From Bacteroidota bacterium (GTDB taxonomy: Bacteria > Bacteroidota > Ignavibacteria > UBA10030 > UBA6906): a DNA stretch of 64,000 bases. The position numbers were made by a program, and so were the translations under genes. Shown one piece after another: positions 1-64,000 of this stretch. Positions within the stretch are counted from its first letter, which is position 1. Every line of letters starts with the position of its first letter. The stretch is from NCBI GenBank assembly GCA_019637975.1, contig JAHBUR010000004.1, forward strand, positions 32,209 through 96,208. The letters run 5' to 3'. The notes under the pieces are model-generated. The model ran no database searches. It was given only the letters and a program-made list of their open reading frames with translations, and was not told the origin of the DNA.

Positions 1-549
1 TCCGACTTTCTTCGGTACGGCCTTTCCCTTGTCGTTCTGCTCAACGATGTAATCCATTTTTGAACGCATGGTTGCAATGACGTGGAGCTTCGAGCGAATC
101 ATCGCCTCGACGAACGCGTTATGCTTCGGTGTGAGCTTACGCCATGCGGTAAAGCTGTTCATACCGCCATCGGCGAGCTTGCCTTGCGTATCGAGCAAGC
201 CTCCCTCCCCGGCCCACGCGTGCGAGATGCTGTCAAGAATCAGCACGGCATAGTTTCCCTGCTCGGCAGCTTTGATGGCGTTGATGTATTTGTCAATATC
301 GAACGGCGGTTCGATGTTCAACACATCGAAATCGATCCGGTCAGCGTAGAGGACGCTGGAGTTGTTCTCGGTATCGATAAGCGCAAGTCTCCCGCCGTTC
401 GGCGTAAGTCCACCGGCAATCTTGAGTGCAGTCAACGTCTTGCCTGAACCCGACGGACCGGAGAGACCGATGCGGGCTTTCTTGGTGACATACTGTGCCT
501 TCTTGAATTGAAGGATGGAGGGTTTGGGGAATGTGGTTGGGGTGTTCAT
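1..549 (-). CDS. AAA_24/Sak4-like phage-type ATPase; C-terminal part beyond the window start
   Basis: Reverse-strand ORF not in the track because it runs off the edge. ATG at 549..547 preceded by GGAG. Translation begins MNTPTTFPKP... and contains the Walker A GPSGSGKT and a hydrophobic-D (VLILD) Walker B-like segment. Confidence 0.55.
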   Translation of the reverse strand, partial: MNTPTTFPKPSILQFKKAQYVTKKARIGLSGPSGSGKTLTALKIAGGLTPNGGRLALIDTENNSSVLYADRIDFDVLNIEPPFDIDKYINAIKAAEQGNYAVLILDSISHAWAGEGGLLDTQGKLADGGMNSFTAWRKLTPKHNAFVEAMIRSKLHVIATMRSKMDYIVEQNDKGKAVPKKVG

Positions 550-564
550 GGTGGTGCTCCTTTG

Positions 565-598
565 ATTAAGGTTGAGGATTAGGTTAAGGTTGAGTTGC
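565..598 (-). repeat. AACCTT-like hexanucleotide tandem repeat in a 5' leader
   Basis: Plus strand reads ttaaggttgaggattaggttaaggttgag, immediately upstream (minus sense) of the RBS of the AAA ATPase gene. Confidence 0.6.
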
Positions 599-611
599 AG
601 AGTCCAGTTGG

Positions 612-1118
612 TTAGAAGCTTACTTGAAGCGTGACTCCACCTGAAAGAAACTTTGCCGGATAGATTGGTTCGCCGGATTCATCCTTCATGGGATCGGTGA
701 TGCTTTCAAGGAACTTCTTGCGGGCTTTCAGCTGTGCATCGATCTCTGCCTTCTTCGCTTCGAGTTGGGTAACGAGCCTGTCGTTATACTCGAACTTCTT
801 CGGCAACTGCTTGAGTTGTACCCGTGCGCCAAAGATTTCGCAATTGGAATCGTGCACGTCAACGATTGCATGCTCTTTGACCTGTGCGCACGCGATCTCG
901 AGGATTTCAATCACGTTGCGGATGCGGACAAAGGCCTCGAGCGAGGATTGCTCTTCGAGCAGCCGGCTGATCAAGTGTGTCGCATACTCCGTGAACTGCG
1001 GTTTTGGTACAACTCGCCGAAGTATTGCGACCTGGTCGGTTTCGATGAGTTGCGGTCCTGCAACCTCGGCAGTTGCGATATCCTGAAAGAACTCATCGTG
1101 GTGGTTGGTGTTGGGCAT
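612..1118 (-). CDS. hypothetical protein, likely phage-derived
   Basis: 168-aa ORF with a strong RBS (AGGAGG, rc of cctcct at ~1123-1128) upstream of the ATG. It sits in a co-oriented block with the AAA ATPase. No recognisable motif. Confidence 0.5.
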   Translation of the reverse strand: MPNTNHHDEFFQDIATAEVAGPQLIETDQVAILRRVVPKPQFTEYATHLISRLLEEQSSLEAFVRIRNVIEILEIACAQVKEHAIVDVHDSNCEIFGARVQLKQLPKKFEYNDRLVTQLEAKKAEIDAQLKARKKFLESITDPMKDESGEPIYPAKFLSGGVTLQVSF

Positions 1119-1130
1119 GGTGTCCTCCTA

Positions 1131-1170
1131 GGGTTAAGGTTAAGGTTAAGATTGAGGTTTAGGTTTAGTG
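1131..1170 (-). repeat. AACCTT-like hexanucleotide tandem repeat in a 5' leader
   Basis: Plus strand reads agggttaaggttaaggttaagattgaggtttaggtttag, directly upstream of the AGGAGG RBS of the 612..1118 gene. Same motif as 565..598. Confidence 0.6.
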
Positions 1171-1400
1171 TTTGTACACGCAGCTTCTGCGGCGGCGTTG
1201 CGTTGGGCGATTTTTGCATACCGGCGCTTGCGGTCTTCCCGGTATTCCTGCTCGGTGGCAGGGCAGACTTTGTTTTTCGCAATGGAGACAACAGTAGAAT
1301 GGAACGTGACATATTGAATGGTGTCGCCGTTGTCGCGATAGAAGAAGCCGAGCACAGTTTTGCCTGATATGCGCTTGATGGGTTGATAGGGTTTGAACAT
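1146..1400 (-). CDS. small hypothetical protein (~84 aa from the internal ATG)
   Basis: ORF 1146..1496; the internal start MFKPYQPIKR at 1400 is more plausible than the upstream start. Co-oriented with its neighbours. Confidence 0.35.
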   Translation of the reverse strand: MFKPYQPIKRISGKTVLGFFYRDNGDTIQYVTFHSTVVSIAKNKVCPATEQEYREDRKRRYAKIAQRNAAAEAACTNTKPKPQS

Positions 1401-1436
1401 TGTTGCACCTGTTGTTGCTGAGACCGCCGCCGCCGA

Positions 1437-1660
1437 TAAGCGCCCCCGAAAAAGAAAAGGGGAAAAGAAAAAGCGGGGGTTGTGGCACAACGGCAAACGA
1501 AAAAGGCAAGGGCGCGTTTACGACGACCGCCGGAGCGAAGCGCAGGCGGGCGGAGTGCGTTCACTTTACCCTTGCCTTTTTCCTCCTGAGCACTAACTAA
1601 GATGTTTGCCGTTGTATCTTGCGCCGCTTTTTCTGCTTTTTCCCCCTTTTCATTTTTTGC
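1437..1660. repeat. long imperfect A-tract palindrome (nested inverted repeats); candidate origin or regulatory region
   Basis: Left arm gcgcccccgaaaaagaaaaggggaaaagaaaaagcggggg pairs with the rc of right arm gcgccgctttttctgctttttcccccttttc. Inner pairs are acaacggcaaacgaaaaaggcaagggcg with cccttgcctttttcc...tgtttgccgttgta. Confidence 0.55.
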
Positions 1661-2660
1661 TTGGGGGCGATCCATACGGGGAAATTCCAAAGTGGTTGAT
1701 CGTTGATGGTTCAGAGTTGATGGGGTGATGACCGGGGATGGAAGACGGAAAAAGGGGTGACGCTTGAGGGCAGACGTCGGACGTCAGCGTCAAGGGGCTT
1801 GGCGTGACTTTGGTGTGAAACTGATCGTCTATCGAAATATCAATGAGGCGGCGGCCAAAGGCATGCCAAGCCTATAACATGCTGAGGGCCGCAAGTACGC
1901 CGAGCGAAGTGATGAGGGAGGCGTTCTTGCTCATGGCTTCTTGTGGGAAAGGCGGCAGTATGTGACCCGCAGTGAATCGATTCATTTTCAACAACTCACT
2001 CGCGGGCACTTTCTGCCGCCGTGCGGCTGGCCTCGTGCCAGCAACGTTGTGGCGGTTCATTCAGTGCAGTTTGTGTGACGGGAATGAGACGAAACTATGT
2101 TGCAACAGGGTCTTTGGAGAAGCGGCAGGATATTTAGGGTTGAAGCTATATCCTTATAGATGATCTTGAGATGGCAACACGCTGCCGCTGTGCACGGGGA
2201 TATATGCGCACGCACGCGCAAAGACCTTTTTCATGGCTTAGCAATGTTTGCACACTTACTATGTATTATGGAGTAGGCTGTGCATCAATGACTCAGTGGG
2301 CCCCTTCCCGTTGCAGGTAACTTTGTGGCGGCGTGCCATTCTTAACTTCAATGTTTCGGAGCACGGCAAGACGACACAAATTTGCTCCAGAGGAGCTTTG
2401 GGAGAGGATGCTTGGTGCAACCGATGTCGTCGTCTTTTTGTCAGCGAATTGTGACAGTCTATCTGTGGTTGGATTACTATCAATGAGCTCGACGAAGTGT
2501 AGCGGAATACGAAGGCAGGTGTTCTTGTAGAAGGTTTGGGAAGAGGCGGCTTTATCCGTCTTGAGTTTTATGAGCAAACGGGATTGCTCAACTCTGAGTC
2601 GACCAATTCCAATGAGACGGCCCTTGATCTGTGTCAAGCCAAGGTGAGGCAGCAGAATCT

Positions 2661-4109
2661 TTACTTACGTACCTCCTTGTTCTTTGCATTCAAGGCTACG
2701 GAGAGCTTCTCAGCCAGAGTATATCCAGTTTTCGGAATCTTGTGGCGGTCGCGGTGATTTTTGCATGCTCTTGCGTGCAGACGGTAAAACAAACAAGACT
2801 CACCGGTACAAGTGTCATTCGGGCAATAGTCGATAGGCATTTTCTCTAGCCATTCAATTTCGGTTAGAGCGATGCCAAGTAAGTTGTTCATTTGAATCTT
2901 GCTTGGAATAAAATCCTTCGCTTTGGGTGACCCACAAATTAAGAGACTGTCGGAGGGATGAAGAAACCACTTATGCATCATGCCCGGCAACCTTAGTCGT
3001 TGATAATCGGGGGTGGTCTTTTCTTCGATACATTCAGCTATGCGAACTTTTTCAGCCAGGCTCGGCATCGAGAACTTGTTAAGCGGTCCCCTACGGTTTA
3101 ACAAAAGAGAAGTTGCACCGGAGAAACCATCGCGGTAGATAATTAGATCCGCATGCACACGAAATCGTGCTGCTTTGATGACCATCCCATTTGTGGACAC
3201 TACACTAGCGATGCTTACATTCCTGACCTTGTGAACGATTCCTCTATTGTCAAATTCTTCCAAGGCATTTGCCCACTGTTTTTCTCTTTCCCAAATTGCA
3301 TCCAACCAAAAATTAAATGTTCCAGTAATGCGCTCTTGATTGCCTTCTTCGCGAAACATCAGACCAGCAAGCAACGCGGGCAAAGAGACCATTTCATCTA
3401 AGGGATCTGGAGAGAAAGCAATTTCTGGATTCTCAATCAGTCGACGGTGCAATTCACGAATGGTAACCAAGGTTGGTTCTGCACTTCCAACCACTGAACC
3501 TCGGTCAAGCAGATATTTCCCTATCAATTCCTTCAGCAACAATCTGCTGTCTGGAGCATTCTGTGAATCTGTTTTTTCTTTTCTCTCTAAATACAATGTG
3601 ATAACCTCCAATACGTTCATACCCTCATGTAAGAGGCGGTACGAATCGGAACCGTAGAGCAATTGGAGACCACTGAGAATAGTCGGCAGTGTTCCTAAAT
3701 GGTGGACATAATCTCTAGAGCGGATGCTTTGCCCGGTGGTATCCTGCAGGCGTGTATACTGAATTAGACTTCGCCAGGCTGGATCGTCGCTTATGCCAAC
3801 CATCTCCGCTGTGAGATCTGCCGCGCAGCGATCTTGTTTTTCTTTAGTGACTTGATTCTCAACGGGATGCGAGTCCAGCCGCCCGCCACCAACGTCGACT
3901 GCAAGTATGCCTTCTTTTTCCAATTCCTCAGACGACTTTCCTTCAGGGAGCTTTCCGGCAGGGCAGAACGCAATATCTGCCGTTCGCGCACCCGGAAACT
4001 GCGCTTCGCCAAAACGGCGCAGGACAAGTGTGGAGAGCATAGCATCAAGATCCGGGGACTCATGAGTGAGAATACACCTTATGGGAATCGGTCTCATTTG
4101 TTTGCCCAT
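2661..4109 (-). CDS. DHH-superfamily-like phosphoesterase (482 aa) with an uncharacterised C-terminal half
   Basis: N-terminal motifs are consistent with DHH motifs I-III: THESPDLDAMLS (HxxPDxD..S), ILAVDVGGG and RLDSH (degenerate DHH). The start codon abuts the stop of the giant ORF, with 1 nt between them. Confidence 0.45.
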   Translation of the reverse strand: MGKQMRPIPIRCILTHESPDLDAMLSTLVLRRFGEAQFPGARTADIAFCPAGKLPEGKSSEELEKEGILAVDVGGGRLDSHPVENQVTKEKQDRCAADLTAEMVGISDDPAWRSLIQYTRLQDTTGQSIRSRDYVHHLGTLPTILSGLQLLYGSDSYRLLHEGMNVLEVITLYLERKEKTDSQNAPDSRLLLKELIGKYLLDRGSVVGSAEPTLVTIRELHRRLIENPEIAFSPDPLDEMVSLPALLAGLMFREEGNQERITGTFNFWLDAIWEREKQWANALEEFDNRGIVHKVRNVSIASVVSTNGMVIKAARFRVHADLIIYRDGFSGATSLLLNRRGPLNKFSMPSLAEKVRIAECIEEKTTPDYQRLRLPGMMHKWFLHPSDSLLICGSPKAKDFIPSKIQMNNLLGIALTEIEWLEKMPIDYCPNDTCTGESCLFYRLHARACKNHRDRHKIPKTGYTLAEKLSVALNAKNKEVRK

Positions 4110-4110
4110 T

Positions 4111-7100
4111 TCATCTTATCAAGTATTGGTGGACGGATATCCCTGACTTGAGGAATAAATCTCGGCTATTGAGTGTGTCCGGCGGCTCCATGCGACCAGT
4201 GCGATTGTCTAGGAAATTCTGCAAAAGGAGAGTTAGGAATGACGGTGATGACCGCCGAGCCTCTAACAAGTAGCTTAGTGAACCGTAATCTCTTAGCGCG
4301 ACTGCTAGCCCTGTTGAAAAAATGATCGAATTTGAGTCGGATTCACTTTCGGGATGATAAGAATTGCAATATTTCTTTAAGAGGTCGACGAGGTTGTCAA
4401 ACCAGGCTTCCTCACTGGGCCTGCCAGTAGGTCGTTCGTGCAACCGCCCAGCCAGAAAACTCATGCACAGCCTTAGCACTTCGATACGCCGTCGCCAAGC
4501 TCGGTCTTCTTCCACAGATCCGAGATGATAGCCTGCTTCCTCAAGATGTTCTTGGACCTTTTCTTCGTTTTGCGAAACAAAATAGAGACACGCAAGCAGA
4601 TAATGGAGCCGACCGACTTTCAATGTTGGTTTTGTTTTGACTTCACGAATCCAGTTTTCAATCGTATCGACGGTGCTGCCTAATTCTCCTGGGATGTATT
4701 GCTCAAGGGGATTTGTTGCTCTTCCCATTGTAGCAACAGCGTGATTCTCCATATCTTGTTTCCAATCCGGCCAATACGGCTGCAAGAACAATTCGAAGTG
4801 ACTACCAAGGCGTTGGACAACCTCCTCAACAAGTTGAGTATAATCCATATCGGCGCCGCTTCGTCTGGCGGCAATGATGCGCCCGAGACCCGCATTCAGT
4901 GATTCTGGAATTCTCTCGTGTGTGTAGTTGACCATAGCATAGATCACTTTCCAATCTATGGAGTGTTCTTGATGGGATCGGTGAATATCTGCATACTCCT
5001 CAACGGACAAAAAATACTCTATTGCAGCAAGAAGCACCAGTGGATCCTGATCCTCACGATAAAGCTGCGGGTTCATTATGATTCTTGCTGTTCCCGACAG
5101 GAATGACGACCAATCATCCCGTGAAGCTTCCGGGATGACAGCAAACAGATGCAACTGTCGCAAGGGTGCAGCCAAGAAACGCGCTACAGCTGTCGCTGTT
5201 GTGCTATTAATTGGAACAAAGAGTTCTGACAGTTGGCTTCCAAAGGCCAGCCAGTCGTATTCTGAGTGCTTCGATTGTTTGCGACGATCCCAGAGATTTG
5301 TCCAAACCAATTCGGCCCATGCCGGAAAAAATTTACAGCATGTGTCCCAAGCCACTTGTTTACGATGAATCATTGAACTTTGACTGCGTACTGATAAGTG
5401 CCTCTTCTTCCCGATCATGAACTGGCTCAGACGTACCTCATCTCCAGTCTCTAAGGGTTCGTGAAATTCACTCTTGACGTAGTTCATGGCAACCATACCA
5501 TACGATTGCTCGTAACGCACTAATAAACAGTCTGGATGTTTAGAAACAATTTTGGCCACGAAGGTTTCGTTTCGTCCAGCATCGTCAAATGTTGGTACAC
5601 GGCTCAAGAGGATCCTTCCTTCTGAGGGACTCCATTCACGAAGAACGCAGCTAATGGCCATATTCTTCTGCAGCTTGCCTTTTCCGAAATAGCCATAAAT
5701 CAGCTCGTCGTACAGAATGAAAGTGACAAATCCAGGAAATTGTATGAATGCACCTTCTGCACAGGCTCGCTTGACAATTCCAGGTAGTAGAGATGCCACA
5801 CCAAAAGTTTGAACTCTTTCACTCAAATATTGATCGTAGCTTACTTCAATCGTGCGATCAGCGGCAGTGATCAGCACAGGGATTTCAAGGTTCTTCAAGT
5901 TGTCAAGGTTAATGTTGTTTCTCGAGAGACACTTGGCTTCTTGATTTGGCAAGAAGCCTGTCAAAGCGGCGTCTTCTTCGAAAACCACGCGATAACCATT
6001 TTCAAGAATCTCCTCTATTCGCACTCTTGCCAACCTACCAGTTCCCCGAACCGCGTCTTCCTTGACCTCATGCTGCAACCCGACCTCCACCCGAGTGATT
6101 TGAAAGACCCCATGTTCGCTATAGCGCAAGCCTTCATGCGCAACCATCAATCGCCCATGTAAGCGATCCCCGGGCTTAAGCCAAAGAAAGCTGCTGCGTT
6201 GTTCCGCAGGAAGCGCGCTGAGTTGAAGCAAAAGTCGTTCTTCTATCTTCTTATGGTTTGTGTAAAACACAGAGAAATAGTTTCTACTAATTCCCCACTT
6301 TTCGAAAACGAAAGAAGCGTCTTTAATATAGCCCTCACGATTAGGGTGAGGCGGTTGAGCGCTCTGTAAGAAGATCTTCCAGAGCCAGCCATCACGAAGG
6401 AACATTTCAATTTCCAACCGAAAGGAAATATTGTCGAATCTTACGACATGCGCGATGATGCGATCGCCACGGCGCAGATCTTTGATTCTCTGCGGACGGT
6501 CGAAGCGCGATAGCGGAATGCGATAGTTCATTCCTGGGACACGTTCAACAAGGATAGGTTCGTCAGACTTCGCAGTGTCTTGAAGCATCGTGAACACCAG
6601 ACGTTTTTCGTTGGGGTTTTCTAAAAAGAACTGATCCAATTCCCCCACTTCCCGCGGAGTACTTCCGGTCAGAGAAAGCTTGGAGGAATTATCGTGCTTA
6701 ACCAAAATTGCGCTATGCCATTCTCCGACATTAAAATTGAGGGTGCCGGGATGCATAACCGGATGCATCGGGCGAGTCAAGCCGAAGAGTGACAACGATG
6801 AGTTGGAAGTAAGATCAGGGAACTTGAGATTTCCTACAGGTCCGTTTGCGGGTCGAACTCGCCAACCGGTGTTGTTACCTTCAGGAACGAGAAGCTGGAT
6901 CTCAATCTCGTATTTTTGGTGCTTATCACTATCCCAAATGCGGAAAACGAAGGCTTCCTGCTCTTTATCAAAGTGTCCGAAAACTACGGAAAAAATATCC
7001 TGATCGGATACTTTTTCCGTCAAGATCTGAGCATCCTCGAGTGCTAGGAAAGCCTGAACATGCTGCAATTGGATGTGCCTTTTCGCAGCTTCTCCCAAGA

Positions 7101-10100
7101 ACCTAATCCGCCATTTTTCTCTCTCATTTGAGAGATGGCAACGAAAGACATGGTTTCTTAAGCTATTGAGTGTTTCGCTTAGTGAACGAACGGGCAGAGC
7201 TCGAAGGACCAGCTTGTTGTTATCAGAGAACGCAAAACTGAACATTCCGTCAATGAATTTCCAATTGAAGTATGATCGACGTTGACCCGGAGTGATTAGT
7301 ATATCATCGACCGAAACCCTGCATATGACCAGAGTAGCTGTCTCAAAAATATACGAGCGATTGTCCTCTGAAATCCTGATGAGGCATGCTTCGCCCTTGT
7401 CAATACCAAACTCCGCATTGAGCTTTCCGTTGCGATTGAGGTTCTGAGGAATGCCCTGACAGAGACTGAGTTTCACGAGTTTCTTCTCTGTATCGACACC
7501 CATGACACGAAAGCCACGCACGAGATTCCGATTAGCCCGGGATTGATAGTACTGGTAATCGCGTCGTGATACAACATGTGAGATATCTCTATAGGGCACC
7601 AAGAAAGTAATATCGCTATCGTAATTCCAAGACTTAATCCGAAGCCCGTCTTTTCCAGCAGACTGTACTCTCCCCCAGACGTTGAAAAACTCATTCTTCG
7701 TCTTCTCTTTTAGAATCGAGTCTATTCCAGGGACGGTGGTGCTATCAGCAACTGGAACGAGATCTCCATGGAGCTTTGGAATACCGGATGAACAACTCAT
7801 CCAAATTCGCTCGGCTCGGACATCAATCCGCGCCCGCGTTCGATAGTGTGAACCGCCGCCAACTAGTCTTCCGTTCATAGATCGGATCCCTGGAGGCGTG
7901 ACTCTCACCAGCCCGTCTTCTGATATCACAAGTCCTTTCAGTGGCTCTTCTTGTGCAAGGATGCTCCTAATGCCGCCACTTTGGACTTGGAGATTATGCA
8001 CAAGAAGAACGCGGTTCAGCTCGCGACCAGGTTTAAGACTCACCGCATCGCCTGCATAAAAATGAGTACGCCCGAAATCCTCGAAGCATTGACGCGCTAT
8101 CCGCAAGCATATGCCGGGTTTTCGTTCGATCCAAACGTATCGGTCATATCCCTTTTCCTGATAACCAATGTAGATGCCGTTTGCCGGCAGCTTCAGCCGC
8201 TCAACTGACTGTATAGTTTCTTCGGGACTATCGAGAAGTAGAGAAAACTCCATTTCTCCTCTTTTTTCATTTTTCCCAACGTAACGAGCCTCCACGACAG
8301 TATCGCACGGAAAATCCTGAATCGTGATTTTCGGATTGTACGCAAGTTGGTCTTCATTAATTACGAAACTTTCGCGCGTCGTCCAATGCGATAGATTCAA
8401 CCAATTTCTCCAGTCATCTCTAGACGAACCGATGACTTTGAGATGGTACCAATCACCCACTTCGAATTTACGGAATTCATCTATGAGGGGGATAACCAGA
8501 GGGACACTCTCTCGGTAGCCTATGATCTTGGCTCGAAGCTTCAGAACCTCATCAATCTCCCCAAGATGCAACAGCATCTCGGAGTCGACCTTATCCCACT
8601 CTAAGATTGCAGGAACTGGCCGTTCCTCAAATTGAGGCTCGATGATTTCTACTGTTTGTGGTTTATCGGACCAAGGTTTTGAAGGCTGAGCAATAATGGT
8701 GACGCGAGCTTCAAGTTCGAACTTCCCATGCAGATCATAGCGATAAGGTGCTATCCGTCTAAGCTTCAACACACACTCACCCTGCTGCTGCCAAGGGCGA
8801 TTGTCCCTTTGGTTCACTTGAGGCAAGAGCCATTGGGCCTCGAACGTCTCGCCACATTTTGGGGGATAGGCTGTGAGCAGCGGATGATAGTTGAATTCAT
8901 CCTTGTCCACCATTCTCTCCGCGCTAAGCTTACAAAGAGTTCCAGGACGTACAAAATGGTCGGGATAGTCTGATTCAGGTAAGGAAGTATGTACTTCAAA
9001 AAGTAGATCATTCTTGTCGAGATTAACAAAGGTCAGTTTGAAAGGAGCCGTTCCAAAAAACATGGCCAATTTTTCAGCGCCCCAAACAGGTTTGCGCCGC
9101 TTGAAAGAGAAGATAACCTTTGCACCTTCGGCAGGTCGAACAAGGCAAATCTTGATCCGCTCTTGTCGTTCCTCCAGGAGTTTAATTACTTCAAGCGTAT
9201 TCTGCAAATTTGCCCAAGAAACCTCTTCCCTTGAAACCTCGAATGGCAAATGTCCACACAACACTCGAACATTGCCTTCCAGATTGATTGCATCAAGAGC
9301 GACTTCCATTTCGAGGTTATCCCTCACGTTGAGCAAAACTTCTTTTAGCGAAGCTATGAGCGCTCTCTTTGAGAGAATCAGGTCACCCGCCTGTTCGCGA
9401 CCAGCGACCATGAACAAATGAAGTTGGCCTAGATTACCTAGCTTTTCCGTTTGTGTTTCACCGATCTCAGGCTCCGACCAGATCCCTTTGGGATAGCTTG
9501 CGCCTAAGTCGACAATGAACTTCTCGCCAGAGTTCGTTTCGCACAACCGTTCGATGCTTCCCAGCACACAATCCCCAACACAAATTTGTTTGTTGCTTTG
9601 AGGTTCTGTGTTAAGATGTAAGTTCTTGATTTTGTCAGCTATGGCTGAGGGGAAATCGGCTCTATTCGTCACTACACGCCACACATTCCGCAAACCCATG
9701 ACCGGAGATGCAAAAACCACATTCCGATGGTGATGCAAACTTTCTTGAGTGAGTAGTTTAACAGTGCCACCTTCAGCAGTGCCTACCAAGGTTTCCTCGA
9801 AATCAAGCTGGGCTAGGGCACTTGCGAGTCTCGAACTGACTGCCTCGGACTCGCCAGTGCGATCCGATTGCCCTTCTGGGGGAAATGGCAAATGATGTTC
9901 ATTGGCGAATTGGGACGCACGTAGCAAGCTCAGCCACGCGAACTTGGACAGTTCCGCATCTGTAAGCTCTGTTTCGCCACGCAACTCTTCATATAGATAA
10001 TACGCAGCTTCTCCGCTCAGGTGCTGACGCACATATTTGTTGAGTCCCCCATAGAGAAATCCGTAATGAGAGTTGGTACGCTCATCTTGGAGCATGCACC

Positions 10101-12132
10101 GCAACAAATCTAATAAATTTTGGATCTCCCGAACCGGCAACTTCATGAGTACTGGTACGCTTTCGATCCAGCGATATTCCTTGATGTCACTAATCAGATC
10201 GAGGGGGGGGTGCCTATCTTCCAGAGCAAAAGGACAATTTTGATAAGGCATCTTGGGGTGGTTTGTCGCTAACTCAAGCCAAAGCGTCAGTTTTCGCGCG
10301 CGCACCGTCTCTTCATCAAATGCCTTCTTCAAAACCATCGCGTCCTTGATATGGCGGAGTTGCGAATCCTCATTCCTGAGTACAATCAATTCGTCGTCAG
10401 TCGGAATAAACCGGCTCAGATTCTCAGAGAGATCAAGCTTTTCTATCAGGAACGAGAATTGCACGAACCGCTTGATCATCGTTGCTCGATCCGGTGCTTG
10501 ACGTAATGCGTCTCGTAAAATGCATCTGAGTTCTTCAATTAATTCTGGCATTAAAACTTGCCGCTCGTCCAAAAGTTCGTCTTCTGGAGTGAGAAGCATA
10601 TTCCATAGATGCAAAAAATCCTCCATTTTGAAGCCAGACACGGAACTCTTGTAGCATGCTATGCTTTTTCGTAATATTGGATTGCGATTCCACACTTCGC
10701 CCTTTCCAATGTAGAGCGTCACCAAGTTGTTGGCGACATACCTGCTGTTGTACCTAACGAGATCATTCCACTTCTTCGGGTTGAGACTGCGGCATTTCCC
10801 CATGACTTGCATAACATGGTTTTCGACAGCTTTTCGCGAGCGTCCCAAGGTCAAGAGATGCTGAACGATTTCTTGACACTGCTCAGATTTGAACTGATCG
10901 AAGTTACGCACTAAGGCAAAGTGCCACATCTGCAATGTGTAGCTGACGGATTCGCATTGTAACCCCGCATCGAAAAACTTCCTTAGCTCAAACAACGAAT
11001 CGCAAGCACCGATTTCTCCAAGTGCTTTGATCGCGTTCTGGCGGTTGGCGTCCTTACATTGGTCAGGCTTGTTTCTGTAGTCATTCTGCTGCCGAATGAC
11101 ACTCTCCAGCGCATGGATCAGTCTGATCCTGTTTTCCCGAGTCTTTGCAAATGCCTTCTCAAGATTCTCACCATCAGCAACGGACCTTATCTTCCATTTC
11201 TCGAGCAAAGCCTCCCATTGTTCCGACGACCAATAGCCATCATGACATCTTTTGGATTGTTCGACCAAGCCGTCGCTCATTCTTTCATCATGGAGCATAT
11301 TGCCGATGATGGAGCGGGCAGATTCATACAAGGGTGTCGCCCATAACAGCCTAGCGCTACGTATTCCAGATTCAATCACCTGATAGTAAGCGTGAGGATC
11401 GTTACTGTACTCGAAATCTTTGTACGGAGGCGGTTGGATTAGCTCCAGCGCGACGTCAAAAGCCGAAGTCGTTTCGTCCTTTGGCAGACCCGTTCTTCCG
11501 AAGAAATCCAGAATTCTCCGAAGAACGAAAGGGTCTAAGTCCATTTTGAGAAGACTGTGTAATTGTTCGCCCAACTTAGCATTAGGGAATTCGCTCTGGA
11601 AATCTTTTTCGATGAAATCTACAAAGCGCGATCTGCTCGTATCTCCAACATCGGCCGGTAAGCTGAAAATCCCAGACTCGGTCCCGAGCCATAGGAGATC
11701 AAGGCCGTGCCGGTGATTCGGCTGAAAATAGCTGGGTGCCTCCCGGGAGCTTATCCCTTTCCTAGGTGGTTCTCCTTGCTCCAGCAGATCTAGTCCCTTG
11801 CGTATAATTTTTTTCAAGTTCTGCGGTAGAGGGTTGGCATAGAAAGTTTCGAGATCGACACCGACATATTCCCAACGTTCCGGAAATCTCTCACGCATAA
11901 TTTGGGCAGCCCATTTCCTTATTTGCTCCTCATGAACAAATGACCCAGTGACAAGCCCTAAAAAGTATTCGCGTTCATCGGGGTTTGTCATCTGAGCCAA
12001 GCAATCTTCCATCTTCTGCATCCCGCGCAGTTGCACTGCAGACCAGGGGGAAGTCAAATACTCTTTGACGGACTTGATTTTATCAATTAGGCTAAGAGAC
12101 TCGAATCTCGCTAGGCGCTTGTTCTTTGCCAT
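4111..12132 (-). CDS. giant 2673-aa protein of unknown function; alpha-helical N-terminal third, then repeated beta-rich (S1/OB- or SH3-like) modules
   Basis: Uninterrupted 8-kb ORF. No Walker, helicase or obvious nuclease motifs. Recurrent G-D-R-[IL]...V...F modules, for example GDRIIAHVVRFDNISFRLEIEM and GDRLHGRLMVAHEGLRYSEHGVFQITRV. Overlaps the upstream STAND gene by 22 nt. Confidence 0.85.
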   Translation of the reverse strand: MAKNKRLARFESLSLIDKIKSVKEYLTSPWSAVQLRGMQKMEDCLAQMTNPDEREYFLGLVTGSFVHEEQIRKWAAQIMRERFPERWEYVGVDLETFYANPLPQNLKKIIRKGLDLLEQGEPPRKGISSREAPSYFQPNHRHGLDLLWLGTESGIFSLPADVGDTSRSRFVDFIEKDFQSEFPNAKLGEQLHSLLKMDLDPFVLRRILDFFGRTGLPKDETTSAFDVALELIQPPPYKDFEYSNDPHAYYQVIESGIRSARLLWATPLYESARSIIGNMLHDERMSDGLVEQSKRCHDGYWSSEQWEALLEKWKIRSVADGENLEKAFAKTRENRIRLIHALESVIRQQNDYRNKPDQCKDANRQNAIKALGEIGACDSLFELRKFFDAGLQCESVSYTLQMWHFALVRNFDQFKSEQCQEIVQHLLTLGRSRKAVENHVMQVMGKCRSLNPKKWNDLVRYNSRYVANNLVTLYIGKGEVWNRNPILRKSIACYKSSVSGFKMEDFLHLWNMLLTPEDELLDERQVLMPELIEELRCILRDALRQAPDRATMIKRFVQFSFLIEKLDLSENLSRFIPTDDELIVLRNEDSQLRHIKDAMVLKKAFDEETVRARKLTLWLELATNHPKMPYQNCPFALEDRHPPLDLISDIKEYRWIESVPVLMKLPVREIQNLLDLLRCMLQDERTNSHYGFLYGGLNKYVRQHLSGEAAYYLYEELRGETELTDAELSKFAWLSLLRASQFANEHHLPFPPEGQSDRTGESEAVSSRLASALAQLDFEETLVGTAEGGTVKLLTQESLHHHRNVVFASPVMGLRNVWRVVTNRADFPSAIADKIKNLHLNTEPQSNKQICVGDCVLGSIERLCETNSGEKFIVDLGASYPKGIWSEPEIGETQTEKLGNLGQLHLFMVAGREQAGDLILSKRALIASLKEVLLNVRDNLEMEVALDAINLEGNVRVLCGHLPFEVSREEVSWANLQNTLEVIKLLEERQERIKICLVRPAEGAKVIFSFKRRKPVWGAEKLAMFFGTAPFKLTFVNLDKNDLLFEVHTSLPESDYPDHFVRPGTLCKLSAERMVDKDEFNYHPLLTAYPPKCGETFEAQWLLPQVNQRDNRPWQQQGECVLKLRRIAPYRYDLHGKFELEARVTIIAQPSKPWSDKPQTVEIIEPQFEERPVPAILEWDKVDSEMLLHLGEIDEVLKLRAKIIGYRESVPLVIPLIDEFRKFEVGDWYHLKVIGSSRDDWRNWLNLSHWTTRESFVINEDQLAYNPKITIQDFPCDTVVEARYVGKNEKRGEMEFSLLLDSPEETIQSVERLKLPANGIYIGYQEKGYDRYVWIERKPGICLRIARQCFEDFGRTHFYAGDAVSLKPGRELNRVLLVHNLQVQSGGIRSILAQEEPLKGLVISEDGLVRVTPPGIRSMNGRLVGGGSHYRTRARIDVRAERIWMSCSSGIPKLHGDLVPVADSTTVPGIDSILKEKTKNEFFNVWGRVQSAGKDGLRIKSWNYDSDITFLVPYRDISHVVSRRDYQYYQSRANRNLVRGFRVMGVDTEKKLVKLSLCQGIPQNLNRNGKLNAEFGIDKGEACLIRISEDNRSYIFETATLVICRVSVDDILITPGQRRSYFNWKFIDGMFSFAFSDNNKLVLRALPVRSLSETLNSLRNHVFRCHLSNEREKWRIRFLGEAAKRHIQLQHVQAFLALEDAQILTEKVSDQDIFSVVFGHFDKEQEAFVFRIWDSDKHQKYEIEIQLLVPEGNNTGWRVRPANGPVGNLKFPDLTSNSSLSLFGLTRPMHPVMHPGTLNFNVGEWHSAILVKHDNSSKLSLTGSTPREVGELDQFFLENPNEKRLVFTMLQDTAKSDEPILVERVPGMNYRIPLSRFDRPQRIKDLRRGDRIIAHVVRFDNISFRLEIEMFLRDGWLWKIFLQSAQPPHPNREGYIKDASFVFEKWGISRNYFSVFYTNHKKIEERLLLQLSALPAEQRSSFLWLKPGDRLHGRLMVAHEGLRYSEHGVFQITRVEVGLQHEVKEDAVRGTGRLARVRIEEILENGYRVVFEEDAALTGFLPNQEAKCLSRNNINLDNLKNLEIPVLITAADRTIEVSYDQYLSERVQTFGVASLLPGIVKRACAEGAFIQFPGFVTFILYDELIYGYFGKGKLQKNMAISCVLREWSPSEGRILLSRVPTFDDAGRNETFVAKIVSKHPDCLLVRYEQSYGMVAMNYVKSEFHEPLETGDEVRLSQFMIGKKRHLSVRSQSSMIHRKQVAWDTCCKFFPAWAELVWTNLWDRRKQSKHSEYDWLAFGSQLSELFVPINSTTATAVARFLAAPLRQLHLFAVIPEASRDDWSSFLSGTARIIMNPQLYREDQDPLVLLAAIEYFLSVEEYADIHRSHQEHSIDWKVIYAMVNYTHERIPESLNAGLGRIIAARRSGADMDYTQLVEEVVQRLGSHFELFLQPYWPDWKQDMENHAVATMGRATNPLEQYIPGELGSTVDTIENWIREVKTKPTLKVGRLHYLLACLYFVSQNEEKVQEHLEEAGYHLGSVEEDRAWRRRIEVLRLCMSFLAGRLHERPTGRPSEEAWFDNLVDLLKKYCNSYHPESESDSNSIIFSTGLAVALRDYGSLSYLLEARRSSPSFLTLLLQNFLDNRTGRMEPPDTLNSRDLFLKSGISVHQYLIR

Positions 12133-15068
12133 GTGTTAACCTCTGCATTCTGCGTATGTTGTAACTTATCCATGAATGATCTGAATGATGTGCGTTGTTG
12201 CTCTGTAGGCAGCTTCGTCAGAATCCTCTCAAGTACCTTGATGTGAGCGGAAACTCGCGCGACAGCTTTAGCTTCCTCAAGGTTAATTCTTGTACGAGAC
12301 TCAAGGAAAAAGTTTGCCACTTTGTCCCTGTGCGTTAGCGAAACTTCCGGCATCTTTGCAAGGCTTTTCAAAAGTTGGATGGTCGAAAGTCTGCTGAGTA
12401 TGGCTAATTCTTTCTCATTTTCCCCTCCTTGGTGATAGCGTGTCAACAACGCAATAGCCGCACGTAAGCGCAGCAGAGGAACTTTTCCAGTAGCGACAAT
12501 GTCTTCCAGTTTCGAAATTTCACCACAGGCAATAAGATGCTGGAGTATTCTATCCTTTACAAGTGGAGCTACTTCCTTATCGTAGAAGGTCGTAAGCCAA
12601 CTAGCTGCTTCAGTAAGACTCGTGGATTGCATTAAGTCAAGTGCAACCTCTTTCAAATTGTTGTCCCGACGATCTTCCCCCAGTTCGCACAGTTTTTGAA
12701 TGAAGGTCAGTGATGCAAATTGGCTCCAGCCCCGCAAAGCATAAAGTAGAGCAATTGTCCTCTGCGGATCTCGCACGTAAAGTCTCTCGGGCGCCTCCAG
12801 AATATCATTCATCCAAGTTTGAATGATGTCCCGTTGATTAGGTTCCAGACAAAAGAAGGAAAACGCGGAAAGAATTCGATTGATAGTGGCCGTGTCAAGA
12901 GAATTTCGATATTCGAAGCACGCCTTGACGGCTTGCTCTGCTGCATTTTCGATCGGATATTGTTCGATGATGCTTAACCACTCCTCCCAAAGTCGTGGCG
13001 AATTCCCATAGAGATCGGAACGGAGTTTTTCGGCGCCGTTAGAATGAAAGAGTTCACGCAATGATTGATGACGTCGTATCAAGTGATCAGAAAGCAGGTC
13101 GCACAAAGCAGGCGGTATCTCCTGATTCCCAAGAGCGAGATCGTCAAGCGTCATTTCACGTTCGCGTGTACTTTCTTCCCGTAACTCAGGATAGGTCTTC
13201 ATCATATGGATGAGTTGGTCCCATGTCTGCTGATTCGCGTTGGATTGGGCTGAAACTCTCCATAAGAACTTGATCGCTATGCTGGCTTGATCTGAAGAGC
13301 GGATGTTTCTGAAGCGTTCGAAGCATTTTGAGACGACCAGATCCCAATCACGGCTATCCGATAGCCTTTCCAAAAAGAGTATTGCCAGCGACCAGAAATT
13401 GGGATTCTCCGACAACGCAGCGACCCCACCCGATATTTGGGCACGATTACCAGACCAAATGGTCAAGGCTGCCTCCACCACCCAGTAATTGAGCATGAAC
13501 GGAAAGGAAATGGTGACCGTTGAGAAATCTCTTTGCAAAATGTCCTTCAAGACAACAGGGCCCAATTCTGGGAACGGGAATTCCCTGCGTTCGGCCTCAA
13601 AGCTCTCTGCGTCGATTTTTCCGTTCCAATCCTTCCATGTTTCCGGAGGGGAATTCAACCACTGTCTGGCGAAGGGTCTGATTATCAGCAAATCGACTTC
13701 TTTTATCTTTTCGTTACGTCGAAGACCAGATGGCAACACTTGTTTGAGAAAGCCATGGCTGAGTTCACGCAAGTAGTCAATATCGGACCCACCTTCAGCA
13801 GCACTTTGGTAATAGTTCAGCAACAGGTTCAAACCGAACAAACTATCCTTAGGTAGTGGAGATGAAGGCGACACCCAGAAATTATACAAGCTACCCCACT
13901 TTTCTCTAAGGAGACTGCGCTGAGCACGCAAATATTGCCACACTTCCGGAATCGATGGGGGACATATCGACATTTCCCGCCAGTTCTTGAGTTCGCCTCC
14001 GTGTTCTCTAAAATCTTTGCTGCGCAGACTGAGCCAAACGCGATTTGCCCGTCCCTCACGTTCATTTTCATCACGCAACCGTCTTAGCCAAGCCGGCAAT
14101 AGCCTGTATTTTTCTTCGGCAGGATCAATCTCATCCAAATACAACCACAGGCTACCCTTATTCCAGCAATACTGGAGAGTTTCAAACTCTGGCCACAATG
14201 CCGATCTAAGAATCGTGAATGGAGGTCCATCGTTCGTGTCAAAGTCCTTGATCGCAGCAAAGCTCACTGGCAAGGGCCAATGTGTCGGATTTTGCTGTAG
14301 GTACAAAAGTTCCCGTACTACATGAATCATGAGTGACGTTTTCCCACTGCCGACGTCGCCAGTAATAATTGCATAAGGACTGTCGCATGCCACTTCCAAG
14401 GGTGACAGCCTCTGCTCGGTGAGATGCAGAGGACAATAAGGCTGCCCTGGAGTCTCCAGGATCGGATCCTGTTCCCATGCTCTCGGCCCTCGGTTCCAGT
14501 ACTTCCTTATTGCGTCTCGAATTTCGCCACTGGTTGGATCTTGCCGTTGTTTATTATCTAATTTGCCTCCGTATTCATGCGCAAATATGTCCTTGATTCG
14601 AGAGAATTTGGGATAGTCTGTGTTATAGAGATTGACTATTTTGTGCAATAGATCCTTGGCCGAGAGAATATGCTTTTTAGGATCGAACCATTGGTATTTG
14701 CTCTTTTTCATCCTTGGGCGATCAAGTTTGAGAATAAGAAACCGAAGTCCGTTGGTGAAAGTTTTGTCATGCTGATACTTGACAAAAGCCTCTAGCGTGT
14801 CTCTTATTTTTGTTCCATCAGTTCTCGATGTTATTTGAAAAGCAACCTTACCTTGTGTATTATCGCCCAAGTCAATAGCCGGAAAATTTGCTTGTTTCTG
14901 GTTGAGGTTTTCCAGTCTCAGATCAAAGATCGTATTTAAGACATCTTTGCATAGATCTTCAGAAAGTTTGTTGATATCGAAAAAGTTTAAGGCATTCTGC
15001 GAATCAATTTCGCTGAGCCATTCCATCACATATTTCGATATGGTTTGTATTTCGGTTTGCTTATTCAT
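12111..15068 (-). CDS. STAND/NACHT-type NTPase (985 aa) with an uncharacterised ~230-aa N-terminal domain and a C-terminal helical-repeat region
   Basis: Walker A ITGDVGSGKTSLM at about residue 240; Walker B LWLYLDEIDP; a long C-terminal alpha-repeat (HEAT/TPR-like) region. This is the architecture of antiviral STAND (Avs-like) proteins. Confidence 0.7.
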   Translation of the reverse strand: MNKQTEIQTISKYVMEWLSEIDSQNALNFFDINKLSEDLCKDVLNTIFDLRLENLNQKQANFPAIDLGDNTQGKVAFQITSRTDGTKIRDTLEAFVKYQHDKTFTNGLRFLILKLDRPRMKKSKYQWFDPKKHILSAKDLLHKIVNLYNTDYPKFSRIKDIFAHEYGGKLDNKQRQDPTSGEIRDAIRKYWNRGPRAWEQDPILETPGQPYCPLHLTEQRLSPLEVACDSPYAIITGDVGSGKTSLMIHVVRELLYLQQNPTHWPLPVSFAAIKDFDTNDGPPFTILRSALWPEFETLQYCWNKGSLWLYLDEIDPAEEKYRLLPAWLRRLRDENEREGRANRVWLSLRSKDFREHGGELKNWREMSICPPSIPEVWQYLRAQRSLLREKWGSLYNFWVSPSSPLPKDSLFGLNLLLNYYQSAAEGGSDIDYLRELSHGFLKQVLPSGLRRNEKIKEVDLLIIRPFARQWLNSPPETWKDWNGKIDAESFEAERREFPFPELGPVVLKDILQRDFSTVTISFPFMLNYWVVEAALTIWSGNRAQISGGVAALSENPNFWSLAILFLERLSDSRDWDLVVSKCFERFRNIRSSDQASIAIKFLWRVSAQSNANQQTWDQLIHMMKTYPELREESTREREMTLDDLALGNQEIPPALCDLLSDHLIRRHQSLRELFHSNGAEKLRSDLYGNSPRLWEEWLSIIEQYPIENAAEQAVKACFEYRNSLDTATINRILSAFSFFCLEPNQRDIIQTWMNDILEAPERLYVRDPQRTIALLYALRGWSQFASLTFIQKLCELGEDRRDNNLKEVALDLMQSTSLTEAASWLTTFYDKEVAPLVKDRILQHLIACGEISKLEDIVATGKVPLLRLRAAIALLTRYHQGGENEKELAILSRLSTIQLLKSLAKMPEVSLTHRDKVANFFLESRTRINLEEAKAVARVSAHIKVLERILTKLPTEQQRTSFRSFMDKLQHTQNAEVNTWQRTSA

Positions 15069-15259
15069 GCAAATGACAGATTTGGAGCGAACTCAATAGT
15101 TGGTCATTGTGTCAACCAATCGTTTGACGAGTCATCTTCTGACTGGCCCCATTGGATCATCCGTTTGTCCACATGCCTCTCCCACTCACCAGATTTCAAC
15201 GATACTGTTCTCCAAAAAAAACGGCAACCCATTTTTGCGATCGGCCAGTTATTCACGCT

Positions 15260-16501
15260 TCAAAGTTCAGCGCTGACTGACTTTCCCAACTCTAAGATGG
15301 CGTGTGCCAAAACAAATCTCCCTGCTTGAGTATGTCCGCGCGTTGACATTATTTCGGCAAGCCCGAGATGCGCCGACGCGACAGAAACGCGCAAGCGATA
15401 TTCCCAGTTATCCCAATCTCCTTCTCTTTGCTCTTCAATCTTGTCTAATGTGTACTGCTCGACCCTTTTTCTTCTGAGCTCCGCAGCCTTGGGAATATCA
15501 CTAAGATGAATATCCAGGACCCACCTGCTTTTTCTGGATGGCGGGATCCATCTGCTGTGGCAGGACTTGGGATTACGCGCGACCCATCCGACAGGTTGCA
15601 TCCAATGTAACAGTTTTCCAAAATCATAGATTGGGTCGGACATTCCGATAAGAGGATTTGGATCTATCAGGAAGCATGAGAATCCATGACCGCGTTTGCG
15701 GAACAGGATATTCCCCAAGTGGGGATCCCCGTGCACAAGATTCATTCTCAGTTTGGGAAGATCCGCCTGTAATCGTGCCTTGACAGTCTTAAGTGTATTG
15801 TTCAGTGGAGGCACTTTCTTACCATTCACATAACCAGGCTCAGACATGATTGAAGAAAGCGCTTCGTCTGCCTTTAATATTGCACGCAGTTTAGAGTCAA
15901 TACGTTTGGTGTAAGGATCAACGCTGGTGCCTATCCGGGACTTAATTCTGACAGTGGTCTTGTGAACATTCTTGATGGCGCTAATGGCCTTGTCTACTAG
16001 ACGGTTCAAAACAGCTACCTCCGTTGCTTCATTGTAGAGGTACTTGGAAAATGACTTGAACTTTCTCATTTGTTCCATCAATAAAACAAATCGAACATCA
16101 TCTAACACATCAATGTGCAGCACGTCGGGGAATGTCCTTGGATATTGGCTGTTGACCAACTCTATGAGAGCCTTATGCAATTTCAATTCATCAGTCCCGA
16201 GTTTTACTACCGTATGCACATCAGTTCGCACCGTTCCAACAAAGTCGGCTTTGAATCCTTCGCCGAGTTGCTCTATCTTTCCTATTCTCACGCAGCTTCG
16301 CATGAATTGTTCGGAGAATCCTAATTGTAACACCCGCCTGACTATCGGAACAAAGTCTATTGGGTTGTGTTGAAAATCAGGGGCTTGGATTGAAGATGAC
16401 AGGTTTTGGAAGCCACGAAGTTTTCTGAGGGCTATTTTGTTGTTGAGCGAAGTGAGGTTTTTTTCAGGTGCGGTCAAGAAGCATTCCCCTAAGTGAGCCA
16501 C
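15260..16501 (-). CDS. APH/choline-kinase-fold phosphotransferase (413 aa)
   Basis: Brenner catalytic motif LVHGDPHLGNILF (HGDxxxxN) followed by FLIDPNP (IDxx metal-binding motif), as in aminoglycoside phosphotransferase-like kinases. Confidence 0.6.
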   Translation of the reverse strand: MAHLGECFLTAPEKNLTSLNNKIALRKLRGFQNLSSSIQAPDFQHNPIDFVPIVRRVLQLGFSEQFMRSCVRIGKIEQLGEGFKADFVGTVRTDVHTVVKLGTDELKLHKALIELVNSQYPRTFPDVLHIDVLDDVRFVLLMEQMRKFKSFSKYLYNEATEVAVLNRLVDKAISAIKNVHKTTVRIKSRIGTSVDPYTKRIDSKLRAILKADEALSSIMSEPGYVNGKKVPPLNNTLKTVKARLQADLPKLRMNLVHGDPHLGNILFRKRGHGFSCFLIDPNPLIGMSDPIYDFGKLLHWMQPVGWVARNPKSCHSRWIPPSRKSRWVLDIHLSDIPKAAELRRKRVEQYTLDKIEEQREGDWDNWEYRLRVSVASAHLGLAEIMSTRGHTQAGRFVLAHAILELGKSVSAEL

Positions 16502-16990
16502 GGAACGGAATGAAACCAGTCGGATATTTCACCCTGCACACCTACCACGGTCAGGGCGTACCGTTCACATGAAGTAGCAGAGAACTAAAAGCCTCTACTA
16601 GGCCGTAGGCCAATCGAGCTGACGGAGGTCAGGTTGATTGTGTGTGGTAACTTAGATGATCGCACGGAAAAAGTCAATAGAGCGGGGTGAAGCAAACGCG
16701 GACTCGACGATGCTGTGGAGTGGGCATCCGCAGCTGTGAATCGCCATTCTCTCCCAAGTAGGTCTTGGAATGATGGTTTGAGATCAGATTGAGCTGTCAA
16801 TGAAAAACCTCGACAATTGCTACCGGGGGACTTCTCGTCTTCGGTGCAGCCGGTCGTTCACCCTTGCGGTAAGGTCACATCACGTAATCGTTTACGCCGG
16901 TCCCACGTTTCGCGCCAAATGAACAATTCGGTGATTTTGCTTTTTTACCAAATATTCTTATCCTGTGTAAAGGTTGGGAGCGCGCGCGTT

Positions 16991-17040
16991 AGTAAGGGGA
17001 TGGGAGCAATACCCAACCGCCCATTCCCTTACTTTTTTTC
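16991..17040 (+). terminator. intrinsic terminator on the plus strand with no annotated plus-strand gene upstream
   Basis: agtaaggggatggg...cccattcccttact forms a 14-bp stem with one mismatch, followed by ttttttcc. Confidence 0.5.
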
Positions 17041-17294
17041 CTGGGTGTAGGTCGCAAGACTGAATAACGAGGCGTAAGTAGGACGCCTACAAGAGCCATT
17101 CGCTCGGAGACCCAGACCTGTCCCTTGCCACTTTTCAAGATTCCATCCGTGGTGAAATGCGGGAATGGCGCGCTGAACTCGGATTTTTGATTTCTCAGTT
17201 AGTACAGGACGAAGTCGTTTCATTTCAATGTTTCTAAGATCGTAGAACAAAGAAGTTCCTCAGGCAGCAGACCAAATACGCTATCGTGTGCAGT

Positions 17295-17512
17295 TCCTGT
17301 TCCGGGCACAGCCCAAGGGGTATCGTTCACGCGGTACCCCTTGCTGTTTTGGATTGATGCAGTGAGCACGATCCCTTCAAAAACAGAACCGCCCCGCACG
17401 TCTGCGGGGCGCTTCATTTTGCTCTTTGCATTGTACTTCTCATGTTATTTCTAACATCAGTTATACTCCGCAATCGCGGCGGTGTGCACACGGAAGTCGC
17501 CGCGCTGTATCT
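17295..17512. repeat. copy A of a ~218-bp direct repeat (the second copy is at 26920..27135)
   Basis: About 93% identical to copy B. It contains a minus-sense hairpin plus T-run, ccccgcagacgtgcgggg + ttctgtttttg, so it looks like a 3'UTR/terminator module. Confidence 0.8.
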
Positions 17513-17570
17513 ACCTGACCTGCCCCCAATAAACCGTTCCAAGTGTTATCTTGGATAAAAGGAGGCAGCA

Positions 17571-17849
17571 ATGAGCAAACAGAGACATACGGCAGAGCAA
17601 ATCATCGGCAAACTTCGCGAAGCAGAAGTGTTGCAAGCAAAGGGGATGTCGATGGAAGAGGTAATGCGCCAGTTGTGTATCAGTGATGCAACATATTACA
17701 AGTGGCGGAAAGAGTATGGCGGTCTTCGCGTTGATCAAGCAAAACGGCTGAAAGAGTTGGAACATGAGAACAGTCGGTTGCGCAAGGTGGTGTCAGATCT
17801 CTCGATCGATAATGCCATCTTGAAGGAGGCGGCCCGGGGAAACTACTGA
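17571..17849 (+). CDS. IS3-family transposase OrfA (HTH)
   Basis: 92 aa, MSKQRHTAEQIIGKLREAEV...ATYYKWRKEYG, typical of IS3/IS911 OrfA. Confidence 0.8.
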   Translation: MSKQRHTAEQIIGKLREAEVLQAKGMSMEEVMRQLCISDATYYKWRKEYGGLRVDQAKRLKELEHENSRLRKVVSDLSIDNAILKEAARGNY

Positions 17850-17872
17850 GCCCGGCCAAACGGCGCCGGGCG

Positions 17873-18704
17873 GTGGAAGAGATTGTGGAGGCACTTCACG
17901 TATCCGAACGACGAGCGTGTCGCGTGTTAGAGCAGCCGCGAACAACACAACGTCATCAGGCGTCACGCCGAAGCGATGAGGAACCGTTGCGGAAACGGAT
18001 TGTTGCCTTGGCGTGTCTGTACGGACGCTATGGGTATCGGCGAGTAACGGTGTTACTGAGGGACGAAGGCTGGCGAGTGAATCACAAGCGCGTTGAACGC
18101 CTATGGCGCCAGGAAGGCTTAAAAGTGCCGCAACGACAAGCCCAAACGGAGACGGTTGTGGTTCAATGATGGGTCATGCATACGGTTACGTCCGTTGTAT
18201 CGGAACCACGTGTGGAGCTACGATTTTGTTGCAGATCGTACGAGTGATGGCAAGCCGATACGGATATTGAACATTCTAGATGAGTATTCACGCGAGTGTT
18301 TGAAGATTCGCATCGACAGACAGATGAAAGCAGTAGATGTGATTTATGAATTGTCGGAACTGTTTGTTGAACGCGGAGTACCGGATTACCTCCGCTCTGA
18401 TAACGGGTCGGAATTTGCAGCGGCGATAGTCCGTGATTGGCTGAAACGACTCGGCGTCAAGACACTCTTTATCGAACCAGGGAGTCCATGGGAGAACGGC
18501 TACATCGAATCATTCAACGGAAAAATGAGAGATGAATTATTGAATGGAGAAATCTCTGATACTATTCTGGAGGCACGGGTGATCACAGAACGATGGAGGA
18601 AGGCATACAACACGGTTCGACCACACAGTTCATTGGGATACCGTCCACCGGCGCCAGAAGTACACCAATATCTTAGCTTGCCAGTGGCTGAGCAAATTAA
18701 CTAA
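17873..18704 (+). pseudogene. IS3-family transposase OrfB (DDE integrase core) disrupted by a frameshift near 18156-18169
   Basis: Two frames, 17873..18169 and 18156..18704, together encode a typical OrfB (YRNHVWSYDFV...DNGSEF...PWENGYIESFNGKMRDE). The expected ...QRQAKRRRLWFNDGS junction is broken. Confidence 0.7.
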
Positions 18705-18855
18705 CTTTACACTGGCACTACAACTGGGGGCAGGTCACTATTTCCGGTGATCTCAGATTGTCGCATAGTTGGCTTCTGCTTCTCATGAAATTTCTGGCTG
18801 GTACCATAATCCACGTTCCTTCCAAGCGACAAGATTCTAGTAGCTAATGCGGGAA

Positions 18856-19521
18856 TTAGCAACCATATGCTTGCAGTTTTGTGCCTTGAAGGGTTGCCTT
18901 GAAAAGGGCAGGACCAAAACGAATACTCGTTGCAGTCATTTTGCCCTTCGGTGAACAGACTGTTACCATATCTCCTTTTTTGAAGGAACTCCAAGTTACT
19001 TTCTTCGTGTTCCTACATAGCTTTGTTACTGGTGTGATATCAAAGCTAAGCACTGTGTCCTTGGCCTCCAACGTGATGCGTTTTGAAGTGATCTCGGATA
19101 TTGGGAAACTGACAAGAACGAGTTTCGGGTTGATCAAATAGGTTCCCTTCCCCTGCATCATAAGTTGGCCTCCTGCACCCGTGGTAGTTCCGACGAAATT
19201 GATCTGATATTCAATGGTTTGAGAACCAAGGCCTTTACTATTCTGCGTGGCAGTGTAAGGCATAACAGCCCTTCCTTTCCGGCTGGCGGTAGAAGAATGA
19301 GGCTTCTCGAGCAGCTCCACAATTTCACTGTGATTGTTTTTTTTTGCTTCACTTAAGGCCGTACTTCCATCATTTGCAGTGAGGTTCTCTGACAGGCTCG
19401 ATAACCTCTTCGTTGCCGCATCAGCCGATGCTTGAGAATATGCAGTACTTGCACTACATCCTGCTAAGACATTGATGAAGTAAACGAACAGAAGGAGTAA
19501 AAATGAATACCGCTTGCCCAT
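18856..19521 (-). CDS. lipoprotein, hypothetical (ankyrin-like fragment)
   Basis: Signal peptide ending in the lipobox LAGC (MGKRYSFLLLLFVYFINVLAGCS). GGGAG RBS 8 nt upstream of the ATG at 19521. Confidence 0.6.
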   Translation of the reverse strand: MGKRYSFLLLLFVYFINVLAGCSASTAYSQASADAATKRLSSLSENLTANDGSTALSEAKKNNHSEIVELLEKPHSSTASRKGRAVMPYTATQNSKGLGSQTIEYQINFVGTTTGAGGQLMMQGKGTYLINPKLVLVSFPISEITSKRITLEAKDTVLSFDITPVTKLCRNTKKVTWSSFKKGDMVTVCSPKGKMTATSIRFGPALFKATLQGTKLQAYGC

Positions 19522-19634
19522 GTTGTTGACTCCCAAGGTAATATGAGACTTTCGACGTGAGGGGGATTATCGCAATCATATGTTTGCAGTTTTCACCGAA
19601 TTCTTTCCCTTGATTAGCAGGTTCTCTTCAAACG

Positions 19635-19880
19635 TCATCTTGACTTACGTGAAAACACCATCAGCAGGATAATCAGTTGTGACAGAACTTTCAAAGCGTC
19701 CTTGGAAAGAATCGCAAACACCGCAAATGAAGAAGTTAGGGCGAGCAGGAACAAGATAGCGAATGACCATACTGATAATCCGAAGATCTCCCTGATTTGC
19801 AGCAGGACAAAGGTGATGAAAACGACAAATGAGACAATCATTTTCTTGATTAGCGAGCCAATGTCCTTGCATGATATCAC
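19635..19880 (-). CDS. small membrane protein, hypothetical
   Basis: 81 aa with two hydrophobic helices. Weak evidence. Confidence 0.3.
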   Translation of the reverse strand: MISCKDIGSLIKKMIVSFVVFITFVLLQIREIFGLSVWSFAILFLLALTSSFAVFAILSKDALKVLSQLIILLMVFSRKSR

Positions 19881-19887
19881 GTACGCG

Positions 19888-20880
19888 TTAGAAGCTTATT
19901 CCGGCCGTTACAAGGATAAGAGATGAGGGTTGCTGGCCTTTGCCTATTGTCTGACCACCGGATTTGAATTCGTATTCAGGCGAACTAGCATAATAGCGAA
20001 CTGAAAGATCGAAATGCGAAATCGTAATCCCGATTCCACCGCCGTAGGCAACAGCAGTAGCTGTAGCTCTCTCAATGGTTACCGAAGCGCTTTGGCCAGT
20101 TGTGCTTCGCGCGGAGAGGGTGATTTCAGGTGATAGCCCAATTAACGCGCCAAGCAATCCTTCGCCGTGTATCCTGACGGTCGGCGAAATTGCCCCAATC
20201 ACACGGACTCCTAACATTGGCCAGATTCCTGTCCATGAGCCTGACTCCACATTGACCGTGACTGTCGGCGACACCGAACCAACACCTGCGATCACAGTAC
20301 CAAAGTCTGAGCCGTTAAACGAAACTACGGTACCAAGCAGCACCTGAATGGTTTGTCCGCTGCTATTCCATTCTATGCCTGCAGCAAAACCCGATTTCGC
20401 GAATCCGGCATCAGGAGTGCTTATATTTGATTCACCGAAATTGCCCACTGGCATTGCAAGACCACCAAACAGCGACACGGAATTGCTTTTCTCAGGATAT
20501 GTCCCGGTCGGGGTAAACTCTGAATCGAATGGTGGCCGTTCTGCAGTGGAAGGTCTTGAGGGAGGCCTTGAAGGGGGTCTCGATGGAGGCACCGGCGACA
20601 TGCTCGATTCTCTGGTGATTGAGATAACGTCGTTCATATTCAGTGTGACAAGGCTTGAATCAGCGAGTTGCACAGTCAGGGGCTCGTAGCTCAGGATCTT
20701 ACCTCGAATGTTGCTGCCACCTTTTAACATGATGACGTCCTGAGTTTCTTGGCTCTGCGCGGCCTTCTCGCTAGTCACCGCTCGGGTTGTATCTGCTGTC
20801 GGCGATTCGAGAATCCAAGTGGAGTTGGCTGTTGCTGATATGATTGTAGGGAAGACCAGGCATAAGAGTGTTTTATTCAT
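19888..20880 (-). CDS. secreted outer-membrane-like protein with a proline-rich linker
   Basis: N-terminal signal peptide, a PPSRPPSRPPSRP linker, a Gly/Ser-rich beta region and a C-terminal ...AGISF, as in OM beta-barrels. Confidence 0.55.
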   Translation of the reverse strand: MNKTLLCLVFPTIISATANSTWILESPTADTTRAVTSEKAAQSQETQDVIMLKGGSNIRGKILSYEPLTVQLADSSLVTLNMNDVISITRESSMSPVPPSRPPSRPPSRPSTAERPPFDSEFTPTGTYPEKSNSVSLFGGLAMPVGNFGESNISTPDAGFAKSGFAAGIEWNSSGQTIQVLLGTVVSFNGSDFGTVIAGVGSVSPTVTVNVESGSWTGIWPMLGVRVIGAISPTVRIHGEGLLGALIGLSPEITLSARSTTGQSASVTIERATATAVAYGGGIGITISHFDLSVRYYASSPEYEFKSGGQTIGKGQQPSSLILVTAGISF

Positions 20881-21349
20881 GATTCACATCTCCAAGTATT
20901 AGGGTGCATTCTCTTATTCTGATACGCCCATACTTCCCTGGAACAACTGATATTGATAGCCTTTGTCCGTCTGACTGATCTGCAAGGCACTCCACATAGT
21001 ACGTCTTACCTGCCTCTGCCTTGAAGACAAACTTGGCTGGTCCTCCAATAGCCTGGATCCCCGTAACAAACAGCTTGAAACGGACGGCAGAAGTAATTTC
21101 GACTTTCCCTTCCTCAATGACCACCGGAAAGTATCCCATCCTTTCCAGAATACCGATTTCTGCACCATTAACCTTCAGGTCGAACTCGGTGCTTTTGCCA
21201 TCGTCAGGACGATAGAGATATGCAATGCTGCGACCATGTGGGATGCCGGCCACCTCCTTGAAAAGCGGTCCACGACTTGAAGAGCAGCCGACACTTGATA
21301 AGGTAATGGCAAAGAGCAACCCCAAATGGAACGTGTCAATTTGTCTCAA
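20873..21349 (-). CDS. lipoprotein, hypothetical
   Basis: Signal peptide with the lipobox SSVGCSS; 158 aa. Confidence 0.55.
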   Translation of the reverse strand: MRQIDTFHLGLLFAITLSSVGCSSSRGPLFKEVAGIPHGRSIAYLYRPDDGKSTEFDLKVNGAEIGILERMGYFPVVIEEGKVEITSAVRFKLFVTGIQAIGGPAKFVFKAEAGKTYYVECLADQSDGQRLSISVVPGKYGRIRIRECTLILGDVNHE

Positions 21350-21415
21350 AAGAAGTTTCCTCCCAGCAAGAGTATAGGGCAGTTACACTGACGACCCAGC
21401 ACATCTCAACTGCTT

Positions 21416-21961
21416 TCAGAAAAAAACGTTATAGGATACGGCCAATCCACCATTGTGGTGTCGTTTGATATTGAGGCCCCTTAGAAGCGCGGAGCTCTTG
21501 CTGTAAACCGTACTCCAATCCTCAATGGCCTGTCCTATTAAGTAACCAACCAACCCGCCTCCAAGTACGGCGAGCGGTATTATGAGCGCAGTCGTAAGCT
21601 CCTCATCTGTAACCAAGCCAGGAAGGTTTGACTTTTCAGGTTCACTCCCCAACGAAATAGCTAACCCAATGCCACCGCCCATGAGAGCGCCAACCACCCC
21701 TCCGGTTAGTCCATAGTCGCCGCTATACTCTTCCATCCTCGCGACTTCACTCAAACTCATTGCGTACCTAATCGGAGAGTCTTTTACATAGTACTCGACG
21801 GAATCACTAGTTAAGACCATGTGCTGTCCATTGATAAGAACGTTATCAGCAGTATAGATTCTACCCTTGTTAATTGCTTTGGCTTCAACACGCTCATTTC
21901 CTTGCCCGAATGATGACTGGTTCATCGTGACCAGAAGTACGAAAATAGCTATCTCTTTCAT
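21416..21961 (-). CDS. secreted or membrane glycine-zipper protein, hypothetical
   Basis: Signal peptide plus a GGVVGALMGGGIGLAISLG glycine-zipper segment; terminal F. Confidence 0.5.
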   Translation of the reverse strand: MKEIAIFVLLVTMNQSSFGQGNERVEAKAINKGRIYTADNVLINGQHMVLTSDSVEYYVKDSPIRYAMSLSEVARMEEYSGDYGLTGGVVGALMGGGIGLAISLGSEPEKSNLPGLVTDEELTTALIIPLAVLGGGLVGYLIGQAIEDWSTVYSKSSALLRGLNIKRHHNGGLAVSYNVFF

Positions 21962-22223
21962 GTTAACCTCACTGATGATATTGAATGTACAGTTGATTCT
22001 GCTGTTGTGCGAATAGAACGACTATGATCATCATTACAGCGCCAGATGGAATCTCCTGCAACGGAATTTGAATATTCAGATCATCTCTTCGATTGTCTCA
22101 TTCTTCAAGCTTGACAGTAGCGAAGATCGAACTGAAAGGACGGAAGCAAGATTGGACAGTGTGCTTGTGGTTTGGCACCGACCACTCGTTCACTTGGTAT
22201 TCGTTCCGGCTTGCCTTGTACGC

Positions 22224-22256
22224 AGAAAAAAAGCCAGACTTTTTGAGTCTGGCTTC
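22224..22256 (-). terminator. intrinsic terminator downstream of the 22284..24638 gene
   Basis: Minus sense: aagccagactcaaaaagtctggctt hairpin followed by ttttttt. Confidence 0.6.
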
Positions 22257-22283
22257 CTTGACAACGGATGCACAATGGTAACG

Positions 22284-24638
22284 TTACTTCACGCTTTTCA
22301 GCGCCTCGACATACCTCTTGTTAGAAACCGGCTTGTCATGCCATGTTTCGCCATCCCAATAGCGGATTGATTTTTGGTATTCGCTCATGTAAAGCCCTCG
22401 GTCCAAGCGTCGTATGCGCCCTTTCTCCATGAGATCTTCATAAACAAGATCAAAATCGTCTCCAGTACCGATGCCGGTAACGGTGAGGTCCGTTTTGAAG
22501 TACGCCCATAGTGAGGGGGACAGTCGGTCTTCCTGACGCTCACCATCGATGTCGGCATCCTCCAACCTCAGAACGAAGGTAGATGAATCTTCGTAAAAGA
22601 TACGCCGCGCCCAATTGTACTTGTTTCGTAGCCCAAAAACCTCGCCAACAACCGTTCTTGGTATCCGGATGTAAGAGCGCTCGGTGCCTGCATCGTACCC
22701 ATCCACTTGATACTCAGCAGTGAGCGGAGAATGTCCTGACATGAAACGAGGGTCAAGTACAACAACACACGCAGATCGCAAAGCGTTGTTAGTTCCACAC
22801 AGTAGGATTTCTGTGATACCATCCCCATCCAAGTCCCACGGCAGTATATCCACCAAGTGACCAATGTGAACATAATGCGCTAGTTCTTTCCCGGTTGCTG
22901 CATCGAGCTTCATAACAATGCCGGGAAAGAACGGCGAGAGGCGTCCACTAATAATGACTTCATAAGAGCCATCATTATCAAAATCTCCTGCAATGAGCGC
23001 GTTTGGGACCAGCTCTTTCCCTTTCACGTCGGTGTTATGCGGAAAGTGGAGAGTCTTCTCCATGACTTTCGACCAAAGAGGGGTTTTGGTGCCTATCGAT
23101 TTACAGTCAATTCTTGTAGGAAAAACGCTTGCCACCCAAATAACCTCGCTCACCCCATTATGATCAACGTCGGCAAAACCTACAAACACCGTTCGAGGAC
23201 GCCGAAGATCGTCATCCTTTGAGCCCTTTACGATTGTCTCACCAACCCATATTTCGTCCACTGTCTGGCCTTGCTTGTTCTTTATGAACAACATCCCACC
23301 CTTAAATTCAAATCCAACTGGATTCTTGTCGAGCGGACCGTACCACAATCGCCAGAAAGCGACAACAAGAAAGAGAAAGGCTGCCGCAGCAATCGGGAAC
23401 CGCCACTTCCATAGCCTTCGCGCGGCGTGCTTGTGAATGGGAACACGAACCAGGTCGGAAAGCCGGCGGTCGAAAAACACCTCGCGTAAATCAGTGACGC
23501 CGACAAGAGTGAGAGTTCGATGTGGATATTTTTCCGTCAATGAGCAAAGTGCTTCTTCAGCAGCAGCAAGTTGTAGCTTCGGAAGGACAAGAAATTCAAT
23601 CCATGAAAAGAAGGCTGCCTTCACCTTCTCGGGCAGGGTTGCCGACTTGACCTCCTGCACGTAACCTTTTTCGTCAATGGCACCCGTTAACGCAACTGTA
23701 GGTCTGATCCGATAGTACTCCCGCTGCATCGATGAACGGAGTATTTCACAGCAGGTAAGCGCCGCTATGCCAAGGTTTGCCGAGAGTCCTTCGTGCATAG
23801 CATGTTCGTCTTCAAAAACCAATCTGCCGGCAACAAAATGCTTGGCTGCTTCGGGATACTTTTCTGTAATCAGATTGCGGGTGGCTGCGATTGGCGCGGC
23901 AATGATGTCGGCTGAGGTTGTGTCGGCTCCAAACACAGCAACATCTGCATAAATTTGGTCTTTACCATTACGAGATTCACCAAGGACCTCCACGCTGACA
24001 CGACGGAGGCCGCTGTCACCCTGTTCTGAATGTACCCTTACCAGGGAATGCTCGACAACAGGAATCACCACACTACGATTGGCTCCGGATATTGCCTTTA
24101 CCCAGATGGCTTCGATTTTCTTCAGGGCAGAAGTCGTCTTCTCATCCGTGGACCTTTCCACTGCCTGACGCAAACGATTCAAGGGGGGAATTGACGGATT
24201 TGTCTGGATTTCCGTGACCCAAGGTTGCAGGTTGCCTTCCTGCAACACAGACATTGCTTTGGCAAGCTCTCCAGCATATGCAAACAATGTCGCAGCAGCG
24301 AGCTTCATCTCGTTGATGTCAATGCCGTAATCACGGAAGACCACAATATCATTGTGGACCAACAACACATCTTCGGGATCACATCCAGTCAGATCGGCGT
24401 TTGACAGGATGTTTGGAAGATACTCGGTCAGTTCTGTGAGGTACGGTTCTCTGGAAATCTGACTCTTATTCAGCATTCCGAGAAATCTGGCCATCGCGAA
24501 CAAATGCTGGCGGGCTGAAGATGGAAAAGAAAGCAGGTGCTTCAGGTCTTGAAAATGCTGTTCGATATCAAGGGGGGAGTTCACTACGTCACTACAAGAT
24601 TGTTCAGAGCTATCCAGTTCATAAGCAGTGGTTGGCAC
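22284..24638 (-). CDS. membrane-anchored Lon-like (S16-type Ser-Lys) protease domain protein with a periplasmic FG-GAP/beta-propeller region (784 aa)
   Basis: GLSANLGIAALT resembles the Lon GPSAG Ser motif. ALTGAIDEKGYVQEVK...PEKVKAA resembles the Lon TGEI...GGLKEK Lys region. A single TM (IAAAAFLFLVVAFWRLWY) follows, then DxDxDG repeats (DFDNDGSYEVI, DLDGDGITEIL, DADIDGE). Confidence 0.5.
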   Translation of the reverse strand: MPTTAYELDSSEQSCSDVVNSPLDIEQHFQDLKHLLSFPSSARQHLFAMARFLGMLNKSQISREPYLTELTEYLPNILSNADLTGCDPEDVLLVHNDIVVFRDYGIDINEMKLAAATLFAYAGELAKAMSVLQEGNLQPWVTEIQTNPSIPPLNRLRQAVERSTDEKTTSALKKIEAIWVKAISGANRSVVIPVVEHSLVRVHSEQGDSGLRRVSVEVLGESRNGKDQIYADVAVFGADTTSADIIAAPIAATRNLITEKYPEAAKHFVAGRLVFEDEHAMHEGLSANLGIAALTCCEILRSSMQREYYRIRPTVALTGAIDEKGYVQEVKSATLPEKVKAAFFSWIEFLVLPKLQLAAAEEALCSLTEKYPHRTLTLVGVTDLREVFFDRRLSDLVRVPIHKHAARRLWKWRFPIAAAAFLFLVVAFWRLWYGPLDKNPVGFEFKGGMLFIKNKQGQTVDEIWVGETIVKGSKDDDLRRPRTVFVGFADVDHNGVSEVIWVASVFPTRIDCKSIGTKTPLWSKVMEKTLHFPHNTDVKGKELVPNALIAGDFDNDGSYEVIISGRLSPFFPGIVMKLDAATGKELAHYVHIGHLVDILPWDLDGDGITEILLCGTNNALRSACVVVLDPRFMSGHSPLTAEYQVDGYDAGTERSYIRIPRTVVGEVFGLRNKYNWARRIFYEDSSTFVLRLEDADIDGERQEDRLSPSLWAYFKTDLTVTGIGTGDDFDLVYEDLMEKGRIRRLDRGLYMSEYQKSIRYWDGETWHDKPVSNKRYVEALKSVK

Positions 24639-24654
24639 TCACGGCAAAGTTGAA

Positions 24655-25497
24655 TCAACAGTAGAGCCTGATTGCAAGTGTATCGGGAATACTCGCCATT
24701 GTGCAGGTTCCCGCCCCGTTCTTTAAGGGGATAAGAAGTGCTCTCCCGCTACCGTCAGTTATCAGCGCCCTTGTGATCTCCTTCTCAGACGCTGACTGTG
24801 CATTAAGGTGAAGGGTGGCCCCGTCATAATGCACAGAGAGCGTGAAGTCGGCCTCACTTGATCGAGAATGGCCTTCGTGATTGACAACATCTTCCTTGGA
24901 ATACTCAAAATGAGCGGCAGCCGTGTAAAGTAATGCAGGCATTCCTGCAACTTCCTTTGTCCGATACGTCGCCGGAACCTTGAACTCGGCAAACCCTTGC
25001 ATGTCCGTAACACACTCTACTGCAAGTTCCGGGAAGACGACGATCCCATATTCCCGCTTTCGTACATCATCGGTCAGAACGTAGAGCTTATATGTGCCGT
25101 GCGTTTTATCATACAGAATGCGGGCAACAATACTCTCTTCTTCGGAATGTAGTGCAAACGATTCAAAGCGATGCTCTATTGCAGTATCGGCAGCTAATAC
25201 AGTTGTGAAACCTGAAGGGACCGCTCTTGGCCCCGGTTTGTATACGAGAGGGCGCAACGGAACAACTCCACTCACCGGAAAAATGGAGTGTACAAAAGCG
25301 GCCGCCTTCGGTGTCCGAACATATGGACGAGCTTCCACCTCGGAATAAAAAGACTGCAGAAATTCAAGAGCCTTGAGGCATACTGGGCAGGATTGCAGGT
25401 GTTCTCTCGTTGCTGCAACCTCGTCCTCGTGAAGGGTATCCGGGGCACGCAGGTAACGCTCTAATATAATTTCATCAATGTGTTTCATGTTCCCCAA
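24655..25497 (-). CDS. zf-HC2 (ZAS-type) putative anti-sigma factor
   Basis: N-terminal HLQSCPVCLKALEF (HxxxCxxC zinc motif) in the first 50 aa; 280 aa. Confidence 0.55.
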   Translation of the reverse strand: MGNMKHIDEIILERYLRAPDTLHEDEVAATREHLQSCPVCLKALEFLQSFYSEVEARPYVRTPKAAAFVHSIFPVSGVVPLRPLVYKPGPRAVPSGFTTVLAADTAIEHRFESFALHSEEESIVARILYDKTHGTYKLYVLTDDVRKREYGIVVFPELAVECVTDMQGFAEFKVPATYRTKEVAGMPALLYTAAAHFEYSKEDVVNHEGHSRSSEADFTLSVHYDGATLHLNAQSASEKEITRALITDGSGRALLIPLKNGAGTCTMASIPDTLAIRLYC

Positions 25498-25533
25498 TCT
25501 GATTCGTAACGGTTAGCATGCCGTGCAGAAAAA

Positions 25534-26541
25534 TCAGAGCTCATCTTTCACTTTTTTAAGGAGAGCTGCACGTGTTTCTTTCAATAGATACTCTAAGAAT
25601 ACTCGATGCACTGCGTGGTACGTCTCTCTGGAGAGGTTGTCGCATTTGTCCGCCAATCTGGCGAATAACGATGTACCGTCCCCATCATTATGAATGAACT
25701 CAGCCTCCAGAGACTCTGAAATCACATCGAAGTAGATGCAGTACATGGTTTCCTCAATTTTGTTCTTGCCTACATAGCTTTGCTTCTTGTCGAATTTGAC
25801 TGTTGCTATGCATTCCTCGAGAAACGTTCGTAGCTCTTGCTGCTCAAATGATCGATCGTCCTCGGAGGCAATGGAGCTCATTTCGCCGAGACTTTCAAAG
25901 GCCGAAAGAAGAATCTGTGCGAATCCAACCAATGGGAATGCCCTGCTGTAGCAGGCCTGATCAGCGAGCTGTTTCGTAAGATCATTGAGAAGCACCCTCA
26001 AGTTCCGATTTGCACTCACCAAAGGAACAAGATACACTTCCAACAGCTCGGGAGGTATCAATGGCAGCGTAAACGCAGACGGGTTCGCATCACCAAAACA
26101 AACCCACCATTTGTCATTCACGAGCTTAACTGATGCCCGGGAGGACGATTTTGTATCTTTCAAATTTCGAATCAACTTGCGAAGATTTGGGTCAGACTCG
26201 CCGTACGCTTTGAAGATTCGGTTCGATACTTCGCTGAATACGAGTCTTCGGGTAATGCCGTAGAGAGCGGTTTCATCCATTGCCGCAATGGAGAATTGAG
26301 AATAATAGTCAACCAGTCTAGTGAATTTGTTTTCCTTGTCCCTCTCGAAGAGTTCGGCAATGCAATCAACCGCAAAGTCTTCCAAAGAAAGATGAAGAAG
26401 GAACCCTGCCAGCCTGCCGGATTTCTGTTTGGTGTACAAGTAGGCAATGGCGATCTTGTGAAATTCTTCGAATACCAAACCAACACATTTTTGTGAGGGG
26501 AAAGGCGAGATAGCACCCGAAATGATTTCTTTCAAGCTCAT
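25534..26541 (-). CDS. hypothetical protein; possibly a divergent ECF-sigma-like protein with an extended C-terminal region
   Basis: The HKIAIAYLYTK...SLEDFAVDCIAELFE segment resembles sigma-70 region 2 (..AEDLVQETF..). Region 4 is not clear. Weak evidence. Confidence 0.3.
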   Translation of the reverse strand: MSLKEIISGAISPFPSQKCVGLVFEEFHKIAIAYLYTKQKSGRLAGFLLHLSLEDFAVDCIAELFERDKENKFTRLVDYYSQFSIAAMDETALYGITRRLVFSEVSNRIFKAYGESDPNLRKLIRNLKDTKSSSRASVKLVNDKWWVCFGDANPSAFTLPLIPPELLEVYLVPLVSANRNLRVLLNDLTKQLADQACYSRAFPLVGFAQILLSAFESLGEMSSIASEDDRSFEQQELRTFLEECIATVKFDKKQSYVGKNKIEETMYCIYFDVISESLEAEFIHNDGDGTSLFARLADKCDNLSRETYHAVHRVFLEYLLKETRAALLKKVKDEL

Positions 26542-26817
26542 CGGAGACGGGGAATCATGAACTAACTCCGGAATGTGTAGACTAAAGATACGTTGAGAGA
26601 TGATGATTTACAATAGAAACCGAAGAGATTGGGGCGGCCCCTGCCGTGCATCATCAGCAAGGTCTGGAAAGAAAATCAACTGAGGGGGATGAGGGATGCA
26701 AGCAGGAATTCGATAAGGGCTACCGGGCAACTGAAGAAAAATTGCGTCTTCGCTACTGTGACATCCTTAGATTATCATTTCAAACACGGTATGATAGTGC
26801 GAACGTGTGAGCAAAGA

Positions 26818-26905
26818 TTTTGGTGGGTTGCTGGCACAGCCCTTCAAGCGTGTGAGTTTAGATTTTGGTGGGTTCCGGGCACAAACATAGTCAGGAACCT
26901 CGTCC
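26818..26905. repeat. tandem ~44-bp repeats (ATTTTGGTGGGTT..GGCACA..) upstream of the 25534..26541 gene
   Basis: attttggtgggttgctggcacagcccttcaagcgtgtgagtttag is followed by attttggtgggttccgggcacaaac... The ccgggcacagccc motif recurs at 26926 and 17300. Confidence 0.6.
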
Positions 26906-26919
26906 GCTTTGTGGACGGG

Positions 26920-27135
26920 TCCTGTTCCGGGCACAGCCCAAGGGGTATCGTTCACGCGGTACCCCTTGCTGTTTTGGATTGACGCAGCGAGCACGATCCC
27001 TCCAAAAACAGAAATGCCCCGCACGTCTGCGGGGCATCTTATTTTGTTCTTTGCATTGTACTTCTCATGTTATCTCTAACATCAGATACTCCGCAATCGC
27101 GGCGGTGTGCACACGGAAGTCGCCGCGCTGTATCT
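26920..27135. repeat. copy B of the ~218-bp direct repeat (3'UTR/terminator module of the 27151..27732 gene)
   Basis: Aligns end to end with 17295..17512. It has the same minus-sense hairpin, gccccgcagacgtgcggggc + tttctgtttttgg. Confidence 0.8.
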
Positions 27136-27150
27136 TCCCTACCAGCGGAT

Positions 27151-27732
27151 CTACTGCACGGTCTCCGTCTTCGTTCCGATGTTGCCGGGACGGTCGTTAG
27201 CCGTTACCACAACAGAGTACGCCTGTCCCGCAGGGACCTGCGCTGTTGCGGTATAGACCCACCGGTCGAGCAAGCCTCCCTCCTTCACCGCGTTGCCGCT
27301 TTCCACTTCGTTGCCGTTCGCGTCGTTGATGCGGACTTTGACGCTCGTGACTTCGAAGTCGTCTGTGGCACCGATGATGATTGTGCCTCCGGGCTCACGG
27401 TTGTACTGCGAGAGGTCGATGGAGTTGACCTCGGGAGCATTCAGGTAATCGCCGGAGATGAGACCAGCTACGGGACGGTTTCTGAGTTTTGCCGCCTCGT
27501 CGTACGGTGCACGGGCTTCCGGATCGGCAGCAACAAGTTTCACGTAGCGCCCCGCAAGACGCACGCGGGCTTGCTGTGTAACCTGCTTCTCCGTAAACGG
27601 GGCGTTCCGTTTCGGCTTGCGCCGCATCCCCGCTTTCCCGTAGCTCTCGTAGAAGACGACGTTTCCCATCCGGCCCGAGAGACCGTCGAGGAATGAGCCT
27701 AACCTTGGAGTTGCCATTGTAGTACCTTTCAA
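27151..27732 (-). CDS. hypothetical protein with an Ig-like beta-rich C-terminus
   Basis: 193-aa ORF followed by the terminator module. No catalytic motif. Confidence 0.5.
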   Translation of the reverse strand: MKGTTMATPRLGSFLDGLSGRMGNVVFYESYGKAGMRRKPKRNAPFTEKQVTQQARVRLAGRYVKLVAADPEARAPYDEAAKLRNRPVAGLISGDYLNAPEVNSIDLSQYNREPGGTIIIGATDDFEVTSVKVRINDANGNEVESGNAVKEGGLLDRWVYTATAQVPAGQAYSVVVTANDRPGNIGTKTETVQ

Positions 27733-27847
27733 TTAGTGGTTGATGTATGATTTAGGTATTCACTCCGGCCTGAGTGTTTTCTTCGTCGTCGTGCAATGCC
27801 CGGAACCACTCACTACTCCGGGCGTATCTCTCCGGTGTACTTGTCTC

Positions 27848-27925
27848 AAAGAACATTTCTTGCTACTTGTCCGCTACTTCCTTGCTATCTTGTCGCTACT
27901 TGCTTGCTACCTTGTTGCCTTTCCG
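27848..27925. repeat. CTTGCTAC(C)TTGT short tandem repeats
   Basis: cttgctacttgtccgctacttccttgctatcttgtcgctacttgcttgctaccttgttgcc. Confidence 0.6.
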
Positions 27926-28099
27926 TTGCTTTTTGGTATTGACTGTTGACGATCTCTACAGATCGGTTACACAGATGGCGTGCCAAAACAATTCGTTGCT
28001 GAAGTGTAGCAAGAAAATTGAGGATGGGGATCTGAGAGAGGTAAAAATGGGGATGTACTTCTTTCCTCAGAGGAAAATTTTGCACCGGCGGCTCGTGAC

Positions 28100-28545
28100 C
28101 GGGGCGTGTGTACACGCGGCTCTCGAAACACACCCCCCGCCTCCGTTTCACTTCGGCGCGGCAGGCCTCCGTCTCCCCTCTCGCAAACGCTCACGCCAAC
28201 ACACAGAGGGGAGTGTGTTCACCGGATTTTCTTTACCGCGCTCAATCCCATTCCCCTCTTGCCTGCCCGCCGTCTTTGTGGCGGGAGAGGGCTTGCCCCG
28301 ACGGAGCGCTTTTGGCGCAGTCGGGGTGTCCCGACGAAGCACGCTTTTGCGTAGTCGGACGGGGTGTGACAATCGCATCTCAGATTCAGCGCTCAACAAC
28401 TACTCCCCTCTTTGTGCTGGCATGTGTGCTGGGGAGAGGGCTTGCCCCGACGGAGCCGCTTTTTGGCGCAGTCGGGGTGTCCCGATGATCCCGACTTGTC
28501 GGGAGAATCGGGACGGGGTGTGTTCCGCGCCCACTTGCAGCAATC
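28100..28545. repeat. hairpin-rich region with two ~100-bp direct repeat units (CCCGAC/GTCGGG stems)
   Basis: Units at ~28290 and ~28433 share ggagagggcttgccccgacggagc(c)gcttttggcgcagtcggggtgtcccga... Perfect palindrome gtcggggtgtcccgac. A ctcccctct...agaggggag hairpin at ~28160. Confidence 0.6.
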
Positions 28546-28685
28546 AACCCACCGGGGATTGGCAATCAGGACAACAAGAAGAAAAAAGTCCCACGAGCAG
28601 CCCCGGCAAAACCGATTTGGCGGTCTGTAACGGCGCAGGGAGTGTCGTATTTGCCGTGACAGCCGAGAGTAAGCAGTACGTTTCT

Positions 28686-29138
28686 TCAGGGTTGGCGTGA
28701 GCGTTTTGTCTTTGATTCTGCGTGCCCCAGCACTTCACGGCATAGCTGGACAAATTCTGCCAGGCTGAGATCACTCTTTGCATCGTTCACGCGCCATGAG
28801 CAGATCCTAAAGTTCGGTGCATCCATACCATCGTCCACGTGATCGACGGTTGGCAGGTCGCCAAAGTTCTTCTTATACGCTCTTCCGCCAGCTTGAGCTG
28901 CATCATTATCGTAACGGGAAATGAGTTCCCATTTGAGTGGAAGACCAGTGTACGCATCCACACCATTGCTCGCTGTGACAGCTGCGTGAATGGCTTTCTT
29001 GTAACTCCCAACCTTTGCAGTAGTATTCCCGCGCTTTCTGTCCCGGCGGACATGGGCATTCGCTTTTGCATGCAACCATTTCTGGTATACACGCTCGGAG
29101 CACTTGCCATGAAGAAAGAAAGGTAAGGTGTACTTCAT
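28686..29138 (-). CDS. small HNH-like endonuclease candidate (150 aa)
   Basis: TVDHVDDGMDAPNFRICSWRVNDAKSDL fits a degenerate HNH pattern (D-H...N-x3-C...N-xx-K). Last gene of the cluster headed by the PtuA-like ATPase. Confidence 0.35.
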   Translation of the reverse strand: MKYTLPFFLHGKCSERVYQKWLHAKANAHVRRDRKRGNTTAKVGSYKKAIHAAVTASNGVDAYTGLPLKWELISRYDNDAAQAGGRAYKKNFGDLPTVDHVDDGMDAPNFRICSWRVNDAKSDLSLAEFVQLCREVLGHAESKTKRSRQP

Positions 29139-30061
29139 GAGCTCTCCTTGGTGCCGACAACGATACTTTCATCAACGAGTTCAAAGGGTGATGTCTCACG
29201 TTGGTAGTTAGCCCAATGAGAACGGTACTGAGTCTGCTCAAGCAAGTGCATGTCAACGTTGTCCCCATCAGGGCCTTCATCCAGCCCCCATTCGACCAGA
29301 ACACCTCCAAGATTTGTCAAGATAAACCTTGGATGCATTCTTTTTCCTCCCGCACCTTGTTCCCAAGCTTCAAACCTCTTCCAACGAACGAAATTGACGC
29401 TGAGAACTTTTGGAATAATATTCCCCAAGAGCTGGGTGCACCCCTTTGAAAACTTCGCCTTGTCCAGATTGCCCGAAGCAAGCAGGTGATATTCGATTCT
29501 CGTCTTTTGAACAGTGCCGCGAGCAACTTTGCCGAGGAACAACTCAAGGGGTCTTCGAAATCTCTCCTCGGCTGCGTCGAAGTGTGCATCAACGAAGAGA
29601 ATCTCAGTACTCATCTGAAGCAAACGACCGATTGCAGCTGCCATCGGCTCTGCTTTCCGTTGTACATTCCGCTGGCGGGGCGTGTTCCACAGCGGCGTCT
29701 CTTCCGATAGATCCTTCGCTATGAGAATATTCGGATGGCTTCGTGGGTTCTGATAGGAAACAATAGCATGAAACGGTTCCGCTTTGTGTGCCTGCTCTGC
29801 ATTTGCCAACCAATCAAGAGTTTCCGAGTAGTGACGATCGGTCTTGCAGAGCCGGTCGCCTATTGTGTGGAGCCTTTCTTCGATTCGTTTGAGTTCGATT
29901 TCCTTGCAGGCCTTTTTGCATGCCCGATAGACTACACGTTTCCATTTCTCGGGGTACTCGGCGATAATACGGCCATTGTGGACACCGCAATGGTCGACAA
30001 CGTAGCGGAAGTCTTGCCAGTTACTGATGGAGGCCGGCTCGATTGCATATTCGAATACCAT
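29135..30061 (-). CDS. hypothetical protein (middle gene of the AAA-ATPase cluster)
   Basis: 308-324 aa depending on the start. The MVFEY start at 30061 abuts the stop of the upstream ATPase gene. The Cys/His-rich segment DHCGVHNGRII...YRACKKACKE might bind zinc. Confidence 0.5.
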   Translation of the reverse strand: MVFEYAIEPASISNWQDFRYVVDHCGVHNGRIIAEYPEKWKRVVYRACKKACKEIELKRIEERLHTIGDRLCKTDRHYSETLDWLANAEQAHKAEPFHAIVSYQNPRSHPNILIAKDLSEETPLWNTPRQRNVQRKAEPMAAAIGRLLQMSTEILFVDAHFDAAEERFRRPLELFLGKVARGTVQKTRIEYHLLASGNLDKAKFSKGCTQLLGNIIPKVLSVNFVRWKRFEAWEQGAGGKRMHPRFILTNLGGVLVEWGLDEGPDGDNVDMHLLEQTQYRSHWANYQRETSPFELVDESIVVGTKESS

Positions 30062-30063
30062 GG

Positions 30064-31767
30064 CTAGAACAGCTCCTCCGCCCGCTCTGCGAAGAAACCG
30101 CCGGGCCATTTCTGTACGAAGTCTCCCTCCGGCGTGATATCTAATGGAATCACCGCAGAACCATTGGCTCCGGGCTGAACATAAAGAACCTGAACATCAT
30201 TCGGGGTTATGTCGGGAACTTTTTTCTCGGAGCTTTCCCTGATCCTTCGCAGAATCCTCAGTATCAAATGCTCACTATGCGTCTCCAAGATAAACGTGTT
30301 CTTCCGTTCACCCAAAGCAGACTCAATGAACACATCGCCGAGTTCGGCTTGCAAGGCCGGGTGAAGATGAATTTCCGGCTGTTCGATGGCAATAGTCTTC
30401 TTCTCATTTGCAAACGCATAAACGAGAACTGGCAATGCTTGGCTTATACCTATTCCCACGTCACGATGGCTGACGGGTGTGTCTGTGCGCAGGTCAATCA
30501 ACACGAGGTCTCTGATTTGGTCGGGTGATGTTTGAGCAAGTTTTCTTGCCAACTCTTGTCCTCGCGAAGGCTCACGAAAGAATGCTTCAATTTCTTCTTT
30601 CGTGGCCTTTTTCATTTCCACTTGAGAGAGATCGATTCTCTCAAGCAGACGGTCATTGTACTCGTCAAACATCGCATCGAGTTCTTCAGAGAGGTAGGTA
30701 TCAGCGATGAGATCTCTCACGACAAGGGCGTAGGGGGTTGAGAGACGGTCGGGGCCAAGCCAATTGTTGACCATGTTGCGAACTTCAAAATTGCGACGAA
30801 CAATGTCCCAAGCGTATCCTCCGCCGGCTTGCCAGTTGGCATCGAGTTCCTTGGAGAAGGCAAGATGTCGCTCCGGATAGGAACGTAACGGCCCGAGGTA
30901 AACGATAGACGAAAGCCAGGATTCGAGCTCTTTTGTAGAAGACAACACCATATCTGAGAGCTTGCCCGGAAGGAACAGATCGATTGCCGCATTGATATCG
31001 TCTGTACGCGTACTGCGCCCAACTGGAATTATTCTGTCGGGGCCTTCCTCCGGTCCCTCCCCGGCAAACCCCAGTTGGGCAGGAAGTATCCCTTTGAAGA
31101 AGACGCCGGCGCTTGCCATGAACTCAACAAGATGGGCCTGCACTTGCTTCACGTCATGATCACTTGTCACAGTTACCGTAGTTGACATAAGAACAAGTGC
31201 TTGTATCAACTCCACTATCAATGGATGCGAAGCGATGAGGTTAAGTTTGTACATGCCATTCTTCGGACTGCTGACTTGCGCAATATCCTTGCCGTCGACT
31301 GCAATTGAAAAGGATTCCACGCGCGGAATACCGACCGGCACAAGGTTTCCCGTTGGAACTCTGATCGTTACAGGTTTTCCTGTACGTGGATCCGTGGATT
31401 CCTTTTCCACCATTTCTTCCTTGTGCTCCAAACCAATCAATATCTCGAATCGTATTGTGGAACCCGCGTGAAAGACGGAGAACGATTCGGGGGCAATCAT
31501 CTCAAAACAGAGTGAGAGTCGCCTCATTGAATCAGTTCTATGGATGTACTGTCTGAAACCTCCCAGATCGACGGCATCACCGCCTACCTGCGTGTGGCTG
31601 ATATCAAGCTTTCCAGTCTTGGTTGCTTCATTTGCCAGAAGCAGGGAGTGGATAATACTCGACTTTCCCGAACTGTTCGCCCCAAAAATAAGCGTGAGCG
31701 GACGAATGGGGATGGTCTGCGTTTCTGCAAACGCTTTGAAGTTGCCGAGGCGGAGGGATTTGATCAT
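30064..31767 (-). CDS. ABC/SMC-like AAA_15/AAA_21 ATPase with a DUF3696-like C-terminus (PtuA-like, Septu-type)
   Basis: Walker A LTLIFGANSSGKSSI. Walker B/D-loop KKTIAIEQPEIHLHPALQ. H-loop ILETHSEHL. C-terminal PNDVQVLYVQPG...AVIPLDITPEGDFVQKWPGGFF, as I recall for DUF3696. Confidence 0.6.
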   Translation of the reverse strand: MIKSLRLGNFKAFAETQTIPIRPLTLIFGANSSGKSSIIHSLLLANEATKTGKLDISHTQVGGDAVDLGGFRQYIHRTDSMRRLSLCFEMIAPESFSVFHAGSTIRFEILIGLEHKEEMVEKESTDPRTGKPVTIRVPTGNLVPVGIPRVESFSIAVDGKDIAQVSSPKNGMYKLNLIASHPLIVELIQALVLMSTTVTVTSDHDVKQVQAHLVEFMASAGVFFKGILPAQLGFAGEGPEEGPDRIIPVGRSTRTDDINAAIDLFLPGKLSDMVLSSTKELESWLSSIVYLGPLRSYPERHLAFSKELDANWQAGGGYAWDIVRRNFEVRNMVNNWLGPDRLSTPYALVVRDLIADTYLSEELDAMFDEYNDRLLERIDLSQVEMKKATKEEIEAFFREPSRGQELARKLAQTSPDQIRDLVLIDLRTDTPVSHRDVGIGISQALPVLVYAFANEKKTIAIEQPEIHLHPALQAELGDVFIESALGERKNTFILETHSEHLILRILRRIRESSEKKVPDITPNDVQVLYVQPGANGSAVIPLDITPEGDFVQKWPGGFFAERAEELF

Positions 31768-31818
31768 TGCGGATTGCGGATTATGGATTTCGGATTGTGG
31801 TTGTTGGGTTCTGTGGTT

Positions 31819-31866
31819 TCGACCTCACCCCCGTCCCCTCTCCTCGGAGGAGAGGGGTGGGTTGTG
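31819..31866. repeat. GC-rich compound palindrome (REP/MITE-like; CGACCTC-CCCC family)
   Basis: cgacctcacccccgtcccctctcctcggaggagaggggtgggttgtg. The inner CCCCTCTCCT/AGGAGAGGGG stem is perfect. Confidence 0.6.
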
Positions 31867-31910
31867 CTCAGTTATTCTGCCCCTGAAGGCAGTACACATT
31901 CGTTTCATGT

Positions 31911-31997
31911 CGAACTCATCCCCCGCCCCCTTCTCTTTCAAAGAGAAGGGGAGGTTTGTGCGCGGATTCGATAAGTCCCTCTCTTCACAAGAGAGGG
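31911..31997. repeat. two further GC-rich palindromic elements of the same family
   Basis: cgaactcatcccccgcccccttctctttcaaagagaagggggaggtttgtg and ccctctcttcacaagagaggg. A half copy, cgaactcatcccccgcccccttctctt, lies at 32511..32537. Confidence 0.6.
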
Positions 31998-32042
31998 ATT
32001 TAGGGTGAGTTCCATCGGGTGTGAGTTGATTCAAGAAACACC

Positions 32043-32495
32043 TCAATTATTCTGCCCCGGCAACCCCTTGGGATAGAGCAGCACAACATCCGGCGTTTGC
32101 GGGGTCTGTTTGATTTTCCGTTCAGCATCTTTTCTGTCACGTGCTATTGCTGCTTCGATTTTCTTTCTCAACTCAGGATGCGCGTCCAAACTCTCGTTGC
32201 GTTCTTCAAGCTTCTCCATTACTGCCCAATACGTTTTGTTGTAGTGAGGATAGCATTTCTCCTCAAGCTCCAGCGAGAGTTGCTCGCCTAACTTCGGACC
32301 CTCATTGTCCAACACCCAATGGTTCTCAATATCTGCACGGAGCGTGACGAGGACCGGCGACCTGAGCCTGATGATGAGCTTGCGTGAGATAGGGCCGACT
32401 TCATCAAAGAGCCACGCGGCTTCATCTTTGTTCTTTGCGCTGCAAACGCTGACCGTTCCGTCAGCCCAGCGGTAGGCGTAGGTGGGCATGGGCAA
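32043..32495 (-). CDS. hypothetical protein (150 aa)
   Basis: ORF flanked on both sides by cgaactcatcccccgcccccttctctt elements. Confidence 0.45.
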   Translation of the reverse strand: MPMPTYAYRWADGTVSVCSAKNKDEAAWLFDEVGPISRKLIIRLRSPVLVTLRADIENHWVLDNEGPKLGEQLSLELEEKCYPHYNKTYWAVMEKLEERNESLDAHPELRKKIEAAIARDRKDAERKIKQTPQTPDVVLLYPKGLPGQNN

Positions 32496-32558
32496 CCTCT
32501 CACTTTTTGTTATCCTCTTCCGAACTCATCCCCCGCCCCCTTCTCTTAGACTCAATGA

Positions 32559-34553
32559 CTACTCAGAAACATGAAAGAACCGTCTGAGAAGTGATTCTAT
32601 CCGAAATTCGACAGCGTTCTGCCATTGCTTTACGTACCATCCCCAAACAAGCCCAGCGACGCCAGATACCCAAACAATGCCGCCAATGATTCGGGCCCAT
32701 ATTCCCGTGATTATCGTCCCAATCATAAAAGGACACACTAGCAGGACAACAATCGAAAAGATGAAAAAGACTTTGCCGACTATTAGAGCAATTGTCTTGG
32801 CACGTCCGCGTAGGGCGAGCATGAGTTCTCGTTGCCTAGTTTCGGATTCTTCTAGACGAACTTGAACTTGTGTCTTCTCAGCGTGGACCGCCGCAATTTC
32901 CTGTGAAGCTTCACCTCTTATTTTCTCAATTTTCGCTTCCGCTTCACTTGCATATGATTCCTTTACACGGTTGACAACCTCTGTTAGAGTAGTCGAATCA
33001 GGCTCGACATCTTCATCAAATTGGGAAAGAAGATTCTCCGTTAATTCGCTTGCAATTACCGCGACCATTTCATCATCGTTGATTCGGTTTTCCGTGCGCA
33101 TGTTTTGTAGATGCTTGACAAACAAATCCCACGTTCTTTGCGATGGCACCAGAGCTGCAGAGCATAACGCAATTAGTTCATTGAGCTTGAGGTCTGCAAT
33201 CGCAGTAGGTTTTTTAAGCCAGGCTATGCTTGAAAGAGCCGAACTGTGAATAACTGGGTAAACACCGATTTGGCCTTGACCCCTGAACCATTCTTTTACA
33301 TTCTTAACTAATAGCCCAGTAGTTGTTACAAATACCGCCTTTGCTGAGTCGTATGATTGTGGATGACGCCCCTTCCGCACTGTGAGCACAGACGCAACAC
33401 AATCTACATCGTGAACTACCCGTGGTTCGGTGTCACTTTCTGCTGGGCGTTTCAATCTTCGTGTTAGGTCAGCCTCATCAAGAGTGAATTTGTCAATATG
33501 GTCCGGCACTGGCACTATTCGAAACCCCAAGTCTCGAAGGTGTGAACGAAGCATCGCTGACTCTTCACGTACATCGCTGGGCGAGTAGCGTCGAGCAAGA
33601 AGGTGCCTTGTAATCGGATAAGCGCGAAGTGTTTCAATTCCTTTCTGGGTTGCCAAATGGCGCTCATACACATGAAGAATTCTCCTGATTTCCTCCACCG
33701 TCGTATCGAAGACTGCCAAAGAAACGTTGGTAACTTTTAGTAAATCTAGGGATTCTCTTGCGGCCACTTTTGCTGCGTCGCCTGTAAGTCCCAATGCATT
33801 AAGTAGAAACGCCGTATCAAAATATGCGGTCAGATCTTTGAATCTGCTTTGCGCTGTTGATATGTCCTTGAGTAGTAAGGCATTTTGAAGGACATATCCT
33901 TCAAGCACGCGTCGAACAATCCGCCGCAATTCTTGATTTGCAAGGCACTCAGCCAGTACGAACCTAGCTACGATCCTCAATTCTTTCGTCCCTAGTGAAC
34001 GAAATTGGTCTTGGAAGACTGGGCCGCCGCCCTCATCTGTGGAGGGATCAAGTAGTAATTCTACGTGAAATTGTGAGATGAATTCGAAGAGAAGAGCGAG
34101 TGCATCGTCCTCGTTTTGCAACTTTAAGTTGTGTTGTTGCGCATGATGCATGAGAGCTTTTGCGATGACTGCATGCTCGGTTTGAATTTCACTCAACCGT
34201 TTGCTAATATCAGGCGTCGTTGTTCGTGATACTTTATCACGAAAGTAACGACCACCTTCTCGTCGGACAAGCTTGCGTTTGCTAGCCCGTGTCAAAAGCA
34301 TTTGCATCGACGTAGTCGGAATTTTCAGACCGTAACGTTCAGTCAGTAGGTTTCTCATGTCTTGCGCTGAAAAGTCATCATACGGAAAGCATATTATGCA
34401 ATCGGCGACGAATGGAAGAAGCATATCGAGGTGATCTATCCCCGAGTCATAGTTTGCCTTCAGCAATGCAAGAGTGGCCAAGCCTTTGGCAAGTTTGTGT
34501 GATGACAGCACAGACACTGAAGCGTTTTTCATGTTTCCTGCAACTCCTCTCAA
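32559..34553 (-). CDS. hypothetical 657-664-aa protein with a C-terminal transmembrane anchor, encoded directly downstream of hsdS
   Basis: Large, mostly helical ORF with a C-terminal hydrophobic stretch (IALIVGKVFFIFSIVVLLVCPFMIGTIITGIWARIIGGIVWVSGVAGLVWGW). An alternative start is at 34532. Confidence 0.55.
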   Translation of the reverse strand: MRGVAGNMKNASVSVLSSHKLAKGLATLALLKANYDSGIDHLDMLLPFVADCIICFPYDDFSAQDMRNLLTERYGLKIPTTSMQMLLTRASKRKLVRREGGRYFRDKVSRTTTPDISKRLSEIQTEHAVIAKALMHHAQQHNLKLQNEDDALALLFEFISQFHVELLLDPSTDEGGGPVFQDQFRSLGTKELRIVARFVLAECLANQELRRIVRRVLEGYVLQNALLLKDISTAQSRFKDLTAYFDTAFLLNALGLTGDAAKVAARESLDLLKVTNVSLAVFDTTVEEIRRILHVYERHLATQKGIETLRAYPITRHLLARRYSPSDVREESAMLRSHLRDLGFRIVPVPDHIDKFTLDEADLTRRLKRPAESDTEPRVVHDVDCVASVLTVRKGRHPQSYDSAKAVFVTTTGLLVKNVKEWFRGQGQIGVYPVIHSSALSSIAWLKKPTAIADLKLNELIALCSAALVPSQRTWDLFVKHLQNMRTENRINDDEMVAVIASELTENLLSQFDEDVEPDSTTLTEVVNRVKESYASEAEAKIEKIRGEASQEIAAVHAEKTQVQVRLEESETRQRELMLALRGRAKTIALIVGKVFFIFSIVVLLVCPFMIGTIITGIWARIIGGIVWVSGVAGLVWGWYVKQWQNAVEFRIESLLRRFFHVSE

Positions 34554-34560
34554 GAAGTCC

Positions 34561-35706
34561 TTAGAAATTTCGTGTTTCCCTCCACCCCTTCGTCAACTCC
34601 CCCGTGAAGGCGCGGTGAAGCAGCACCGAAAACAACTTTTCCAGATTGTCTTTCGCTTCCGTCCTCGTGTACGCTTGCTCTTCAAGCATCTCCACTTGTT
34701 CCCCAAACTCCTTTTGTTTGTCAATCGACGGGACAAGAATTTCAATCGGGTAGATGCGGCTGCCCGAAATCAGTGGCTGGCCCGCACGACCGGCGTACTG
34801 GTTCAGGTTGGCCATTCTCAGCGCTTCAGTCAAGTATCTGTCGAGTAGCTCTTCGCTTTTCTCGGCAACATAGAGTGCATTATCTGTAACCCAGCATTTG
34901 GGCTTTGAGTAATACACCGCGCCGCAATAAACACCAACTCGACCGATAACGACGACAGGATTTTCGAACATAAACTCTGTATGATAGCCGTTGATACCAT
35001 TCCCGCCGTATACGGGGTAGCCTTCTGTTGGATGAAGACTTTTGACTGCGACGCCTTCTCCACTTTTGACTCTGATGAGATCACCCAGTTTCTTCTTAGT
35101 CAACCCCTTCTCATTCCTCACCGGGTCCCCAAACATCTTGTAGAACAGCGCCGGGAGAATCCGCTCGGCGAGTTGGTCTGCTTCGCGGCGGAGTTTGCGC
35201 AGCGCATCCGCCTGGTCGAGTATCTCCACTATCCGCCGCTGCTCGGGGGGCGAGGGGAGGGGAATTTTCAACGATGAATACTCAGTCCCGTTTATATTCG
35301 GCTGCCCAGCAACTCGCTTCTTACTCAGAACCCAATTACTATACGTTGACGACTGAGTGAAGTAGAAGACGTAGCGAGAGTCTGCAAGTGCCGGATTCAC
35401 TCGGAACCTGATCATGTACCCCGCAAAGATACTTCTCCCGTCCTTTGATGAATAGCGATACGACTTTCCTACGGTGTTGCCGCTTCTGGCAAACAACAAA
35501 TCTCCTTCTTCCAATATGAATTCGCTCTCATCATCTATATCCGCCTCTACTGCATCGTCAGGCCGAAGGTTCCCACTTTCGTCAATGTCAGTGATACGTA
35601 TGTATCTCGGCCGCAAACCCGACCAATCAATCGCTTTCGCGTTTGCTCCATATTGGGGGCCTAGAATTGATATTTTTCCAAGCGGAAGAGTCTGCCAGTC
35701 GCTCAT
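34561..35706 (-). CDS. hsdS: Type I restriction-modification specificity subunit
   Basis: Two target-recognition domains separated by the conserved IPLPSPPEQRRIVEILDQADALR spacer motif. The start overlaps the hsdM stop. Confidence 0.85.
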   Translation of the reverse strand: MSDWQTLPLGKISILGPQYGANAKAIDWSGLRPRYIRITDIDESGNLRPDDAVEADIDDESEFILEEGDLLFARSGNTVGKSYRYSSKDGRSIFAGYMIRFRVNPALADSRYVFYFTQSSTYSNWVLSKKRVAGQPNINGTEYSSLKIPLPSPPEQRRIVEILDQADALRKLRREADQLAERILPALFYKMFGDPVRNEKGLTKKKLGDLIRVKSGEGVAVKSLHPTEGYPVYGGNGINGYHTEFMFENPVVVIGRVGVYCGAVYYSKPKCWVTDNALYVAEKSEELLDRYLTEALRMANLNQYAGRAGQPLISGSRIYPIEILVPSIDKQKEFGEQVEMLEEQAYTRTEAKDNLEKLFSVLLHRAFTGELTKGWRETRNF

Positions 35707-37457
35707 TACTCCACATCCTTTAGTAACTTCCGCAAGGCTTCCGTTATTCGCTGTTCAACTCCTATTGTTTCACAAATCAGTTGAGTTGGATCATCAGTCG
35801 GCGCCTTCTCCGCCACCTGAGGCTTGTACCGTCCCGCCGCAAGGTTGTAATCCTCGGCGGCAATCCGCTCAACCGTTGCCCACCAGCATTTGGGTTCTTC
35901 GGTTCCGGCCTCGAGCAGTGTGCCTGCTTCAACTCCGGGTGGCGCGGTGAAGTCGGAGGATTTGTATGTCTTCCATTGCCTGAGCAGGTCGGGAATGTCG
36001 TTCAACTCCGGTGTTTCCACGCGTCCGCCTCCGCTGATCTTGTCGGGGTCGAAGCCGTCGTTTTTGATTTCGTAGAACCAGATTTTGCGTTGGTCGTTCG
36101 ACCTCCCCCCATCCCCCTCCTTCGTAAGGAGGGGGAGTGAGGGGGTGGTCGGCCTCCTAAACACCAGCACCCCCGTCTTCACCCCCGCATACGGCTTGAA
36201 GACTCCCGCCGGAAGAGAGACGATGGCGAGGAGGTTGTATTCTTCAATGAGCTTCCGGCGCAATTCAACGTGCGCGCTTGTCGAGCCGAAGAGGAGTCCT
36301 TCGGGTACCACAACGGCACAGCGGCCGCCGGGGGCAAGGGCTTCCATCATCACGCCCAAGAACAGCAGCTCGCTTTTCTTCGAGTTGGTGGGAAGGTCCT
36401 TGCGGATGGATTCCTTCGGCAGCACACCGGCAAACGGCGGGTTGGAGAGAATCACTTTGTACCTGCGCCGCAGGTCTTCGTCGGAAAGTCCGCCAAGGTC
36501 GGAGAGTGCATTCGCCCGCTTGATGTTTGCCCTCGGCACGCCGTGCAACACCATGTTCATCGTCGCAATGCGCATCATCTGGCGGCTGACATCGTTGCCG
36601 TAGAGTGAGGCCTCGAGCAATTCCCAGTTGGGGACTTTGTCGCCGTTACCCTTGCGGTAAGTCTGGAGCTTGGGTATCTGTTGCTTAAGCTTTTCGATGA
36701 AACCGGGGGGCAATTCAATGTCATCTCCGTTTCCTGCCCGTCCGTTAGGCGGGCAGTTCTTCTTCAATCCCATCTTCTCGCGATACTTGTCCACCATCCA
36801 CTCTTCGCCGTAAATAGGGACTTCAACCGGCTTCTCGGAGTACTTGGCAAGAACGTAATCGAGCGTGTCAATCAGGAAGCCCGCTGTGCCGCATGCCGGA
36901 TCATAGACTGTATCGCCGAAATCGGGCTCCACTAATTCCACCATCATAGCCCGTATCTGGCGCGGTGTGCGGAACTGTCCGTTGAGTGCCGACTGCCCGA
37001 GATGCGTCAGCAGGTACTCGAAGATGTCTCCCTTCTCATCAGGCCCCAACTTGCGGAAGTTGATGCCGTCAATTTCATCAATCACCTGCTTCAGCACGTT
37101 CGGGTCAACGATTTCAAGAACGGCGTCACGGAAGTACTCGGCAATGTGCGGCTCGTCTTTGAGAAGGCTGTTCGCCATATAGTTGAACACCTCATCGCGG
37201 ACGAACTTCACGAGCTTCTCGCCGCTGTTGAAGCGCCACTTGCTCCAGCGGTATCGCTCGGCCTGGTCCGGAAAGAGACGCCTGCCGTTGCCGCCGGCTA
37301 ACCTGCCCTGCAGTTCACGGGAGTTCTCTTCCTCATCCAACAGTTTCAAGTAGATGAGATAGGATATCTGTTCGATGTACGTGACCGGGTTGGTAACTCC
37401 TCCGGCCCACAGGACATCGGTAATGCGATCAAGTTTACGACGGATTTCGGTGTTCAT
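35706..37457 (-). CDS. hsdM: Type I R-M N6-adenine DNA methyltransferase subunit, carrying an in-frame palindromic-element insertion
   Basis: NPPF motif (ILSNPPFAG), SAM-binding DPACGTAGF and a typical HsdM N-terminal domain. The 36099..36152 element encodes TTPSLPLLTKEGDGGRSND. Confidence 0.85.
   Translation of the reverse strand: MNTEIRRKLDRITDVLWAGGVTNPVTYIEQISYLIYLKLLDEEENSRELQGRLAGGNGRRLFPDQAERYRWSKWRFNSGEKLVKFVRDEVFNYMANSLLKDEPHIAEYFRDAVLEIVDPNVLKQVIDEIDGINFRKLGPDEKGDIFEYLLTHLGQSALNGQFRTPRQIRAMMVELVEPDFGDTVYDPACGTAGFLIDTLDYVLAKYSEKPVEVPIYGEEWMVDKYREKMGLKKNCPPNGRAGNGDDIELPPGFIEKLKQQIPKLQTYRKGNGDKVPNWELLEASLYGNDVSRQMMRIATMNMVLHGVPRANIKRANALSDLGGLSDEDLRRRYKVILSNPPFAGVLPKESIRKDLPTNSKKSELLFLGVMMEALAPGGRCAVVVPEGLLFGSTSAHVELRRKLIEEYNLLAIVSLPAGVFKPYAGVKTGVLVFRRPTTPSLPLLTKEGDGGRSNDQRKIWFYEIKNDGFDPDKISGGGRVETPELNDIPDLLRQWKTYKSSDFTAPPGVEAGTLLEAGTEEPKCWWATVERIAAEDYNLAAGRYKPQVAEKAPTDDPTQLICETIGVEQRITEALRKLLKDVE
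36099..36152. repeat. 54-bp GC-rich compound palindrome inserted in-frame in hsdM
   Basis: cgacctccccccatccccctccttcgtaaggagggggagtgagggggtggtcgg; the length is a multiple of 3. Confidence 0.75.
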
Positions 37458-37909
37458 GTGTTGTGTTGGTTCATGGTTCTGCGACCTCCCCCAACCCCCT
37501 CCTTATGTAAGGAGGGGGCAAGGGGGTGGTCGGCATCTTGCAAAGCAGAATGCCTCTCAATGGCACGATGTATCTTGTCTACGACTGCATCTACATTCCC
37601 TTCAACTTCCTCGTTGCGAAATCTTAAAAACCAAATATGAAACTGCTCAATGTACTTCTGCCGGTCACGGTCAGACTCTTGAGCCTCCGGGCCGTCGTGG
37701 CTCTCACCGTCAACTTCGATTGCGAGCTTCAGTTCAGGACAATAGAAGTCCAGAACAAAGGCACCAACGCTGAATTGACGCCGGAACTTGAACCCTCCGA
37801 GTTGCCGTCCTTTCAATTGTTGCCAGAGAATCCGTTCGGTGGCGGTCATGTTGTTGCGCAGGAATCGCCGTTTGGTCTTCTCGGAGGATCTGTTGTAGAA
37901 CAGGGTCAC
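37454..37909 (-). CDS. DUF559/Vsr-like endonuclease-domain protein with a C-terminal extension created by a palindromic element
   Basis: ILWQQLKGRQLGGFKFRRQ...VLDFYCPELKLAIEVDGESH is typical of DUF559. The tail ...PLAPSLHKEGVGGGRRT is encoded by element 37483..37533. Overlaps the hsdR stop and the hsdM start by 4 nt each. Confidence 0.7.
   Translation of the reverse strand: MTLFYNRSSEKTKRRFLRNNMTATERILWQQLKGRQLGGFKFRRQFSVGAFVLDFYCPELKLAIEVDGESHDGPEAQESDRDRQKYIEQFHIWFLRFRNEEVEGNVDAVVDKIHRAIERHSALQDADHPLAPSLHKEGVGGGRRTMNQHNT
37483..37533. repeat. 51-bp GC-rich compound palindrome, same family as 36099..36152, inside coding sequence
   Basis: cgacctcccccaaccccctccttatgtaaggagggggcaagggggtggtcgg. 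Confidence 0.75.
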
Positions 37910-40209
37910 GCCGCGCTCTTCGTAAACACAGTTTCATTCAAATCATTCACAACGTCTCTCAAGCCTTGCTCGCCAAACAACTCGATGCCCAGACCTGCGG
38001 CGTTGAGTATCGAAAGGGGCGGCTTGAACAGATCCTCCATATCCACTTTGCCTTTGGCAATGCCACGGTTCTTGAGAAGGGAAAGATATTGCGCCTGTTC
38101 GGGGGTGAGCGACTTCGTTACCAGCCACGCCTGGAAGTTCTCGACAATCTCTTCCTCGCGGCTTTTCACTTTTGACCCGCTAAGAACTTCCTTGATGAAA
38201 TCAATGAGCGTCCCCGCAGGCTTGCGGTATGCCCGCCTCAGGTTATCCTCGTTGAAGTACATCCTTGGCTGGTTCAGCCGTTGAGAAAGTTCGTTTTCCT
38301 CCTCTTGTGTCAAGGCATAGCGTTCACGTTCATCCTCGTTTGCCGCTTCGGCCTGTCTGCGAATCTTCTGGAGAATCGGATCATCGGGCGCCGTTTTCTT
38401 GATGGTGTCTTCCCACGTGGACTGATACTCGCGACGATCAATACGTTCTCCATTGATGCCCACTTCGACATACTCAACGCTGTAGAGCCATTCGTCCTGA
38501 AGGCCAAGCTCAACCAGCTCACGCGCTGTCTTGGGTCGTGATGGAGTCCCTCCGCCGGAATAGCCCCCGGTACCTGTGAATACATCCGTGTCGCTGTCAT
38601 TGAAATACTGATGATTCCCGAAGAAGTCATAGATAACAAACTTCCGCTTGTCAATCTTCGGGCATGTTCTTGTGCCGCGTCCCCGCATTTGCTGGTAGAG
38701 AATCGGTGACCGGACACGGCGGCACATCACCAGATGAAGAATCTCGCGGCAATCGAAGCCGGTGTCCAACATTCCAACGCTGACGGCTACCATCGGGTAC
38801 GTTTCGTTCTTGAACTTGCGAATCAGATCGTCGGCGTTCGGTATGTCGCTGGTAATGACTTCGGCATAGCGGCCCTTGAGATCGGGATGAAGACTGTTCA
38901 GGATCGCCGTAAGTCGTGCGGCATGATTCTTTGTAATTGCAAAGACCACAGATTTCCCCGGACCGACCTGCTGTCCGGGGGCAAGCTCTTGGTAGTTCTG
39001 CCACGCGAGTCTGTCGAACTCTTCCATCATGAGACGGTTGGACTTTTCGTTCGTCCACTTCTTCTCAAATTCGGCGGGGTCGTAATGTTCTTCGTCGACA
39101 TCCGCACCCTTTGCAAGGATAACGGTAATCCCTTCAGCGAATTTGTATGGCGCCAGATAGCCGTCTTTGAAGGCGTCTTGAATTCTGAAAGAGAAGTCAG
39201 GCTCTTCGTTCTTACAGTTGTAGAACTGGAACGTATTCCGCTCAATGTACATTGCCGGAGTTGCGGTAAGTCCGATATGCAGAGCATCGAAATGGGTCAG
39301 GGCCGTTTGCCATGCGCCATAGATTGAGCGGTGGCACTCGTCCGCAACAACGACATCAAAGTACCCGCTCGAAAAATCCTGGTAGCGTGAGGTCATCGTC
39401 TGCAAGAGGCAAACGGTGATTTGTTGCTCCTGCCGCTCGCCACCCGATTTCAGCCAGTAGCTGCCGTGAGTGGTCAGCAAGTCCTGCAGCGCTTCAAGAG
39501 CCTGTTTCGCAAGCTGCTCCCGGTCAACAAGGAAGAGAATTCTCTCAGCGCGTCCGGCTTCGATCAGCCGTTTCAGGTACAGCGCGACAAGATCGGTCTT
39601 TCCGGTTCCGGTCGGAAGCTCAATAAGGAACCGTCGCTTACCAAGCTCCACAGCATGGTCAAGCGCTTGCATCGCCTCCTTCTGGTAGCTCCGAACCTCC
39701 CGTTGCTCACCCTGTCTGATGTAGAAATCCGGAATGGGAATCGTTGCGAGCGGCTTTCTCTCTTCACGAAGGTGGAGAATCTTTTCAAGATCCCTCTGCG
39801 AGAAAAACGAATTGACGATACGGGCATCATCATTCGTGTAGTCCCAGAAGTAGATCAGTTCGCCATTCGTCAGGAAAATGAACGGGGCATTCAGACTCTT
39901 GGCATAAGGCAGGGCCTGCTGCTTTGCAATGTAGGGGTGAAGGGCTTCTTTCTTCGCTTCGATAACGGCAAGCGGGCGACCGTTTTGCCCGCAAAGGACA
40001 TAGTCTGCAAAACCGGTTGGGTGTGCAGAGGAAAAATCCGCTGGCCTGGCAGCCGGTGTAGGGTTATAGCCCGGCGTCGGCTCCGCCACGTTCTGCGAGC
40101 CAAAAATCGGGACCTGAGTCCGAACTTGTTGCTTGTCGTTCAGGTCCCAACCAACAGCTTTGAGTTGTTCGTCTATCTTGATGCGAGCGTCTTGTTCAGA
40201 TGGAGACAT
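37906..40209 (-). CDS. hsdR: Type I restriction enzyme R subunit (SF2 helicase-nuclease), short form, 767 aa
   Basis: N-terminal PD-(D/E)xK-like VIEAKK. Helicase motif I ELPTGTGKT and motif II VVADECHRS. AGGGGA SD before the ATG. Confidence 0.8.
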   Translation of the reverse strand: MSPSEQDARIKIDEQLKAVGWDLNDKQQVRTQVPIFGSQNVAEPTPGYNPTPAARPADFSSAHPTGFADYVLCGQNGRPLAVIEAKKEALHPYIAKQQALPYAKSLNAPFIFLTNGELIYFWDYTNDDARIVNSFFSQRDLEKILHLREERKPLATIPIPDFYIRQGEQREVRSYQKEAMQALDHAVELGKRRFLIELPTGTGKTDLVALYLKRLIEAGRAERILFLVDREQLAKQALEALQDLLTTHGSYWLKSGGERQEQQITVCLLQTMTSRYQDFSSGYFDVVVADECHRSIYGAWQTALTHFDALHIGLTATPAMYIERNTFQFYNCKNEEPDFSFRIQDAFKDGYLAPYKFAEGITVILAKGADVDEEHYDPAEFEKKWTNEKSNRLMMEEFDRLAWQNYQELAPGQQVGPGKSVVFAITKNHAARLTAILNSLHPDLKGRYAEVITSDIPNADDLIRKFKNETYPMVAVSVGMLDTGFDCREILHLVMCRRVRSPILYQQMRGRGTRTCPKIDKRKFVIYDFFGNHQYFNDSDTDVFTGTGGYSGGGTPSRPKTARELVELGLQDEWLYSVEYVEVGINGERIDRREYQSTWEDTIKKTAPDDPILQKIRRQAEAANEDERERYALTQEEENELSQRLNQPRMYFNEDNLRRAYRKPAGTLIDFIKEVLSGSKVKSREEEIVENFQAWLVTKSLTPEQAQYLSLLKNRGIAKGKVDMEDLFKPPLSILNAAGLGIELFGEQGLRDVVNDLNETVFTKSAA

Positions 40210-40240
40210 TCCCCTGATTGCTCCCGTATGTTAGTGATGT

Positions 40241-40531
40241 TCACGTTCCGCAAGTTCTCGATACGTTGGCTGAGACGAGGGCTATCGAGTCACTCACGGT
40301 CAACGACATTCCGGTCTCTGCATTGTGCTTCTGGCACAACGGAATAATATACCAACTATTATCGGTTGAACCATCCTTTTGCACGTGTGCACCAACTTCG
40401 GGTTTCCTTGTGCACGTTTGCTCGGGACAGTAGGCTGGAAGTGATTGGCCGCCGTAATTCTTCCAGTGCGCCAACCAACTTCCGCATTTGCAGGTATTTT
40501 GGCTTGTGCCGTTGATGTTCTTTACTTTCAT
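40241..40531 (-). CDS. small Cys-rich (putative zinc-ribbon) protein
   Basis: 96 aa with CKCGSW...CPEQTC...PLCQKHN. Lies between the regulator and hsdR in the same orientation. Confidence 0.4.
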   Translation of the reverse strand: MKVKNINGTSQNTCKCGSWLAHWKNYGGQSLPAYCPEQTCTRKPEVGAHVQKDGSTDNSWYIIPLCQKHNAETGMSLTVSDSIALVSANVSRTCGT

Positions 40532-40636
40532 GGGATTGGCTCCCCTTGTTGTTGTACATAGTTAGCTTGCCAATCCAAGATAATGCACGAGCTGAACCCG
40601 CAGATTGCGACAATGTTGTGGCAATGTTCGCAGGAC

Positions 40637-41614
40637 TCACTTGGTGATTCTAATCTTGTGCGACGGCATCTGTAATCCATAGAAGAGAGCGTGCCGTTTT
40701 CCTTCGGTCGTGACCATCAAGAGTTTCTGTAGTGCCGGGTTCTTTAGAGCATTTTTGATCTTCGTGTTCAACTTCACAATGTTGGCCCGGAAAGTCCCGA
40801 CGCTGAGATCATTTCTTGCCGATAGCATGCGTTCAAGCTTGTCACGGAACAACTCAGATTCCGGAAAGCTCTCGCGGTGGAAGGTCACGACCTTCTCCAA
40901 GAAATGGCGGGGAACTGCAATTCCTGAAAAGCGCTCGAACTCTTGAGCATTGCGGTCCCGCTCGGCAAAATAGCGGTAGTAAGAGAACTCTATGGGGGAG
41001 AAACGAATCTCTATACCGCCGACAAGCACCCTTCCTTTTGACACTTCTATTTTCAATTCCGGAACAAGATCGAGCTTTTCCTTCTTAAGAAACTCGTTCT
41101 CCTGCTCAAGCCTGATGATCCGTGGTAACCCCGTTCCAAGTCGGATCGGTGTTACGGGAGCCTTGCCGAATCGTGGTTCATTACTGCGGATAAGCTCCAA
41201 AGGAAAGTCCCCCGACTCCGCCATCAATATCCAGCATACTTGCATCGCAGGTGTGCCGGAAGCTATTGCGGCGGTGAACTTCTTGCTTTCAGCCGGCCCC
41301 AAGGAATTACAGAAAGCAAGAAGCTTCGGATAAATCTCGTTGTGGTCGGTCACATCATCACAGTCAAAACGGTGGAGCTTGACTGTGTCACAATGGCCTC
41401 GGTTGACGATCTCATCTCTGACATATTTCGCGATATGTTCAAATGAAAGGTTCTTTGCCTCGCTAGTGTTCCAAATGAGGTGTACTTCTTCAAATTGTCT
41501 CTTCTTGAAAATGGTAAGGATCGCGCCATCGGAATCCCCTTTTAGTTTCCCGGCATCATTGGTCCCGACAAATGACAACAACACTCGCTTGAGTTTGACT
41601 CTCTTCATCGTCAT
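40637..41614 (-). CDS. CARF-like N-terminal domain plus C-terminal HTH regulator candidate (325 aa)
   Basis: The N-terminus VLLSFVGTNDAGK resembles the RtcR/Csa3 CARF beta1-loop (..GFLGT.D.G). The C-terminal helical region is DNA-binding-like. Weak evidence. Confidence 0.35.
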   Translation of the reverse strand: MTMKRVKLKRVLLSFVGTNDAGKLKGDSDGAILTIFKKRQFEEVHLIWNTSEAKNLSFEHIAKYVRDEIVNRGHCDTVKLHRFDCDDVTDHNEIYPKLLAFCNSLGPAESKKFTAAIASGTPAMQVCWILMAESGDFPLELIRSNEPRFGKAPVTPIRLGTGLPRIIRLEQENEFLKKEKLDLVPELKIEVSKGRVLVGGIEIRFSPIEFSYYRYFAERDRNAQEFERFSGIAVPRHFLEKVVTFHRESFPESELFRDKLERMLSARNDLSVGTFRANIVKLNTKIKNALKNPALQKLLMVTTEGKRHALFYGLQMPSHKIRITK

Positions 41615-41938
41615 GACAGTACATACTCCATCAGGGCAGGTGTATGCGGTTTTCTTGAATGAACAGTGAGCATCCTACATGTATCAGGTCTTTTGTGCCA
41701 AATCAACGACCGCATAATGCACGGTCACAATGAACATATGTACGCTCTCAACGTACGGCACCTCGCCCTGTCTTCGAGATGGGTAACACTTGTAGATATT
41801 GTTGTCCGCATACCTGGTAATGCGGACGGTAGGGGAGACAAAAATCCCTGCTAAACGATAGGAAAAGCAGGTGAGATTTTCAAGTTATTTCCCCGGGTCG
41901 CAGTGGACTCACCTCCATAGCAACGGAGATTGCAGCTA

Positions 41939-42631
41939 TTACAGATTGTCGAGAAGTCCCCGGTAGCCTTTGCCGATGGGAATGGATATTCCGTTCACTT
42001 CCACTTTTTCAGCCGTATAGGAATCAATCTTACCGATCGAAACAATGAAAGAACGGTGAATGCGTTTGAAGAGACCCGCTGGCAACAGGCGTTCGATTTC
42101 ATGCGTACTCATCTTGGTAACGTATTCGTTTTTTGCAGTAACAATCTTGACGTATTCCCGCTGACTTTCGATGTAGACGATTTCCGGGAAGAGGATTTTC
42201 ACCTTCTTGTTTTTCACATTCACGAACAGATGTTCTTTTGTTTCGAGGGCAGCTTCAGGTCGCAGCCTTTCCCGCAACGCTGTTCTCGCTTTGTTGGCAG
42301 CAACAAGGAACCGTTCAAAATCGAACGGCTTCAGCAAGTAATCCGTGACGTTCAGATTGAACCCCTCCACGGCATATTGGTGATACGCAGTCGTGACAAT
42401 GACGAGCGGCGGGTGTTTGAGGGCTCTCAGGAAGGCGAACCCCTTCAGCTTTGGCAGATGAATATCCAGGAACATCACATCGACGGGATTCTCCTGCAGG
42501 TACTCGTTTGCGTAGATCGCATCCTTGAACGTTCCCTGCAGTTCGAGGAACGGCACCTGCGAGATGTACTCCGCCAGGATTTTGACCGCCAACGGCTCGT
42601 CTTCTACGATGATGCATTTCAACTTAGACAT
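41939..42631 (-). CDS. LytTR-family response regulator
   Basis: REC domain (IIVEDEPLA...DVMFLDIHLP) plus a C-terminal LytTR domain (VKILFPEIVYIESQREYVKIVT). Overlaps the HK stop. Confidence 0.85.
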   Translation of the reverse strand: MSKLKCIIVEDEPLAVKILAEYISQVPFLELQGTFKDAIYANEYLQENPVDVMFLDIHLPKLKGFAFLRALKHPPLVIVTTAYHQYAVEGFNLNVTDYLLKPFDFERFLVAANKARTALRERLRPEAALETKEHLFVNVKNKKVKILFPEIVYIESQREYVKIVTAKNEYVTKMSTHEIERLLPAGLFKRIHRSFIVSIGKIDSYTAEKVEVNGISIPIGKGYRGLLDNL

Positions 42632-43676
42632 GGGTCGCAAGGTTGATGGTGAGTGTTGCGGTAAAGGACGATTCGTTCTGATGCACAGAAAGATCGAATT
42701 CGCTGTACAACAATTCCAGTTGGCGTCTGAGGTTTGAGAGGCCGATCCGTTCGTTCACCTCCGGTTTCTGCGAAGAACCCTCAAGAGAGTTTTTCACCAC
42801 GAACGTGAGCCGCCGCTGATTCACAGAGAGATGTATATCAACAAACGGATGATTCCGGGTTTCCGAGACACCGTGCTTGAACGCATTCTCCACGAGAGGA
42901 ATCAGCAACAACGGCGGCAGGGCCTGCTTCACATCCTCCACGTCATGACTGAAACTGACATGCAATGAATCATCGTAGCGCAATTGTTCAAGGGCGATGT
43001 AGTCATTGATGATCTTCACTTCATGCTCTACCGGCACAAACTCCCCCTTGGTTTCATAGAGCATGTAGCGCAATATCTTGGACAGACGTACGATGGATTC
43101 GGCAGTCAGGTCGGACTTGTCTTTCGCCAACGAGTAGATATTGTTCAGCGTGTTGAAGAGAAAGTGGGGGTTGGTTTGTGACTTGAGGTAGTTCAGTTCG
43201 GCCTGTTGTTTTTCGATGCGGAGTTGCTGCGCGGCATGTTTCAGCTTGTTGTGCTCAAAGAAATGCCGCGCAGTACCGAAAATGATCAGCGACAGGAAAG
43301 CAAAGGGGAAGCCGTAGCTGACTCCCTCCATTATTGAATCGAATGTCCTCAACTCGACGTAGAGGTGCAGTCGTATTCCGATAGATCTCCAGGCATACAC
43401 ACCGAATGAGTACAGCATCAACTGGAGCCACACTGCAATCAGGAACAGGGGGATTTTGAACACAAGGCGATTCCTCCGGCGGATGAATGCGAGGGTGTAC
43501 TCGTAGAAGAGGTAATTGATGACGAGAATAAAGCATCCCCGCCAGAAATTATTCAGCACCCTGGCCGGAAAGTGTCCCCCGAAGGTTCCCACGTCAACCA
43601 CTACGCCCAATGCAACATACGCAAGGGCAACCCAAAGATAGAACCGTACCCGTTCTTTGTCGATTGGCATTATCAT
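42624..43676 (-). CDS. LytS/YehU-type sensor histidine kinase
   Basis: His_kinase family motif TNPHFLFNTLNNIYSLA, an HATPase_c region, and a multi-TM N-terminal domain. The ORF extends to 43787; the start at MIMPIDKERV is preferred. Confidence 0.8.
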   Translation of the reverse strand: MIMPIDKERVRFYLWVALAYVALGVVVDVGTFGGHFPARVLNNFWRGCFILVINYLFYEYTLAFIRRRNRLVFKIPLFLIAVWLQLMLYSFGVYAWRSIGIRLHLYVELRTFDSIMEGVSYGFPFAFLSLIIFGTARHFFEHNKLKHAAQQLRIEKQQAELNYLKSQTNPHFLFNTLNNIYSLAKDKSDLTAESIVRLSKILRYMLYETKGEFVPVEHEVKIINDYIALEQLRYDDSLHVSFSHDVEDVKQALPPLLLIPLVENAFKHGVSETRNHPFVDIHLSVNQRRLTFVVKNSLEGSSQKPEVNERIGLSNLRRQLELLYSEFDLSVHQNESSFTATLTINLATHV

Positions 43677-43915
43677 TTCATGCGGTGCAGGTGTTGTCAC
43701 AAGATCGCTAAAATCCCGTTCTTTTGTCAGAGTGCAGTCTACGGAATGCCCTTCTTTATCTACAGAATACCCGGAGAGGTCAATCAAAAAACCGGCGGAA
43801 TGCCGTATCCTGTACCGGGCACGATTCCCAGCTGCCTTTCAGGATGTGTCGCGCGGACTGTTCACAAAATGCCGCGACACATCACAACAAACAAAAAATT
43901 CGAAAGGACTACAAC

Positions 43916-45550
43916 ATGCTGAACATGGCGCGACTCTGCTTCCTTGTTGCCGGAATATTTCTCACGGGGCGGTCATTGGCGGCGGTAGGGACTGAATCCA
44001 GCCTCGTCACCGCCGGCTGGCTTGAAACAAACCGCAAGAATACCGTCTTGGTATTGCTCGATGCTTCGCCTTCCCACATCTACAAGCATAAACATATTCC
44101 CGGGGCGATACACTTCGACATCTTCACGTATGGCGTTCATGAACTGCCCGTCGCCGAGATCGAAAGGCGCTTTCAGTCATGGGGTATCAGTCGGGACAGG
44201 AAAATTGTCGTGTACGATCAGGGTGGTACGTTCCTGGCCACACGACTTTTCTTCTTCCTCGAGCAATACGGATTTCCAGCGGAAGATATTTTCGTCCTGA
44301 ACGGCGGACTCTCCAAGTGGCAAGAGGCAGGGCTGCCGGTGACGAGCGAACCGGCACAGCTTCCGAACAACGGTTCCTTCACGATTACGAAGATCAATGA
44401 AGAAGTACGATGCGACCTGCCGGAATTCCTCGGCGCCGCGGGAGACACCCGCGGCAATGTTCTGCTGGATGCGCTCGATCCCGGCTGGCATTTCGGCGGC
44501 ACGCAATTCTTCAGCAAACCCGGCCACATCCCCCATTCCATCATGCTGCCCGCCGCCGATTTCTTCAATACCGACAAGACGTTCAAGTCCGCCAGCGAAA
44601 TAGAGAAGATGCTCACGTACTTCGGCATCAGTCCCAAGCAGCATATCTACTCGCATTGCGGAGGCGGCATCGCCGCGAGTGTCCCCTATTTTGCACTGAA
44701 GTTCCTGCTTGACTATCCGCACGTGAAGCTGTATCCGGGCTCGCAGCTCGAATGGATTGCCGACGAACGCGATCTCCCCTTTTGGACCTATGCCGCACCA
44801 TACCTGATGCGGGAAGCAAGCTGGTTGCAGAGTTGGGGTGGCAAGATGTTCAGGATGTACGGGATTTCAAAGGTCAGTATCGTGGATGTGCGACCGGTGG
44901 AGGCGTTCCAAAAGTCGCATGTGCCGTTCGCAATCAACGTCCCTGCTGACGTGTTCAGAACCAATATCAACACTCCGCGCACGCTTGGAGAAACCCTTGG
45001 CCGGGCAGGCGTTAACGCATCATTTGAAGCGCTGGTATTTTCGGGGGCGGGATTGACTAAAGACGCGGCTCTCGCATTCGTCTTGCTGGAAAAGTTGGGC
45101 CACAAGAAAATTTCTGTCTTCACCGACTCAATGGAGAAATGGGCGGCACGCGGATTTCCCGTGGAGAAGGATACGGCAACCGGAAGCGAGAAAAAGGCAC
45201 AAGACGCCTCTGCTGCATCCGGGGCCTACACAGTACATCTTCAGAACGGCATTCTCATCACGGACGTGAAGAGTACTTCGGGTGTCTATCCCAAAGTGCT
45301 GATCGCTTCGGGCAAGGATGTGCCCGCCAAGGCGCCGGACGGCAAACTTGTTCACGTTCCCTACACGGATCTGCTGAACCCGGATGGCACACCCAAAGCA
45401 GCAAAGGACATCTGGGATATTCTGAGCAAGGCCGGTGTGCCGAGGTATGCCGAACTAGTCTGTTTTTCCAAAGATCCAGGCGAAGCAGCAGTCAACTACT
45501 TCGTGTTGAAACTCATGGGCTACCCTGATGTGAAAGTCTTGGTGAAGTAA
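43916..45550 (+). CDS. multi-rhodanese-domain sulfurtransferase, secreted or periplasmic
   Basis: Signal-like N-terminus, three rhodanese-like modules and a catalytic loop SHCGGGIAAS. The 43724 ORF start gives a junk N-terminal extension. Confidence 0.7.
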   Translation: MLNMARLCFLVAGIFLTGRSLAAVGTESSLVTAGWLETNRKNTVLVLLDASPSHIYKHKHIPGAIHFDIFTYGVHELPVAEIERRFQSWGISRDRKIVVYDQGGTFLATRLFFFLEQYGFPAEDIFVLNGGLSKWQEAGLPVTSEPAQLPNNGSFTITKINEEVRCDLPEFLGAAGDTRGNVLLDALDPGWHFGGTQFFSKPGHIPHSIMLPAADFFNTDKTFKSASEIEKMLTYFGISPKQHIYSHCGGGIAASVPYFALKFLLDYPHVKLYPGSQLEWIADERDLPFWTYAAPYLMREASWLQSWGGKMFRMYGISKVSIVDVRPVEAFQKSHVPFAINVPADVFRTNINTPRTLGETLGRAGVNASFEALVFSGAGLTKDAALAFVLLEKLGHKKISVFTDSMEKWAARGFPVEKDTATGSEKKAQDASAASGAYTVHLQNGILITDVKSTSGVYPKVLIASGKDVPAKAPDGKLVHVPYTDLLNPDGTPKAAKDIWDILSKAGVPRYAELVCFSKDPGEAAVNYFVLKLMGYPDVKVLVK

Positions 45551-45652
45551 CCGCGGCACAACGCTGACGTACAATATCGGACACGCCATAGAATCAGATG
45601 CGAACACCAAAGCCGGTACTTGATTCCAGTCGATAGAACCATGAGGTGAGTT

Positions 45653-47071
45653 ATGTTCAAGAGCATCCTTCTCATATTCCTTCTGCTTTCGACTACTCCA
45701 CTATGCCATGCAGGCACCGGTGAGAACACGTCGCTCACGATAACACACTACACATGGGACATCACGCTTGATTATGACACACCTCTGCTGAGCGCTTCTT
45801 GCCAAATGAGTGTCAAGAACCTCTCAGAAACAGAAGTGGTTGAAATACCGATCCTTCTGTATAGACTGCTGCGTGTAACCTCAGTCACTGGAGACCATTC
45901 CGTGTCGTTGTCCTTCACGCAGCACATACAACCGTTTGAGGATTGGAATACAATGCATGTCAACGTTGTCCGTGTGAGACTGAAGCAAAGTCTGTTACCT
46001 CAGGAGACGACGAGCATCACTCTCATATATGAAGGCATCCTCCACGGATATGAGGAAACCGGCATGCTCTACGTCAGGGATAACATCAGTCCACAGTTTA
46101 CCATTCTTCGTCCCGACTGCAAAGCATATCCGGAACTTGGCTATCCTTCTGCCGCGACCAATCGGAGATTTCCAAGACAGAGTTTCGACTACAGGATTCG
46201 CGTTACCATCCCCGACTCATTAGTAGCAGTGAACGGTGGGGCATTCGTTTCGCGGGAAGACCGGAACGGACAATCGACATTTATGTTTACCAATCTCAAG
46301 AAAGCCTGGCGAATGGATGTGGCCATTGCGAAGTACAGAGAGCTTAGCGATGGGAAGATGAAGGTCTGTTACTTGGAAAAAGATTCAGTCGGTGCCACAA
46401 TGGTACTGCGGTACATGAAACGGACAATCGCCTTGTTCTCATCGTGGTGGGGGCCGCTCCGTGATTTTCAGAGTTTTTCAATCATAGAAATTCCTAATGG
46501 CTACGGCTCCCAGGCCGATGTGAGTTCAATACTGCAAACTGCAGCTGCTTTCAATGATTCAACGGAACTGCGACAGATGTATCACGAGCTATCTCATCTC
46601 TGGAATGTCAAGCTCAACGAAATCTCTCCTCGCTGGGAAGAAGGGTTGGCTTCCTTTGTTGAATACCTCACAATAGAGAAGCTCGAACATCGCGCTTATC
46701 TTGACTATGTCACCGCGTGGTATTTAGATCATTTCAAGAAGAAACTCTCCACCGACAAAGAACTCAGAATGACGCCGATGTGTGATTTCGGAGCTAAGGC
46801 CATGACCGACCATGCGTATTCCTTAGGCATGATTGCGTTTCGAGTGTTGTACGAAATTGTCGGCGAATCAAAATTCCACAGGATTGTCAGAGAATTATAC
46901 CAGCGCTACTCCGGTTCGGCCAGTACGACGAAAGCGTTTGCGAACTTGGCAAGCGAGGTGAGTAACGTGGATCTGTCAGGGTTTTTCAATGACTGGTTTT
47001 TCACGACCAATTATGTCTCTACCCTTGAGAAGGCAAACGATTTTTCAGGCATCGTACGCCATTATAAATGA
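45653..47071 (+). CDS. M1-family-like zinc metallopeptidase, secreted
   Basis: Signal peptide; HExxH zinc motif (MYHELSHLWN) with a downstream E (WEEGLASF). Confidence 0.65.
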   Translation: MFKSILLIFLLLSTTPLCHAGTGENTSLTITHYTWDITLDYDTPLLSASCQMSVKNLSETEVVEIPILLYRLLRVTSVTGDHSVSLSFTQHIQPFEDWNTMHVNVVRVRLKQSLLPQETTSITLIYEGILHGYEETGMLYVRDNISPQFTILRPDCKAYPELGYPSAATNRRFPRQSFDYRIRVTIPDSLVAVNGGAFVSREDRNGQSTFMFTNLKKAWRMDVAIAKYRELSDGKMKVCYLEKDSVGATMVLRYMKRTIALFSSWWGPLRDFQSFSIIEIPNGYGSQADVSSILQTAAAFNDSTELRQMYHELSHLWNVKLNEISPRWEEGLASFVEYLTIEKLEHRAYLDYVTAWYLDHFKKKLSTDKELRMTPMCDFGAKAMTDHAYSLGMIAFRVLYEIVGESKFHRIVRELYQRYSGSASTTKAFANLASEVSNVDLSGFFNDWFFTTNYVSTLEKANDFSGIVRHYK

Positions 47072-47227
47072 CTCTCGGTCAATGCGCGGTGGGGACGATT
47101 GCGGAAGCAATAAATCCAAGCGTGGACTATCTTCCATCCGAGCATACGCCGCTTTGAACGCGGCAAGAAGCCGCAACTTGCAGGTGGGATATGAAATATC
47201 CATCCTCCTTGTCGTCATAATGGCCAT

Positions 47228-47659
47228 TCACTTCCTGTCCTTTAGTCGTATCACAAGTTTCAGTCCCGACCAGGTTGCATCTATAGAGCAGACTTTTACA
47301 TCTACCAACCCATTCTTGAGTGCTATTTCCCGGACAATGTTCTCGTTTACATCGGTTTCAACTTTTGCTGCTTTCTTTGGCCATGAGATCCAAATCATGC
47401 CATTCTCCACAATCTCTTTTCTCAGTTGCCTCATGTCCTTGTCAAGCTGAGAAGCACTCGTTGTGAAGTAATGTATGAAGTCTTTCTTGGACTTCCCGTC
47501 AGTGAGTTCTTGTGTGCCCGCCGGCCAATCGCTGAAGAGTCTAAAATAGTAATCAGGTTGATTCACCAACTTTATCCTGTACTCTTGCTTGATGCCGAGC
47601 TTCTTTGCCAACGGAGTTCCTGAGTATCCTGATGCAATCATAGAATGAAATCCTGTCAT
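47228..47659 (-). CDS. DUF3052-family protein
   Basis: N-terminal GYSGTPLAKKLGIK signature, as I recall for DUF3052. Confidence 0.6.
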   Translation of the reverse strand: MTGFHSMIASGYSGTPLAKKLGIKQEYRIKLVNQPDYYFRLFSDWPAGTQELTDGKSKKDFIHYFTTSASQLDKDMRQLRKEIVENGMIWISWPKKAAKVETDVNENIVREIALKNGLVDVKVCSIDATWSGLKLVIRLKDRK

Positions 47660-47748
47660 TGTGAAACGTCAACCAGACTTCGTTGAGGCACTGGCCTAGT
47701 AGTCAGTGCCCGGGCTGAATTGTTCCAAGGTTCAATGTTGGGGTCGCA

Positions 47749-49420
47749 CTATTTTGTCTTCCTCGCATCAGCCGTTCGTCCACTTTGATTCAGGATTGCC
47801 TTCGTTACGTTACCAGAATCGTTTCTGACAAATTCAATCCGCGCATCATTAACTTTGAGAAAGAATGTTGTTTCTGTGTCGGCAAACATTTCAATTTTGT
47901 CCTGCCCTGTTCCTTGCAAGAAAAGTCTGTTTTCCTCTTTGGTGACCGCAAAAGTGAACACGGATGGAATTTCATATTCACCCACATAGGTTTCTAATAT
48001 CTTTCCATCCACTGTTATTCCGGTTTCGGGCGGCAGAGGTTTATTGGTTTTCTTCCACACCTCATTGCGGTCCAGTTTCTTAGTGAGCAATCGTTCAATT
48101 GTTCCTTTTGTATTTCTTAGAAATTCTATCGTTTGCATGGCATTGTCACCAAAGAAAAACAGATCTTTTTGATATGCTTTCAAGTTAGACTTCGGGCCTC
48201 TGCCTAATTGAGAATACAACTGATCATCAGACACGGTAATGATTCGTTGCTGAGCTTTGTCGTTTTCATAAAGACCTGTGTATTCTTGTAACTTTGAATT
48301 CTCCAATGCTATTTCCTTGTACTCGGAAGAATTTCCAGCGGCAAGGGCTGCCAGCCTGAAGGTAATATCCTTGGGATAATTGCAGTCACAATTGGAAAAG
48401 ACGGTTACAAAAACATCTTCTTCAGGCAAATAGAGTTCCATCGTTCCAAAACCAGCGATGAGACCGCCATGCCAAAGGGAAGGGCTATCATAGACGTAAC
48501 CTAAACGCCAGCCATAGCCATACTCCGTTTCTTTTCCATCTGCCAGTCTATAGCTTGTAAAGGCTTTGTCAAGGTTTTCTTTTTTTAGCAATCTATTTGT
48601 ATGCACGGCTTGGTGCCACTTAAACAAATCCTCTACAGTGGATTGTATCGCACCTGCCGAGTAAACGTGGGTAATGTTCCGAGGTTTGGAGTTTTCAAAA
48701 CCATTATCACCGTAAGTATAGGCATCAACTCTGTTCTTAATGATTCGTGTGTCATTCGCGTATGATGAATTCGTCATACCAAGCGGCTTGAAGAAGTTTT
48801 CTTCAAGGTATTCAGCATAGGGTTTGCCCGTAATTGTTTCGATGATATAGCCAAGTAAGAAATAGCCTGAATTACTGTATTCCCATTTTGTACCCGGGGC
48901 AAAACGCATAGGCAAGTTCTTGAAGAAGTCAATTACTTCGTTCGGTGTGCAGTCCAATGCCAGCTTTTTGTCGGGGTCTTTCATACCTGAAAAATTATGA
49001 ATACCCGATGTATGTGTCAGCAAATGCTCTATGGTGATTCTCTTTCCCTGTGTGGGATAATCGGGGATAAACTTGGTGATCTCGTCCTGCAAATTCAACT
49101 TGCCCTGTTCCATCAGCTGCAATATCGCCACCGCAGTGAATTGTTTACCAATTGAGGCAATCCAGAAAACATTATCCACCTGCATGGGTGCGTGTAGCTC
49201 CAGGTTGGCCATGCCGAAGGCTTTCTTGTATACGATCTGACCGTCTCGGGCAACCAGTACAGTCGCGCCCGGCTCGTGAGGCTTGAATTGTTCCGACAAT
49301 ATCTTGTCGAATGTATTGCTCAGCTGCCGGAGATCCTTCTGTTGCGCACTCGCCAGAGAGAAGGTGAGGACAAAGGCAAGAACAATTGCGACGGCGCGCA
49401 TGATCAGTGGATTTTGCATG
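47749..49420 (-). CDS. serine hydrolase of the beta-lactamase/PBP fold with an extra C-terminal domain
   Basis: Signal peptide (MQNPLIMRAVAIVLAFVLTFSLASA) and an SxxK motif (ASIGKQFTAVAI). Confidence 0.75.
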
Positions 49421-49525
49421 TGGTGTCCATACTTGATTTTCGTTCCGAGAAAAGAAGCTGAATTATAGTACCGGTTGATTCTCGATATTCTTCCCATCAC
49501 ACAGTTGCAGGCCCGGGCTCAAAGC

Positions 49526-49996
49526 TCAAAACGTCAACGCATCCGGCATGAAGACGAAGACGAGTATCGCAAACGACAACAAGAAGATGGCGATGTTTAC
49601 CGGGCGGTATTTGAAGGTGATGAGGAGTTCCCTTCGTTCCCTCACAAGCGTGAAGTGAGAGAATGCCAACAGGTTGATCACGATGGCGGCGCAAGGGAGC
49701 CCGAGAACAACGAGAGGAATCAAAAACGTAAGAATCGGATTCCCGTCAATAGCGCGAAAGATGCTTCCGATGCCATTAAGAAACGGCGAGGATATTGCCA
49801 GTTCCCGCTTCAGTATGGATGTGAGTACGACGATGATCGGCAGAACGAGGAGCCATAATCCCGCCTTGGACGATCGTTTGTAACGAAGCAGCGGGATTTT
49901 CAATTCCTGTTGGTGTTGTATATTCTCGGGGTGAGGCACATCCACGTTGCCGAGCATTGAATCAACGTCTTCGTTCTTCATATCATGATCCTTCAA
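49526..49996 (-). CDS. membrane protein, candidate anti-sigma partner of the ECF sigma factor
   Basis: Overlaps the stop of the sigma gene by 14 nt; 3-4 TM helices. Confidence 0.5.
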   Translation of the reverse strand: MKDHDMKNEDVDSMLGNVDVPHPENIQHQQELKIPLLRYKRSSKAGLWLLVLPIIVVLTSILKRELAISSPFLNGIGSIFRAIDGNPILTFLIPLVVLGLPCAAIVINLLAFSHFTLVRERRELLITFKYRPVNIAIFLLSFAILVFVFMPDALTF

Positions 49997-50564
49997 TGGT
50001 TTCTTTCAACTTGTCAATCCCGCGAGAGAGAAGTGACTTGACGGTTCCTTCTCTTTTGCCGAGGATGACTGCAATTTCCTTGATCGACTTATGTTCATGA
50101 AATCGTAACGATATGACTTCCTGGTATTTCGTATCGAGTTGCTTGACAAGGGCGTTGACTCTGGAAAACTCCTTGTGCTTTTCCATCTCCTCCTCAAGCA
50201 GGATTCTTTCGTTCTCCGCATTTGAATAATCCGTTATATCAATCCCGTACTCCTCGTGTATCCTGCCAATGGCACCCGGCTTATACGAGCGGCTGTTAAA
50301 GTACTTGTTGATTTCATTTGTTGCGATCCTGTAGAGCCAGTGCAGGACAGAGATATTGCGCCACGTGAACTTCCCGATGCCGACGTACGCCTTGAGAAAC
50401 GTCTCCGCTGCAATATCTTTGGCTGCGTCATAGTTCGTGGTTCTTCTGAACGCATACCCGAATATGTTTTTGTAGAATGCCTCATATATCTCACCAAATT
50501 TGTGAGGATCATTCTCGATCTCCTTAAGCAGTTTCTCTTCATTCAAGACAGGATGTTCTTCCAT
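49983..50564 (-). CDS. ECF (sigma-24/sigma-E type) RNA polymerase sigma factor
   Basis: Region 2 (DAAKDIAAETFLKAY) and region 4 (ISLRFHEHKSIKEIAVILGKREGTVKSLLSRGIDKL). Confidence 0.85.
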   Translation of the reverse strand: MEEHPVLNEEKLLKEIENDPHKFGEIYEAFYKNIFGYAFRRTTNYDAAKDIAAETFLKAYVGIGKFTWRNISVLHWLYRIATNEINKYFNSRSYKPGAIGRIHEEYGIDITDYSNAENERILLEEEMEKHKEFSRVNALVKQLDTKYQEVISLRFHEHKSIKEIAVILGKREGTVKSLLSRGIDKLKETIEGS

Positions 50565-50692
50565 ATGGTAGTATAATCACGAAAGGGGAAAAAGGTTGCA
50601 CCCTTTGGGAACGGGTGAGAACTGAATGAGAAAGTCAGGGCTGCAAGTGGAGAAATTGTAACCCATCACTTACGAAGGCATTTCAGGGGCTC

Positions 50693-50896
50693 TTATGCGC
50701 CACTAATAGGCTCCGGTCGGAAGGCATAGGGTCTGATCGTACACCGGCCATCCGTCATCATCTCCTTGAACAAGACGGCTGCATCGTGGTTTCGAAAGAT
50801 CGCAAAAGGCTTCTTCTCATCCTTCACAAAGACAGCCCAGTATTGCATTACCTTTGGTTCGCGGGGTGAGACCCCACCGTAGGGCATGAAGTACAT
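50693..50896 (-). CDS. small conserved hypothetical protein (~68 aa), paralog of 55189..55389
   Basis: MYFMPYGGVSPREPKVMQYWAVFVKDEKKPFAIFRNHDAAVLFKEMMTDGRCTIRPYAFRPE is about 60% identical to the second copy. The longer ORF start at 51022 would overlap the neighbouring gene. Confidence 0.5.
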   Translation of the reverse strand: MYFMPYGGVSPREPKVMQYWAVFVKDEKKPFAIFRNHDAAVLFKEMMTDGRCTIRPYAFRPEPISGA

Positions 50897-50993
50897 TCTG
50901 GTTTTCCCTGTTTGGTTTAGGTGAGTTCCGGACTGGTTAACCGAGTGTACGACATTGTTGTCGCTTACCGTAGGGACACACAGCCGTGCGTCC

Positions 50994-52124
50994 TTACGAA
51001 TGGCGGGTGATTGTCGGATCATTGTTCGCGGTGAAGACTGGTCGGCCTAATACTTCCATCCTCGGCCTGACGCCGAGTCCGGGTTGTGTTGAGGCGGCCA
51101 GACGTCCGTTATTTCGTTGCGGCGCACCTTCAGCAATACTCACGGTCACGTAACTGTTGAAATCTGTTGACGAAAAGAGAAACTCAGGTGGTGTGCTGTG
51201 TGCCAGTGCTGCGATCGCGGCCGTCACAATGTCGCCGCCCCACGTGTCTTCGATGGTCATGGCAATACCCAGTGATATGCACAGGTCACGAATCTGCCTC
51301 GCTTTGGTGAGCCCGCCCACTTTCGAGATCTTCAGGTTTACCACATCTGCTGCCTGGTCGTTGACGAGGCGCACTACCATTCGCAGGTCGTCAATGACTT
51401 CATCCAGCACAAACGGTCGATTCGTATGACGACGAACCGCCAGACATTCCTCATAGCTCATGCAGGGTTGCTCGATATACACATCCACATCACGCACGGC
51501 ATCTGCAACCCGGATCGCTTCGTGCTGCCTCCATCCGGTATTCGCATCGGCGATCAACACGTTGCCCGTTTCGAGTTGCTGCGCGCACGCGCGGATGCGT
51601 TCGATGTCCGTCACCGGGTCTCCGCCAACCTTGAGTTGAAACTTGGAATAACCCTCGGAACGGTACTTGGCGATACTCGCAGCCATCGCCGTCGGTGTAT
51701 CCTGCGAAATCGCACGATACAGCGCAAAGTCTTTTCCGTACGTTCCCCCTAAAAGCGTAGCAACCGATTGTCCACTCGCCTTGCCCAGAATATCCCAGCA
51801 AGCCATATCGAGAGCTGACTTGACGTAAGGGTGGCCGCGCATTGCCTCGTCCATGCTCCGATTGATGAGTCCAAGCTGTGTGGGATCCATCCCAATCAGG
51901 CGTGGCGCCAGTTCCGCAATGCCGGTGCGCGCGCCGCTGGCATAGGCCGGGAGGTACGCAGGACCAAGAGGACATATCTCGCCGTACCCGGTGATCCCGG
52001 CATCTGTCTTGACGGCGACGATGGTTGTATCAAAGACTGCAACCGTGTTCCCGCCAGACCAGTTATAGCTCCCTTCATGCAGGGGAAGTTCGACACGGAA
52101 GACAGAAATTTCAGTTATGCGCAT
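50994..52124 (-). CDS. enolase-superfamily enzyme (mandelate racemase/muconate lactonizing enzyme family)
   Basis: KxK (FQLKVGGD), metal-ligand D/E/D pattern (IADANTGW..., YIEQPC, LDEVIDD), and a capping domain. Confidence 0.75.
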
Positions 52125-52354
52125 TTCAATCTCCTGGAAAAACGAAAATCATTTAGGAAAAGACAACACCAAAAAGATACGAATTTCAGATCATAATAGA
52201 TTGAAGGAGAGGGGGCGACCGCCTCGACGAACGTGTTGTGCGTTGGTGTGAGTCTACGCCATGCTGTAAGCCTGTTCATTCCGCGTATTCTTGCCTCGGT
52301 TTGGATTTCAGCATGCAATCGAGTACATTTGGCGAAATCATTTGCCACTCAAAT

Positions 52355-53530
52355 ATGAAGTCCCCCATGAAAAACTTCTGTTTGTATCGATTCGCGGCCG
52401 CTCTTGTTAGTGCCGTGGTTCTTCTCGTTTCTTCCGGTCTTCAGCCTCTTATGGCCCAAAAACACAGCGAGGTAACCGGACTGGCGTTCCAGGGAAAGAC
52501 GGTTCGCAGTGCCCGGGTGACGGTTTTGCCGCCCGGGAATGCGGGCAACAAAACAGAAGCTGCGGTTGGTGATCGCTACGTGTCGGGCACGCGTCTGACC
52601 ATTCCTCCCAATACCATCATTCAATTGAAAAGCCCCGGAGGAACACAGGTGGTCAAGTCCACCATTCAGGGAAAGGCGATGCAATATACAATCGAGTTCA
52701 CCGCCAAAGGCGAAAACCACGTCACCAAAGGCCTCGGCGCCCAGATTGCCAATACCGTCCATAAAGCAGTCGGCTACAACTATAGAAACACGAACGAAAA
52801 AGGAACAACGGCTGCCAGCAAGGGAACCAGGTTTACCTTCACAGACTATTCAGACGGGAAATCCAAGAAAGCCGTTATCAGTACCGAAGAGGGAAGCATA
52901 CAGATCATCGACAAGGTTCCTATCCACATTCAGGGTGCAACGCTGAAACCCAAGCGGCATGGAGACGAGTTGTCCAAATCCAATTCCGTTGTACAGTCGG
53001 CCGGTCAAGGCGCCTTTACTTCGAGCAATGCCGCTGTTGAATATAGCAACTACCAGGAAGCGATCGCCGCGTTGCAACAGGAACTCTCCGATGACGCTGC
53101 GCCCGATGAACTGGCGGAGGATTATTTGGGGTTGGGAGAATTGTTCATGGAAATGGAGAGGCCTCTTGATGCAGTTCCGGCCTTTCGATACGCAATGCAA
53201 TATTTTGAGACTGAATACGGTTCCGACGATATGAGCACGCTCGAATCCGCTTTGTCGCTTGCCGAGGCTCTGCTGAGTACCGGCAACGCGAAAGATGAAC
53301 AGGAAGGGAGCGCTCTGTTGGAGAACTCGATTCAGCTTCTGCTTGAGGAACTGGAGATGCAGGAGGATGACCTCACCTTTGCCCGGCAAGAGGATGATGG
53401 CGAAACCGTGCATCTGCTCTGCGAAGATCTGGTGGAAGTCTATGCATTCCTGGGATGGGCATACGATGTGGCCGGAGATGAGGGCAAGAGTACTGTGTAT
53501 TACACGAAGTCTGAAAAAGATTGCCGCTGA
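52355..53530 (+). CDS. secreted protein with a C-terminal TPR-like region
   Basis: Signal peptide MKSPMKNFCLYRFAAALVSAVVLLVSSGLQPLMA. The C-terminus has helical repeats (YQEAIAALQQ..., LGLGELFMEM...). Confidence 0.55.
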   Translation: MKSPMKNFCLYRFAAALVSAVVLLVSSGLQPLMAQKHSEVTGLAFQGKTVRSARVTVLPPGNAGNKTEAAVGDRYVSGTRLTIPPNTIIQLKSPGGTQVVKSTIQGKAMQYTIEFTAKGENHVTKGLGAQIANTVHKAVGYNYRNTNEKGTTAASKGTRFTFTDYSDGKSKKAVISTEEGSIQIIDKVPIHIQGATLKPKRHGDELSKSNSVVQSAGQGAFTSSNAAVEYSNYQEAIAALQQELSDDAAPDELAEDYLGLGELFMEMERPLDAVPAFRYAMQYFETEYGSDDMSTLESALSLAEALLSTGNAKDEQEGSALLENSIQLLLEELEMQEDDLTFARQEDDGETVHLLCEDLVEVYAFLGWAYDVAGDEGKSTVYYTKSEKDCR

Positions 53531-55185
53531 TTGCCCCTATGCTTACGCTCAAACGCCTTGCAATTTACCTGATCGCGTACCTGCTGACCGTTGTGGTTGT
53601 AATCGGGCTGATTAACTGGAAATGGATGGATACGTGGCTGGTACACAAAGCCAATACGGCGGGTGAATCCGGCGAGATCGTCAACAACAAGCTTGTGTTG
53701 GTGAATTTGGAAAAGCCTGCGACCGGCAGTGAAGGAGAGGCGTTCCGGCTTTTCCGGCAACGCGTCGTGCAGTTCCTGAATACCGTTGCACGGGAAAGCC
53801 GCTCGAACAACAGTCCCGCCGGCGTGGTTCTGGATATCTGGTTCAGCAGAGACACTACGGAACTGGAGAACCTCAAGTCCGCTCTGGACAAACTGAAAGA
53901 CCTGAGGGTACCGGTGTACGCGTCGTACAATATTAGGGCAGGACACGAGGAAGCGGATCTCACACAAATCGATTTCGGTGAGATCGAGGAGAAACACGCT
54001 ATCGAAATCTACAACGCCTACCTTGCGGGTTCCGACGGACAGCAACCGGGAAGCGGACGGTATCATACCTATATCTATCCCCGCAATGAAGGGGATATGG
54101 CCACGTATGAGAATGATATCCACCTTCCATCGGCCATGTTTGATACTGTATGGATTGAATCACTCGCCCGAAGGGTTGCGACGGATCTTGGGGATTCAAG
54201 ACACCGGAGACATGAGCCTAAGCGGGAAGGTTCGATTATTCCATTTGGCTCAATGGAGGAGATGCAGAGAATCACATACACCTTTGTTCCGGACTCGCAG
54301 GAAACAGGTCGTCTGAAAGATTCGCAAGCAACAGATGGCCGTGTCAACCTGTCAAACAAGATCATTGTTGTCGGCGATGCTGAAAATGATATTGTGACGG
54401 TCGGTAGCCGTAAAGTGCCGGGACCGTACATTGTTACGTGGGCGCTAAGCGACAACCTGGAAGGAAGTACGCGTCTGAAACTGCCGGTGGAGAACCGCTA
54501 CGCAATAGTCGGGCAATTGCTGTTCTTCTCTTTTTTCAGCGTGCTGATTTTTGCCTTGCTGTTTAAATATGTCAAGGCTCTCCAAACAAAGCCGGCTGTT
54601 ATTGCGATCCTCGCTTTCACGGCAGGTGTCGCACTGTTGGCACTGTTCGGATTTATCCTGTTGGGCTCAGGCAACGTCATTCCCGTTGGACAAACCCTTG
54701 CAGCGATGCTGGCAGCCGTACTTCTCTCCTTGAGATTCACCTACAAGTTTTTCGTAACCGGAGTAGTAGAGGGATCGCAAAAATACGACGTCTTCATCAG
54801 CTATTCCCATTCACAAACAGAATGGGTGAAGAAGAATGTGTATGAACCGTTGGCTGCCTTCCGGAAACCGAATGGCGACAGGCTGAACATTTTCTTTGAC
54901 CAGAACAGCATCGGCGTCGGTGAAGCGTTCACTGCCAAGTATATGTGGGCCATTGTCGATACGAAGTGCTTCGTTCCTGTTATCTCGGAGGATTATTATG
55001 GCAAGAATCACTGCCGGAATGAACTGGACTGCGCCATGAAGCGCTGGGTCGAGAAGTTGCTGTCGATACAGGCCCTTGCCTTCTCCTTCAAGGCCGTGCC
55101 CGAGGCATACAATGGAATCAATTACATCGACATCAACCAGAACCCGGATTTCATCGGGGTCATCACACAGAACCTGCACAAATGA
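53521..55185 (+). CDS. membrane protein: extracytoplasmic CHASE2-like sensor domain, TM segments, and a C-terminal TIR domain
   Basis: N-terminal TM; periplasmic region with CHASE2-like blocks (VVLDIWFSRDT, IIVVGDAENDIV, PGPYIVTWALSDNLEGS); 3-4 TMs. TIR: YDVFISYSHSQ...NIFFDQNSIGVGEAF...CFVPVISEDYYGKNHCRNELDCA, with the bA DVFISYS and aD HCxxEL hallmarks. Confidence 0.6.
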   Translation: MPLIAPMLTLKRLAIYLIAYLLTVVVVIGLINWKWMDTWLVHKANTAGESGEIVNNKLVLVNLEKPATGSEGEAFRLFRQRVVQFLNTVARESRSNNSPAGVVLDIWFSRDTTELENLKSALDKLKDLRVPVYASYNIRAGHEEADLTQIDFGEIEEKHAIEIYNAYLAGSDGQQPGSGRYHTYIYPRNEGDMATYENDIHLPSAMFDTVWIESLARRVATDLGDSRHRRHEPKREGSIIPFGSMEEMQRITYTFVPDSQETGRLKDSQATDGRVNLSNKIIVVGDAENDIVTVGSRKVPGPYIVTWALSDNLEGSTRLKLPVENRYAIVGQLLFFSFFSVLIFALLFKYVKALQTKPAVIAILAFTAGVALLALFGFILLGSGNVIPVGQTLAAMLAAVLLSLRFTYKFFVTGVVEGSQKYDVFISYSHSQTEWVKKNVYEPLAAFRKPNGDRLNIFFDQNSIGVGEAFTAKYMWAIVDTKCFVPVISEDYYGKNHCRNELDCAMKRWVEKLLSIQALAFSFKAVPEAYNGINYIDINQNPDFIGVITQNLHK

Positions 55186-55188
55186 TCG

Positions 55189-55389
55189 TTACGAACGATC
55201 ACCTTCGGGCCTGAACGCGTAGGCTTTTATGCTGCATTCCCTTCCGATCATCATCTCCTTGAACAACACTGCAACATCATATTGTTCAAAGAGCGCGACC
55301 GGTTGCTTCCTTTCATCGAGAAACACGGCCCAGTATTGCAACACCTTCGATTGACGCGGAGAGTGCCCGCCGTATGGTGCGTGAAACAT
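55189..55389 (-). CDS. small conserved hypothetical protein (66 aa), paralog of 50693..50896
   Basis: MFHAPYGGHSPRQSKVLQYWAVFLDERKQPVALFEQYDVAVLFKEMMIGRECSIKAYAFRPE. Confidence 0.5.
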   Translation of the reverse strand: MFHAPYGGHSPRQSKVLQYWAVFLDERKQPVALFEQYDVAVLFKEMMIGRECSIKAYAFRPEGDRS

Positions 55390-55795
55390 ACCGGTACAAA
55401 CAACAGTGGACTGAATATGTTACTTCCGGCGGGCAAGAAGAACATACGACATATTTGTCGTGTTGTCAAGTTGTCCATAAACGGAAGAAGCTTGCTGGAT
55501 TGTTCGATGGACTTTTTACGACCCTCTGAACAAACAACCTCCAAAGATTGTTGAAGATGAAGTGGACTGGCTGTCCCCTCGCCCGATTGCCGGGCAGCAA
55601 CCGCCGCAATGCTACGAAAGATTGGGGTGAGTGTCAAGCGAGGAATCCCCACTCCCGATGCAGAAAAGCCGGATTTGTTCAGCATGGGAAATCGGTTGCA
55701 GATTTCAGTATCTACCCTCGGCATCTTCAGTTCAATTTCATTTGGTTGCCTTCATTTGTATATTCGAACAAGGATGTCCAGTATCCCAATGAGGT

Positions 55796-58267
55796 GTGGA
55801 GATGAGGTTTCCCTCCATCCGCGCAGTTCTCGCCCTTGCAGTCGATGCAGCACTTCTCGTTGCTTGCTTGATCCATATTCCCTATCTGTTGGACAGACCC
55901 CAACCGCCGTTCGCCCTGATGGACATCCATGATCGTGTTGTCGTAAAAAGAATTCTCGACGCATCAGCGTGTCCTGACGTGCGTGTCGGCGATACGCTGA
56001 TGACATGGGGAACATACAACCTCACAAACAGACACGAGGTCGAATTTCTTTCCGACTTTGCGTCGATTGGCGAACGTGTTCAGGTCACAGTTGGGCGGGG
56101 AGGACAGACAGAAGAGAAAGCTGTTCAATTGGTTGAAACCCACGACACAGCATACATGCTGATCGTTTTATTTGTCGGCATCGTTGCGTGGGGAACAGGG
56201 GTGTTTGTGGTGATTCGTCGGCCTGCAGACCGGGCCGCATATCTGCTTCACTGGTCGATGGTGATGATGGGCGTGAGCGTGATGATCACGTGGGGCGGGA
56301 CACCGCCGGGCGACGGCTGGGTGCACGCGAGCCGCGTACTGTTCTTCATCTCCTACGCCGGAACCGTGGCCACTTTTCTTCATTTCACGTTCGTGTTCCC
56401 ACACCCGGCAGAAAGCGGCACGGGTCGCACTCTTGCGCTTTATCTTCCCCCGGCACTCCTTGCAACAGCAATGTCGTATTTCCACGTACTCGCCGTACAC
56501 AGGAAGTCGCCGGAACTCTTCGCCACATATCATAGTGTCTTCGAGATCTTCGTGCTTGTCGCTTTCGTATATGTGTGCACAGGGATCGTCCGGTTTGTCC
56601 GGGCGTTTCTCGGGTCAACATCGCCGGAGGAACGGAAGAAGCTCACGTGGGTGTTGTGGGGACTTTCCCTCGGCCCGACGCCCTTCTTTCTCTTCACCCT
56701 CATTCCGCAGTATCATCTGGGAACAGGCTTTCTTCCGGAACAGTACACCTTGTTGTTTCTCGTTCTTATTCCCGTTGCATTCGGCATCTCCTTCTACAAA
56801 TATCAGCTGCTGGATGTTCAAGTAATTGTCAACAGGACGACGGTGTACGGCATTGTTCTGGGTCTCGTGATCGGAATCTACATGATGCTGGTGGCAACTC
56901 TCGCCTTCCTTGCAGAGCGATACACGACCGAGATGTCCGTCGCCGCCGCCATAGTCGTTGCCCTGCTCTTCGAGCCTGTGCGGCGTCGCGTCCACCATAT
57001 TGTCGACAAGCGGTTCTTTCGCGTTCGCTACAATTTCCGCGAAGCGTTGAGCCGCATTTCCCGCGATCTCAATCTATGTGTTGATGCGAAACAGCTTGCA
57101 GAGATTCTCATCGCCAGAATGGACGACCTCATCCCCGTTGAGCGTACAGGCATTTTTCTTCTCCGTCAACCTGAAAACCGTCTGTACGTCCTTTCGCACA
57201 AGGGCTTCGGTTTTCTCGAACGGCGAACCGTCCAATTCCGACCGGAGAACATCCGTACGCCCCTGTTACTGCCGATTGCGCTCAACGGATGCGTGGAGGA
57301 TGGCGTGGCGTACGAAACCGCCGATCAGGATGTGTTTGCACGGTGGGGAATATCCCTCGTGATTCCGATGCGTTCGGCAACAGGTGCCTTCACGGGCTTC
57401 ATGGTGCATGGCTCAAGAAAGTCCGGCGAGAAATTCAGCCGCGAGGATATCGACCTGCTCGTGAACCTCGCCGCAAGGGCGGGATCGGAGTTCGAACGCA
57501 TTGCTCTTCAACGCAAACTCATCGAAGAGCAGGAGGAGAAGCAACGGCTGGAAGACGTGAACCGGATGAAGTCGGAATTTGTATCAAACGTTTCGCATGA
57601 GCTCCGCACGCCGTTGACATCCATCAAGCTGTACGCCGAAATGCTCGGCGCGGGACGACACTCCACCCTCCGGCTTCAGCAATATGCGGCAACAATCGTC
57701 GGCGAGGCAGACAGGCTCGACCGTATGGTAACGAATGTGCTCGATACATCGAGAATCGAGAGAGGAGAAAAACACTATACCTTTGCGAAGACGGATTTGA
57801 GAGAAATTGTCGGGGAGGTTCTTCAAACGATGAAGTTCCAATTGCACAAACACGGCTTCACCGTTCTCTACAACAAGCCGGCCAGGCGTATGCTTATCAG
57901 CGCCGATCGCGATGCGGCGGTGCAAGCCCTGATGAATCTTGTCGAAAACGCCATCAAGTATTCCGGCCCGAGAAAATGGCTTCGCATCTCGTTGACGCGT
58001 GAACGCGGGTACGCTGTATGCTCTGTTCGTGACAAAGGCATCGGAGTTCCACCGGAACACATTCCAAAACTGTTCGAGCGGTTCTACCGCGATCCTTCTT
58101 CACGCGACTCGGTACCGGGTATAGGACTGGGGTTGGGATTGGTCCGGAGCATCATGGATGCACACAGGGGAAAAATCGAGGTTACCGGGTCGCCGGGTGG
58201 AGGAAGCACATTTGCACTCCGGTTTCCTGCCATCGTAACGCGAACTCACAAAAGGTCGGCCAAATGA
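55796..58267 (+). CDS. hybrid-architecture sensor histidine kinase (N-terminal domain, multi-TM, GAF-like, HisKA, HATPase_c)
   Basis: HisKA H-box SHELRTPLTSI. N, G1 and G2 boxes (LVENAIKYSG, DKGIGVPP, GLGLGL). About 8 TM helices. Confidence 0.85.
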   Translation: MEMRFPSIRAVLALAVDAALLVACLIHIPYLLDRPQPPFALMDIHDRVVVKRILDASACPDVRVGDTLMTWGTYNLTNRHEVEFLSDFASIGERVQVTVGRGGQTEEKAVQLVETHDTAYMLIVLFVGIVAWGTGVFVVIRRPADRAAYLLHWSMVMMGVSVMITWGGTPPGDGWVHASRVLFFISYAGTVATFLHFTFVFPHPAESGTGRTLALYLPPALLATAMSYFHVLAVHRKSPELFATYHSVFEIFVLVAFVYVCTGIVRFVRAFLGSTSPEERKKLTWVLWGLSLGPTPFFLFTLIPQYHLGTGFLPEQYTLLFLVLIPVAFGISFYKYQLLDVQVIVNRTTVYGIVLGLVIGIYMMLVATLAFLAERYTTEMSVAAAIVVALLFEPVRRRVHHIVDKRFFRVRYNFREALSRISRDLNLCVDAKQLAEILIARMDDLIPVERTGIFLLRQPENRLYVLSHKGFGFLERRTVQFRPENIRTPLLLPIALNGCVEDGVAYETADQDVFARWGISLVIPMRSATGAFTGFMVHGSRKSGEKFSREDIDLLVNLAARAGSEFERIALQRKLIEEQEEKQRLEDVNRMKSEFVSNVSHELRTPLTSIKLYAEMLGAGRHSTLRLQQYAATIVGEADRLDRMVTNVLDTSRIERGEKHYTFAKTDLREIVGEVLQTMKFQLHKHGFTVLYNKPARRMLISADRDAAVQALMNLVENAIKYSGPRKWLRISLTRERGYAVCSVRDKGIGVPPEHIPKLFERFYRDPSSRDSVPGIGLGLGLVRSIMDAHRGKIEVTGSPGGGSTFALRFPAIVTRTHKRSAK

Positions 58268-58944
58268 AAACGATTCTCATTGTTGAAGATGATGCGTCAA
58301 TACGCAAAGGGTTGGAGGATGCTCTTACCGCAGAGCATTTTACTGTTGTGTCGGCAACCGACGGCGTGAAGGGCTACACCATGGCGAAGCGTGAGAATAT
58401 CGATCTGATCATTCTTGATTTGATGTTACCGGAGAAGAACGGACAAGAGGTATGTCGCGACCTGCGAAAGGAAGGCATCAACACGCCGATTATCATGCTT
58501 ACGAGCAAAAAGCAGGAAATGGACAAGGTGCTGGGATTCGAATTGGGAGCCGATGACTACGTCACGAAACCGTTCAGCATTCGTGAACTCATTGCCCGCA
58601 TTCATGCGCTTCTACGCCGGAAGTGGGAACTCAAGAAAGATATTGATGAATATGCCTTCGGAAGCGTGGAGATCGATTTCAAGAAGCAGGAGGCGACAAA
58701 GAACAGCAAATCGATAAAGTTCTCCGCACGGGAATTCGAAATACTGAAGTACTTCATACAACATGAAGGAGAAGTTGTTACCCGTGAAATGTTGCTCAAT
58801 GATGTATGGGGGTACGAGAACTACCCGACAACCCGCACGATCGACAACTTCATTCTTTCTCTCAGAAAGAAAATCGAGGACAATCACTCCAAGCCGAGAC
58901 ATCTGCTGACCATCCACACGTCGGGCTACAAGTTTGTGAAGTGA
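58264..58944 (+). CDS. OmpR-family response regulator
   Basis: REC (ILIVEDDASIRKGL...LDLMLP) plus a winged-helix trans_reg_C (FEILKYFIQHEGEVVTRE...GYKF). 4-nt overlap with the HK. Confidence 0.9.
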   Translation: MKTILIVEDDASIRKGLEDALTAEHFTVVSATDGVKGYTMAKRENIDLIILDLMLPEKNGQEVCRDLRKEGINTPIIMLTSKKQEMDKVLGFELGADDYVTKPFSIRELIARIHALLRRKWELKKDIDEYAFGSVEIDFKKQEATKNSKSIKFSAREFEILKYFIQHEGEVVTREMLLNDVWGYENYPTTRTIDNFILSLRKKIEDNHSKPRHLLTIHTSGYKFVK

Positions 58945-59224
58945 GTGTGCGGCCATCCAGGGACTCAACCGCCAATTCACATCATACCGCCTGCCTCCGC
59001 AGAACACAGGATGCCGGAGTGTTGTGTGGGATGGAAAGAATGATGCACGCGTGCTGCTCCCTAGCAGTACTTATATCTCCCGTCTTACTACACCGGGCGG
59101 GAGTATTCAGCCGCAAGTTGATTATGATGAAGGAAGGATGAATGCAGTCGAGGCCGGGTTGAATTAACTCGGCCTCATCGATAACACCGGAATCCGTTTC
59201 ATGAACAAAGAGAGGGTCTTTTGT

Positions 59225-59518
59225 TCATATTGCGATCTCCAGAGTCAACATCACTATGTCACCATTCTCTAAATTCTCTTTGTTTCGAACTTCGGCTTTC
59301 ACGGGCAGAACATAGGAATTTGACTTTTGGTCGGGAAAAATGGAGGTCTTCCACGTAGTTCTGCCAATCGATGCTATTACCCGCAACGCCCCCCATCCCC
59401 GCCTTGTGCCTTGAGATAAGGTCTTGACTGCCTTTGCGTGCTTGAGGGGAAGAGTGATGAAATGCCACGCCCCCGGCCCATGATACAGCCACAGTGCGGA
59501 TCGGAATTTCAGAGTCAC
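59225..59518 (-). CDS. DUF1905-family protein
   Basis: WHFITLP...GWGALRVIASIGRTTWKTSIFPD...YVLPVKAEVR signature, as I recall for DUF1905. Confidence 0.6.
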   Translation of the reverse strand: MTLKFRSALWLYHGPGAWHFITLPLKHAKAVKTLSQGTRRGWGALRVIASIGRTTWKTSIFPDQKSNSYVLPVKAEVRNKENLENGDIVMLTLEIAI

Positions 59519-59529
59519 AGAAGATCGCC

Positions 59530-59832
59530 TTACTCTACAATCTGGAAAATCTCCCGACGTCCGGTCAAGTACAATTCTGTGTACTTCGACAATTCCTCCG
59601 CCACTTTGGGGTCCATATTCGGGTCGGGCTTGCCCGACTTGTACTCTTCCATCATCTTCTCAAAGTCGGCAAGACTCTTCGCCTGCATTTCCATCACCAC
59701 GGTGTTATAGTCTCCAACCATGTCTGTCATAACGCGCACGTTGGAATCGGCAGCAAATGCCTTCTTGAACAACTTCGCCATCTTCGATGCCTGTCCCGGC
59801 TTCGCAGTAAATACTTCACGAATGATGATCAT
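59530..59832 (-). CDS. small hypothetical protein (100 aa)
   Basis: ORF only. Possibly a Dabb/NIPSNAP-like alpha+beta fold. Confidence 0.35.
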   Translation of the reverse strand: MIIIREVFTAKPGQASKMAKLFKKAFAADSNVRVMTDMVGDYNTVVMEMQAKSLADFEKMMEEYKSGKPDPNMDPKVAEELSKYTELYLTGRREIFQIVE

Positions 59833-59861
59833 GGTGGAACCTCCTGTTATGAATTATTCAG

Positions 59862-60893
59862 TTACTTCCCCTCATACGCTTTTTGAAGAGCAGCAATATC
59901 GAACTTCTTCATCTGTAGAAACGCATTGGTGACTCTACCGGCTTTCGACTTGTCCGGATCCTGCAACATCTTTTGAAGAATCTCCGGCACAACCTGCCAT
60001 GATACGCCGAACTTATCCTTCAGCCAACCGCATTGTTGCGCTTTTTCATCCCCGCCTCTTGAGAGGTGTTCCCAAAAGTAATCCACCTGTTCCTGTGATT
60101 CACAAGGCACAACAAACGAAATCCCTTCGTTGAATGCAAACGCGTGTTCCAATCCGCTATCCATCGCCATAAAGACGTTGCCGTCGAGCGTGAACTGCGC
60201 GTGTTTGACTGTTCCCTCTTTTTCTCCCTCGTTCGCGCCGTAGCGGAGCATACCCGCAATGCTTGAATTCTTAAAGATGGAAGTGTACAGCCTCACCGCC
60301 TCTTCCGCACGGCCGTGTTGCGACCCGACGAACAACAGCGACGGCGTGATCGTCTGACCGACATCCGCTTTCTTTCCCAGACTCACCTGCCAAGATACGC
60401 CGAACCTGTCCTGCACCCAGCCGTACTTCTCGCTCCAATCATACTTCTGAAGTTCCATCATCACAGCCCCGCCTTCTGCAAGTTTCTCCCACAAGGCATC
60501 CACTTCCGCTTCCGATTCGGAGATGACGAAGAAGGAGACGGAGGGATTGATTTTGAAATGCGGCCCGCCATTCAGCGCAGCAAATGATTGTCCCTCAAGC
60601 TGAAATTCCACAGTCATCGCCGAGCCTTCAGGCCTTTTGTGAATTTCATAGCCTTCCTTGCCATAGCGGGAAATCCTACCGAGTTTGGAATTCTTGAAGA
60701 TAGATGTGTAGAATGTCGCTGCTTCTTCAGCCTGCGTGTCGAACCACAGAAACGGGGTAATTCTCGTCATGGAATCTCCTTTCAACATTGGTGTTTGCGA
60801 CTGCAAAGATGTTGCTGATGTGCAGAGGATGAGAACCACTGCTGTACGCAAAAGGGATGTGTTCATTTGCGGGATCCTACTATTATCGGGCAT
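59862..60893 (-). CDS. tandem VOC-family (PhnB/glyoxalase-like) domain protein with a signal peptide
   Basis: Two repeats of ...TPFLWFD...AEEA..FYTSIFKNS...GWLKDKFGVSWQV. Confidence 0.7.
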   Translation of the reverse strand: MPDNSRIPQMNTSLLRTAVVLILCTSATSLQSQTPMLKGDSMTRITPFLWFDTQAEEAATFYTSIFKNSKLGRISRYGKEGYEIHKRPEGSAMTVEFQLEGQSFAALNGGPHFKINPSVSFFVISESEAEVDALWEKLAEGGAVMMELQKYDWSEKYGWVQDRFGVSWQVSLGKKADVGQTITPSLLFVGSQHGRAEEAVRLYTSIFKNSSIAGMLRYGANEGEKEGTVKHAQFTLDGNVFMAMDSGLEHAFAFNEGISFVVPCESQEQVDYFWEHLSRGGDEKAQQCGWLKDKFGVSWQVVPEILQKMLQDPDKSKAGRVTNAFLQMKKFDIAALQKAYEGK

Positions 60894-61464
60894 CGGAATG
60901 ACTTCGTTTCGCCGGCCGGCTTTCCATCAAGACAAGAAGTTTCGTGGTTGTATTCCAATTGCGTATCGTCATGTCCTGGTAGATAGGAAGCGAGATTATC
61001 TTCGTCAACCTGCTTTGTGAAGCCCTTGCGATGAGTCGTGAGAAGTAAAGAACGTCCCGGCCTTCAAACGCACAGTCAACTCCTTCTTTGATCGTGATAC
61101 TCTCCATCGCCACTTTTGCCGTCAACGGCTTCATCAGAAAGATCACGTCATATCTGTATTTTGCCGGCTCGCTCCCGAATCCGTTAGGCGCATCCTGCAC
61201 GGCACGACCGAATTTTTTGTGCGGCACGATCAGGACGCGGGAGTTGTACCGAAATGTGGCGGACAAGACTCTTTCGATCTTGCTTGTCAGTTTTGCTTCG
61301 TTCTTCCCGCCCGAACCGAATATCACATTGCCGCTTTGAATGTACGTCAGAACATCGGCAAAGCCCATCTCCTCAAAGCATGACTTCAAGTCCGCCATCT
61401 TAATGATATTGTTGCCGCCGACATTGATGCCGCGCAGCAGGGCGACGTATTGTTGAGTTGGCAT
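60883..61464 (-). CDS. DUF1697-family protein
   Basis: YVALLRGINVGGNN near the N-terminus when started at M22. The ORF extends to 61527. Confidence 0.65.
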   Translation of the reverse strand: MPTQQYVALLRGINVGGNNIIKMADLKSCFEEMGFADVLTYIQSGNVIFGSGGKNEAKLTSKIERVLSATFRYNSRVLIVPHKKFGRAVQDAPNGFGSEPAKYRYDVIFLMKPLTAKVAMESITIKEGVDCAFEGRDVLYFSRLIARASQSRLTKIISLPIYQDMTIRNWNTTTKLLVLMESRPAKRSHSDAR

Positions 61465-61481
61465 ACTTCCGACCAACCCGG

Positions 61482-61931
61482 CTATTGTTCCGCCAACACT
61501 TTGAGTTTCTGCAAAGCCTGCGGCCATGTATTCGTAAACATCTCCTCATATTCCTTCACTGAATCCATTTCCACCAACACTTCTGTCTTCCCTCCCGACT
61601 CTTTGAAAGTGTAGTTCTCATGCGCGCCGGCCCAGGCATTAACGGCCTCACTTGATGTGTCTTCTTTTCCGTTCTCGACAACTCCAAGATGTTCGATGGA
61701 GATGAATTCGTAGGGACGGTTTTCTTTGATTCTGCTGACCATTCCGGACACGCCGCCGTCTTGGCTCGGACCAAGAAAGAGAATTTTGCTTCCCGTGTTC
61801 CAATTGCCGACGTAATGGGAACCCGGCGAGAATACATCCGTCCATGCCCGGTACGATTCGTCGCCGAGCATGGTGTTCCAGACTTTCTCTTTCGGGGCGT
61901 TGATGGTGATTGAAAAGTTTAGCTTTTCCAA
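61482..61931 (-). CDS. SRPBCC-superfamily protein (AHSA1/polyketide-cyclase-like)
   Basis: FSITINAPKEKVWNTMLGDESYRAWT..., a typical START/Bet v1-like N-terminus. Confidence 0.65.
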   Translation of the reverse strand: MEKLNFSITINAPKEKVWNTMLGDESYRAWTDVFSPGSHYVGNWNTGSKILFLGPSQDGGVSGMVSRIKENRPYEFISIEHLGVVENGKEDTSSEAVNAWAGAHENYTFKESGGKTEVLVEMDSVKEYEEMFTNTWPQALQKLKVLAEQ

Positions 61932-61940
61932 TGTATCCTC

Positions 61941-62375
61941 CTACTTCTTCTGGTTGGTATCGTAATTGATCATCCACTGGATGCCGAACTTGTCCCGCAA
62001 CGAGCCATAGTAGCCCCCCCAGAACATATCCTGCATCGGCATTTCGACAGTGCCTCCGGCCGAGAGACCGTTGAAAAGCTTGTCCGCCTCCGTTCTGCTG
62101 TCCGGCTGTATAGTGATATAGAAATTGTTGCCGGGAATCAACTTCTGTCCCATGCTGTCAAGCGCATCGGTGGCCATCAGGACATTCTCTTTGCCGATTG
62201 GCAATGCAATGTGCATGACTTTGTCTTTTTCATTGTCAGGAATGTTTCCTGCCTCAGGCGGCACATCTCTGAAACGTTGCAAGGCCAGAAACTCTCCGCC
62301 GAATACCGACTTGTAGAAATTGAACACCTCTTCGGTATTACCCGCAAAGTTGAGATAGGGGTTGAGTGAAGGCAT
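61941..62375 (-). CDS. VOC-family (PhnB-like) protein
   Basis: YLNFAGNTEEVFNFYKSVFGGE...FWGGYYGSLRDKFGIQWMIN. Confidence 0.7.
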   Translation of the reverse strand: MPSLNPYLNFAGNTEEVFNFYKSVFGGEFLALQRFRDVPPEAGNIPDNEKDKVMHIALPIGKENVLMATDALDSMGQKLIPGNNFYITIQPDSRTEADKLFNGLSAGGTVEMPMQDMFWGGYYGSLRDKFGIQWMINYDTNQKK

Positions 62376-62468
62376 TATTGGAACTCCTTATGATTGGTCT
62401 GTGAATGCGTTACTTGATTCCTCTCGAACACTCTTCTGTCGGTGCTTCAAGTCCCGGCGATCCTCTCT

Positions 62469-63035
62469 TTAGACCCGCAACAAACCCCGGAACCCTCTCG
62501 CTGCATAGTAGGATTCCGCGCCGTTGTGATACACGAAAACATGACCGTAGCGACAATCGCAGAAGAGGGCGCCGCCAAGTCTTCTTATATCGGCCGGTGT
62601 TTTCACCCAGCTCGACGTTTTCGTATCGAAACTCCCAAGTCTCTGCAGATCCCGATACTGTTCTTCTGTCAGAAGCTCAATGCCCATCGCAGCTGCCATA
62701 TCAATCGCGCTGTTTTTTGGTTTATGTTCTTTCCGTGACTCCAGAGCCTCGCCGTCGTAACAAAGACTTCTGCGGCCTGTCGGACTCTCCGCCGAACAAT
62801 CACAGAACATGTATTCGCCTGTCTTTTTATCATGCCCGACAACATCCGGCTCACCGCCGGTTCTCTCCATTTCATTGAGTGACCAGAGGTTTTTGCTACC
62901 CTCAAGTCTTGCCTGTACGTTGGCCCATTCAAGACTCTTATGGCGGCTTCTCTTCTTCTCAAAACGGGCTTTCAAAACGGCGAGGAGTTCTCGACGTTGT
63001 GCAGGCGACAACTTCTTTGTATTGCTGTTGTGCAT
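62469..63035 (-). CDS. DUF4256-family protein
   Basis: LSPAQRRELLAVLKARFEKK...; size and N-terminus fit DUF4256 as I recall it. Confidence 0.55.
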   Translation of the reverse strand: MHNSNTKKLSPAQRRELLAVLKARFEKKRSRHKSLEWANVQARLEGSKNLWSLNEMERTGGEPDVVGHDKKTGEYMFCDCSAESPTGRRSLCYDGEALESRKEHKPKNSAIDMAAAMGIELLTEEQYRDLQRLGSFDTKTSSWVKTPADIRRLGGALFCDCRYGHVFVYHNGAESYYAARGFRGLLRV

Positions 63036-63123
63036 ATTGTTCTTGCTTTCAGATTTCGAGTGTGGAGTTCATGCCAAGTGTTCGTTCTTCGTGGCATGCG
63101 CCGGTTTCTTCCGTATTGTTGTG

Positions 63124-63516
63124 TTACTTCGATGCAGACCGCCGTCGCTCACTCTCGGTCACCATTTCCGATAAATCAACTGCGGGTCGTATCTCGAACG
63201 GCCCCGCCTTTACACCCGGATGCTTCGACATAAGTTCGACGGCGTGGTTCATGTCCCTCGCTTCAAGAATCAAAATGCCGCCTAATTGTTCCTTGGTCTC
63301 GGCAAACGGGCCATCAGTCACCGAAACCTTGCCGCCTTTGTACCGCAACGTTTTGGCGATCCGGGCATTGTCGAGCGCTTCGCCACCTGCAAAATGCCCG
63401 TTACTCCGAAGAATGTTGTCGTAAGCAAAACACTCGTCCATCATGCTGTTTTGCTCGTTTTGTGAAGTGGATTCCCAGCTATCCTGGTCGATGTAGCCAA
63501 GGCAAATGAATTTCAT
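63124..63516 (-). CDS. YciI-like family protein
   Basis: [10 protein letters not shown]...GGEALDNA...[27 protein letters not shown]. Confidence 0.7.
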
Positions 63517-63965
63517 GATTTCATTTCCTTTTGTTTTTCGAGTTGAGCTTCGACTGTTGGATTGTTGGCCGCTTTCTGCACATCCTCCGGGAAGTCTTCC
63601 ATCTCAAAAATCTGCCGTACCTCGATGACGTCGCCGCGGTCGGCAGGAATCTGCTTCGCCCATTCGATAGCCTCTTCTTTCGATTTCACATTAATCAGCC
63701 AGTAACCGCCGACTACTTCTTTTGTTTCAACGAAGGGGCCGTCGGTTACCTTCGGTTTTCCGTTGGCAAACGAGACACGGAAACCGTTGGCAACCGGGTG
63801 AAGTCCATCGAGGGCAAGCAAAACTCCGGCTTTTGCCAGTTCCTCGTTGTATTTCATCATGCGTTCAACGGCATCTGCAGGCGGGGCAAATCCCGGACCC
63901 GGCTTCTCCGACTCCGGAATACCGGGTTGATAAACTCTCGGAATCATCATCATCATGAAGCGCAT
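63513..63965 (-). CDS. YciI/DGPF-domain family protein
   Basis: [32 protein letters not shown]; overlaps the upstream paralog by 4 nt. Confidence 0.7.
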
Positions 63966-64000
63966 ATCGTACCTCCTTACAGTAGTATGTTGATGTGTGA

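Follow-up and report, generated by a model that had tools for sequence, protein, structure and literature searches.

The locus considered here raises the question of what a membrane-anchored, Lon-like protease does beside two co-directional neighbours without transmembrane (TM) segments, and whether the three gene products act together. The genes, designated A, B and C in order of transcription, lie in a window of 64,000 nucleotides, which is the whole stretch of DNA analysed, and their features are collected in Table 1. In the reading preferred here, to which a probability of about one half is attached, A-B-C would encode a transmembrane proteolytic signalling module in which a signal causes C to cut B, with the consequent release of A.

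Table 1. Features of the A-B-C locus and its surroundings, in window coordinates
Feature	Position	Strand	Description or basis
Gene C	22284..24638	(-)	784-aa ORF; single-pass membrane protein with ATPase-less Lon-family protease domain
C, N-terminal domain, residues 22-184	24087..24575	(-)	cytoplasmic, all-helical
C, Lon proteolytic-domain fold (MEROPS S16-like), residues 189-400	23439..24074	(-)	Foldseek, profile, conservation
C, catalytic Ser286 (GLSAN)	codon 23781-23783	(-)	translation, conservation
C, catalytic Lys338	codon 23625-23627	(-)	translation, conservation
C, single TM helix, residues 413-433	23340..23402	(-)	helix in model; N-in
C, beta-rich domain, residues 442-784	22287..23315	(-)	extracytoplasmic; small alpha/beta C-terminal part at end
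Gene B	24655..25497	(-)	280-aa ORF; soluble; candidate substrate of C
B, putative zinc-ligand motif H33-x3-C37-x2-C40 (HLQSCPVC)	25378..25401	(-)	translation
B, V100-L-A-A-D104 then T105, in linker	25186..25200	(-)	conserved (V/T)LAAx(T/S)
Gene A	25534..26541	(-)	335 aa; first gene of operon; family unassigned
Direct repeat pair	17295-17523 and 26920-27146		229 bp, 92.6% identity

A conserved three-gene operon

The three open reading frames share the minus strand, lie where an earlier note on this DNA had placed them, and form a conserved operon in Bacteroidota-group bacteria. Among 19 related loci (L001-L019), 15 of which make up a non-redundant subset, the order A-B-C is kept in 14 of the 15, with flanks that differ between loci. 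The loci with this same order (L001-5, L008, L011-13, L015-16, L018-19) come from Zhuqueibacter, Rhodothermales, Rhodohalobacter and uncultured Bacteroidetes, and their flanks are unrelated. A adjoins B throughout the 19 loci save for L017, where no A adjoins B, and L006 and L014, where the contig stops before A. C lies about 4 kb from A-B in L009 and L010, is left only as a fragment in L007, and is present as tandem paralogues in L012 and L016. In a 79%-identical relative, synteny is confined to the trio, giving a conserved unit of 22271-26550. The earlier claim of a conserved trio is borne out by this recurrence, and the C family, which numbers at least 831 cluster representatives (E<1e-30), has a coherent taxonomic spread within the FCB group.

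Architecture and topology of C

The true start of C is probably the GTG at 24584, giving 766 residues, because homologues begin MxSPLDI and residues 1-16 of the longer frame are modelled with pLDDT <50. In the AF2 model (pLDDT 93), a helical N-terminal domain precedes the Lon-fold domain, which a TM helix connects to a beta-rich domain, an arrangement that upholds the earlier description of a cytoplasmic Lon-like Ser-Lys protease joined by one TM helix to an extracytoplasmic FG-GAP-like domain. Lon proteases account for 50/50 top Foldseek matches of the protease domain, including that of E. coli Lon (3wu6; TM 0.76-0.79, rmsd 3.8 Å, E ~1e-8). Against the PDB, the C-family profile finds AfLonB (1z0e, E=4.9e-6), with further matches to MjLon, LonC, mitochondrial Lon and E. 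coli Lon; CalpL chains are absent from these matches at E<=1. The best sequence matches of C are the protease domains of archaeal membrane-bound LonB. Conservation of the catalytic pair among homologues had been set beforehand as the test of the protease assignment, and the assignment holds: Ser286 is kept in 136/136 family members and Lys338 in 134/136, and the alignment to LonB that had been proposed to confirm the dyad places both columns on those of AfLonB. Other kept residues are G284 (136/136), T318 (127/136) and G319 (136/136).

C shares with the Lon proteases (LonA, archaeal LonB and LonC) the proteolytic-domain fold, a Ser-Lys dyad set in G-x-S-A and K-x-x-A-A, and a T-G motif, and with archaeal LonB it also shares attachment to the membrane. 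It differs from them in lacking an AAA+ or AAA-like module, the absence of AAA+ being evident in both HMM scans and the AF2 model, as well as a LON N-domain. The Ser-Lys spacing is 52 residues in C and approximately 43 in Lon, and the TM helix of C sits C-terminal to the protease domain and is followed by a large external domain. Unlike the Lon proteases, C is missed by the Pfam Lon_C model, and its Lon domain is invisible to Pfam, NCBIfam and PADLOC models in general.

The TM helix reaches a Kyte-Doolittle 19-residue maximum of 1.93, with six K/R in the preceding 20 residues and three in the following 20; the protease domain is cytoplasmic and the beta-rich domain extracytoplasmic. The latter is modelled with approximately 19 strands and carries three DxDxDG-type loops (DVDHNG 490-495, DFDNDG 550-555 and DLDGDG 602-607), in which D490 and D602 are conserved in 93% and 92% of the family, respectively. 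The FG-GAP assignment made earlier stands as regards these loops and the beta-rich fold, whereas the Pfam scores of the window protein fall just under threshold (FG-GAP_3, 23.5 bits against 26.9; FG-GAP, 21.4 bits against 22.1). Homologues carry precomputed PF13517/PF01839 matches, and the C profile matches the FG-GAP propellers CRTAC1 (9etn, E=5.9e-4) and YesW. The external domain probably binds Ca2+.

The N-terminal domain contains ten helices (DSSP on the AF2 model) and varies within the family; in many members the match to the profile starts no earlier than about position 170. It has no relation by hhalign to A or to the N-terminus of B, and by analogy with the N-domain of CalpL it is a candidate partner-docking domain.

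The products of genes B and A

Homologues of B begin MKHIDE, and B is therefore taken as 277 residues from 25488. An N-terminal helical segment that is ZAS-like leads through a variable, Pro-rich linker to a C-terminal part rich in beta structure, and B has no TM segment. The zf-HC2/ZAS call of the earlier note fails HMM thresholds: the window protein matches Pfam zf-HC2 at E=0.27, under the gathering threshold, and although this is the only Pfam family to match more than one B member (4/16, best E=0.011), all of these matches are sub-threshold. The sole PDB profile match is to the anti-sigma factor RslA (3hug_B, E=0.93); like the zf-HC2 matches, it falls on the HxxxCxxC stretch. A weak match to RsrA is also seen. 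The HxxxCxxC motif is present in 8/16 members and lost in the other eight. By its sequence, B appears weakly anti-sigma-like. Within its otherwise variable linker, the columns of the VLAA motif have the lowest entropy (L101 14/16, A102 14/16, A103 15/16, T/S105 16/16). This motif is proposed as a putative cleavage site or C-degron; it could also be merely the first strand of the beta domain.

A is a strongly conserved, acidic (pI 5.6), soluble, all-helical protein without a TM segment, modelled with 15 helices at pLDDT 88. The earlier note had called it sigma-like, to be tested with sigma-70 r2/r4 HMMs, and A fails their thresholds: no Sigma70 r2 or r4 match is found in the window protein with Pfam or NCBIfam, no Pfam Sigma70 model matches at E<=1 in any of the 46 family members, and indeed no Pfam domain is found in any of them. 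NCBIfam yields a match in 1/46 only, scoring 17 bits where the cutoff is 42.9; approximately 0.16 such matches are expected over 46 scans. A-family profiles find no sigma factor at E<=10 among the many held in the PDB, their best match being the DUF2666 structure 3V68 (E=0.004); hhalign against an ECF profile gives a probability of 0.4% for the whole protein and <4% per domain; and Foldseek finds neither a sigma fold nor any fold match in the PDB or BFVD. These tools do pick up the genuine ECF sigma factor of the window, at 1e-11. With Pfam, NCBIfam, PDB profile, hhalign and Foldseek all failing, A is, by sequence and model, not detectably a sigma-70 family protein.

A proposed relay and its alternatives

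In the proposed module, the outward FG-GAP-like domain of C would serve as the sensor, and its cytoplasmic part would combine a helical docking domain with a Lon-family Ser-Lys protease domain devoid of an AAA+ motor. We infer that soluble, cytoplasmic B is the substrate and holds A inactive. A signal at the propeller would alter the oligomeric or active state of C, which would then cleave B specifically, perhaps at the VLAA motif or just beside it. A C-terminal LAA-type degron for proteases like ClpXP would remain on B, and A would be set free. The output would be A, most likely as a regulator of transcription; as it has no detectable sigma or known transcription factor match, this output step is a guess. 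Since B is soluble and the active site of C cytoplasmic, sensing and cutting would fall to a single protein.

As the best model, the closest analogue would be the CRISPR-associated CalpL/CalpT/CalpS relay, with the TM helix and propeller replacing SAVED. CalpL, an ATPase-less Lon protein whose docking domain is N-terminal and whose sensor is C-terminal, cuts the anti-sigma factor CalpT in an LAAA motif, with the result that an LAA degron is uncovered and CalpS set free; the VAA degron of RseA is a further parallel (bioRxiv 10.1101/2024.05.08.593097). Both systems comprise three genes around a Lon-fold Ser-Lys protease without an AAA+ motor, in both the protease domain stands between a helical N-domain and a C-terminal sensor domain, CalpT and B are soluble partners of approximately 30 kDa, and the Ala-rich LAAA cut site resembles the conserved VLAA motif of B. 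In contrast, the sensor of CalpL is a cytoplasmic, cA4-binding SAVED domain and that of C would be a TM helix with an extracytoplasmic FG-GAP-like domain; CalpLTS is associated with type III CRISPR, to which A-B-C has no link; neither a MazF-like nor a DUF2080 domain was detected in B, the N-terminus of which is ZAS-like; CalpS is ECF-like and A is not; and C bears no specific sequence relation to CalpL. Because B lacks a TM segment and the protease domain of C is cytoplasmic, the geometry would be that of CalpL and soluble CalpT, not that of DegS or PrsW cutting a membrane anti-sigma factor from outside, and the earlier label of a site-1-protease-like transducer is a misfit.

Pairs of ECF sigma and ZAS anti-sigma factors under regulated proteolysis (RseA-DegS-RseP-ClpXP and RsiW-PrsW) also place the regulator gene before that of the anti-factor; they share with the trio an HxxxCxxC motif, near the N-terminus of B, and possibly an AA-type degron, and they resemble the proposal in turning an outside signal into anti-factor proteolysis. 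The present trio departs from the RseA and RsiW cascades in its failed sigma-70 tests and zf-HC2 threshold and in having no site-1/site-2 cascade. BrxL is a soluble AAA+/MCM-like ATPase fusion encoded in BREX operons, with a Lon-like C-terminal domain. That domain is its likeness to C; here there is no ATPase and there are no BREX genes, and with PADLOC finding nothing in the trio the suggested link to BREX gains no support.

A more literal version of the relay, in line with the earlier note, is judged unlikely: A would act as a highly divergent ECF-type sigma factor, B as its zinc-binding anti-sigma factor and C as the initiating protease, which destroys B and so frees A for RNA polymerase. 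Gene order and the tight A-B adjacency fit sigma/anti-sigma operons, A is acidic as sigma factors are, and the HxxxCxxC motif of B stands at the canonical distance from the N-terminus, together with the weak zf-HC2, RsrA and RslA matches. Moreover, residues 33-101 of one A member (P0048) align with positions 1-56 of TIGR02937, sigma region 2 (E=0.0035), a stretch that spans the most conserved helix of A, E54-D55-x-A57-x-D59-x-I61-A62-x-L64-F65 (LEDxAxDxIAxLF), which by eye is like region 2.2. Against this stand the failed searches described above and the detection of the genuine ECF factor by those tools; additionally, as B is not membrane-anchored, periplasmic "site-1" cleavage cannot apply. 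It is improbable, too, that the trio serves in anti-phage defence or conflict in the manner of CalpLTS or BrxL, with C as a surface sensor-protease for phage or envelope damage and A and B as a toxin-antitoxin-like or effector pair. The nearest functional precedent, CalpLTS, is a defence module, flanks differ even among close relatives, HicAB adjoins A in L009, and in the window the trio sits in a variable island where a SMEK-domain protein (12111-15068) and an IS integrase (18156-18704) are encoded on one side of it and an OLD-like AAA_15/AAA_21 ATPase (30064-31767) and a Type I R-M system (34561-40209) on the other. However, A, B and C have no PADLOC match and no cas or CARF/SAVED link, other genomes have the trio beside housekeeping genes (ETF, LptE, ribosomal protein S20, DnaG, NusG, geranylgeranyl reductase), and the FCB-coherent family with its tandem C genes looks like sensor diversification, not defence-island turnover.

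It is likewise improbable that C is a protease for housekeeping or quality control of membrane or secreted proteins, tethered as archaeal LonB is, with A and B as chaperone- or adaptor-like accessories and not a signalling pair. The LonB matches of C agree with such a role, as do the envelope lipoprotein-like genes downstream in the window (18856-21961) and the T9SS cargo (Por_Secre_tail) genes near several loci. Yet processive degradation of folded proteins is unlikely for C because it has no AAA+ unfoldase, ATPase-less Lon domains of known function, such as that of CalpL, cut specifically (bioRxiv 10.1101/2024.05.08.593097), and the large extracytoplasmic repeat domain along with linked, co-varying A and B suggests a specific signalling substrate. 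Finally, the trio had been suggested to be cargo of a mobile cassette bracketed by 218-bp repeats. The bracketing repeats exist, at a length of 229 bp, their two copies enclose 17.3-27.1 kb, and the IS integrase gene lies just inside the left copy. A cassette so delimited is nevertheless very improbable, as the repeat is missing from 19/19 related loci, the conserved unit ends at the borders of the trio, well inside the repeats, and no recombinase is kept with it. The module does not include the repeats, which are genome-local; with two terminator-like hairpins and a position directly downstream of gene 27151-27732, the repeat looks like a duplicated 3' intergenic element.

Organization and linkage of the three genes

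The minus-strand genes A, B and C look like one operon because they are separated by gaps of only 36-45 bp and 16-70 bp. In a Bacteroidetes MAG, NCBI lists the same proteins as hypothetical (KF749_02925, KF749_02930 and KF749_02935), with shorter starts (736 aa for C, 314 aa for A) by which conserved and confidently modelled N-termini are lost. The true start of C is most likely the GTG at 24584, giving a protein of 766 aa, since its homologues begin with MxSPLDI and the first 16 residues of the 784-aa version are unconserved and modelled with a pLDDT below 50.

Features of the three-gene module and of the nearby Type I R-M genes (nucleotide positions refer to the window; residues of C are numbered on the 784-aa long form)
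Feature	Position	Strand	Description
Gene A	25534-26541	-	ORF, 335 aa
Gene B	24655-25497	-	ORF, 280 aa; 277 aa from MKHIDE, start of homologues
Gene C	22284-24638	-	ORF, 784 aa
C, N-terminal domain	residues 22-184		10 helices (AlphaFold2 model)
C, alpha/beta domain	residues 189-400		AlphaFold2 model
C, single long helix	residues 413-433		AlphaFold2 model
C, beta-rich C-terminal region	residues 442 to about 760		AlphaFold2 model
hsdS	34561-35706		Type I R-M
hsdM	35706-37457		Type I R-M
hsdR	37906-40209		Type I R-M

The three genes are conserved together as a functional unit, within which A and B form the tightest pair. Linkage was assessed by HMM searches of 19 related loci from other genomes (L001-L019), to which the neighbourhood statistics apply. 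The order A-B-C is kept in L001-5, L008, L011 (Ca. Zhuqueibacter), L013, L015, L018 and L019, and becomes A-B-C-C, with tandem C paralogues, in L012 (Rhodothermales) and L016 (Rhodohalobacter). B and C are present in L006 and L014, where the contig ends before A, and in L017, where no A is adjacent. Reduced or rearranged versions of the module occur at three loci: in L009 and L010 A is found with a B of ~180 aa, and C, shorter at 614-692 aa, adjoins dnaG ~4 kb upstream; L007 (7001-9116) retains A, a 172-aa B that bears a TM-like segment, and just a fragment of C. Additionally, a JGI contig carries three genes that match the trio in order and, judged by gene size, in length. The flanking genes are unlike at every related locus, and synteny with a relative of 79% identity ends at 22271-26550.

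The tandem C pairs stand behind a single A-B (L012 3683-8241; L016 3623-8316), which suggests sensor diversification or hetero-oligomeric proteases. The last ~30 codons of C (22285-22372) have a second tblastx match in L001 (13070-13158, 72-85% identity), ~1.2 kb downstream of its C homologue, which may be a duplicated gene-end fragment. Directly downstream of C lie four small envelope-type genes with lipobox or signal-peptide N-termini (18856-21961, minus strand), of which one encodes a DUF2846 protein and another a glycine-zipper protein; the 79% relative does not share them beside its trio, and they could be local targets or unrelated cargo.

A membrane-anchored Lon-like protease

On the evidence of its family profile and AlphaFold2 model, C has the proteolytic-domain fold of Lon (MEROPS S16). 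A profile of 92 C sequences matches the proteolytic domain of Archaeoglobus LonB (AfLonB) at E=4.9e-6 over ~145 residues, and the HMM alignment places Ser286 and Lys338 of C in the columns of the AfLonB catalytic Ser and Lys. The profile also matches MjLon, LonC, mitochondrial Lon and E. coli Lon. The same 92-sequence alignment underlies the AlphaFold2 model, which has a mean pLDDT of 93; when the model was searched against the PDB with Foldseek the top 50 matches were all Lon proteases. Among these the isolated E. coli Lon protease domain (3wu6) gave a TM score of 0.76-0.79, an rmsd of 3.8 A and an E value of about 1e-8. The homology is visible solely to the family profile and the structure; Pfam and NCBIfam scans of C return no AAA domain and no Lon_C match, the latter even at E≤1. 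In canonical Lon proteases (LonA, LonB and LonC) an AAA+ or degenerate AAA-like module lies N-terminal to the protease, whereas the model of C has its 10-helix domain in that place.

C initially appeared to be a very rare protein, as a word-indexed homologue search gave only 6 relatives. This was overturned by an exhaustive HMMER search with the alignment of those six, which recovered 3375 cluster representatives at E≤1e-3 and at least 831 at E<1e-30 (clusters at 50% identity), mostly of 700-800 aa and aligned end to end. C therefore belongs to a large unannotated family, a sizeable S16-like clade that is absent from current annotation, its members being termed hypothetical and escaping the Pfam Lon_C model. 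Conservation was counted in 136 full-length members. Gly284 and Ser286 of the GxSA motif are invariant (136/136 each), as is Gly319 (136/136), while Lys338 is found in 134 of the 136 and Thr318 in 127, with Ser in the remainder. The earlier note had proposed a Lon-like Ser-Lys dyad, to be abandoned should either residue prove unconserved among homologues, and this proposal is borne out.

The helix at 413-433 is the only TM candidate in C (KD19 maximum 1.93). A cytoplasmic Lon domain and an external beta-rich domain are predicted, because six K/R residues occur in the 20 residues that precede the helix vs three in the 20 that follow. For the external domain, the Pfam matches of the window protein fall just below threshold (FG-GAP_3, 23.5 vs 26.9; FG-GAP, 21.4 vs 22.1), homologues carry precomputed FG-GAP matches, and the family profile weakly matches the FG-GAP propellers of CRTAC1 (E=5.9e-4) and YesW. 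Three DxDxD/NG loops are present (490-495, 550-555 and 602-607), with D490 and D602 conserved in 93% and 92% of the family. Together these results uphold the architecture of C given in the earlier note, a Lon-like protease joined by one TM helix to a predicted external, FG-GAP-like domain.

The partner proteins A and B

The most fitting description of protein B is that of a soluble protein whose N-terminal segment is anti-sigma-like, an assignment for which the sequence evidence is coherent and statistically weak. Its HLQSCPVC stretch supplies an H-x3-C-x2-C motif (H33, C37 and C40). The window protein matches zf-HC2 (PF13490) at E=0.27, with 11.8 bits vs a threshold of 22.2, and its matches to RsrA (E=0.054) and an NCBIfam anti-sigma model (E=0.11) are both far below threshold. 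Among the 16 family members gathered from related loci, zf-HC2 is the sole Pfam family matched by more than one (4/16, best E=0.011). A zf-HC2 assignment as such, made when the genes were first read, thus falls short of the HMM threshold both in the window protein and in all four matching members. Searched against the PDB at E≤10, the B-family profile gave one match, the M. tuberculosis anti-sigma factor RslA, at E=0.93 and over the HLQSCPVC stretch. The zinc ligands are retained in 8 of the 16 members and absent from the other 8; known anti-sigma domains include non-zinc members. No TM segment is found in the window protein (maximum KD19 1.37), and the short L007 homologue is the sole B with one. 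Within the variable, Pro-rich linker of the 16 members a (V/T)-L-A-A-x-(T/S) motif stands out, with L101 and A102 each conserved in 14, A103 in 15 and T/S105 in all 16.

The family of protein A has 46 members of about 335 aa, all without a Pfam domain, and the model of A (pLDDT 88) is all helices except for one hairpin. The suggestion in the earlier note that A is sigma-like failed at the HMM thresholds. Sigma70 region 2 or 4 was found by Pfam in 0/46 members, and NCBIfam returned a single match, in which residues 33-101 of one member (P0048) align to positions 1-56 of TIGR02937 with 17 bits vs a cutoff of 42.9. The A-family profile has no sigma match in the PDB at E≤10, and comparison by hhalign with an ECF profile made from PDB sequences and the ECF sigma factor of the window gave a probability of 0.4% overall and below 4% for each domain. 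Foldseek of the A model against the PDB and BFVD yielded no sigma fold (lowest E values 1.1 and 0.65). The ECF sigma factor of the window (49983-50564), used as a positive control, passes for regions 2 and 4 at 1e-11 to 1e-12. A sigma-70 or ECF identity for A is accordingly not supported by Pfam, NCBIfam, the PDB profile search, hhalign and Foldseek, the lone 17-bit match excepted.

The best PDB profile match of A, the DUF2666 structure 3V68 (E=0.004), was uninformative as to A, and nothing relevant was found in the literature on that structure. No relationship among A, the N-terminus of B and the N-domain of C was detected by hhalign. As a conserved and confidently modelled family with no detectable relative, A is a good candidate for a new type of regulator. 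The ECF sigma factor itself is conventional and unrelated to the trio; it belongs to a canonical module (47749-50564, minus strand) in which it is followed by a 156-aa ORF of no family, possibly its anti-sigma factor, and a 583-aa beta-lactamase-family/DUF3471 protein.

A candidate proteolytic relay and its rivals

The closest worked example for the trio is the type III CRISPR-associated relay of CalpL, CalpT and CalpS. In CalpL an N-terminal docking domain precedes an ATPase-less Lon domain and a SAVED sensor, and sensor-driven oligomerization switches the protein to a specific cut of the soluble anti-sigma factor CalpT, within the sequence LAAA (bioRxiv 10.1101/2024.05.08.593097). The LAA degron thereby exposed on CalpT leads to its removal and to the release of CalpS (bioRxiv 10.1101/2024.05.08.593097). 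In its modelled form C likewise combines an N-domain, an ATPase-less Lon protease and a putative C-terminal sensor, but it ends in a TM helix and an FG-GAP-like domain, and no SAVED domain is detected in it by Pfam or PADLOC. In Pfam searches the MazF-like and DUF2080 domains of CalpT are absent from B, and A gives no ECF-like match of the kind expected for CalpS. The annotation of the window, and of the related loci that were examined, contains no cas genes.

By analogy, the external domain of C would govern the oligomerization or activity of the cytoplasmic protease, C would cut B, possibly at VLAA, and A would be set free as the output. The steps that go beyond the architecture of C and the gene linkage are inferred from the CalpLTS example, and the relay as a whole is given a probability of about 0.5. 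A wider and distinctly tentative proposal is that the trio represents an unrecognized, widespread form of one-step transmembrane signalling in the FCB group, in which one protein would perceive an outside ligand through an FG-GAP propeller and, with its ATPase-less Lon domain in the cytoplasm, cut the soluble, ZAS-like anti-factor within a conserved LAA sequence, releasing A as the founder of a family of transcription or RNAP-binding regulators whose fold is absent from the PDB. If true, a single polypeptide would join an extracellular sensor to a cytoplasmic, site-specific Lon-type protease, and would provide a third route to signal-dependent proteolysis of an anti-factor, beside DegS/RseP-type cascades and the cytoplasmic, nucleotide-activated CalpL. 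Precedents exist for the parts and the logic, namely the S16 fold, ZAS-like domains, CalpLTS and regulated anti-factor proteolysis, with A the unexplained third component. The searchable literature yielded no account of a Lon, TM and FG-GAP architecture, nor, CRISPR systems aside, of an anti-sigma-like gene linked to a Lon-like protease.

Two comparisons made in the earlier note do not suit C. Site-1 proteases act on anti-sigma factors that span the membrane and cut them in their extracytoplasmic part, whereas B has no TM segment and the protease of C lies on the K/R-rich, predicted cytoplasmic side; site-1 protease is a misnomer here, since the substrate, like the active site, would be cytoplasmic. 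A link to BrxL and BREX found no support either, as PADLOC gave 0 matches for C and no BREX genes are among the neighbours.

Other readings of the trio are less probable than the relay. That A and B are a true but highly divergent sigma/anti-sigma pair is unlikely: the sole weak TIGR02937 match does cover the most conserved helix of A (LEDxAxDxIAxLF), which is region 2.2-like by eye, but every sigma-70 membership test on A failed. A role in defence or conflict is improbable, despite the window being a variable island, where a Type I R-M system is accompanied by genes for an OLD-like ATPase and a SMEK protein and by an IS element, since in other genomes the trio lies among housekeeping genes and PADLOC is silent on it. 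There is similarly little likelihood that C is a quality-control protease served by adaptors. Least probable, and rejected here, is that the trio is cargo of a mobile cassette bounded by repeats, as was originally proposed. A 229-bp direct repeat of 92.6% identity does bracket the genes (17295-17523 and 26920-27146), but it has no more than these two copies, none of the related loci contains it, and the synteny shared with the 79% relative stops at the trio itself. Moreover, the repeat carries two strong hairpins, e.g. GCCCCGCACGTCTGCGGGGC, that are terminator-like on both strands, and its second copy lies directly downstream of the gene at 27151-27732 (minus strand).

The first copy of the repeat abuts an IS-like element (~17580-18704, plus strand), which lies just inside it and includes an rve/rve_3 integrase-core ORF (18156-18704, E=2e-28) and, upstream, a short ORF starting with MSKQRHTAEQ near 17580. 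An Rfam scan of the window matched no family, and the repeat is therefore not a known RNA; candidate identities are a duplicated 3'UTR/terminator and an sRNA that lacks annotation. A scan for sigma-70-type promoters is uninformative for this phylum because sites were no more numerous than in shuffled controls. Further direct repeats pair 103-167 with 52220-52284 (65 nt, 85%) and 50755-50884 with 55248-55377 (130 nt, 72%).

The region 28686-31767 looks like a small defence-type operon beside the Type I R-M system, in which an OLD-like AAA_15/AAA_21 ATPase with DUF3696 (30064-31767, minus strand) overlaps two ORFs downstream (324 aa and 150 aa), neither with a Pfam match. Three consecutive large ORFs at 2661-15068 (minus strand), of 482 aa, 2673 aa and 985 aa, may form a conflict or defence system; the giant 2673-aa protein has no Pfam domain, and the 985-aa protein has an N-terminal SMEK domain (E=2e-33). 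Finally, a 325-aa protein with no obvious sigma-54 activator part is encoded at 40637-41614 (minus strand) and has an RtcR-type (CARF-like) N-terminal domain (E=5.6e-9).

Follow-up and report, generated by a model that had tools for sequence, protein, structure and literature searches.

ABC ATPase and PLD-fold protein genes closing a type I restriction-modification operon in a Bacteroidota bacterium, a candidate two-gene anti-phage module

Genes A and B lie next to each other on the minus strand of a 64,000-nt stretch of Bacteroidota DNA, the whole of which is called the window here. They belong to a widespread, unnamed pair made up of an ATPase and a predicted PLD-type nuclease, which almost always closes a type I restriction-modification (R-M) operon. 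A and B probably form a two-gene anti-phage module akin to NsnB-NsnC and HEC-03, without NsnA; we put the probability of this reading at roughly 0.62. An earlier suggestion that the locus, together with a third gene, C, might be a Septu variant was rejected on HMM scores and gene linkage.

Layout of the cluster and the ATPase gene

The three open reading frames given in a preliminary description of this DNA were all recovered as a cluster at the same positions, co-directional on the minus strand:

30064-31767, minus strand: gene A, 567 aa, ABC ATPase with a C-terminal DUF3696 helix
29135-30061, minus strand: gene B, 308 aa, candidate effector with a PLD-fold C-terminal domain
28686-29138, minus strand: gene C, 150 aa, predicted His-Me finger (HNH/endonuclease VII-like) protein

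The A/B junction is TAG-CC-ATG, and an ATGA overlap at the B/C junction couples C translationally to B in the window. The B frame is extendable back to 30109 (324 aa), but its homologs all begin at M17 and the NCBI annotation also has 308 aa. Gene C is annotated at NCBI with only 101 aa; the family alignment spans residues 2-143. Each of the three genes has many full-length homologs, and therefore none is a chance open reading frame. A consensus scan of the cluster for promoters and terminators performed no better than on shuffled sequence. Septu type II carries a retron-type RNA; an Rfam scan of positions 27000-34700 detected no structured RNAs, the retron type included.

Gene A matches the Pfam families AAA_15 (4.5e-24) and AAA_21 (2e-17). 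The DUF3696-like tail that had been proposed for it is present, although it barely passes, with 22.5 bits against the Pfam cut-off of 22. The best PADLOC match is NsnB (3.9e-44), and PDC-M55A (1.1e-40), HEC-03B (1.5e-40) and AriA (4.1e-26) also match. The PADLOC PtuA model aligns locally over about 55 residues (446-502, 1.7e-8), and the NCBIfam PtuA model NF041760 yields 20 bits over residues 2-42 only, against a 500-bit cut-off. The Walker A motif is G29-S36 (K35), R295 replaces the Q-loop Gln, the signature motif is G438-I-G440, E462-Q463 replaces the Walker B D-E, and H497 is a further motif residue. NsnB is characterized by a change of Walker B from DE to E-N/Q, a Q-loop Arg and a GxG signature (PMC12065111). 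Gene A has all of the NsnB features: it is an ABC ATPase that ends in DUF3696 and departs from the usual Walker B, Q-loop and signature motifs. On profile scores and motifs, gene A is an NsnB/HEC-03-type ABC ATPase. The PtuA-type identity first suggested for it is not sustained, as the PtuA models failed and the protein groups with the NsnB, HEC-03 and PDC-M55 ATPases at about 1e-40.

Gene B and its restriction-modification context

The gene B family comprises 2,969 cluster representatives in a profile search and is labelled "hypothetical protein" in RefSeq. Gene B has no match in Pfam, NCBIfam or PADLOC (PADLOC at E<=1), and profile searches of B and C against PDB sequences returned chance matches only. 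The N-terminal domain (about 1-125) has no recognized fold, with AF2 pLDDT below 50 across much of residues 1-128, and the C-terminal domain (about 130-308) is modeled confidently. Foldseek comparison of the C-terminal half with the PDB gave 12 matches at E<=1e-3, every one with a PLD fold; matches at about 2e-4 are PLD, MITD1 MIT_C, BJ-TSA-9, SauUSI and PLD3. Across 47 diverse members, H243 and R245 never vary, and D158 and D261 are near-invariant. D158 sits after a strand, and H243-x-R245 precedes a strand and is followed by G259-L-D261. The predicted model of the C-terminal domain accordingly combines the fold and the His-x-Lys/Arg...Asp/Asn motif of the PLD superfamily. Catalytic PLDs have Lys where the B motif has Arg. 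To our knowledge, neither MITD1 nor BJ-TSA-9, the nearest relatives of this subtype with solved structures, is a known nuclease.

An acidic residue after a strand together with H-D/x-R is the active-site layout of PB-PLD1, MIT_C and the BrxL C-terminus (PMC12065111). As modeled, the PLD domain of B matches the MIT_C/PB-PLD1 type of some NsnC effectors, with PB-PLD1 compared by description. A few family members weakly match Pfam MIT_C, PADLOC BrxL (2.6e-6) and PADLOC NsnC, the last in 1 of 47 members at 0.014. No match to PDC-M55B was obtained from any of the 47 members, and the two genes of PDC-M55 were not found together; the HEC-03 partner model drew none from B or 46 relatives. Because the NsnC, HEC-03 partner and PDC-M55B models give no useful E-values, the case for B as an NsnC homolog is built on its fold, its motif and the order of the genes. 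The PLD domain is likely the effector of the A-B module, as predicted from its modeled fold. The earlier label Cys/His-rich does not usefully describe gene B: among its 308 residues are 5 Cys and 12 His, of which only H98 and H243 are conserved.

Gene B lies directly 3' of an A homolog in every genome locus where upstream DNA exists (L001, L002, L003, L091, L093-L098, L180 and L181) and in every informative locus of the 80 from metagenomes. The metagenome loci were retrieved with a 7-sequence sub-alignment of B; broader B alignments lacked a sufficiently conserved stretch. A locus was taken as informative if it held a complete A and at least 1 kb upstream. Described before as an extra gene between ptuA and ptuB, B is instead the invariably linked partner of A. 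The Septu reading also overlooked the main context, which is that the cluster brings up the rear of a type I R-M operon:

34561-40209, minus strand: type I R-M operon (Pfam HSDR_N/ResIII/EcoEI_R_C, HsdM_N/N6_Mtase and Methylase_S)
37906-40209, minus strand: hsdR, with an EcoEI_R_C domain
37454-37909, minus strand: DUF559 gene embedded in the operon (Pfam)
35706-37457, minus strand: hsdM (Pfam)
34561-35706, minus strand: hsdS (Pfam)

All three type I genes, hsdR, hsdM and hsdS, are thus in a single operon upstream of gene A. The order hsdR-hsdM-hsdS-A-B occurs in 26 of the 29 informative metagenome loci (about 90%) and likewise in the window, L093, L095/96, L097 and L180; R-M linkage is found as well in L001, L094 and L098. 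Free-standing A-B pairs make up 3 of the 29 metagenome loci and include genome loci L003 and L091, and also L169. The gap between hsdS and A is below 100 nt in 16 of the 27 metagenome loci where hsdS was found; in most loci hsdS adjoins A within this distance, with no space there for a third gene. ParB-DUF262 (NsnA) was absent from L001, L003, L091 and L093-L098 in Pfam searches and from the other upstream reading frames scanned. The R-M linkage shows co-inheritance; functional coupling does not follow from it.

Gene C and surrounding DNA

Gene C has more than 510 homologs at about 60% identity. Its motif, TVDH...NFRICSWRVNDAK, is the most conserved portion of the family, and D99, H100, C113, N118 and K121 are invariant. 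The earlier view of C as a 150-aa HNH-like protein with a degenerate motif fits this invariance and PHROG 1035 "endonuclease VII", which is matched by 26 of 30 family members (best 8.8e-9). The AF2 model (pLDDT 95) has a beta-beta-alpha unit with strands at 96-100 and 110-114 and then a helix with N118. As in T4 endonuclease VII and HNH proteins, D99-H100 end the first strand of this unit and N118 is on the helix; unlike those proteins, C has DAYTG instead of the zinc-binding cysteines of CxYCG, and its N-terminal half is basic, helical and peculiar to it. The top Foldseek matches in the PDB, Gme HNH and the Cas9 HNH domain, are weak (E = 0.31). No match was found to Pfam HNH or Endonuclease_7 at E<=10, or to any other Pfam, NCBIfam or PADLOC model (PADLOC at E<=1), PtuB included. 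Gene C is plausibly a degenerate HNH/His-Me nuclease without zinc cysteines, as predicted from these features.

The gene C family is spread over 237 species genomes amid unrelated, heterogeneous neighbors, and neither A nor B is beside it in any of 80 C loci. More than 40 other A-B loci lack an intact C. In the closest related locus, L001, it is a pseudogene with in-frame stops and a lost catalytic motif, and A and B are intact. Members of the family are coupled equally tightly to RuvC/RuvA and PhoH/YbeY, so tight coupling is no mark of partnership. Transposon-like DNA ends were not apparent downstream of C genes, where k-mers did not exceed control regions. The proposal that the HNH gene is a component of the system does not survive its absence from the other A-B loci examined and its decay in L001. 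Gene C is a passenger behind B in this lineage and would not be needed by the A-B module.

Further elements lie between hsdS and A and at the end of C:

32559-34553, minus strand: U664, 664 aa, C-terminus hydrophobic, GC3 low (0.42), between hsdS and A
32043-32495, minus strand: U150, 150 aa, between hsdS and A
31911-31937 and 32521-32547, no strand: 27-nt perfect direct repeat, the pair flanking U150
28185-28706, no strand: 522-bp stretch with inverted-repeat ends, MITE/REP-like in appearance

U664 and U150 have no family matches in Pfam, PADLOC or NCBIfam searches, DUF262/ParB included; U664 has a very weak AbiEi/wHTH-like match (0.021). U150 is 83% identical to a gene upstream of A in L001 only, and U664 was not found in any other A-B locus compared. 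Both were rejected as parts of the system and are lineage-specific inserts, not core components. The 27-nt repeat has 2 copies in the window against 0 expected by chance. At its two ends, 28185-28200 and 28691-28706, the 522-bp stretch has an inverted repeat of 16 nt without mismatch, and the last codons of gene C lie in one arm. The stretch contains a repeat of about 57 nt twice (28283-28340 and 28432-28488), has an RNA fold z-score of -4.4 and has no Rfam match. It looks like a MITE/REP-like element.

Related systems, alternative explanations and significance

Menshen reportedly consists of NsnA-NsnB-NsnC, as set out by Millman et al. in 2022. NsnA (ParB-DUF262 plus ParBDB) is a defining component and is encoded upstream of NsnB, and NsnC, directly after NsnB, has an N-terminal inactive-PIN-like (inPIN) domain and a C-terminal effector (PMC12065111). 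[quoted passage not shown] Gene A resembles Menshen in its best HMM (NsnB), its DUF3696 tail and the same Walker B, Q-loop and signature oddities. Gene B resembles NsnC in its two-domain layout, a putative N-terminal adaptor and a predicted C-terminal effector, and in the same ATPase-then-effector order. Unlike Menshen, the A-B pair has no NsnA in the window or in the related loci examined, its R-M linkage is about 90% and not 27.9%, and the PADLOC NsnC model fails to pick up B.

HEC-03 comprises an ATPase and a nuclease-domain partner with no third gene, protects from phage with both genes required, and is toxic on induction (Payne et al., bioRxiv 10.1101/2024.01.29.577857). It is located inside Hma defense systems, and its partner is a VapC-like PIN protein (bioRxiv 10.1101/2024.01.29.577857). 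The A-B pair likewise has two genes, an ATPase of the same clade and no sensor gene, and is embedded in another defense system. It differs in that the recognizable domain of B is PLD and not PIN, and the pair follows type I R-M genes instead of lying inside Hma.

The trigger of PARIS (AriA-AriB) is Ocr, an anti-restriction protein, and AriB is a Toprim protein. PrrC is encoded within a type I R-M locus, fires upon restriction enzyme inhibition and has an anticodon-nuclease domain. As in PARIS and PrrC/RloC, an ABC ATPase is predicted to be coupled to a latent nuclease in A-B, and PARIS and PrrC are the best analogy for the tie to hsdRMS. The effector folds differ, and AriA has no counterpart of the DUF3696 tail of A. 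Septu would share the logic of an ABC ATPase oligomer gripping a nuclease between its C-terminal domains. In contrast to Septu, A does not reach the cut-off of the PtuA equivalog model, its conserved partner is PLD-fold and not HNH, and C, the HNH-like gene nearby, shows neither relationship to PtuB nor linkage to the ATPase.

In the proposed A-B mechanism, A would be an ABC ATPase that oligomerizes, with its C-terminal DUF3696 helices holding the N-terminal domain of B while the PLD phosphodiesterase domain (D158, H243-x-R245) stays silent. An infection cue would alter the nucleotide state of A. The likeliest cue would be a phage protein that attacks or mimics the substrate of the restriction enzyme next door, as for PARIS and PrrC; such a cue is proposed because A-B is linked to R-M. 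B would then be freed or activated, nucleic acid degraded and the infection aborted. A more specific version is tentative and rather doubtful: the type I restriction enzyme may replace NsnA, with A monitoring R-M integrity or binding phage anti-restriction proteins and freeing the MIT_C-type PLD nuclease upon subversion.

Instead of a nuclease, B could be a lipid-directed effector whose MIT_C-like PLD domain binds or hydrolyzes phospholipid and kills via membrane damage. The MITD1 C-terminal domain binds membranes, the top structural neighbors of B include MITD1 MIT_C and bacterial phospholipases D, and Arg occupies the catalytic Lys position. This is unlikely: the invariant His, Arg and acidic residues favor a conserved phosphate-handling site, the PLD-fold nucleases SauUSI and PLD3 are also among the matches, no segment of B stood out as transmembrane or amphipathic, and partners of the ATPase clade of A are overwhelmingly nucleases (PMC12065111; bioRxiv 10.1101/2024.01.29.577857). 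It is improbable that A-B takes no part in phage sensing and serves to addict cells to the R-M operon or stabilize it, or acts as a general stress toxin. Strict co-inheritance with hsdRMS and the toxicity of HEC-03 on induction fit such a role, but protection by the related HEC-03 is phage-specific (bioRxiv 10.1101/2024.01.29.577857) and the A-B pairs in L003, L091 and L169 are free-standing. We give equally little weight to a three-gene system in which C was recruited in this Bacteroidota lineage as a second nuclease alongside A-B. The ATGA overlap speaks for it, as does the decayed C at the equivalent place in L001, which makes the arrangement older than the split of the two loci; the loss of the motif in that copy beside intact A and B, and the equally tight coupling of C to other genes elsewhere, speak against it.

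Canonical Menshen, with a diverged NsnA encoded by U664 or another upstream gene, is very improbable. U664 is upstream on the same strand, and its AbiEi/wHTH-like match suggests that it might bind DNA; against this, U664 and U150 lack a DUF262/ParB match, U664 is confined to the window among the A-B loci compared and differs in GC3, and hsdS closely adjoins A in most loci. We consider it scarcely credible that the cluster is a Septu variant with A as PtuA, C as a short degenerate PtuB HNH protein and B as an accessory. The local PtuA match of A, the His-Me/HNH-like nature of C and the co-directional, translationally coupled genes of the window are what recommend it. The NsnB, HEC-03 and PDC-M55 models fit A more than 30 orders of magnitude better, the NCBIfam PtuA score is far below its cut-off, C matches neither PtuB nor any other PADLOC model, and C and A-B occur apart. 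Septu membership fails because A is not of the PtuA family and its conserved partner is not a PtuB HNH protein. The PADLOC search that the preliminary description had suggested ranked NsnB first for A and returned nothing for B or C, and its fallback, a distinct ATPase-nuclease system, was the correct alternative, probably of an anti-phage kind.

A DUF3696 ATPase beside an HNH-like reading frame should not be annotated as Septu. If the two-gene reading is right, the B family (about 3,000 cluster representatives) would gain a role as the effector of a defense module. If A-B works without NsnA, the NsnB-NsnC core would be an autonomous sensor-effector unit. The hsdR-hsdM-hsdS-A-B order, shared by about 90% of informative loci, is suggestive of second-line immunity tied to the restriction enzyme, which has been worked out for few systems so far, PrrC and PARIS. 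Should A monitor the restriction enzyme, the pair would act as a PLD-based guard for type I R-M, by analogy with those two systems, and would provide the first catalytic role assigned to an H-x-R MIT_C-type PLD domain, the type found in the BrxL C-terminus and eukaryotic MITD1. Gene B may offer a bacterial handle on the enzyme status of this domain, including that of human MITD1.

The ABC ATPase and its PLD-fold partner

Three co-directional ORFs lie within 28686–31767 on the minus strand. An ORF check agreed with the preliminary description on the coordinates and lengths.

30064–31767, minus strand: gene A, ABC ATPase, 567 aa
29135–30061, minus strand: gene B, protein with a predicted phospholipase-D-fold (PLD) domain, 308 aa
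28686–29138, minus strand: gene C, HNH-like protein, 150 aa

A and B meet at a TAG-CC-ATG junction, and an ATGA overlap joins B and C. The open frame of B extends back to 30109; the Met of the 308-aa form is the start in every homologue, and the protein that NCBI annotates for a Bacteroidetes MAG is identical, at 308 aa.

The preliminary description placed these genes in a Septu-like system, with a PtuA-type ATPase carrying a DUF3696-like tail. The tail was confirmed using Pfam (22.5 bits; cut-off, 22 bits). The Septu assignment was rejected, as the PtuA models fail on A. PADLOC ranked NsnB, the Menshen ATPase (3.9e-44), above PDC-M55A (1.1e-40) and HEC-03B (1.5e-40); the model of the PARIS ATPase AriA matched at 4.1e-26 and that of PtuA at 1.7e-8 over only ~55 residues. 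For the NCBIfam PtuA equivalog, A reached 20 bits where the cut-off is 500. A has a normal Walker A motif (G29-S36, with K35) and an H-loop His at H497. E462-Q463 replaces the D-E of ABC ATPases, R295 occupies the Q-loop position, and G438-I-G440 stands for the signature motif. The same three deviations, in Walker B, Q-loop, and signature, are described for NsnB (PMC12065111). Judged by its sequence, A is an NsnB/HEC-03-like ATPase and not PtuA.

B had been regarded as an extra Cys/His-rich gene. B contains 5 Cys and 12 His among its 308 residues, so the label is not useful; B is instead a conserved partner of A that carries a PLD domain. An A-type ATPase directly precedes B wherever upstream sequence is available, including L001, L002, L003, L091 to L098, two RefSeq plasmids, and every informative locus in a set of 80 metagenome contigs. 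A word-indexed search returned only 9 relatives of B. A full profile search returned 2,969 cluster representatives at E≤1e-3 and 1,164 at E≤1e-30, nearly all of the 2,969 being ~300 aa and matched over their full length. RefSeq names them "hypothetical protein," and Pfam, NCBIfam, and PADLOC provide no family for B or its relatives.

AlphaFold2 modeled residues 130–308 of B with confidence (block means mostly 75–94), and residues 1–128 without. Top Foldseek matches in the PDB were exclusively PLD-fold proteins (E ~2e-4 to 3e-3), in the order BJ-TSA-9, Streptomyces PLD, and MITD1 C-terminal domain, followed by SauUSI and PLD3. No enzymatic activity is known for the closest MIT_C-type domains of solved structure. 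Across 47 diverse family members, H243 and R245 are invariant and D158, T249, G253, and D261 nearly so. A strand leads into D158 (FVDPxF), and the H-x-R motif is followed by a strand. The "PB-PLD1" effector class of NsnC, the Menshen effector, has the same layout (PMC12065111). Weak matches of a few family members to Pfam MIT_C (0.0047), PADLOC BrxL (2.6e-6), and NsnC (0.014) are consistent with this layout.

Linkage to type I restriction-modification operons

Restriction-modification genes were counted in the 29 metagenome loci where A is complete and the sequence continues for at least 1 kb farther upstream. A co-directional hsdS lies upstream of A in 26 of the 29, usually preceded by hsdM and hsdR. 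The hsdS-A gap is shorter than 100 nt in 16 of the 27 loci in which hsdS was found, and larger gaps are filled by other embedded defence genes. The order hsdR-hsdM-hsdS-A-B also occurs in Geomonas subterranea (L093), a Chlorobium MAG (L097), and L095/96. A Methylocella tundrae plasmid encodes WYL-hsdR-hsdM-hsdS-"AAA family ATPase"-"hypothetical protein." Stand-alone A-B pairs are few (L003, L091, and L169). No DUF262 gene was detected at any A-B locus, using precomputed Pfam annotation of called genes and our own scans. No description of an hsdR-hsdM-hsdS-ATPase-PLD arrangement was found in a partial search of the literature.

Between hsdS and A, L146 and L166 carry a further ABC-ATPase defence gene, which encodes either an 868-aa AAA_13 protein or an OLD-type AAA_15-Toprim protein; one restriction-modification operon can thus be followed by a stack of several ATPase-nuclease modules. 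The A-B-linked HsdR carries an EcoEI_R_C domain in 4/4 cases with Pfam domains (L093, L095, L097, and the window), and hsdR-hsdM-hsdS is the operon order in all four. It may be that A-B associates with a single lineage of type I systems.

The window conforms to this arrangement, reading hsdR, a DUF559 gene, hsdM, hsdS, U664, U150, and A-B. U664 and U150 are the two genes between hsdS and A.

37906–40209, minus strand: hsdR, with EcoEI_R_C domain
37454–37909, minus strand: DUF559 gene (Vsr-like endonuclease fold), embedded between hsdR and hsdM
32559–34553, minus strand: U664, 664 aa, between hsdS and A-B

U664 and U150 are lineage-specific inserts. Apart from this locus, only the nearest relative, L001, has U150 (83% identity), and U664 was found in no other A-B locus examined. 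U664 has a deviant GC3 of 0.42, against 0.52–0.71 in its neighbours, and no family match. It contains a coiled-coil-like region and a strongly hydrophobic C-terminus that is probably membrane-spanning. Because it is placed between hsdS and A-B, U664 may be another embedded defence gene. U150 lies between the two copies (31911–31937 and 32521–32547) of a perfect 27-nt direct repeat, AAGAGAAGGGGGCGGGGGATGAGTTCG on the minus strand, and GC-rich hairpins lie nearby (31826–31866 and 31972–32002). These repeats and hairpins suggest that U150 came in as a cassette.

Gene C and its family

C had been described as a short HNH-like protein with a degenerate motif and grouped with the ATPase. The DH...NFRICSWRVNDAK motif is present and the nuclease reading is likely; membership in the ATPase system did not stand. 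A and B are absent from all 80 genomic C loci, and C is absent from all other A-B loci examined. In L001, the closest relative of this locus, A and B are intact, and the position of C is taken by a remnant that has in-frame stops and lacks the catalytic motif. C is not a component of the A-B module.

The C family is strongly conserved, with >510 clusters at about 55–65% identity. It is present, at 52–62% identity, in 237 species-representative genomes that span most bacterial phyla. MAGs assigned to Thermoplasmata (archaeon) and Saccharimonadales (CPR) also encode it, and only one viral contig does. The genes next to C have no family in common. Some belong to housekeeping operons; others are TIR, AbiJ, PIN, NYN, or restriction genes, integrases, or IS200. 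C sits within unrelated operons, in many cases overlapping the adjoining genes by 4 nt, and it is also found inside defence islands. L046 encodes RuvC-C-RuvA with 4-nt overlaps, L062 encodes C-RuvA, and L064 encodes PhoH-C-YbeY. No conserved DNA ends were found downstream of C genes. This pattern suggests a nuclease gene that is transferred promiscuously and is possibly selfish.

The AlphaFold2 model of C is confident (pLDDT 95), with strands at 96–100 and 110–114 followed by a helix. Invariant D99-H100 closes the first strand, and invariant N118 and K121 lie on the helix. The family has DAYTG where HNH proteins have CxYCG, so the zinc ligands are lost. Pfam HNH and Endonuclease_7 do not match C. 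Foldseek matches in the PDB were weak: at E = 0.31, the Gme HNH nicking enzyme ranked first, and Cas9 HNH domains came next. BFVD matches were mostly unnamed, with a few HNH endonucleases. PHROG 1035 "endonuclease VII" matches 26/30 family members (best 8.8e-9; C of the window, 3.9e-6 over residues 19–142), and PHROG 3322 "endonuclease" matches 20/30. T4 endonuclease VII belongs to the His-Me finger enzymes. Given this and the PHROG 1035 matches, C is likely a degenerate HNH/His-Me nuclease, with mixed fold evidence.

A few C-family proteins, including P0123 (L025) and P0020, share a conserved N-terminal extension of ~100 aa (TITYTHTRLAFIRDEIEPLEVF...) that might be a targeting domain. A 522-bp GC-rich stretch at 28185–28706 is bounded by a perfect 16-nt inverted repeat (28185–28200 and 28691–28706). 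It contains two copies of a ~57-nt repeat (28283–28340 and 28432–28488). Its folding stands well clear of that of shuffled sequence (z = -4.4), and Rfam gives no match to it. The last codons of C lie in one arm of the inverted repeat; a MITE/REP-like element may thus have taken the place of the native 3′ end of C.

Proposed mechanism and relation to known systems

The A-B module is not filed as Menshen, since the sensor NsnA, a defining part of that system, was tested for and is absent from the A-B loci examined. It is not filed as HEC-03 or PDC-M55, since B does not match their partner models. By analogy, it is proposed to work like Menshen, HEC-03, and PARIS. A would oligomerise, and its DUF3696 tails would hold B through the N-terminal domain of B. 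An infection cue would then change the nucleotide state of A, which would activate or release the predicted PLD phosphodiesterase domain of B. This proposal draws on known systems. HEC-03, the closest validated relative, pairs an ATPase of the A clade with a nuclease-domain partner and requires both genes for phage protection (bioRxiv 10.1101/2024.01.29.577857). In AF3 models of Menshen, DUF3696 helix pairs of an NsnB tetramer surround the N-terminal domain of NsnC, and Septu and PARIS have comparable ATPase-dimer/nuclease clamps (PMC12065111).

Given the absence of a DUF262 sensor and the co-inheritance of hsdRMS in ~9/10 loci, the most economical trigger would be either a phage anti-restriction protein or a disturbance of the restriction enzyme. 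PrrC lies inside a type I locus, and Ocr triggers PARIS. A restriction-linked trigger of A-B would parallel both, as an analogy and not as evidence. The A-B module is directly testable.

Follow-up and report, generated by a model that had tools for sequence, protein, structure and literature searches.

The window, that is, the whole 64,000-nt stretch of DNA analysed here, carries a type I restriction-modification operon on its minus strand with the gene order hsdR-DUF559-hsdM-hsdS. The first gene, hsdR (37906–40209; 767 aa; Pfam ResIII, EcoEI_R_C and HSDR_N), is followed by a 151-aa DUF559 ORF of Vsr-like endonuclease fold (37454–37909; Pfam DUF559), by the methyltransferase subunit gene hsdM (35706–37457; 583 aa; Pfam HsdM_N and N6_Mtase) and by hsdS (34561–35706; 381 aa; Pfam Methylase_S). 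The HsdM sequence is a 100% match to a protein of a MAG labelled 'Bacteroidetes bacterium'. The original prediction had placed two GC-rich palindromes inside ORFs of this region and both are indeed present, E1 at 36099–36152 (54 nt) in hsdM and E2 at 37482–37532 (51 nt) in the DUF559 ORF. Each is a two-armed ('palindromic') intrastrand triplex motif without an assigned strand, E2 being a second member of the E1 subfamily. E1, with the sequence CGACCTCCCCCCATCCCCCTCCTTCGTAAGGAGGGGGAGTGAGGGGGTGGTCGG, corresponds exactly to hsdM codons 436–453 on the minus strand in phase 0 and contributes the peptide PTTPSLPLLTKEGDGGRS to HsdM. Its inner hairpin, TCCCCCTCCTT-CGT-AAGGAGGGGGA (36112–36136), is bordered by the mirror blocks CCTCCCCC on the left and GGGGGTGG on the right. 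E2 covers residues 126–143 of the DUF559 ORF, encodes the peptide (A)DHPLAPSLHKEGVGGGR(R) and lies upstream of the hsdM start codon, with 24 nt between its end and the ATG. The two elements, which share the stem CCCCCTCCTT, agree in 46 of 55 aligned columns; the earlier wording 'near-identical' is apt for the arms, which are the same, and generous for the loops and linkers, which differ. That the length is divisible by three is irrelevant for E2. The DUF559 ORF does extend through E2, reading on through the DNA between DUF559 and hsdM, but the element lies outside the domain itself, as Pfam DUF559 stops at residue 117 and E2 is read as part of the C-terminal tail (residues 118–151), whose stop codon overlaps the hsdM start as ATGA.

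DNA folding gives E1 and E2 each a two-tier hairpin on either strand, with energies of −23 to −25 kcal/mol and z-scores of −5.4 to −6.7 under a nearest-neighbour model that counts Watson-Crick pairs only; none of 200 shuffles folds equally well, and the hairpin is a strong one. The inner hairpin pattern had no chance match in 100 shuffles. Each unit consists of an all-pyrimidine 5′ arm, a loop, an all-purine 3′ arm, a linker of 2–3 nt and a third block, which is a mirror, not an inverted, copy of the adjacent arm in which G stays G and A becomes A or T. The published ITxF criteria comprise pyrimidine, purine and reverse-Hoogsteen blocks on one strand, with stems of 6–15 and loops of 1–6 nt (Holder et al., NAR 2015, PMC4666352), and both elements display the class II purine-motif block arrangement (PIT/TM, ITxF), with an antiparallel third block that follows the G.GC and A.AT/T.AT rule, in E1 GGAGGGGG with GGGGGTGG (+) and GGGGGAGG (−). 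A motif finder confined to stems of at least 8 without mismatch, with a second loop of 1–6 nt as published and a first loop of 3–7 nt, returned seven perfect triplex-type motifs in the window and none in 100 Markov-simulated windows; the E1 register uses a first loop of 7 nt, which becomes 3–4 nt when the full 10–11-bp stem is counted. The class II motif is found on both strands of E1 (+ 36113–36148, − 36101–36135) and of E2 (+ 37496–37530, − 37484–37517). The two elements look like compound palindromes because a block is present on both sides, each strand has its own motif and the outer blocks pair, while their placement with the BoxC/PIT/TM class follows from the defining symmetry, a mirror repeat obeying the reverse-Hoogsteen code. 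An ordinary Watson-Crick cruciform accounts for the local fold of the two-armed form equally well, and the triplex reading of this form derives from the family-wide covariation described below. A G-quadruplex or i-motif was also considered and dismissed, as a single unit has too few G-runs per strand and NMR on TM_ECO, the E. coli motif, favoured a triplex over a quadruplex (PMC4666352).

Perfect class II motifs (stems of at least 8) are also carried by three intergenic copies in the window. The related copies announced by the original prediction are all real, but those at 31911 and 31977 form one doublet and the start given as 32511 is at 32521. The copy at 31819–31870 (minus strand; finder motif − 31823–31857) represents another subfamily, near E. 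coli TM_ECO/BoxC, and has the minus-strand sequence CCCCTCTCCT-CCG-AGGAGAGGGG-AC-GGGGGTGAGG. The syntenic site of the related locus L001 has no such copy, as the block of ~105 nt that contains it is missing there. The strict TM_ECO/BoxC consensus, CCCTCNCCC-N3-6-GGGNGAGGG-N3-GGGNGAGGG (PMC4666352), has no match in the window, E1 and E2 included; the motif at 31823–31857 is close to this consensus, yet outside the strict pattern, and nearly the same as the TM_ECO oligonucleotide ...GGGGAGAGGG-TTA-GGGTGAGGGG (PMC4666352). The 102-nt doublet (31911–32012, no assigned strand; finder motifs − 31915–31950 and + 31976–32010) is ordered as outer mirror block, hairpin (31927–31951), 24-nt spacer, hairpin (31976–31998) and outer mirror block. 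Its outer blocks pair with one another as well, it folds at −30.5 kcal/mol (z −6.5), and L001 has retained it (~92%) in the corresponding intergenic position. A half copy of 27 nt (32521–32547, plus strand), which lacks the 3′ arm, is identical to 31911–31937, that is, to the outer block and the 5′ hairpin arm of the doublet.

E1 aligns to a gap of the solved HsdM 5YBB (RPGP--T--KEIW), as expected of the in-frame addition to an HsdM loop that had been proposed, and in an AlphaFold model it lies in a low-confidence loop between predicted strands 428–434 and 458–463; with 28 sequences as input, this model is of poor quality (mean pLDDT 62) and served solely to place the insert between strands. 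The E1 site is a permissive surface loop, a tight turn of HsdM. The short loop of L002, L141 and most of 54 metagenomic HsdM relatives is rich in Lys/Arg/Glu and has no element. The same loop holds TM_ECO-like motifs in L140, L163 and L162, a decayed remnant in L138, a 125-nt compound element of another subfamily in L001 and GTAG-tagged REP-like palindromes in L146 and L189. L015 has a chimeric element of the E1 subfamily, read in a different internal frame to give PYPPPYEGGG where the window has PSLPLLTKEGDG; thus it is the DNA, not the peptide, that is conserved. Since the loop is empty in some orthologues and in others contains other TM subfamilies, a decayed copy or REP-like palindromes, E1 is best described as an insertion in a permissive turn. 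The earlier view of secondarily acquired dispersed repeats, rather than ancestral coding sequence, is thereby borne out, the segment being either absent from orthologues or present with a palindromic/triplex signature (L015, L140, L163, L162 and L001). The net length gain over element-free loops is ~10 codons, not 18, so that the boundaries of the insertion are drawn from the palindrome alone, and the loci compared included no clean filled/empty pair from which exact boundaries could be read. By eye, no duplication is shared by the flanks of a doublet that one genome carries twice (L074/L136). A CGACCA repeat, one copy beginning E1 and the other directly following it, is ambiguous; the outer stem contains this sequence too. 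In the window, L001 and L163 a loop copy and an upstream copy of the same subfamily bracket hsdM codons 1–435; this paired arrangement was discarded as a general feature, as it occurs only in these three and L140 and L159/L160 have the loop copy alone.

In four lineages (the window, L015/L017, L138 and L001) a motif of the class is found at the DUF559-hsdM junction, and the DUF559 ORF passes through it to stop at or near the hsdM start, the L001 ORF being cut off. The four junction motifs belong to four different subfamilies, the tails of the DUF559 orthologues in L015/L017 and L138 being encoded by different triplex motifs, and the orthologous operons without DUF559 (L002, L140 and L159) are devoid of a junction motif. 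ORF extensions through such motifs, for example the DUF559 tail, are probably incidental. The idea that stop-free C/T-only and A/G-only arms explain the tolerance of coding sequence was dropped, as the number of open frames per unit is 4.2 of 6, exactly that of random segments of equal length; E1 and E2 are each open in 4 of 6, with stops arising from loops, linkers and the T in GGGTGAGG.

At least 120 genome contigs, which span many phyla, and 11 viral contigs contain the inner hairpin of E1/E2, accompanied by the same blocks on its flanks; the flanks of E1, E2 and 130 family copies read ACC[A/T]CCCCC or GGGGG[A/T]GGT. Singlets and inverted doublets both occur in the family. Elsewhere the class is read in frame in LigA, RNase R, PriA, AcrB and others, and a LigA from CPR contains three copies, every one in a gap relative to E. 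coli LigA (2OWO). Coding copies are overestimated by the crude ORF caller; of ten checked with Pfam, nine had recognised domains and in seven the copy lay within or between them, while the copy at a MetRS locus lies upstream of the domain. Elements in tandem, convergent and divergent gaps number 60/28/9 against a background of 307/98/102, and thus favour tandem and convergent gaps, avoid divergent ones and prefer gene 3′ ends. Strand bias relative to transcription is not significant for intergenic (26:18) or coding copies (22:13), and a role at the RNA level is therefore unsupported. A literature search with the raw sequences GGAGAGGGG/CCCCTCTCC returned unrelated eukaryotic papers only.

The mirror relation was quantified in 1.1 Mb of related loci from many phyla, which contain 237 homopyrimidine/homopurine hairpins. 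A perfect 8/8 mirror block lies within 0–6 nt of 180 of these, compared with a mean of 22 (maximum 32) after arm swapping and with 23 for the direct-repeat control. Among the 87 hairpins with other arm sequences (46 distinct arms) the block is present in 64, against a mean of 2.6 and a maximum of 8 in 500 swaps. The block occupies one side only in 173 of the 180 units, so that most units have no terminal inverted repeats, and the linker measures 2–3 nt in 157 of 187 units. At A positions the third-strand base of filter-passing units is A in 143 cases and T in 126; the G-to-G matches (1227/1227) were required by the selection filter and do not count as independent evidence. With matching demanded at G positions alone, 275 of 292 A positions had A or T. 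The code observed is the purine-motif rule of PMC4666352. Its retention over dozens of stems and many phyla provides comparative evidence that points to selection on a three-strand fold.

E1 and E2 are thus probably two-armed copies of a G/C-rich intrastrand triplex motif repeat of the BoxC/PIT/TM class. On single-stranded DNA the third block may lie antiparallel on the purine arm through reverse-Hoogsteen G.GC, A.AT and T.AT contacts, and selection on a triplex or hairpin that the DNA adopts transiently on opening of the duplex would maintain the mirror code. Copies would spread or replace each other by some copy mechanism, the chimeric L015 element being best explained by gene conversion or re-insertion at existing copies. 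The encoded Pro/Ser/Leu...Lys/Glu/Gly peptides would be passengers, which persist only at positions that the protein can accommodate, such as a surface turn or a C-terminal tail, and only with a suitable length and frame. A bolder and rather doubtful extension is that the conserved 'gene' is the three-strand pairing code alone, with motifs that invade and overwrite one another at permissive sites and regularly create new Pro/Gly-rich loops; the invaded sites would then include surface loops of essential proteins, as with the three copies in CPR LigA. More speculatively still, the same-subfamily pair around the first 435 hsdM codons could be a recombination substrate that switches the type I restriction-modification system off and on. 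The HsdM loop is found in a natural series of states (empty, TM_ECO-like, E1-like, chimeric, decayed, compound and REP-occupied) that could reveal the mode of gain, replacement and loss, and in annotation such segments should not be taken for conserved protein motifs.

A conventional MITE of the Correia/RPE-1 kind, in other words a DNA transposon shortened by deletion and mobilised through a transposase acting on terminal inverted repeats, with duplication of the target site, is an unlikely identity for the elements. The dispersed copies, present or absent at orthologous sites and sometimes nested or compound, would suit a MITE, as would their occurrence in viral contigs and many phyla, the pairing of the E1/E2 outer blocks like short terminal inverted repeats and an in-frame tolerance known from RPEs (PMC3733652). 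In contrast, the one-sided mirror block leaves most units without such repeats, the conserved relation is mirror and not inverted symmetry, and the size of 35–54 nt compares with at least 100 nt in the Correia/RPE-1 families; E1 (54 nt) and E2 (51 nt) likewise fall short of the ~100–155 bp and terminal inverted repeats of at least ~20 bp of a MITE. The L074/L136 flanks show no duplication by eye, the sole transposase among the scanned window ORFs is an IS3-type rve gene at ~18.2–18.7 kb without related ends, and the E. coli survey reports no mobile-element link (PMC4666352). The family assignment to Correia/RPE-1 MITEs is not supported by 51–54-nt elements with no long terminal inverted repeats, no target duplication by eye and no transposase identified. 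Mobilisation of the REP/REPIN type, by a RAYT (an IS200/IS605-like Y1 transposase) acting on single-stranded hairpins, would share the small hairpin-based format, the singlets and inverted doublets, the lack of a target-site duplication in the flanks as read by eye, the preference for tandem and convergent over divergent gaps and the precedent of intragenic REPs, DNA ligase included (PMC3733652); in L146 and L189, REP-like palindromes with a GTAG tag sit in this very HsdM loop. This origin is nevertheless quite unlikely, as no GTAG/CGTC tag is present at the foot of E1 or E2, in the flanks of the 130 family copies or in the family consensus, the 8–9 nt mirror block covarying with the stem is a feature that REPs lack, and no Y1 (RAYT) transposase was detected among ~30 window ORFs scanned with Pfam.

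It is very unlikely that the hairpin 24 nt before hsdM is a functional RNA or translation element, coupling hsdM translation to DUF559 or stabilising the transcript, with E1 as a by-product. The strength of the hairpin, the family preference for gene 3′ ends and the recurrence of a junction motif in four lineages, with the ORF running through it to the hsdM start, would agree with such a role, but four subfamilies serve the four lineages, operons without DUF559 have none and no strand bias relative to transcription is seen. The Rfam gathering-score search had no match in the whole window, and the E-value scan of 31500–37700 gave sub-threshold generic hairpins only, of the kind expected by chance (for example Pab91, 29.6 bits against a gathering score of 71). 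Moreover, according to PMC4666352, RNA does not form purine-motif triplexes and earlier tests of PIT elements revealed neither promoter nor terminator activity. A 51-nt read-through is ordinary in view of the frame statistics above. Least credible is an ancestral or convergent Pro/Gly-rich coding linker whose codons are palindromic by chance. The loop does vary in length and composition in all HsdM relatives; however, the same nucleotide motif recurs in non-coding DNA of the window, in unrelated genes and in other phyla, L015 reads it in another internal frame and most orthologues miss it, so that this explanation is effectively refuted already.

Among known systems, the RPE-1 type of Rickettsia palindromic elements, reportedly described by Ogata et al. 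in 2000, is inserted in frame in many protein genes, at sites exposed on the protein surface, without abolishing expression of the host proteins. RPE-1 copies are thus likewise palindromic repeats inserted in coding sequence, but they are ~100–150 bp, A/T-rich, restricted to Rickettsia and form a Watson-Crick hairpin only, without mirror symmetry, whereas the elements described here measure 51–54 nt, are G/C-rich, occur in many phyla and have mirror blocks. Correia elements (CREE/NEMIS) are abundant, non-autonomous, form RNA hairpins and can alter the expression of neighbours; their size of 100–155 bp, 26-bp terminal inverted repeats, TA target duplication, IHF site and promoter elements are not present here, and they are essentially intergenic. 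Of the behaviour predicted from RPE and Correia elements, the in-frame tolerance of small palindromes stands, as in RPEs and intragenic REPs (PMC3733652), while family and mechanism do not. REPs are palindromes of 20–40 nt occurring as singlets and dimers, mostly between tandem or convergent genes, and a minority, including Rickettsia RPE-4/RPE-6, are in frame in genes, often of replication and repair such as DNA ligase, adding 20–30 residues (Di Nocera et al. 2013, PMC3733652). The elements described here are likewise small palindromes and share the singlet/dimer organisation, gap preference and in-frame minority. REPs are, however, defined by a GTAG/CGTC tag and linked to RAYTs, in contrast to the untagged units with a stem-covarying mirror block. 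H-DNA is comparable in that the outer block and adjacent arm on each side of E1/E2 form a mirror repeat (CCTCCCCC..CCCCCTCC), but it needs this repeat in duplex only; here the complementary arm on the same strand makes a one-strand triplex possible, and the A/T wobble breaks the strict homopurine/homopyrimidine character.

Earlier work on the E. coli class is said to include that of Bachellier on BoxC and of Hoyne, Maher and colleagues in 2000. Named BoxC, PIT or TM/TM_ECO, the class has a class II purine-motif intrastrand triplex architecture, and for TM_ECO oligonucleotides alone has a triplex been demonstrated in vitro, by CD and NMR, with a Tm of 70–82 °C; the duplex wins when the complement is present, and in vivo DMS footprinting detected no triplex (PMC4666352). 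The family described here has the same block order of pyrimidine arm, loop, purine arm, ~3-nt linker and mirror G/A/T block, the same G/C-richness and A-to-T swap in the third block (GGGAGAGGG / GGGTGAGGG), single units and inverted 'palindromic' pairs, no strand bias and locally unstable surroundings. In contrast to TM_ECO, the E1/E2 stem departs from the strict pattern, the hosts are Bacteroidota and many phyla instead of only Proteobacteria and Cyanobacteria, and copies reside in viral contigs. The E. coli motifs, known since the 1990s, are reported as 'always located intergenically' and without a link to mobile elements (PMC4666352), so that a coding location such as that of E1 inside hsdM falls outside the published behaviour, although location is a property and not part of the structural definition. 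The three-strand code is retained across phyla, though in vivo probing has not detected the fold, and the class can be translated, as E1 and the in-frame copies of LigA, RNase R, PriA and AcrB indicate, adding loops or tails of 10–20 residues to real proteins, essential ones included, as REPs and RPEs do.

The minus-strand type I restriction-modification operon recognised by Pfam at 35.7–40.2 kb of the window comprises hsdR (40209–37906), a DUF559 gene (37909–37454), hsdM (37457–35706) and hsdS (35706–34561). Two GC-rich palindromic elements, E1 and E2, lie within it at 36099–36152 and 37482–37532, as the original prediction had placed them. E1 (54 nt) coincides exactly with hsdM codons 436–453 and encodes the peptide PTTPSLPLLTKEGDGGRS, and E2 (51 nt) is located within the final 26 codons of the 151-residue DUF559 ORF. 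The two elements are identical in 46 of 55 aligned columns, sharing the same arms and differing in loops and linkers. Either strand of both is predicted to form a two-tier DNA hairpin with a folding energy of about −24 kcal/mol (z about −6), a stability equalled by none of 200 shuffles. A MAG named 'Bacteroidetes bacterium' encodes a protein with 100% identity to the window HsdM. Genes near the operon encode a CARF/RtcR-like protein and an AAA_15 NsnB/AriA-like ATPase, with SMEK and TIR proteins more distant, the surroundings resembling a defence island. A 2673-residue ORF without a Pfam match (4111–12132, minus strand) adjoins a 985-residue protein with an N-terminal SMEK domain (12111–15068, minus strand), a pair that could represent an uncharacterised defence or giant-protein locus.

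Scanning the 64 kb for hairpins with an all-pyrimidine 5′ arm returned only five, at 31835, 31927, 31976, 36112 and 37495, which together with a 27-nt half copy at 32521 are confined to 5.7 kb. The copy at 31823–31857 reads CCCCTCTCCT-CCG-AGGAGAGGGG-AC-GGGGGTGAGG on the minus strand, which is nearly the sequence of TM_ECO, a known triplex motif of E. coli. E1 and E2 have a different stem sequence and do not match the strict TM_ECO pattern. Nearby, the last ~17 nt of a gene encoding 150 residues (GGGGCAGAATAA[T/C]TGAG, stop codon included) is present twice, at 31875–31893 and 32040–32060, on either side of a 102-nt doublet element. The related public locus L001 has a single copy of this gene end and lacks the ~105-nt block in which the window has both the second copy and the 31819–31870 motif. 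The duplicated gene end is a local rearrangement beside a triplex motif, a situation also reported for E. coli. Elsewhere in the window, other GC-rich hairpins and direct repeats are densely clustered at 28100–28560, among them CCCCTCT...AGAGGGG arms 187 nt apart and two copies of TTTTGGCGCAGTCGGGGTGTCCCGA 151 nt apart; the cluster sits inside a possibly spurious 308-residue ORF without a Pfam match (27774–28700). In addition, direct repeats of ~240 nt (17286–17523 and 26911–27146) are 91–93% identical and 9.6 kb apart, and the segment between them starts with an IS3-type transposase (rve domains, 18156–18704), continues mostly with proteins lacking Pfam matches, and may be a mobile or duplicated module.

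The inner hairpin shared by E1 and E2, searched in public collections as CCCCCTCCTT-N3–5-AAGGAGGGGG, is found on 11 viral contigs and at least 120 genome contigs, against a chance expectation, by our own estimate, of about two in 596 Gb. The distribution is wide, hosts among the matches listed including Bacteroidota, Ignavibacteria/Kapabacteria, Patescibacteria, Chthonomonadaceae, Desulfuromonadales, Gammaproteobacteria, Chloroflexota and Zixibacteria, among others. Nearly all copies among these matches carry a flanking block, either ACC[A/T]CCCCC 2–3 nt 5′ of the hairpin or GGGGG[A/T]GGT 2–3 nt 3′ of it, in most cases on one side only. The block is the mirror image of the neighbouring hairpin arm and not the inverted complement of any nearby sequence, a rule also obeyed by hairpins whose arms are quite dissimilar (CCCCTCTCC, CCTCCCCT, CCCTTCTC, TCTCCCCC and others). 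A perfect 8/8 mirror block accompanies 180 of 237 hairpins (left only 86, right only 87, both 7), compared with a mean of 22 in arm-swap controls and 23 in a direct-repeat control. Subfamilies with other stem sequences (46 distinct arms) display it in 64 of 87 hairpins, against 2.6 (maximum 8) in 500 swaps, the blocks covarying with the arms in a reverse-Hoogsteen code. On the G-rich strand, this candidate third strand places A opposite A 143 times and T 126 times, the G-to-G matches (1227/1227) being imposed by the filter. When only the G positions are imposed, A or T occupies 275 of 292 A positions. The linker between hairpin and third block measures 2–3 nt in most units. The mirror rule with A or T opposite A corresponds to the base-pairing rule of an antiparallel purine-motif triple helix. 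E1 and E2 have the architecture that defines the triplex motif on both strands, so the 'compound palindrome' originally described is a hairpin flanked on both sides by a triplex block. These outer blocks are necessarily complementary, since each mirrors one of two complementary arms.

E1 lies between two invariant blocks of HsdM that are separated by ~12 residues in most proteins in an alignment of 28 relatives. Compared with the HsdM structure 5YBB (RPGP-T-KEIW), the extra residues of the window protein (RRP-TTPSLPLLTKEGDGGRSNDQR-KIW) fall in gaps, and AlphaFold positions the segment between strands 428–434 and 458–463 with pLDDT below 50 at 444–453, in a poor model of mean pLDDT 62. The orthologous site displays turnover. 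A short Lys/Arg/Glu-rich loop without the motif is present in L002, L141 and most of 54 metagenomic relatives. In L015–L017 (77% identity) the same codon position holds the E1 subfamily, but translation in another internal frame yields PYPPPYEGGG, so it is the DNA that is conserved and not the peptide. Other loops hold an intact TM_ECO-like motif (L140), a decayed remnant of it (L138), two further TM_ECO-like motifs (L159/L160/L163 and L162/L172/L183), a 125-nt compound element of the GAACTCACCC subfamily (L001, 84% identity), GTAG-tagged REP-like palindromes (GTAGGGGCACACGGCCGTGCGCCCC; L146 and L189) or heptamer repeats (AATCCGC four times in L190, AAAGCGG in L179). Repeats of several unrelated classes have thus ended up in this one loop, a permissive turn in which small structured repeats have lodged on many occasions. 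The L190 heptamer is also that of a GCGGATT-like array (ATTGCGGATTGCGGATTATGGATTTCGGATTGTGG) at 31765–31800 of the window, directly upstream of where the AAA_15 ATPase gene starts. The L015 element appears to be a chimera, combining an E1-type hairpin and left block with a right block plus linker (CAA-GGGTGAGGTC) that match an L140-type hairpin perfectly and the element's own hairpin with one mismatch, which suggests overwriting of an older unit by a newer one. Relative to element-free loops the net gain is ~10 codons and not 18, and the exact insertion boundaries of E1 are therefore inferred.

The Pfam DUF559 domain ends at residue 117, and E2 encodes residues 126–143. Accordingly, of the DUF559 insertion originally proposed, the reading of the ORF through the element stands, and the element itself lies outside the domain, at the DUF559–hsdM junction. 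The hsdM ATG begins 24 nt downstream of E2 and overlaps the DUF559 stop codon as ATGA. The corresponding tail contains two tandem units of the triplex-motif class in L015/L017 (PPAVPLKKGDEPPTVPLRNGDKGDAV) and a CCCCTTCTCCC unit in L138, where the stop TGA falls within the third block GGGGGATGAGGG; L001 carries a GAGTCTCAC-type unit upstream of hsdM. Operons in which hsdR directly abuts hsdM have no such junction motif. The DUF559 ORF continues through E2 until the next stop. Unusual freedom from stop codons was rejected as a property of the units, 4.2 of 6 frames being open as in random segments, and the extension thus needs no special explanation. A role of E2 in translational coupling is possible but unsupported. 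In three lineages (window 36099–37532, L001 and L163), the motif upstream of hsdM and the one in its loop, separated by ~1.3 kb, share a subfamily, and this subfamily differs from lineage to lineage, which suggests homogenisation between the two sites; other lineages have only the loop copy.

Coding and intergenic calls for the 237 hairpins, made with a crude ORF caller, place 130 in intergenic DNA against 13.5% expected at random, and 100 inside ORFs. Intergenic copies occupy tandem, convergent and divergent gaps in a ratio of 60/28/9 against a background of 307/98/102, tandem and convergent gaps being favoured and divergent gaps avoided, and no clear strand bias was seen. In the genome OW818688.1, one doublet subfamily, which has a conserved 47-nt spacer, is present at two loci, L136 (740–902) and L074 (6784–6876); at L136 a 70-nt hairpin-plus-spacer unit repeated in tandem gives three hairpins, which suggests slippage between identical hairpins. 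Pfam finds domains in 9 of 10 long host ORFs scanned, and 7 hold the copy inside such a domain or between domains: LigA (two loci), RNase R, PriA, an AcrB-family pump, a NACHT-TPR protein and a SpoIIE-TPR protein. A further copy, at a MetRS locus, is upstream of the domain. The positions are tolerated ones, as in a Nomurabacteria LigA (L133 4439–6583, CALRAL010000002.1) whose adenylation domain region holds three triplex-motif inserts (PPSPLQGEG, NPLLNKEGVGGG and SPLVKGG), all in gaps relative to E. coli LigA 2OWO. A fourth, unrelated insert of ~20 residues in its zinc-finger region also corresponds to a gap.

The pairing code may be maintained because a hairpin-plus-triplex fold, adopted on transiently single-stranded DNA, serves persistence or copying of the element. 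Copies would be gained, or would replace one another, through a copy or conversion process, and the encoded peptides would be passengers filtered by selection. The alternatives are a conventional MITE, a RAYT-mobilised REP, a regulatory RNA hairpin and an ancestral linker, each contradicted by at least one test. Descent of the E1 peptide as ancestral sequence would place it in relatives whose DNA lacks the palindromic signature, and no such case appeared in HsdM orthologue DNA; orthologous loops have no motif, a motif of the E1 or another subfamily, or other repeats, which supports insertion. The original likening to Correia or Rickettsia palindromic elements (RPEs) as MITEs is corrected by the covarying mirror blocks, which assign E1 and E2 to the BoxC/PIT/TM intrastrand triplex motifs.

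Such intrastrand triplex motifs were described by Holder et al. (NAR 2015, PMC4666352), in particular TM_ECO, CCCTCNCCC-N3–6-GGGNGAGGG-N3-GGGNGAGGG, for which the earlier names are BoxC and, from Maher's group, PIT elements. In that work in vivo DMS footprinting detected no triplex, the duplex won when complement was added, inverted 'palindromic' pairs existed, and the motif marked locally unstable intergenic DNA and had no association with transposons, phages or plasmids. REPs and RPEs are known to insert small palindromes in frame into genes, DNA ligase and uvrA among them (PMC3733652); for the triplex-motif class, no comparable report was found in the literature. The kind of element represented by E1 and E2 is not new; what is novel is a Bacteroidota variant that is two-armed and translated, together with the comparative support for the triplex code.
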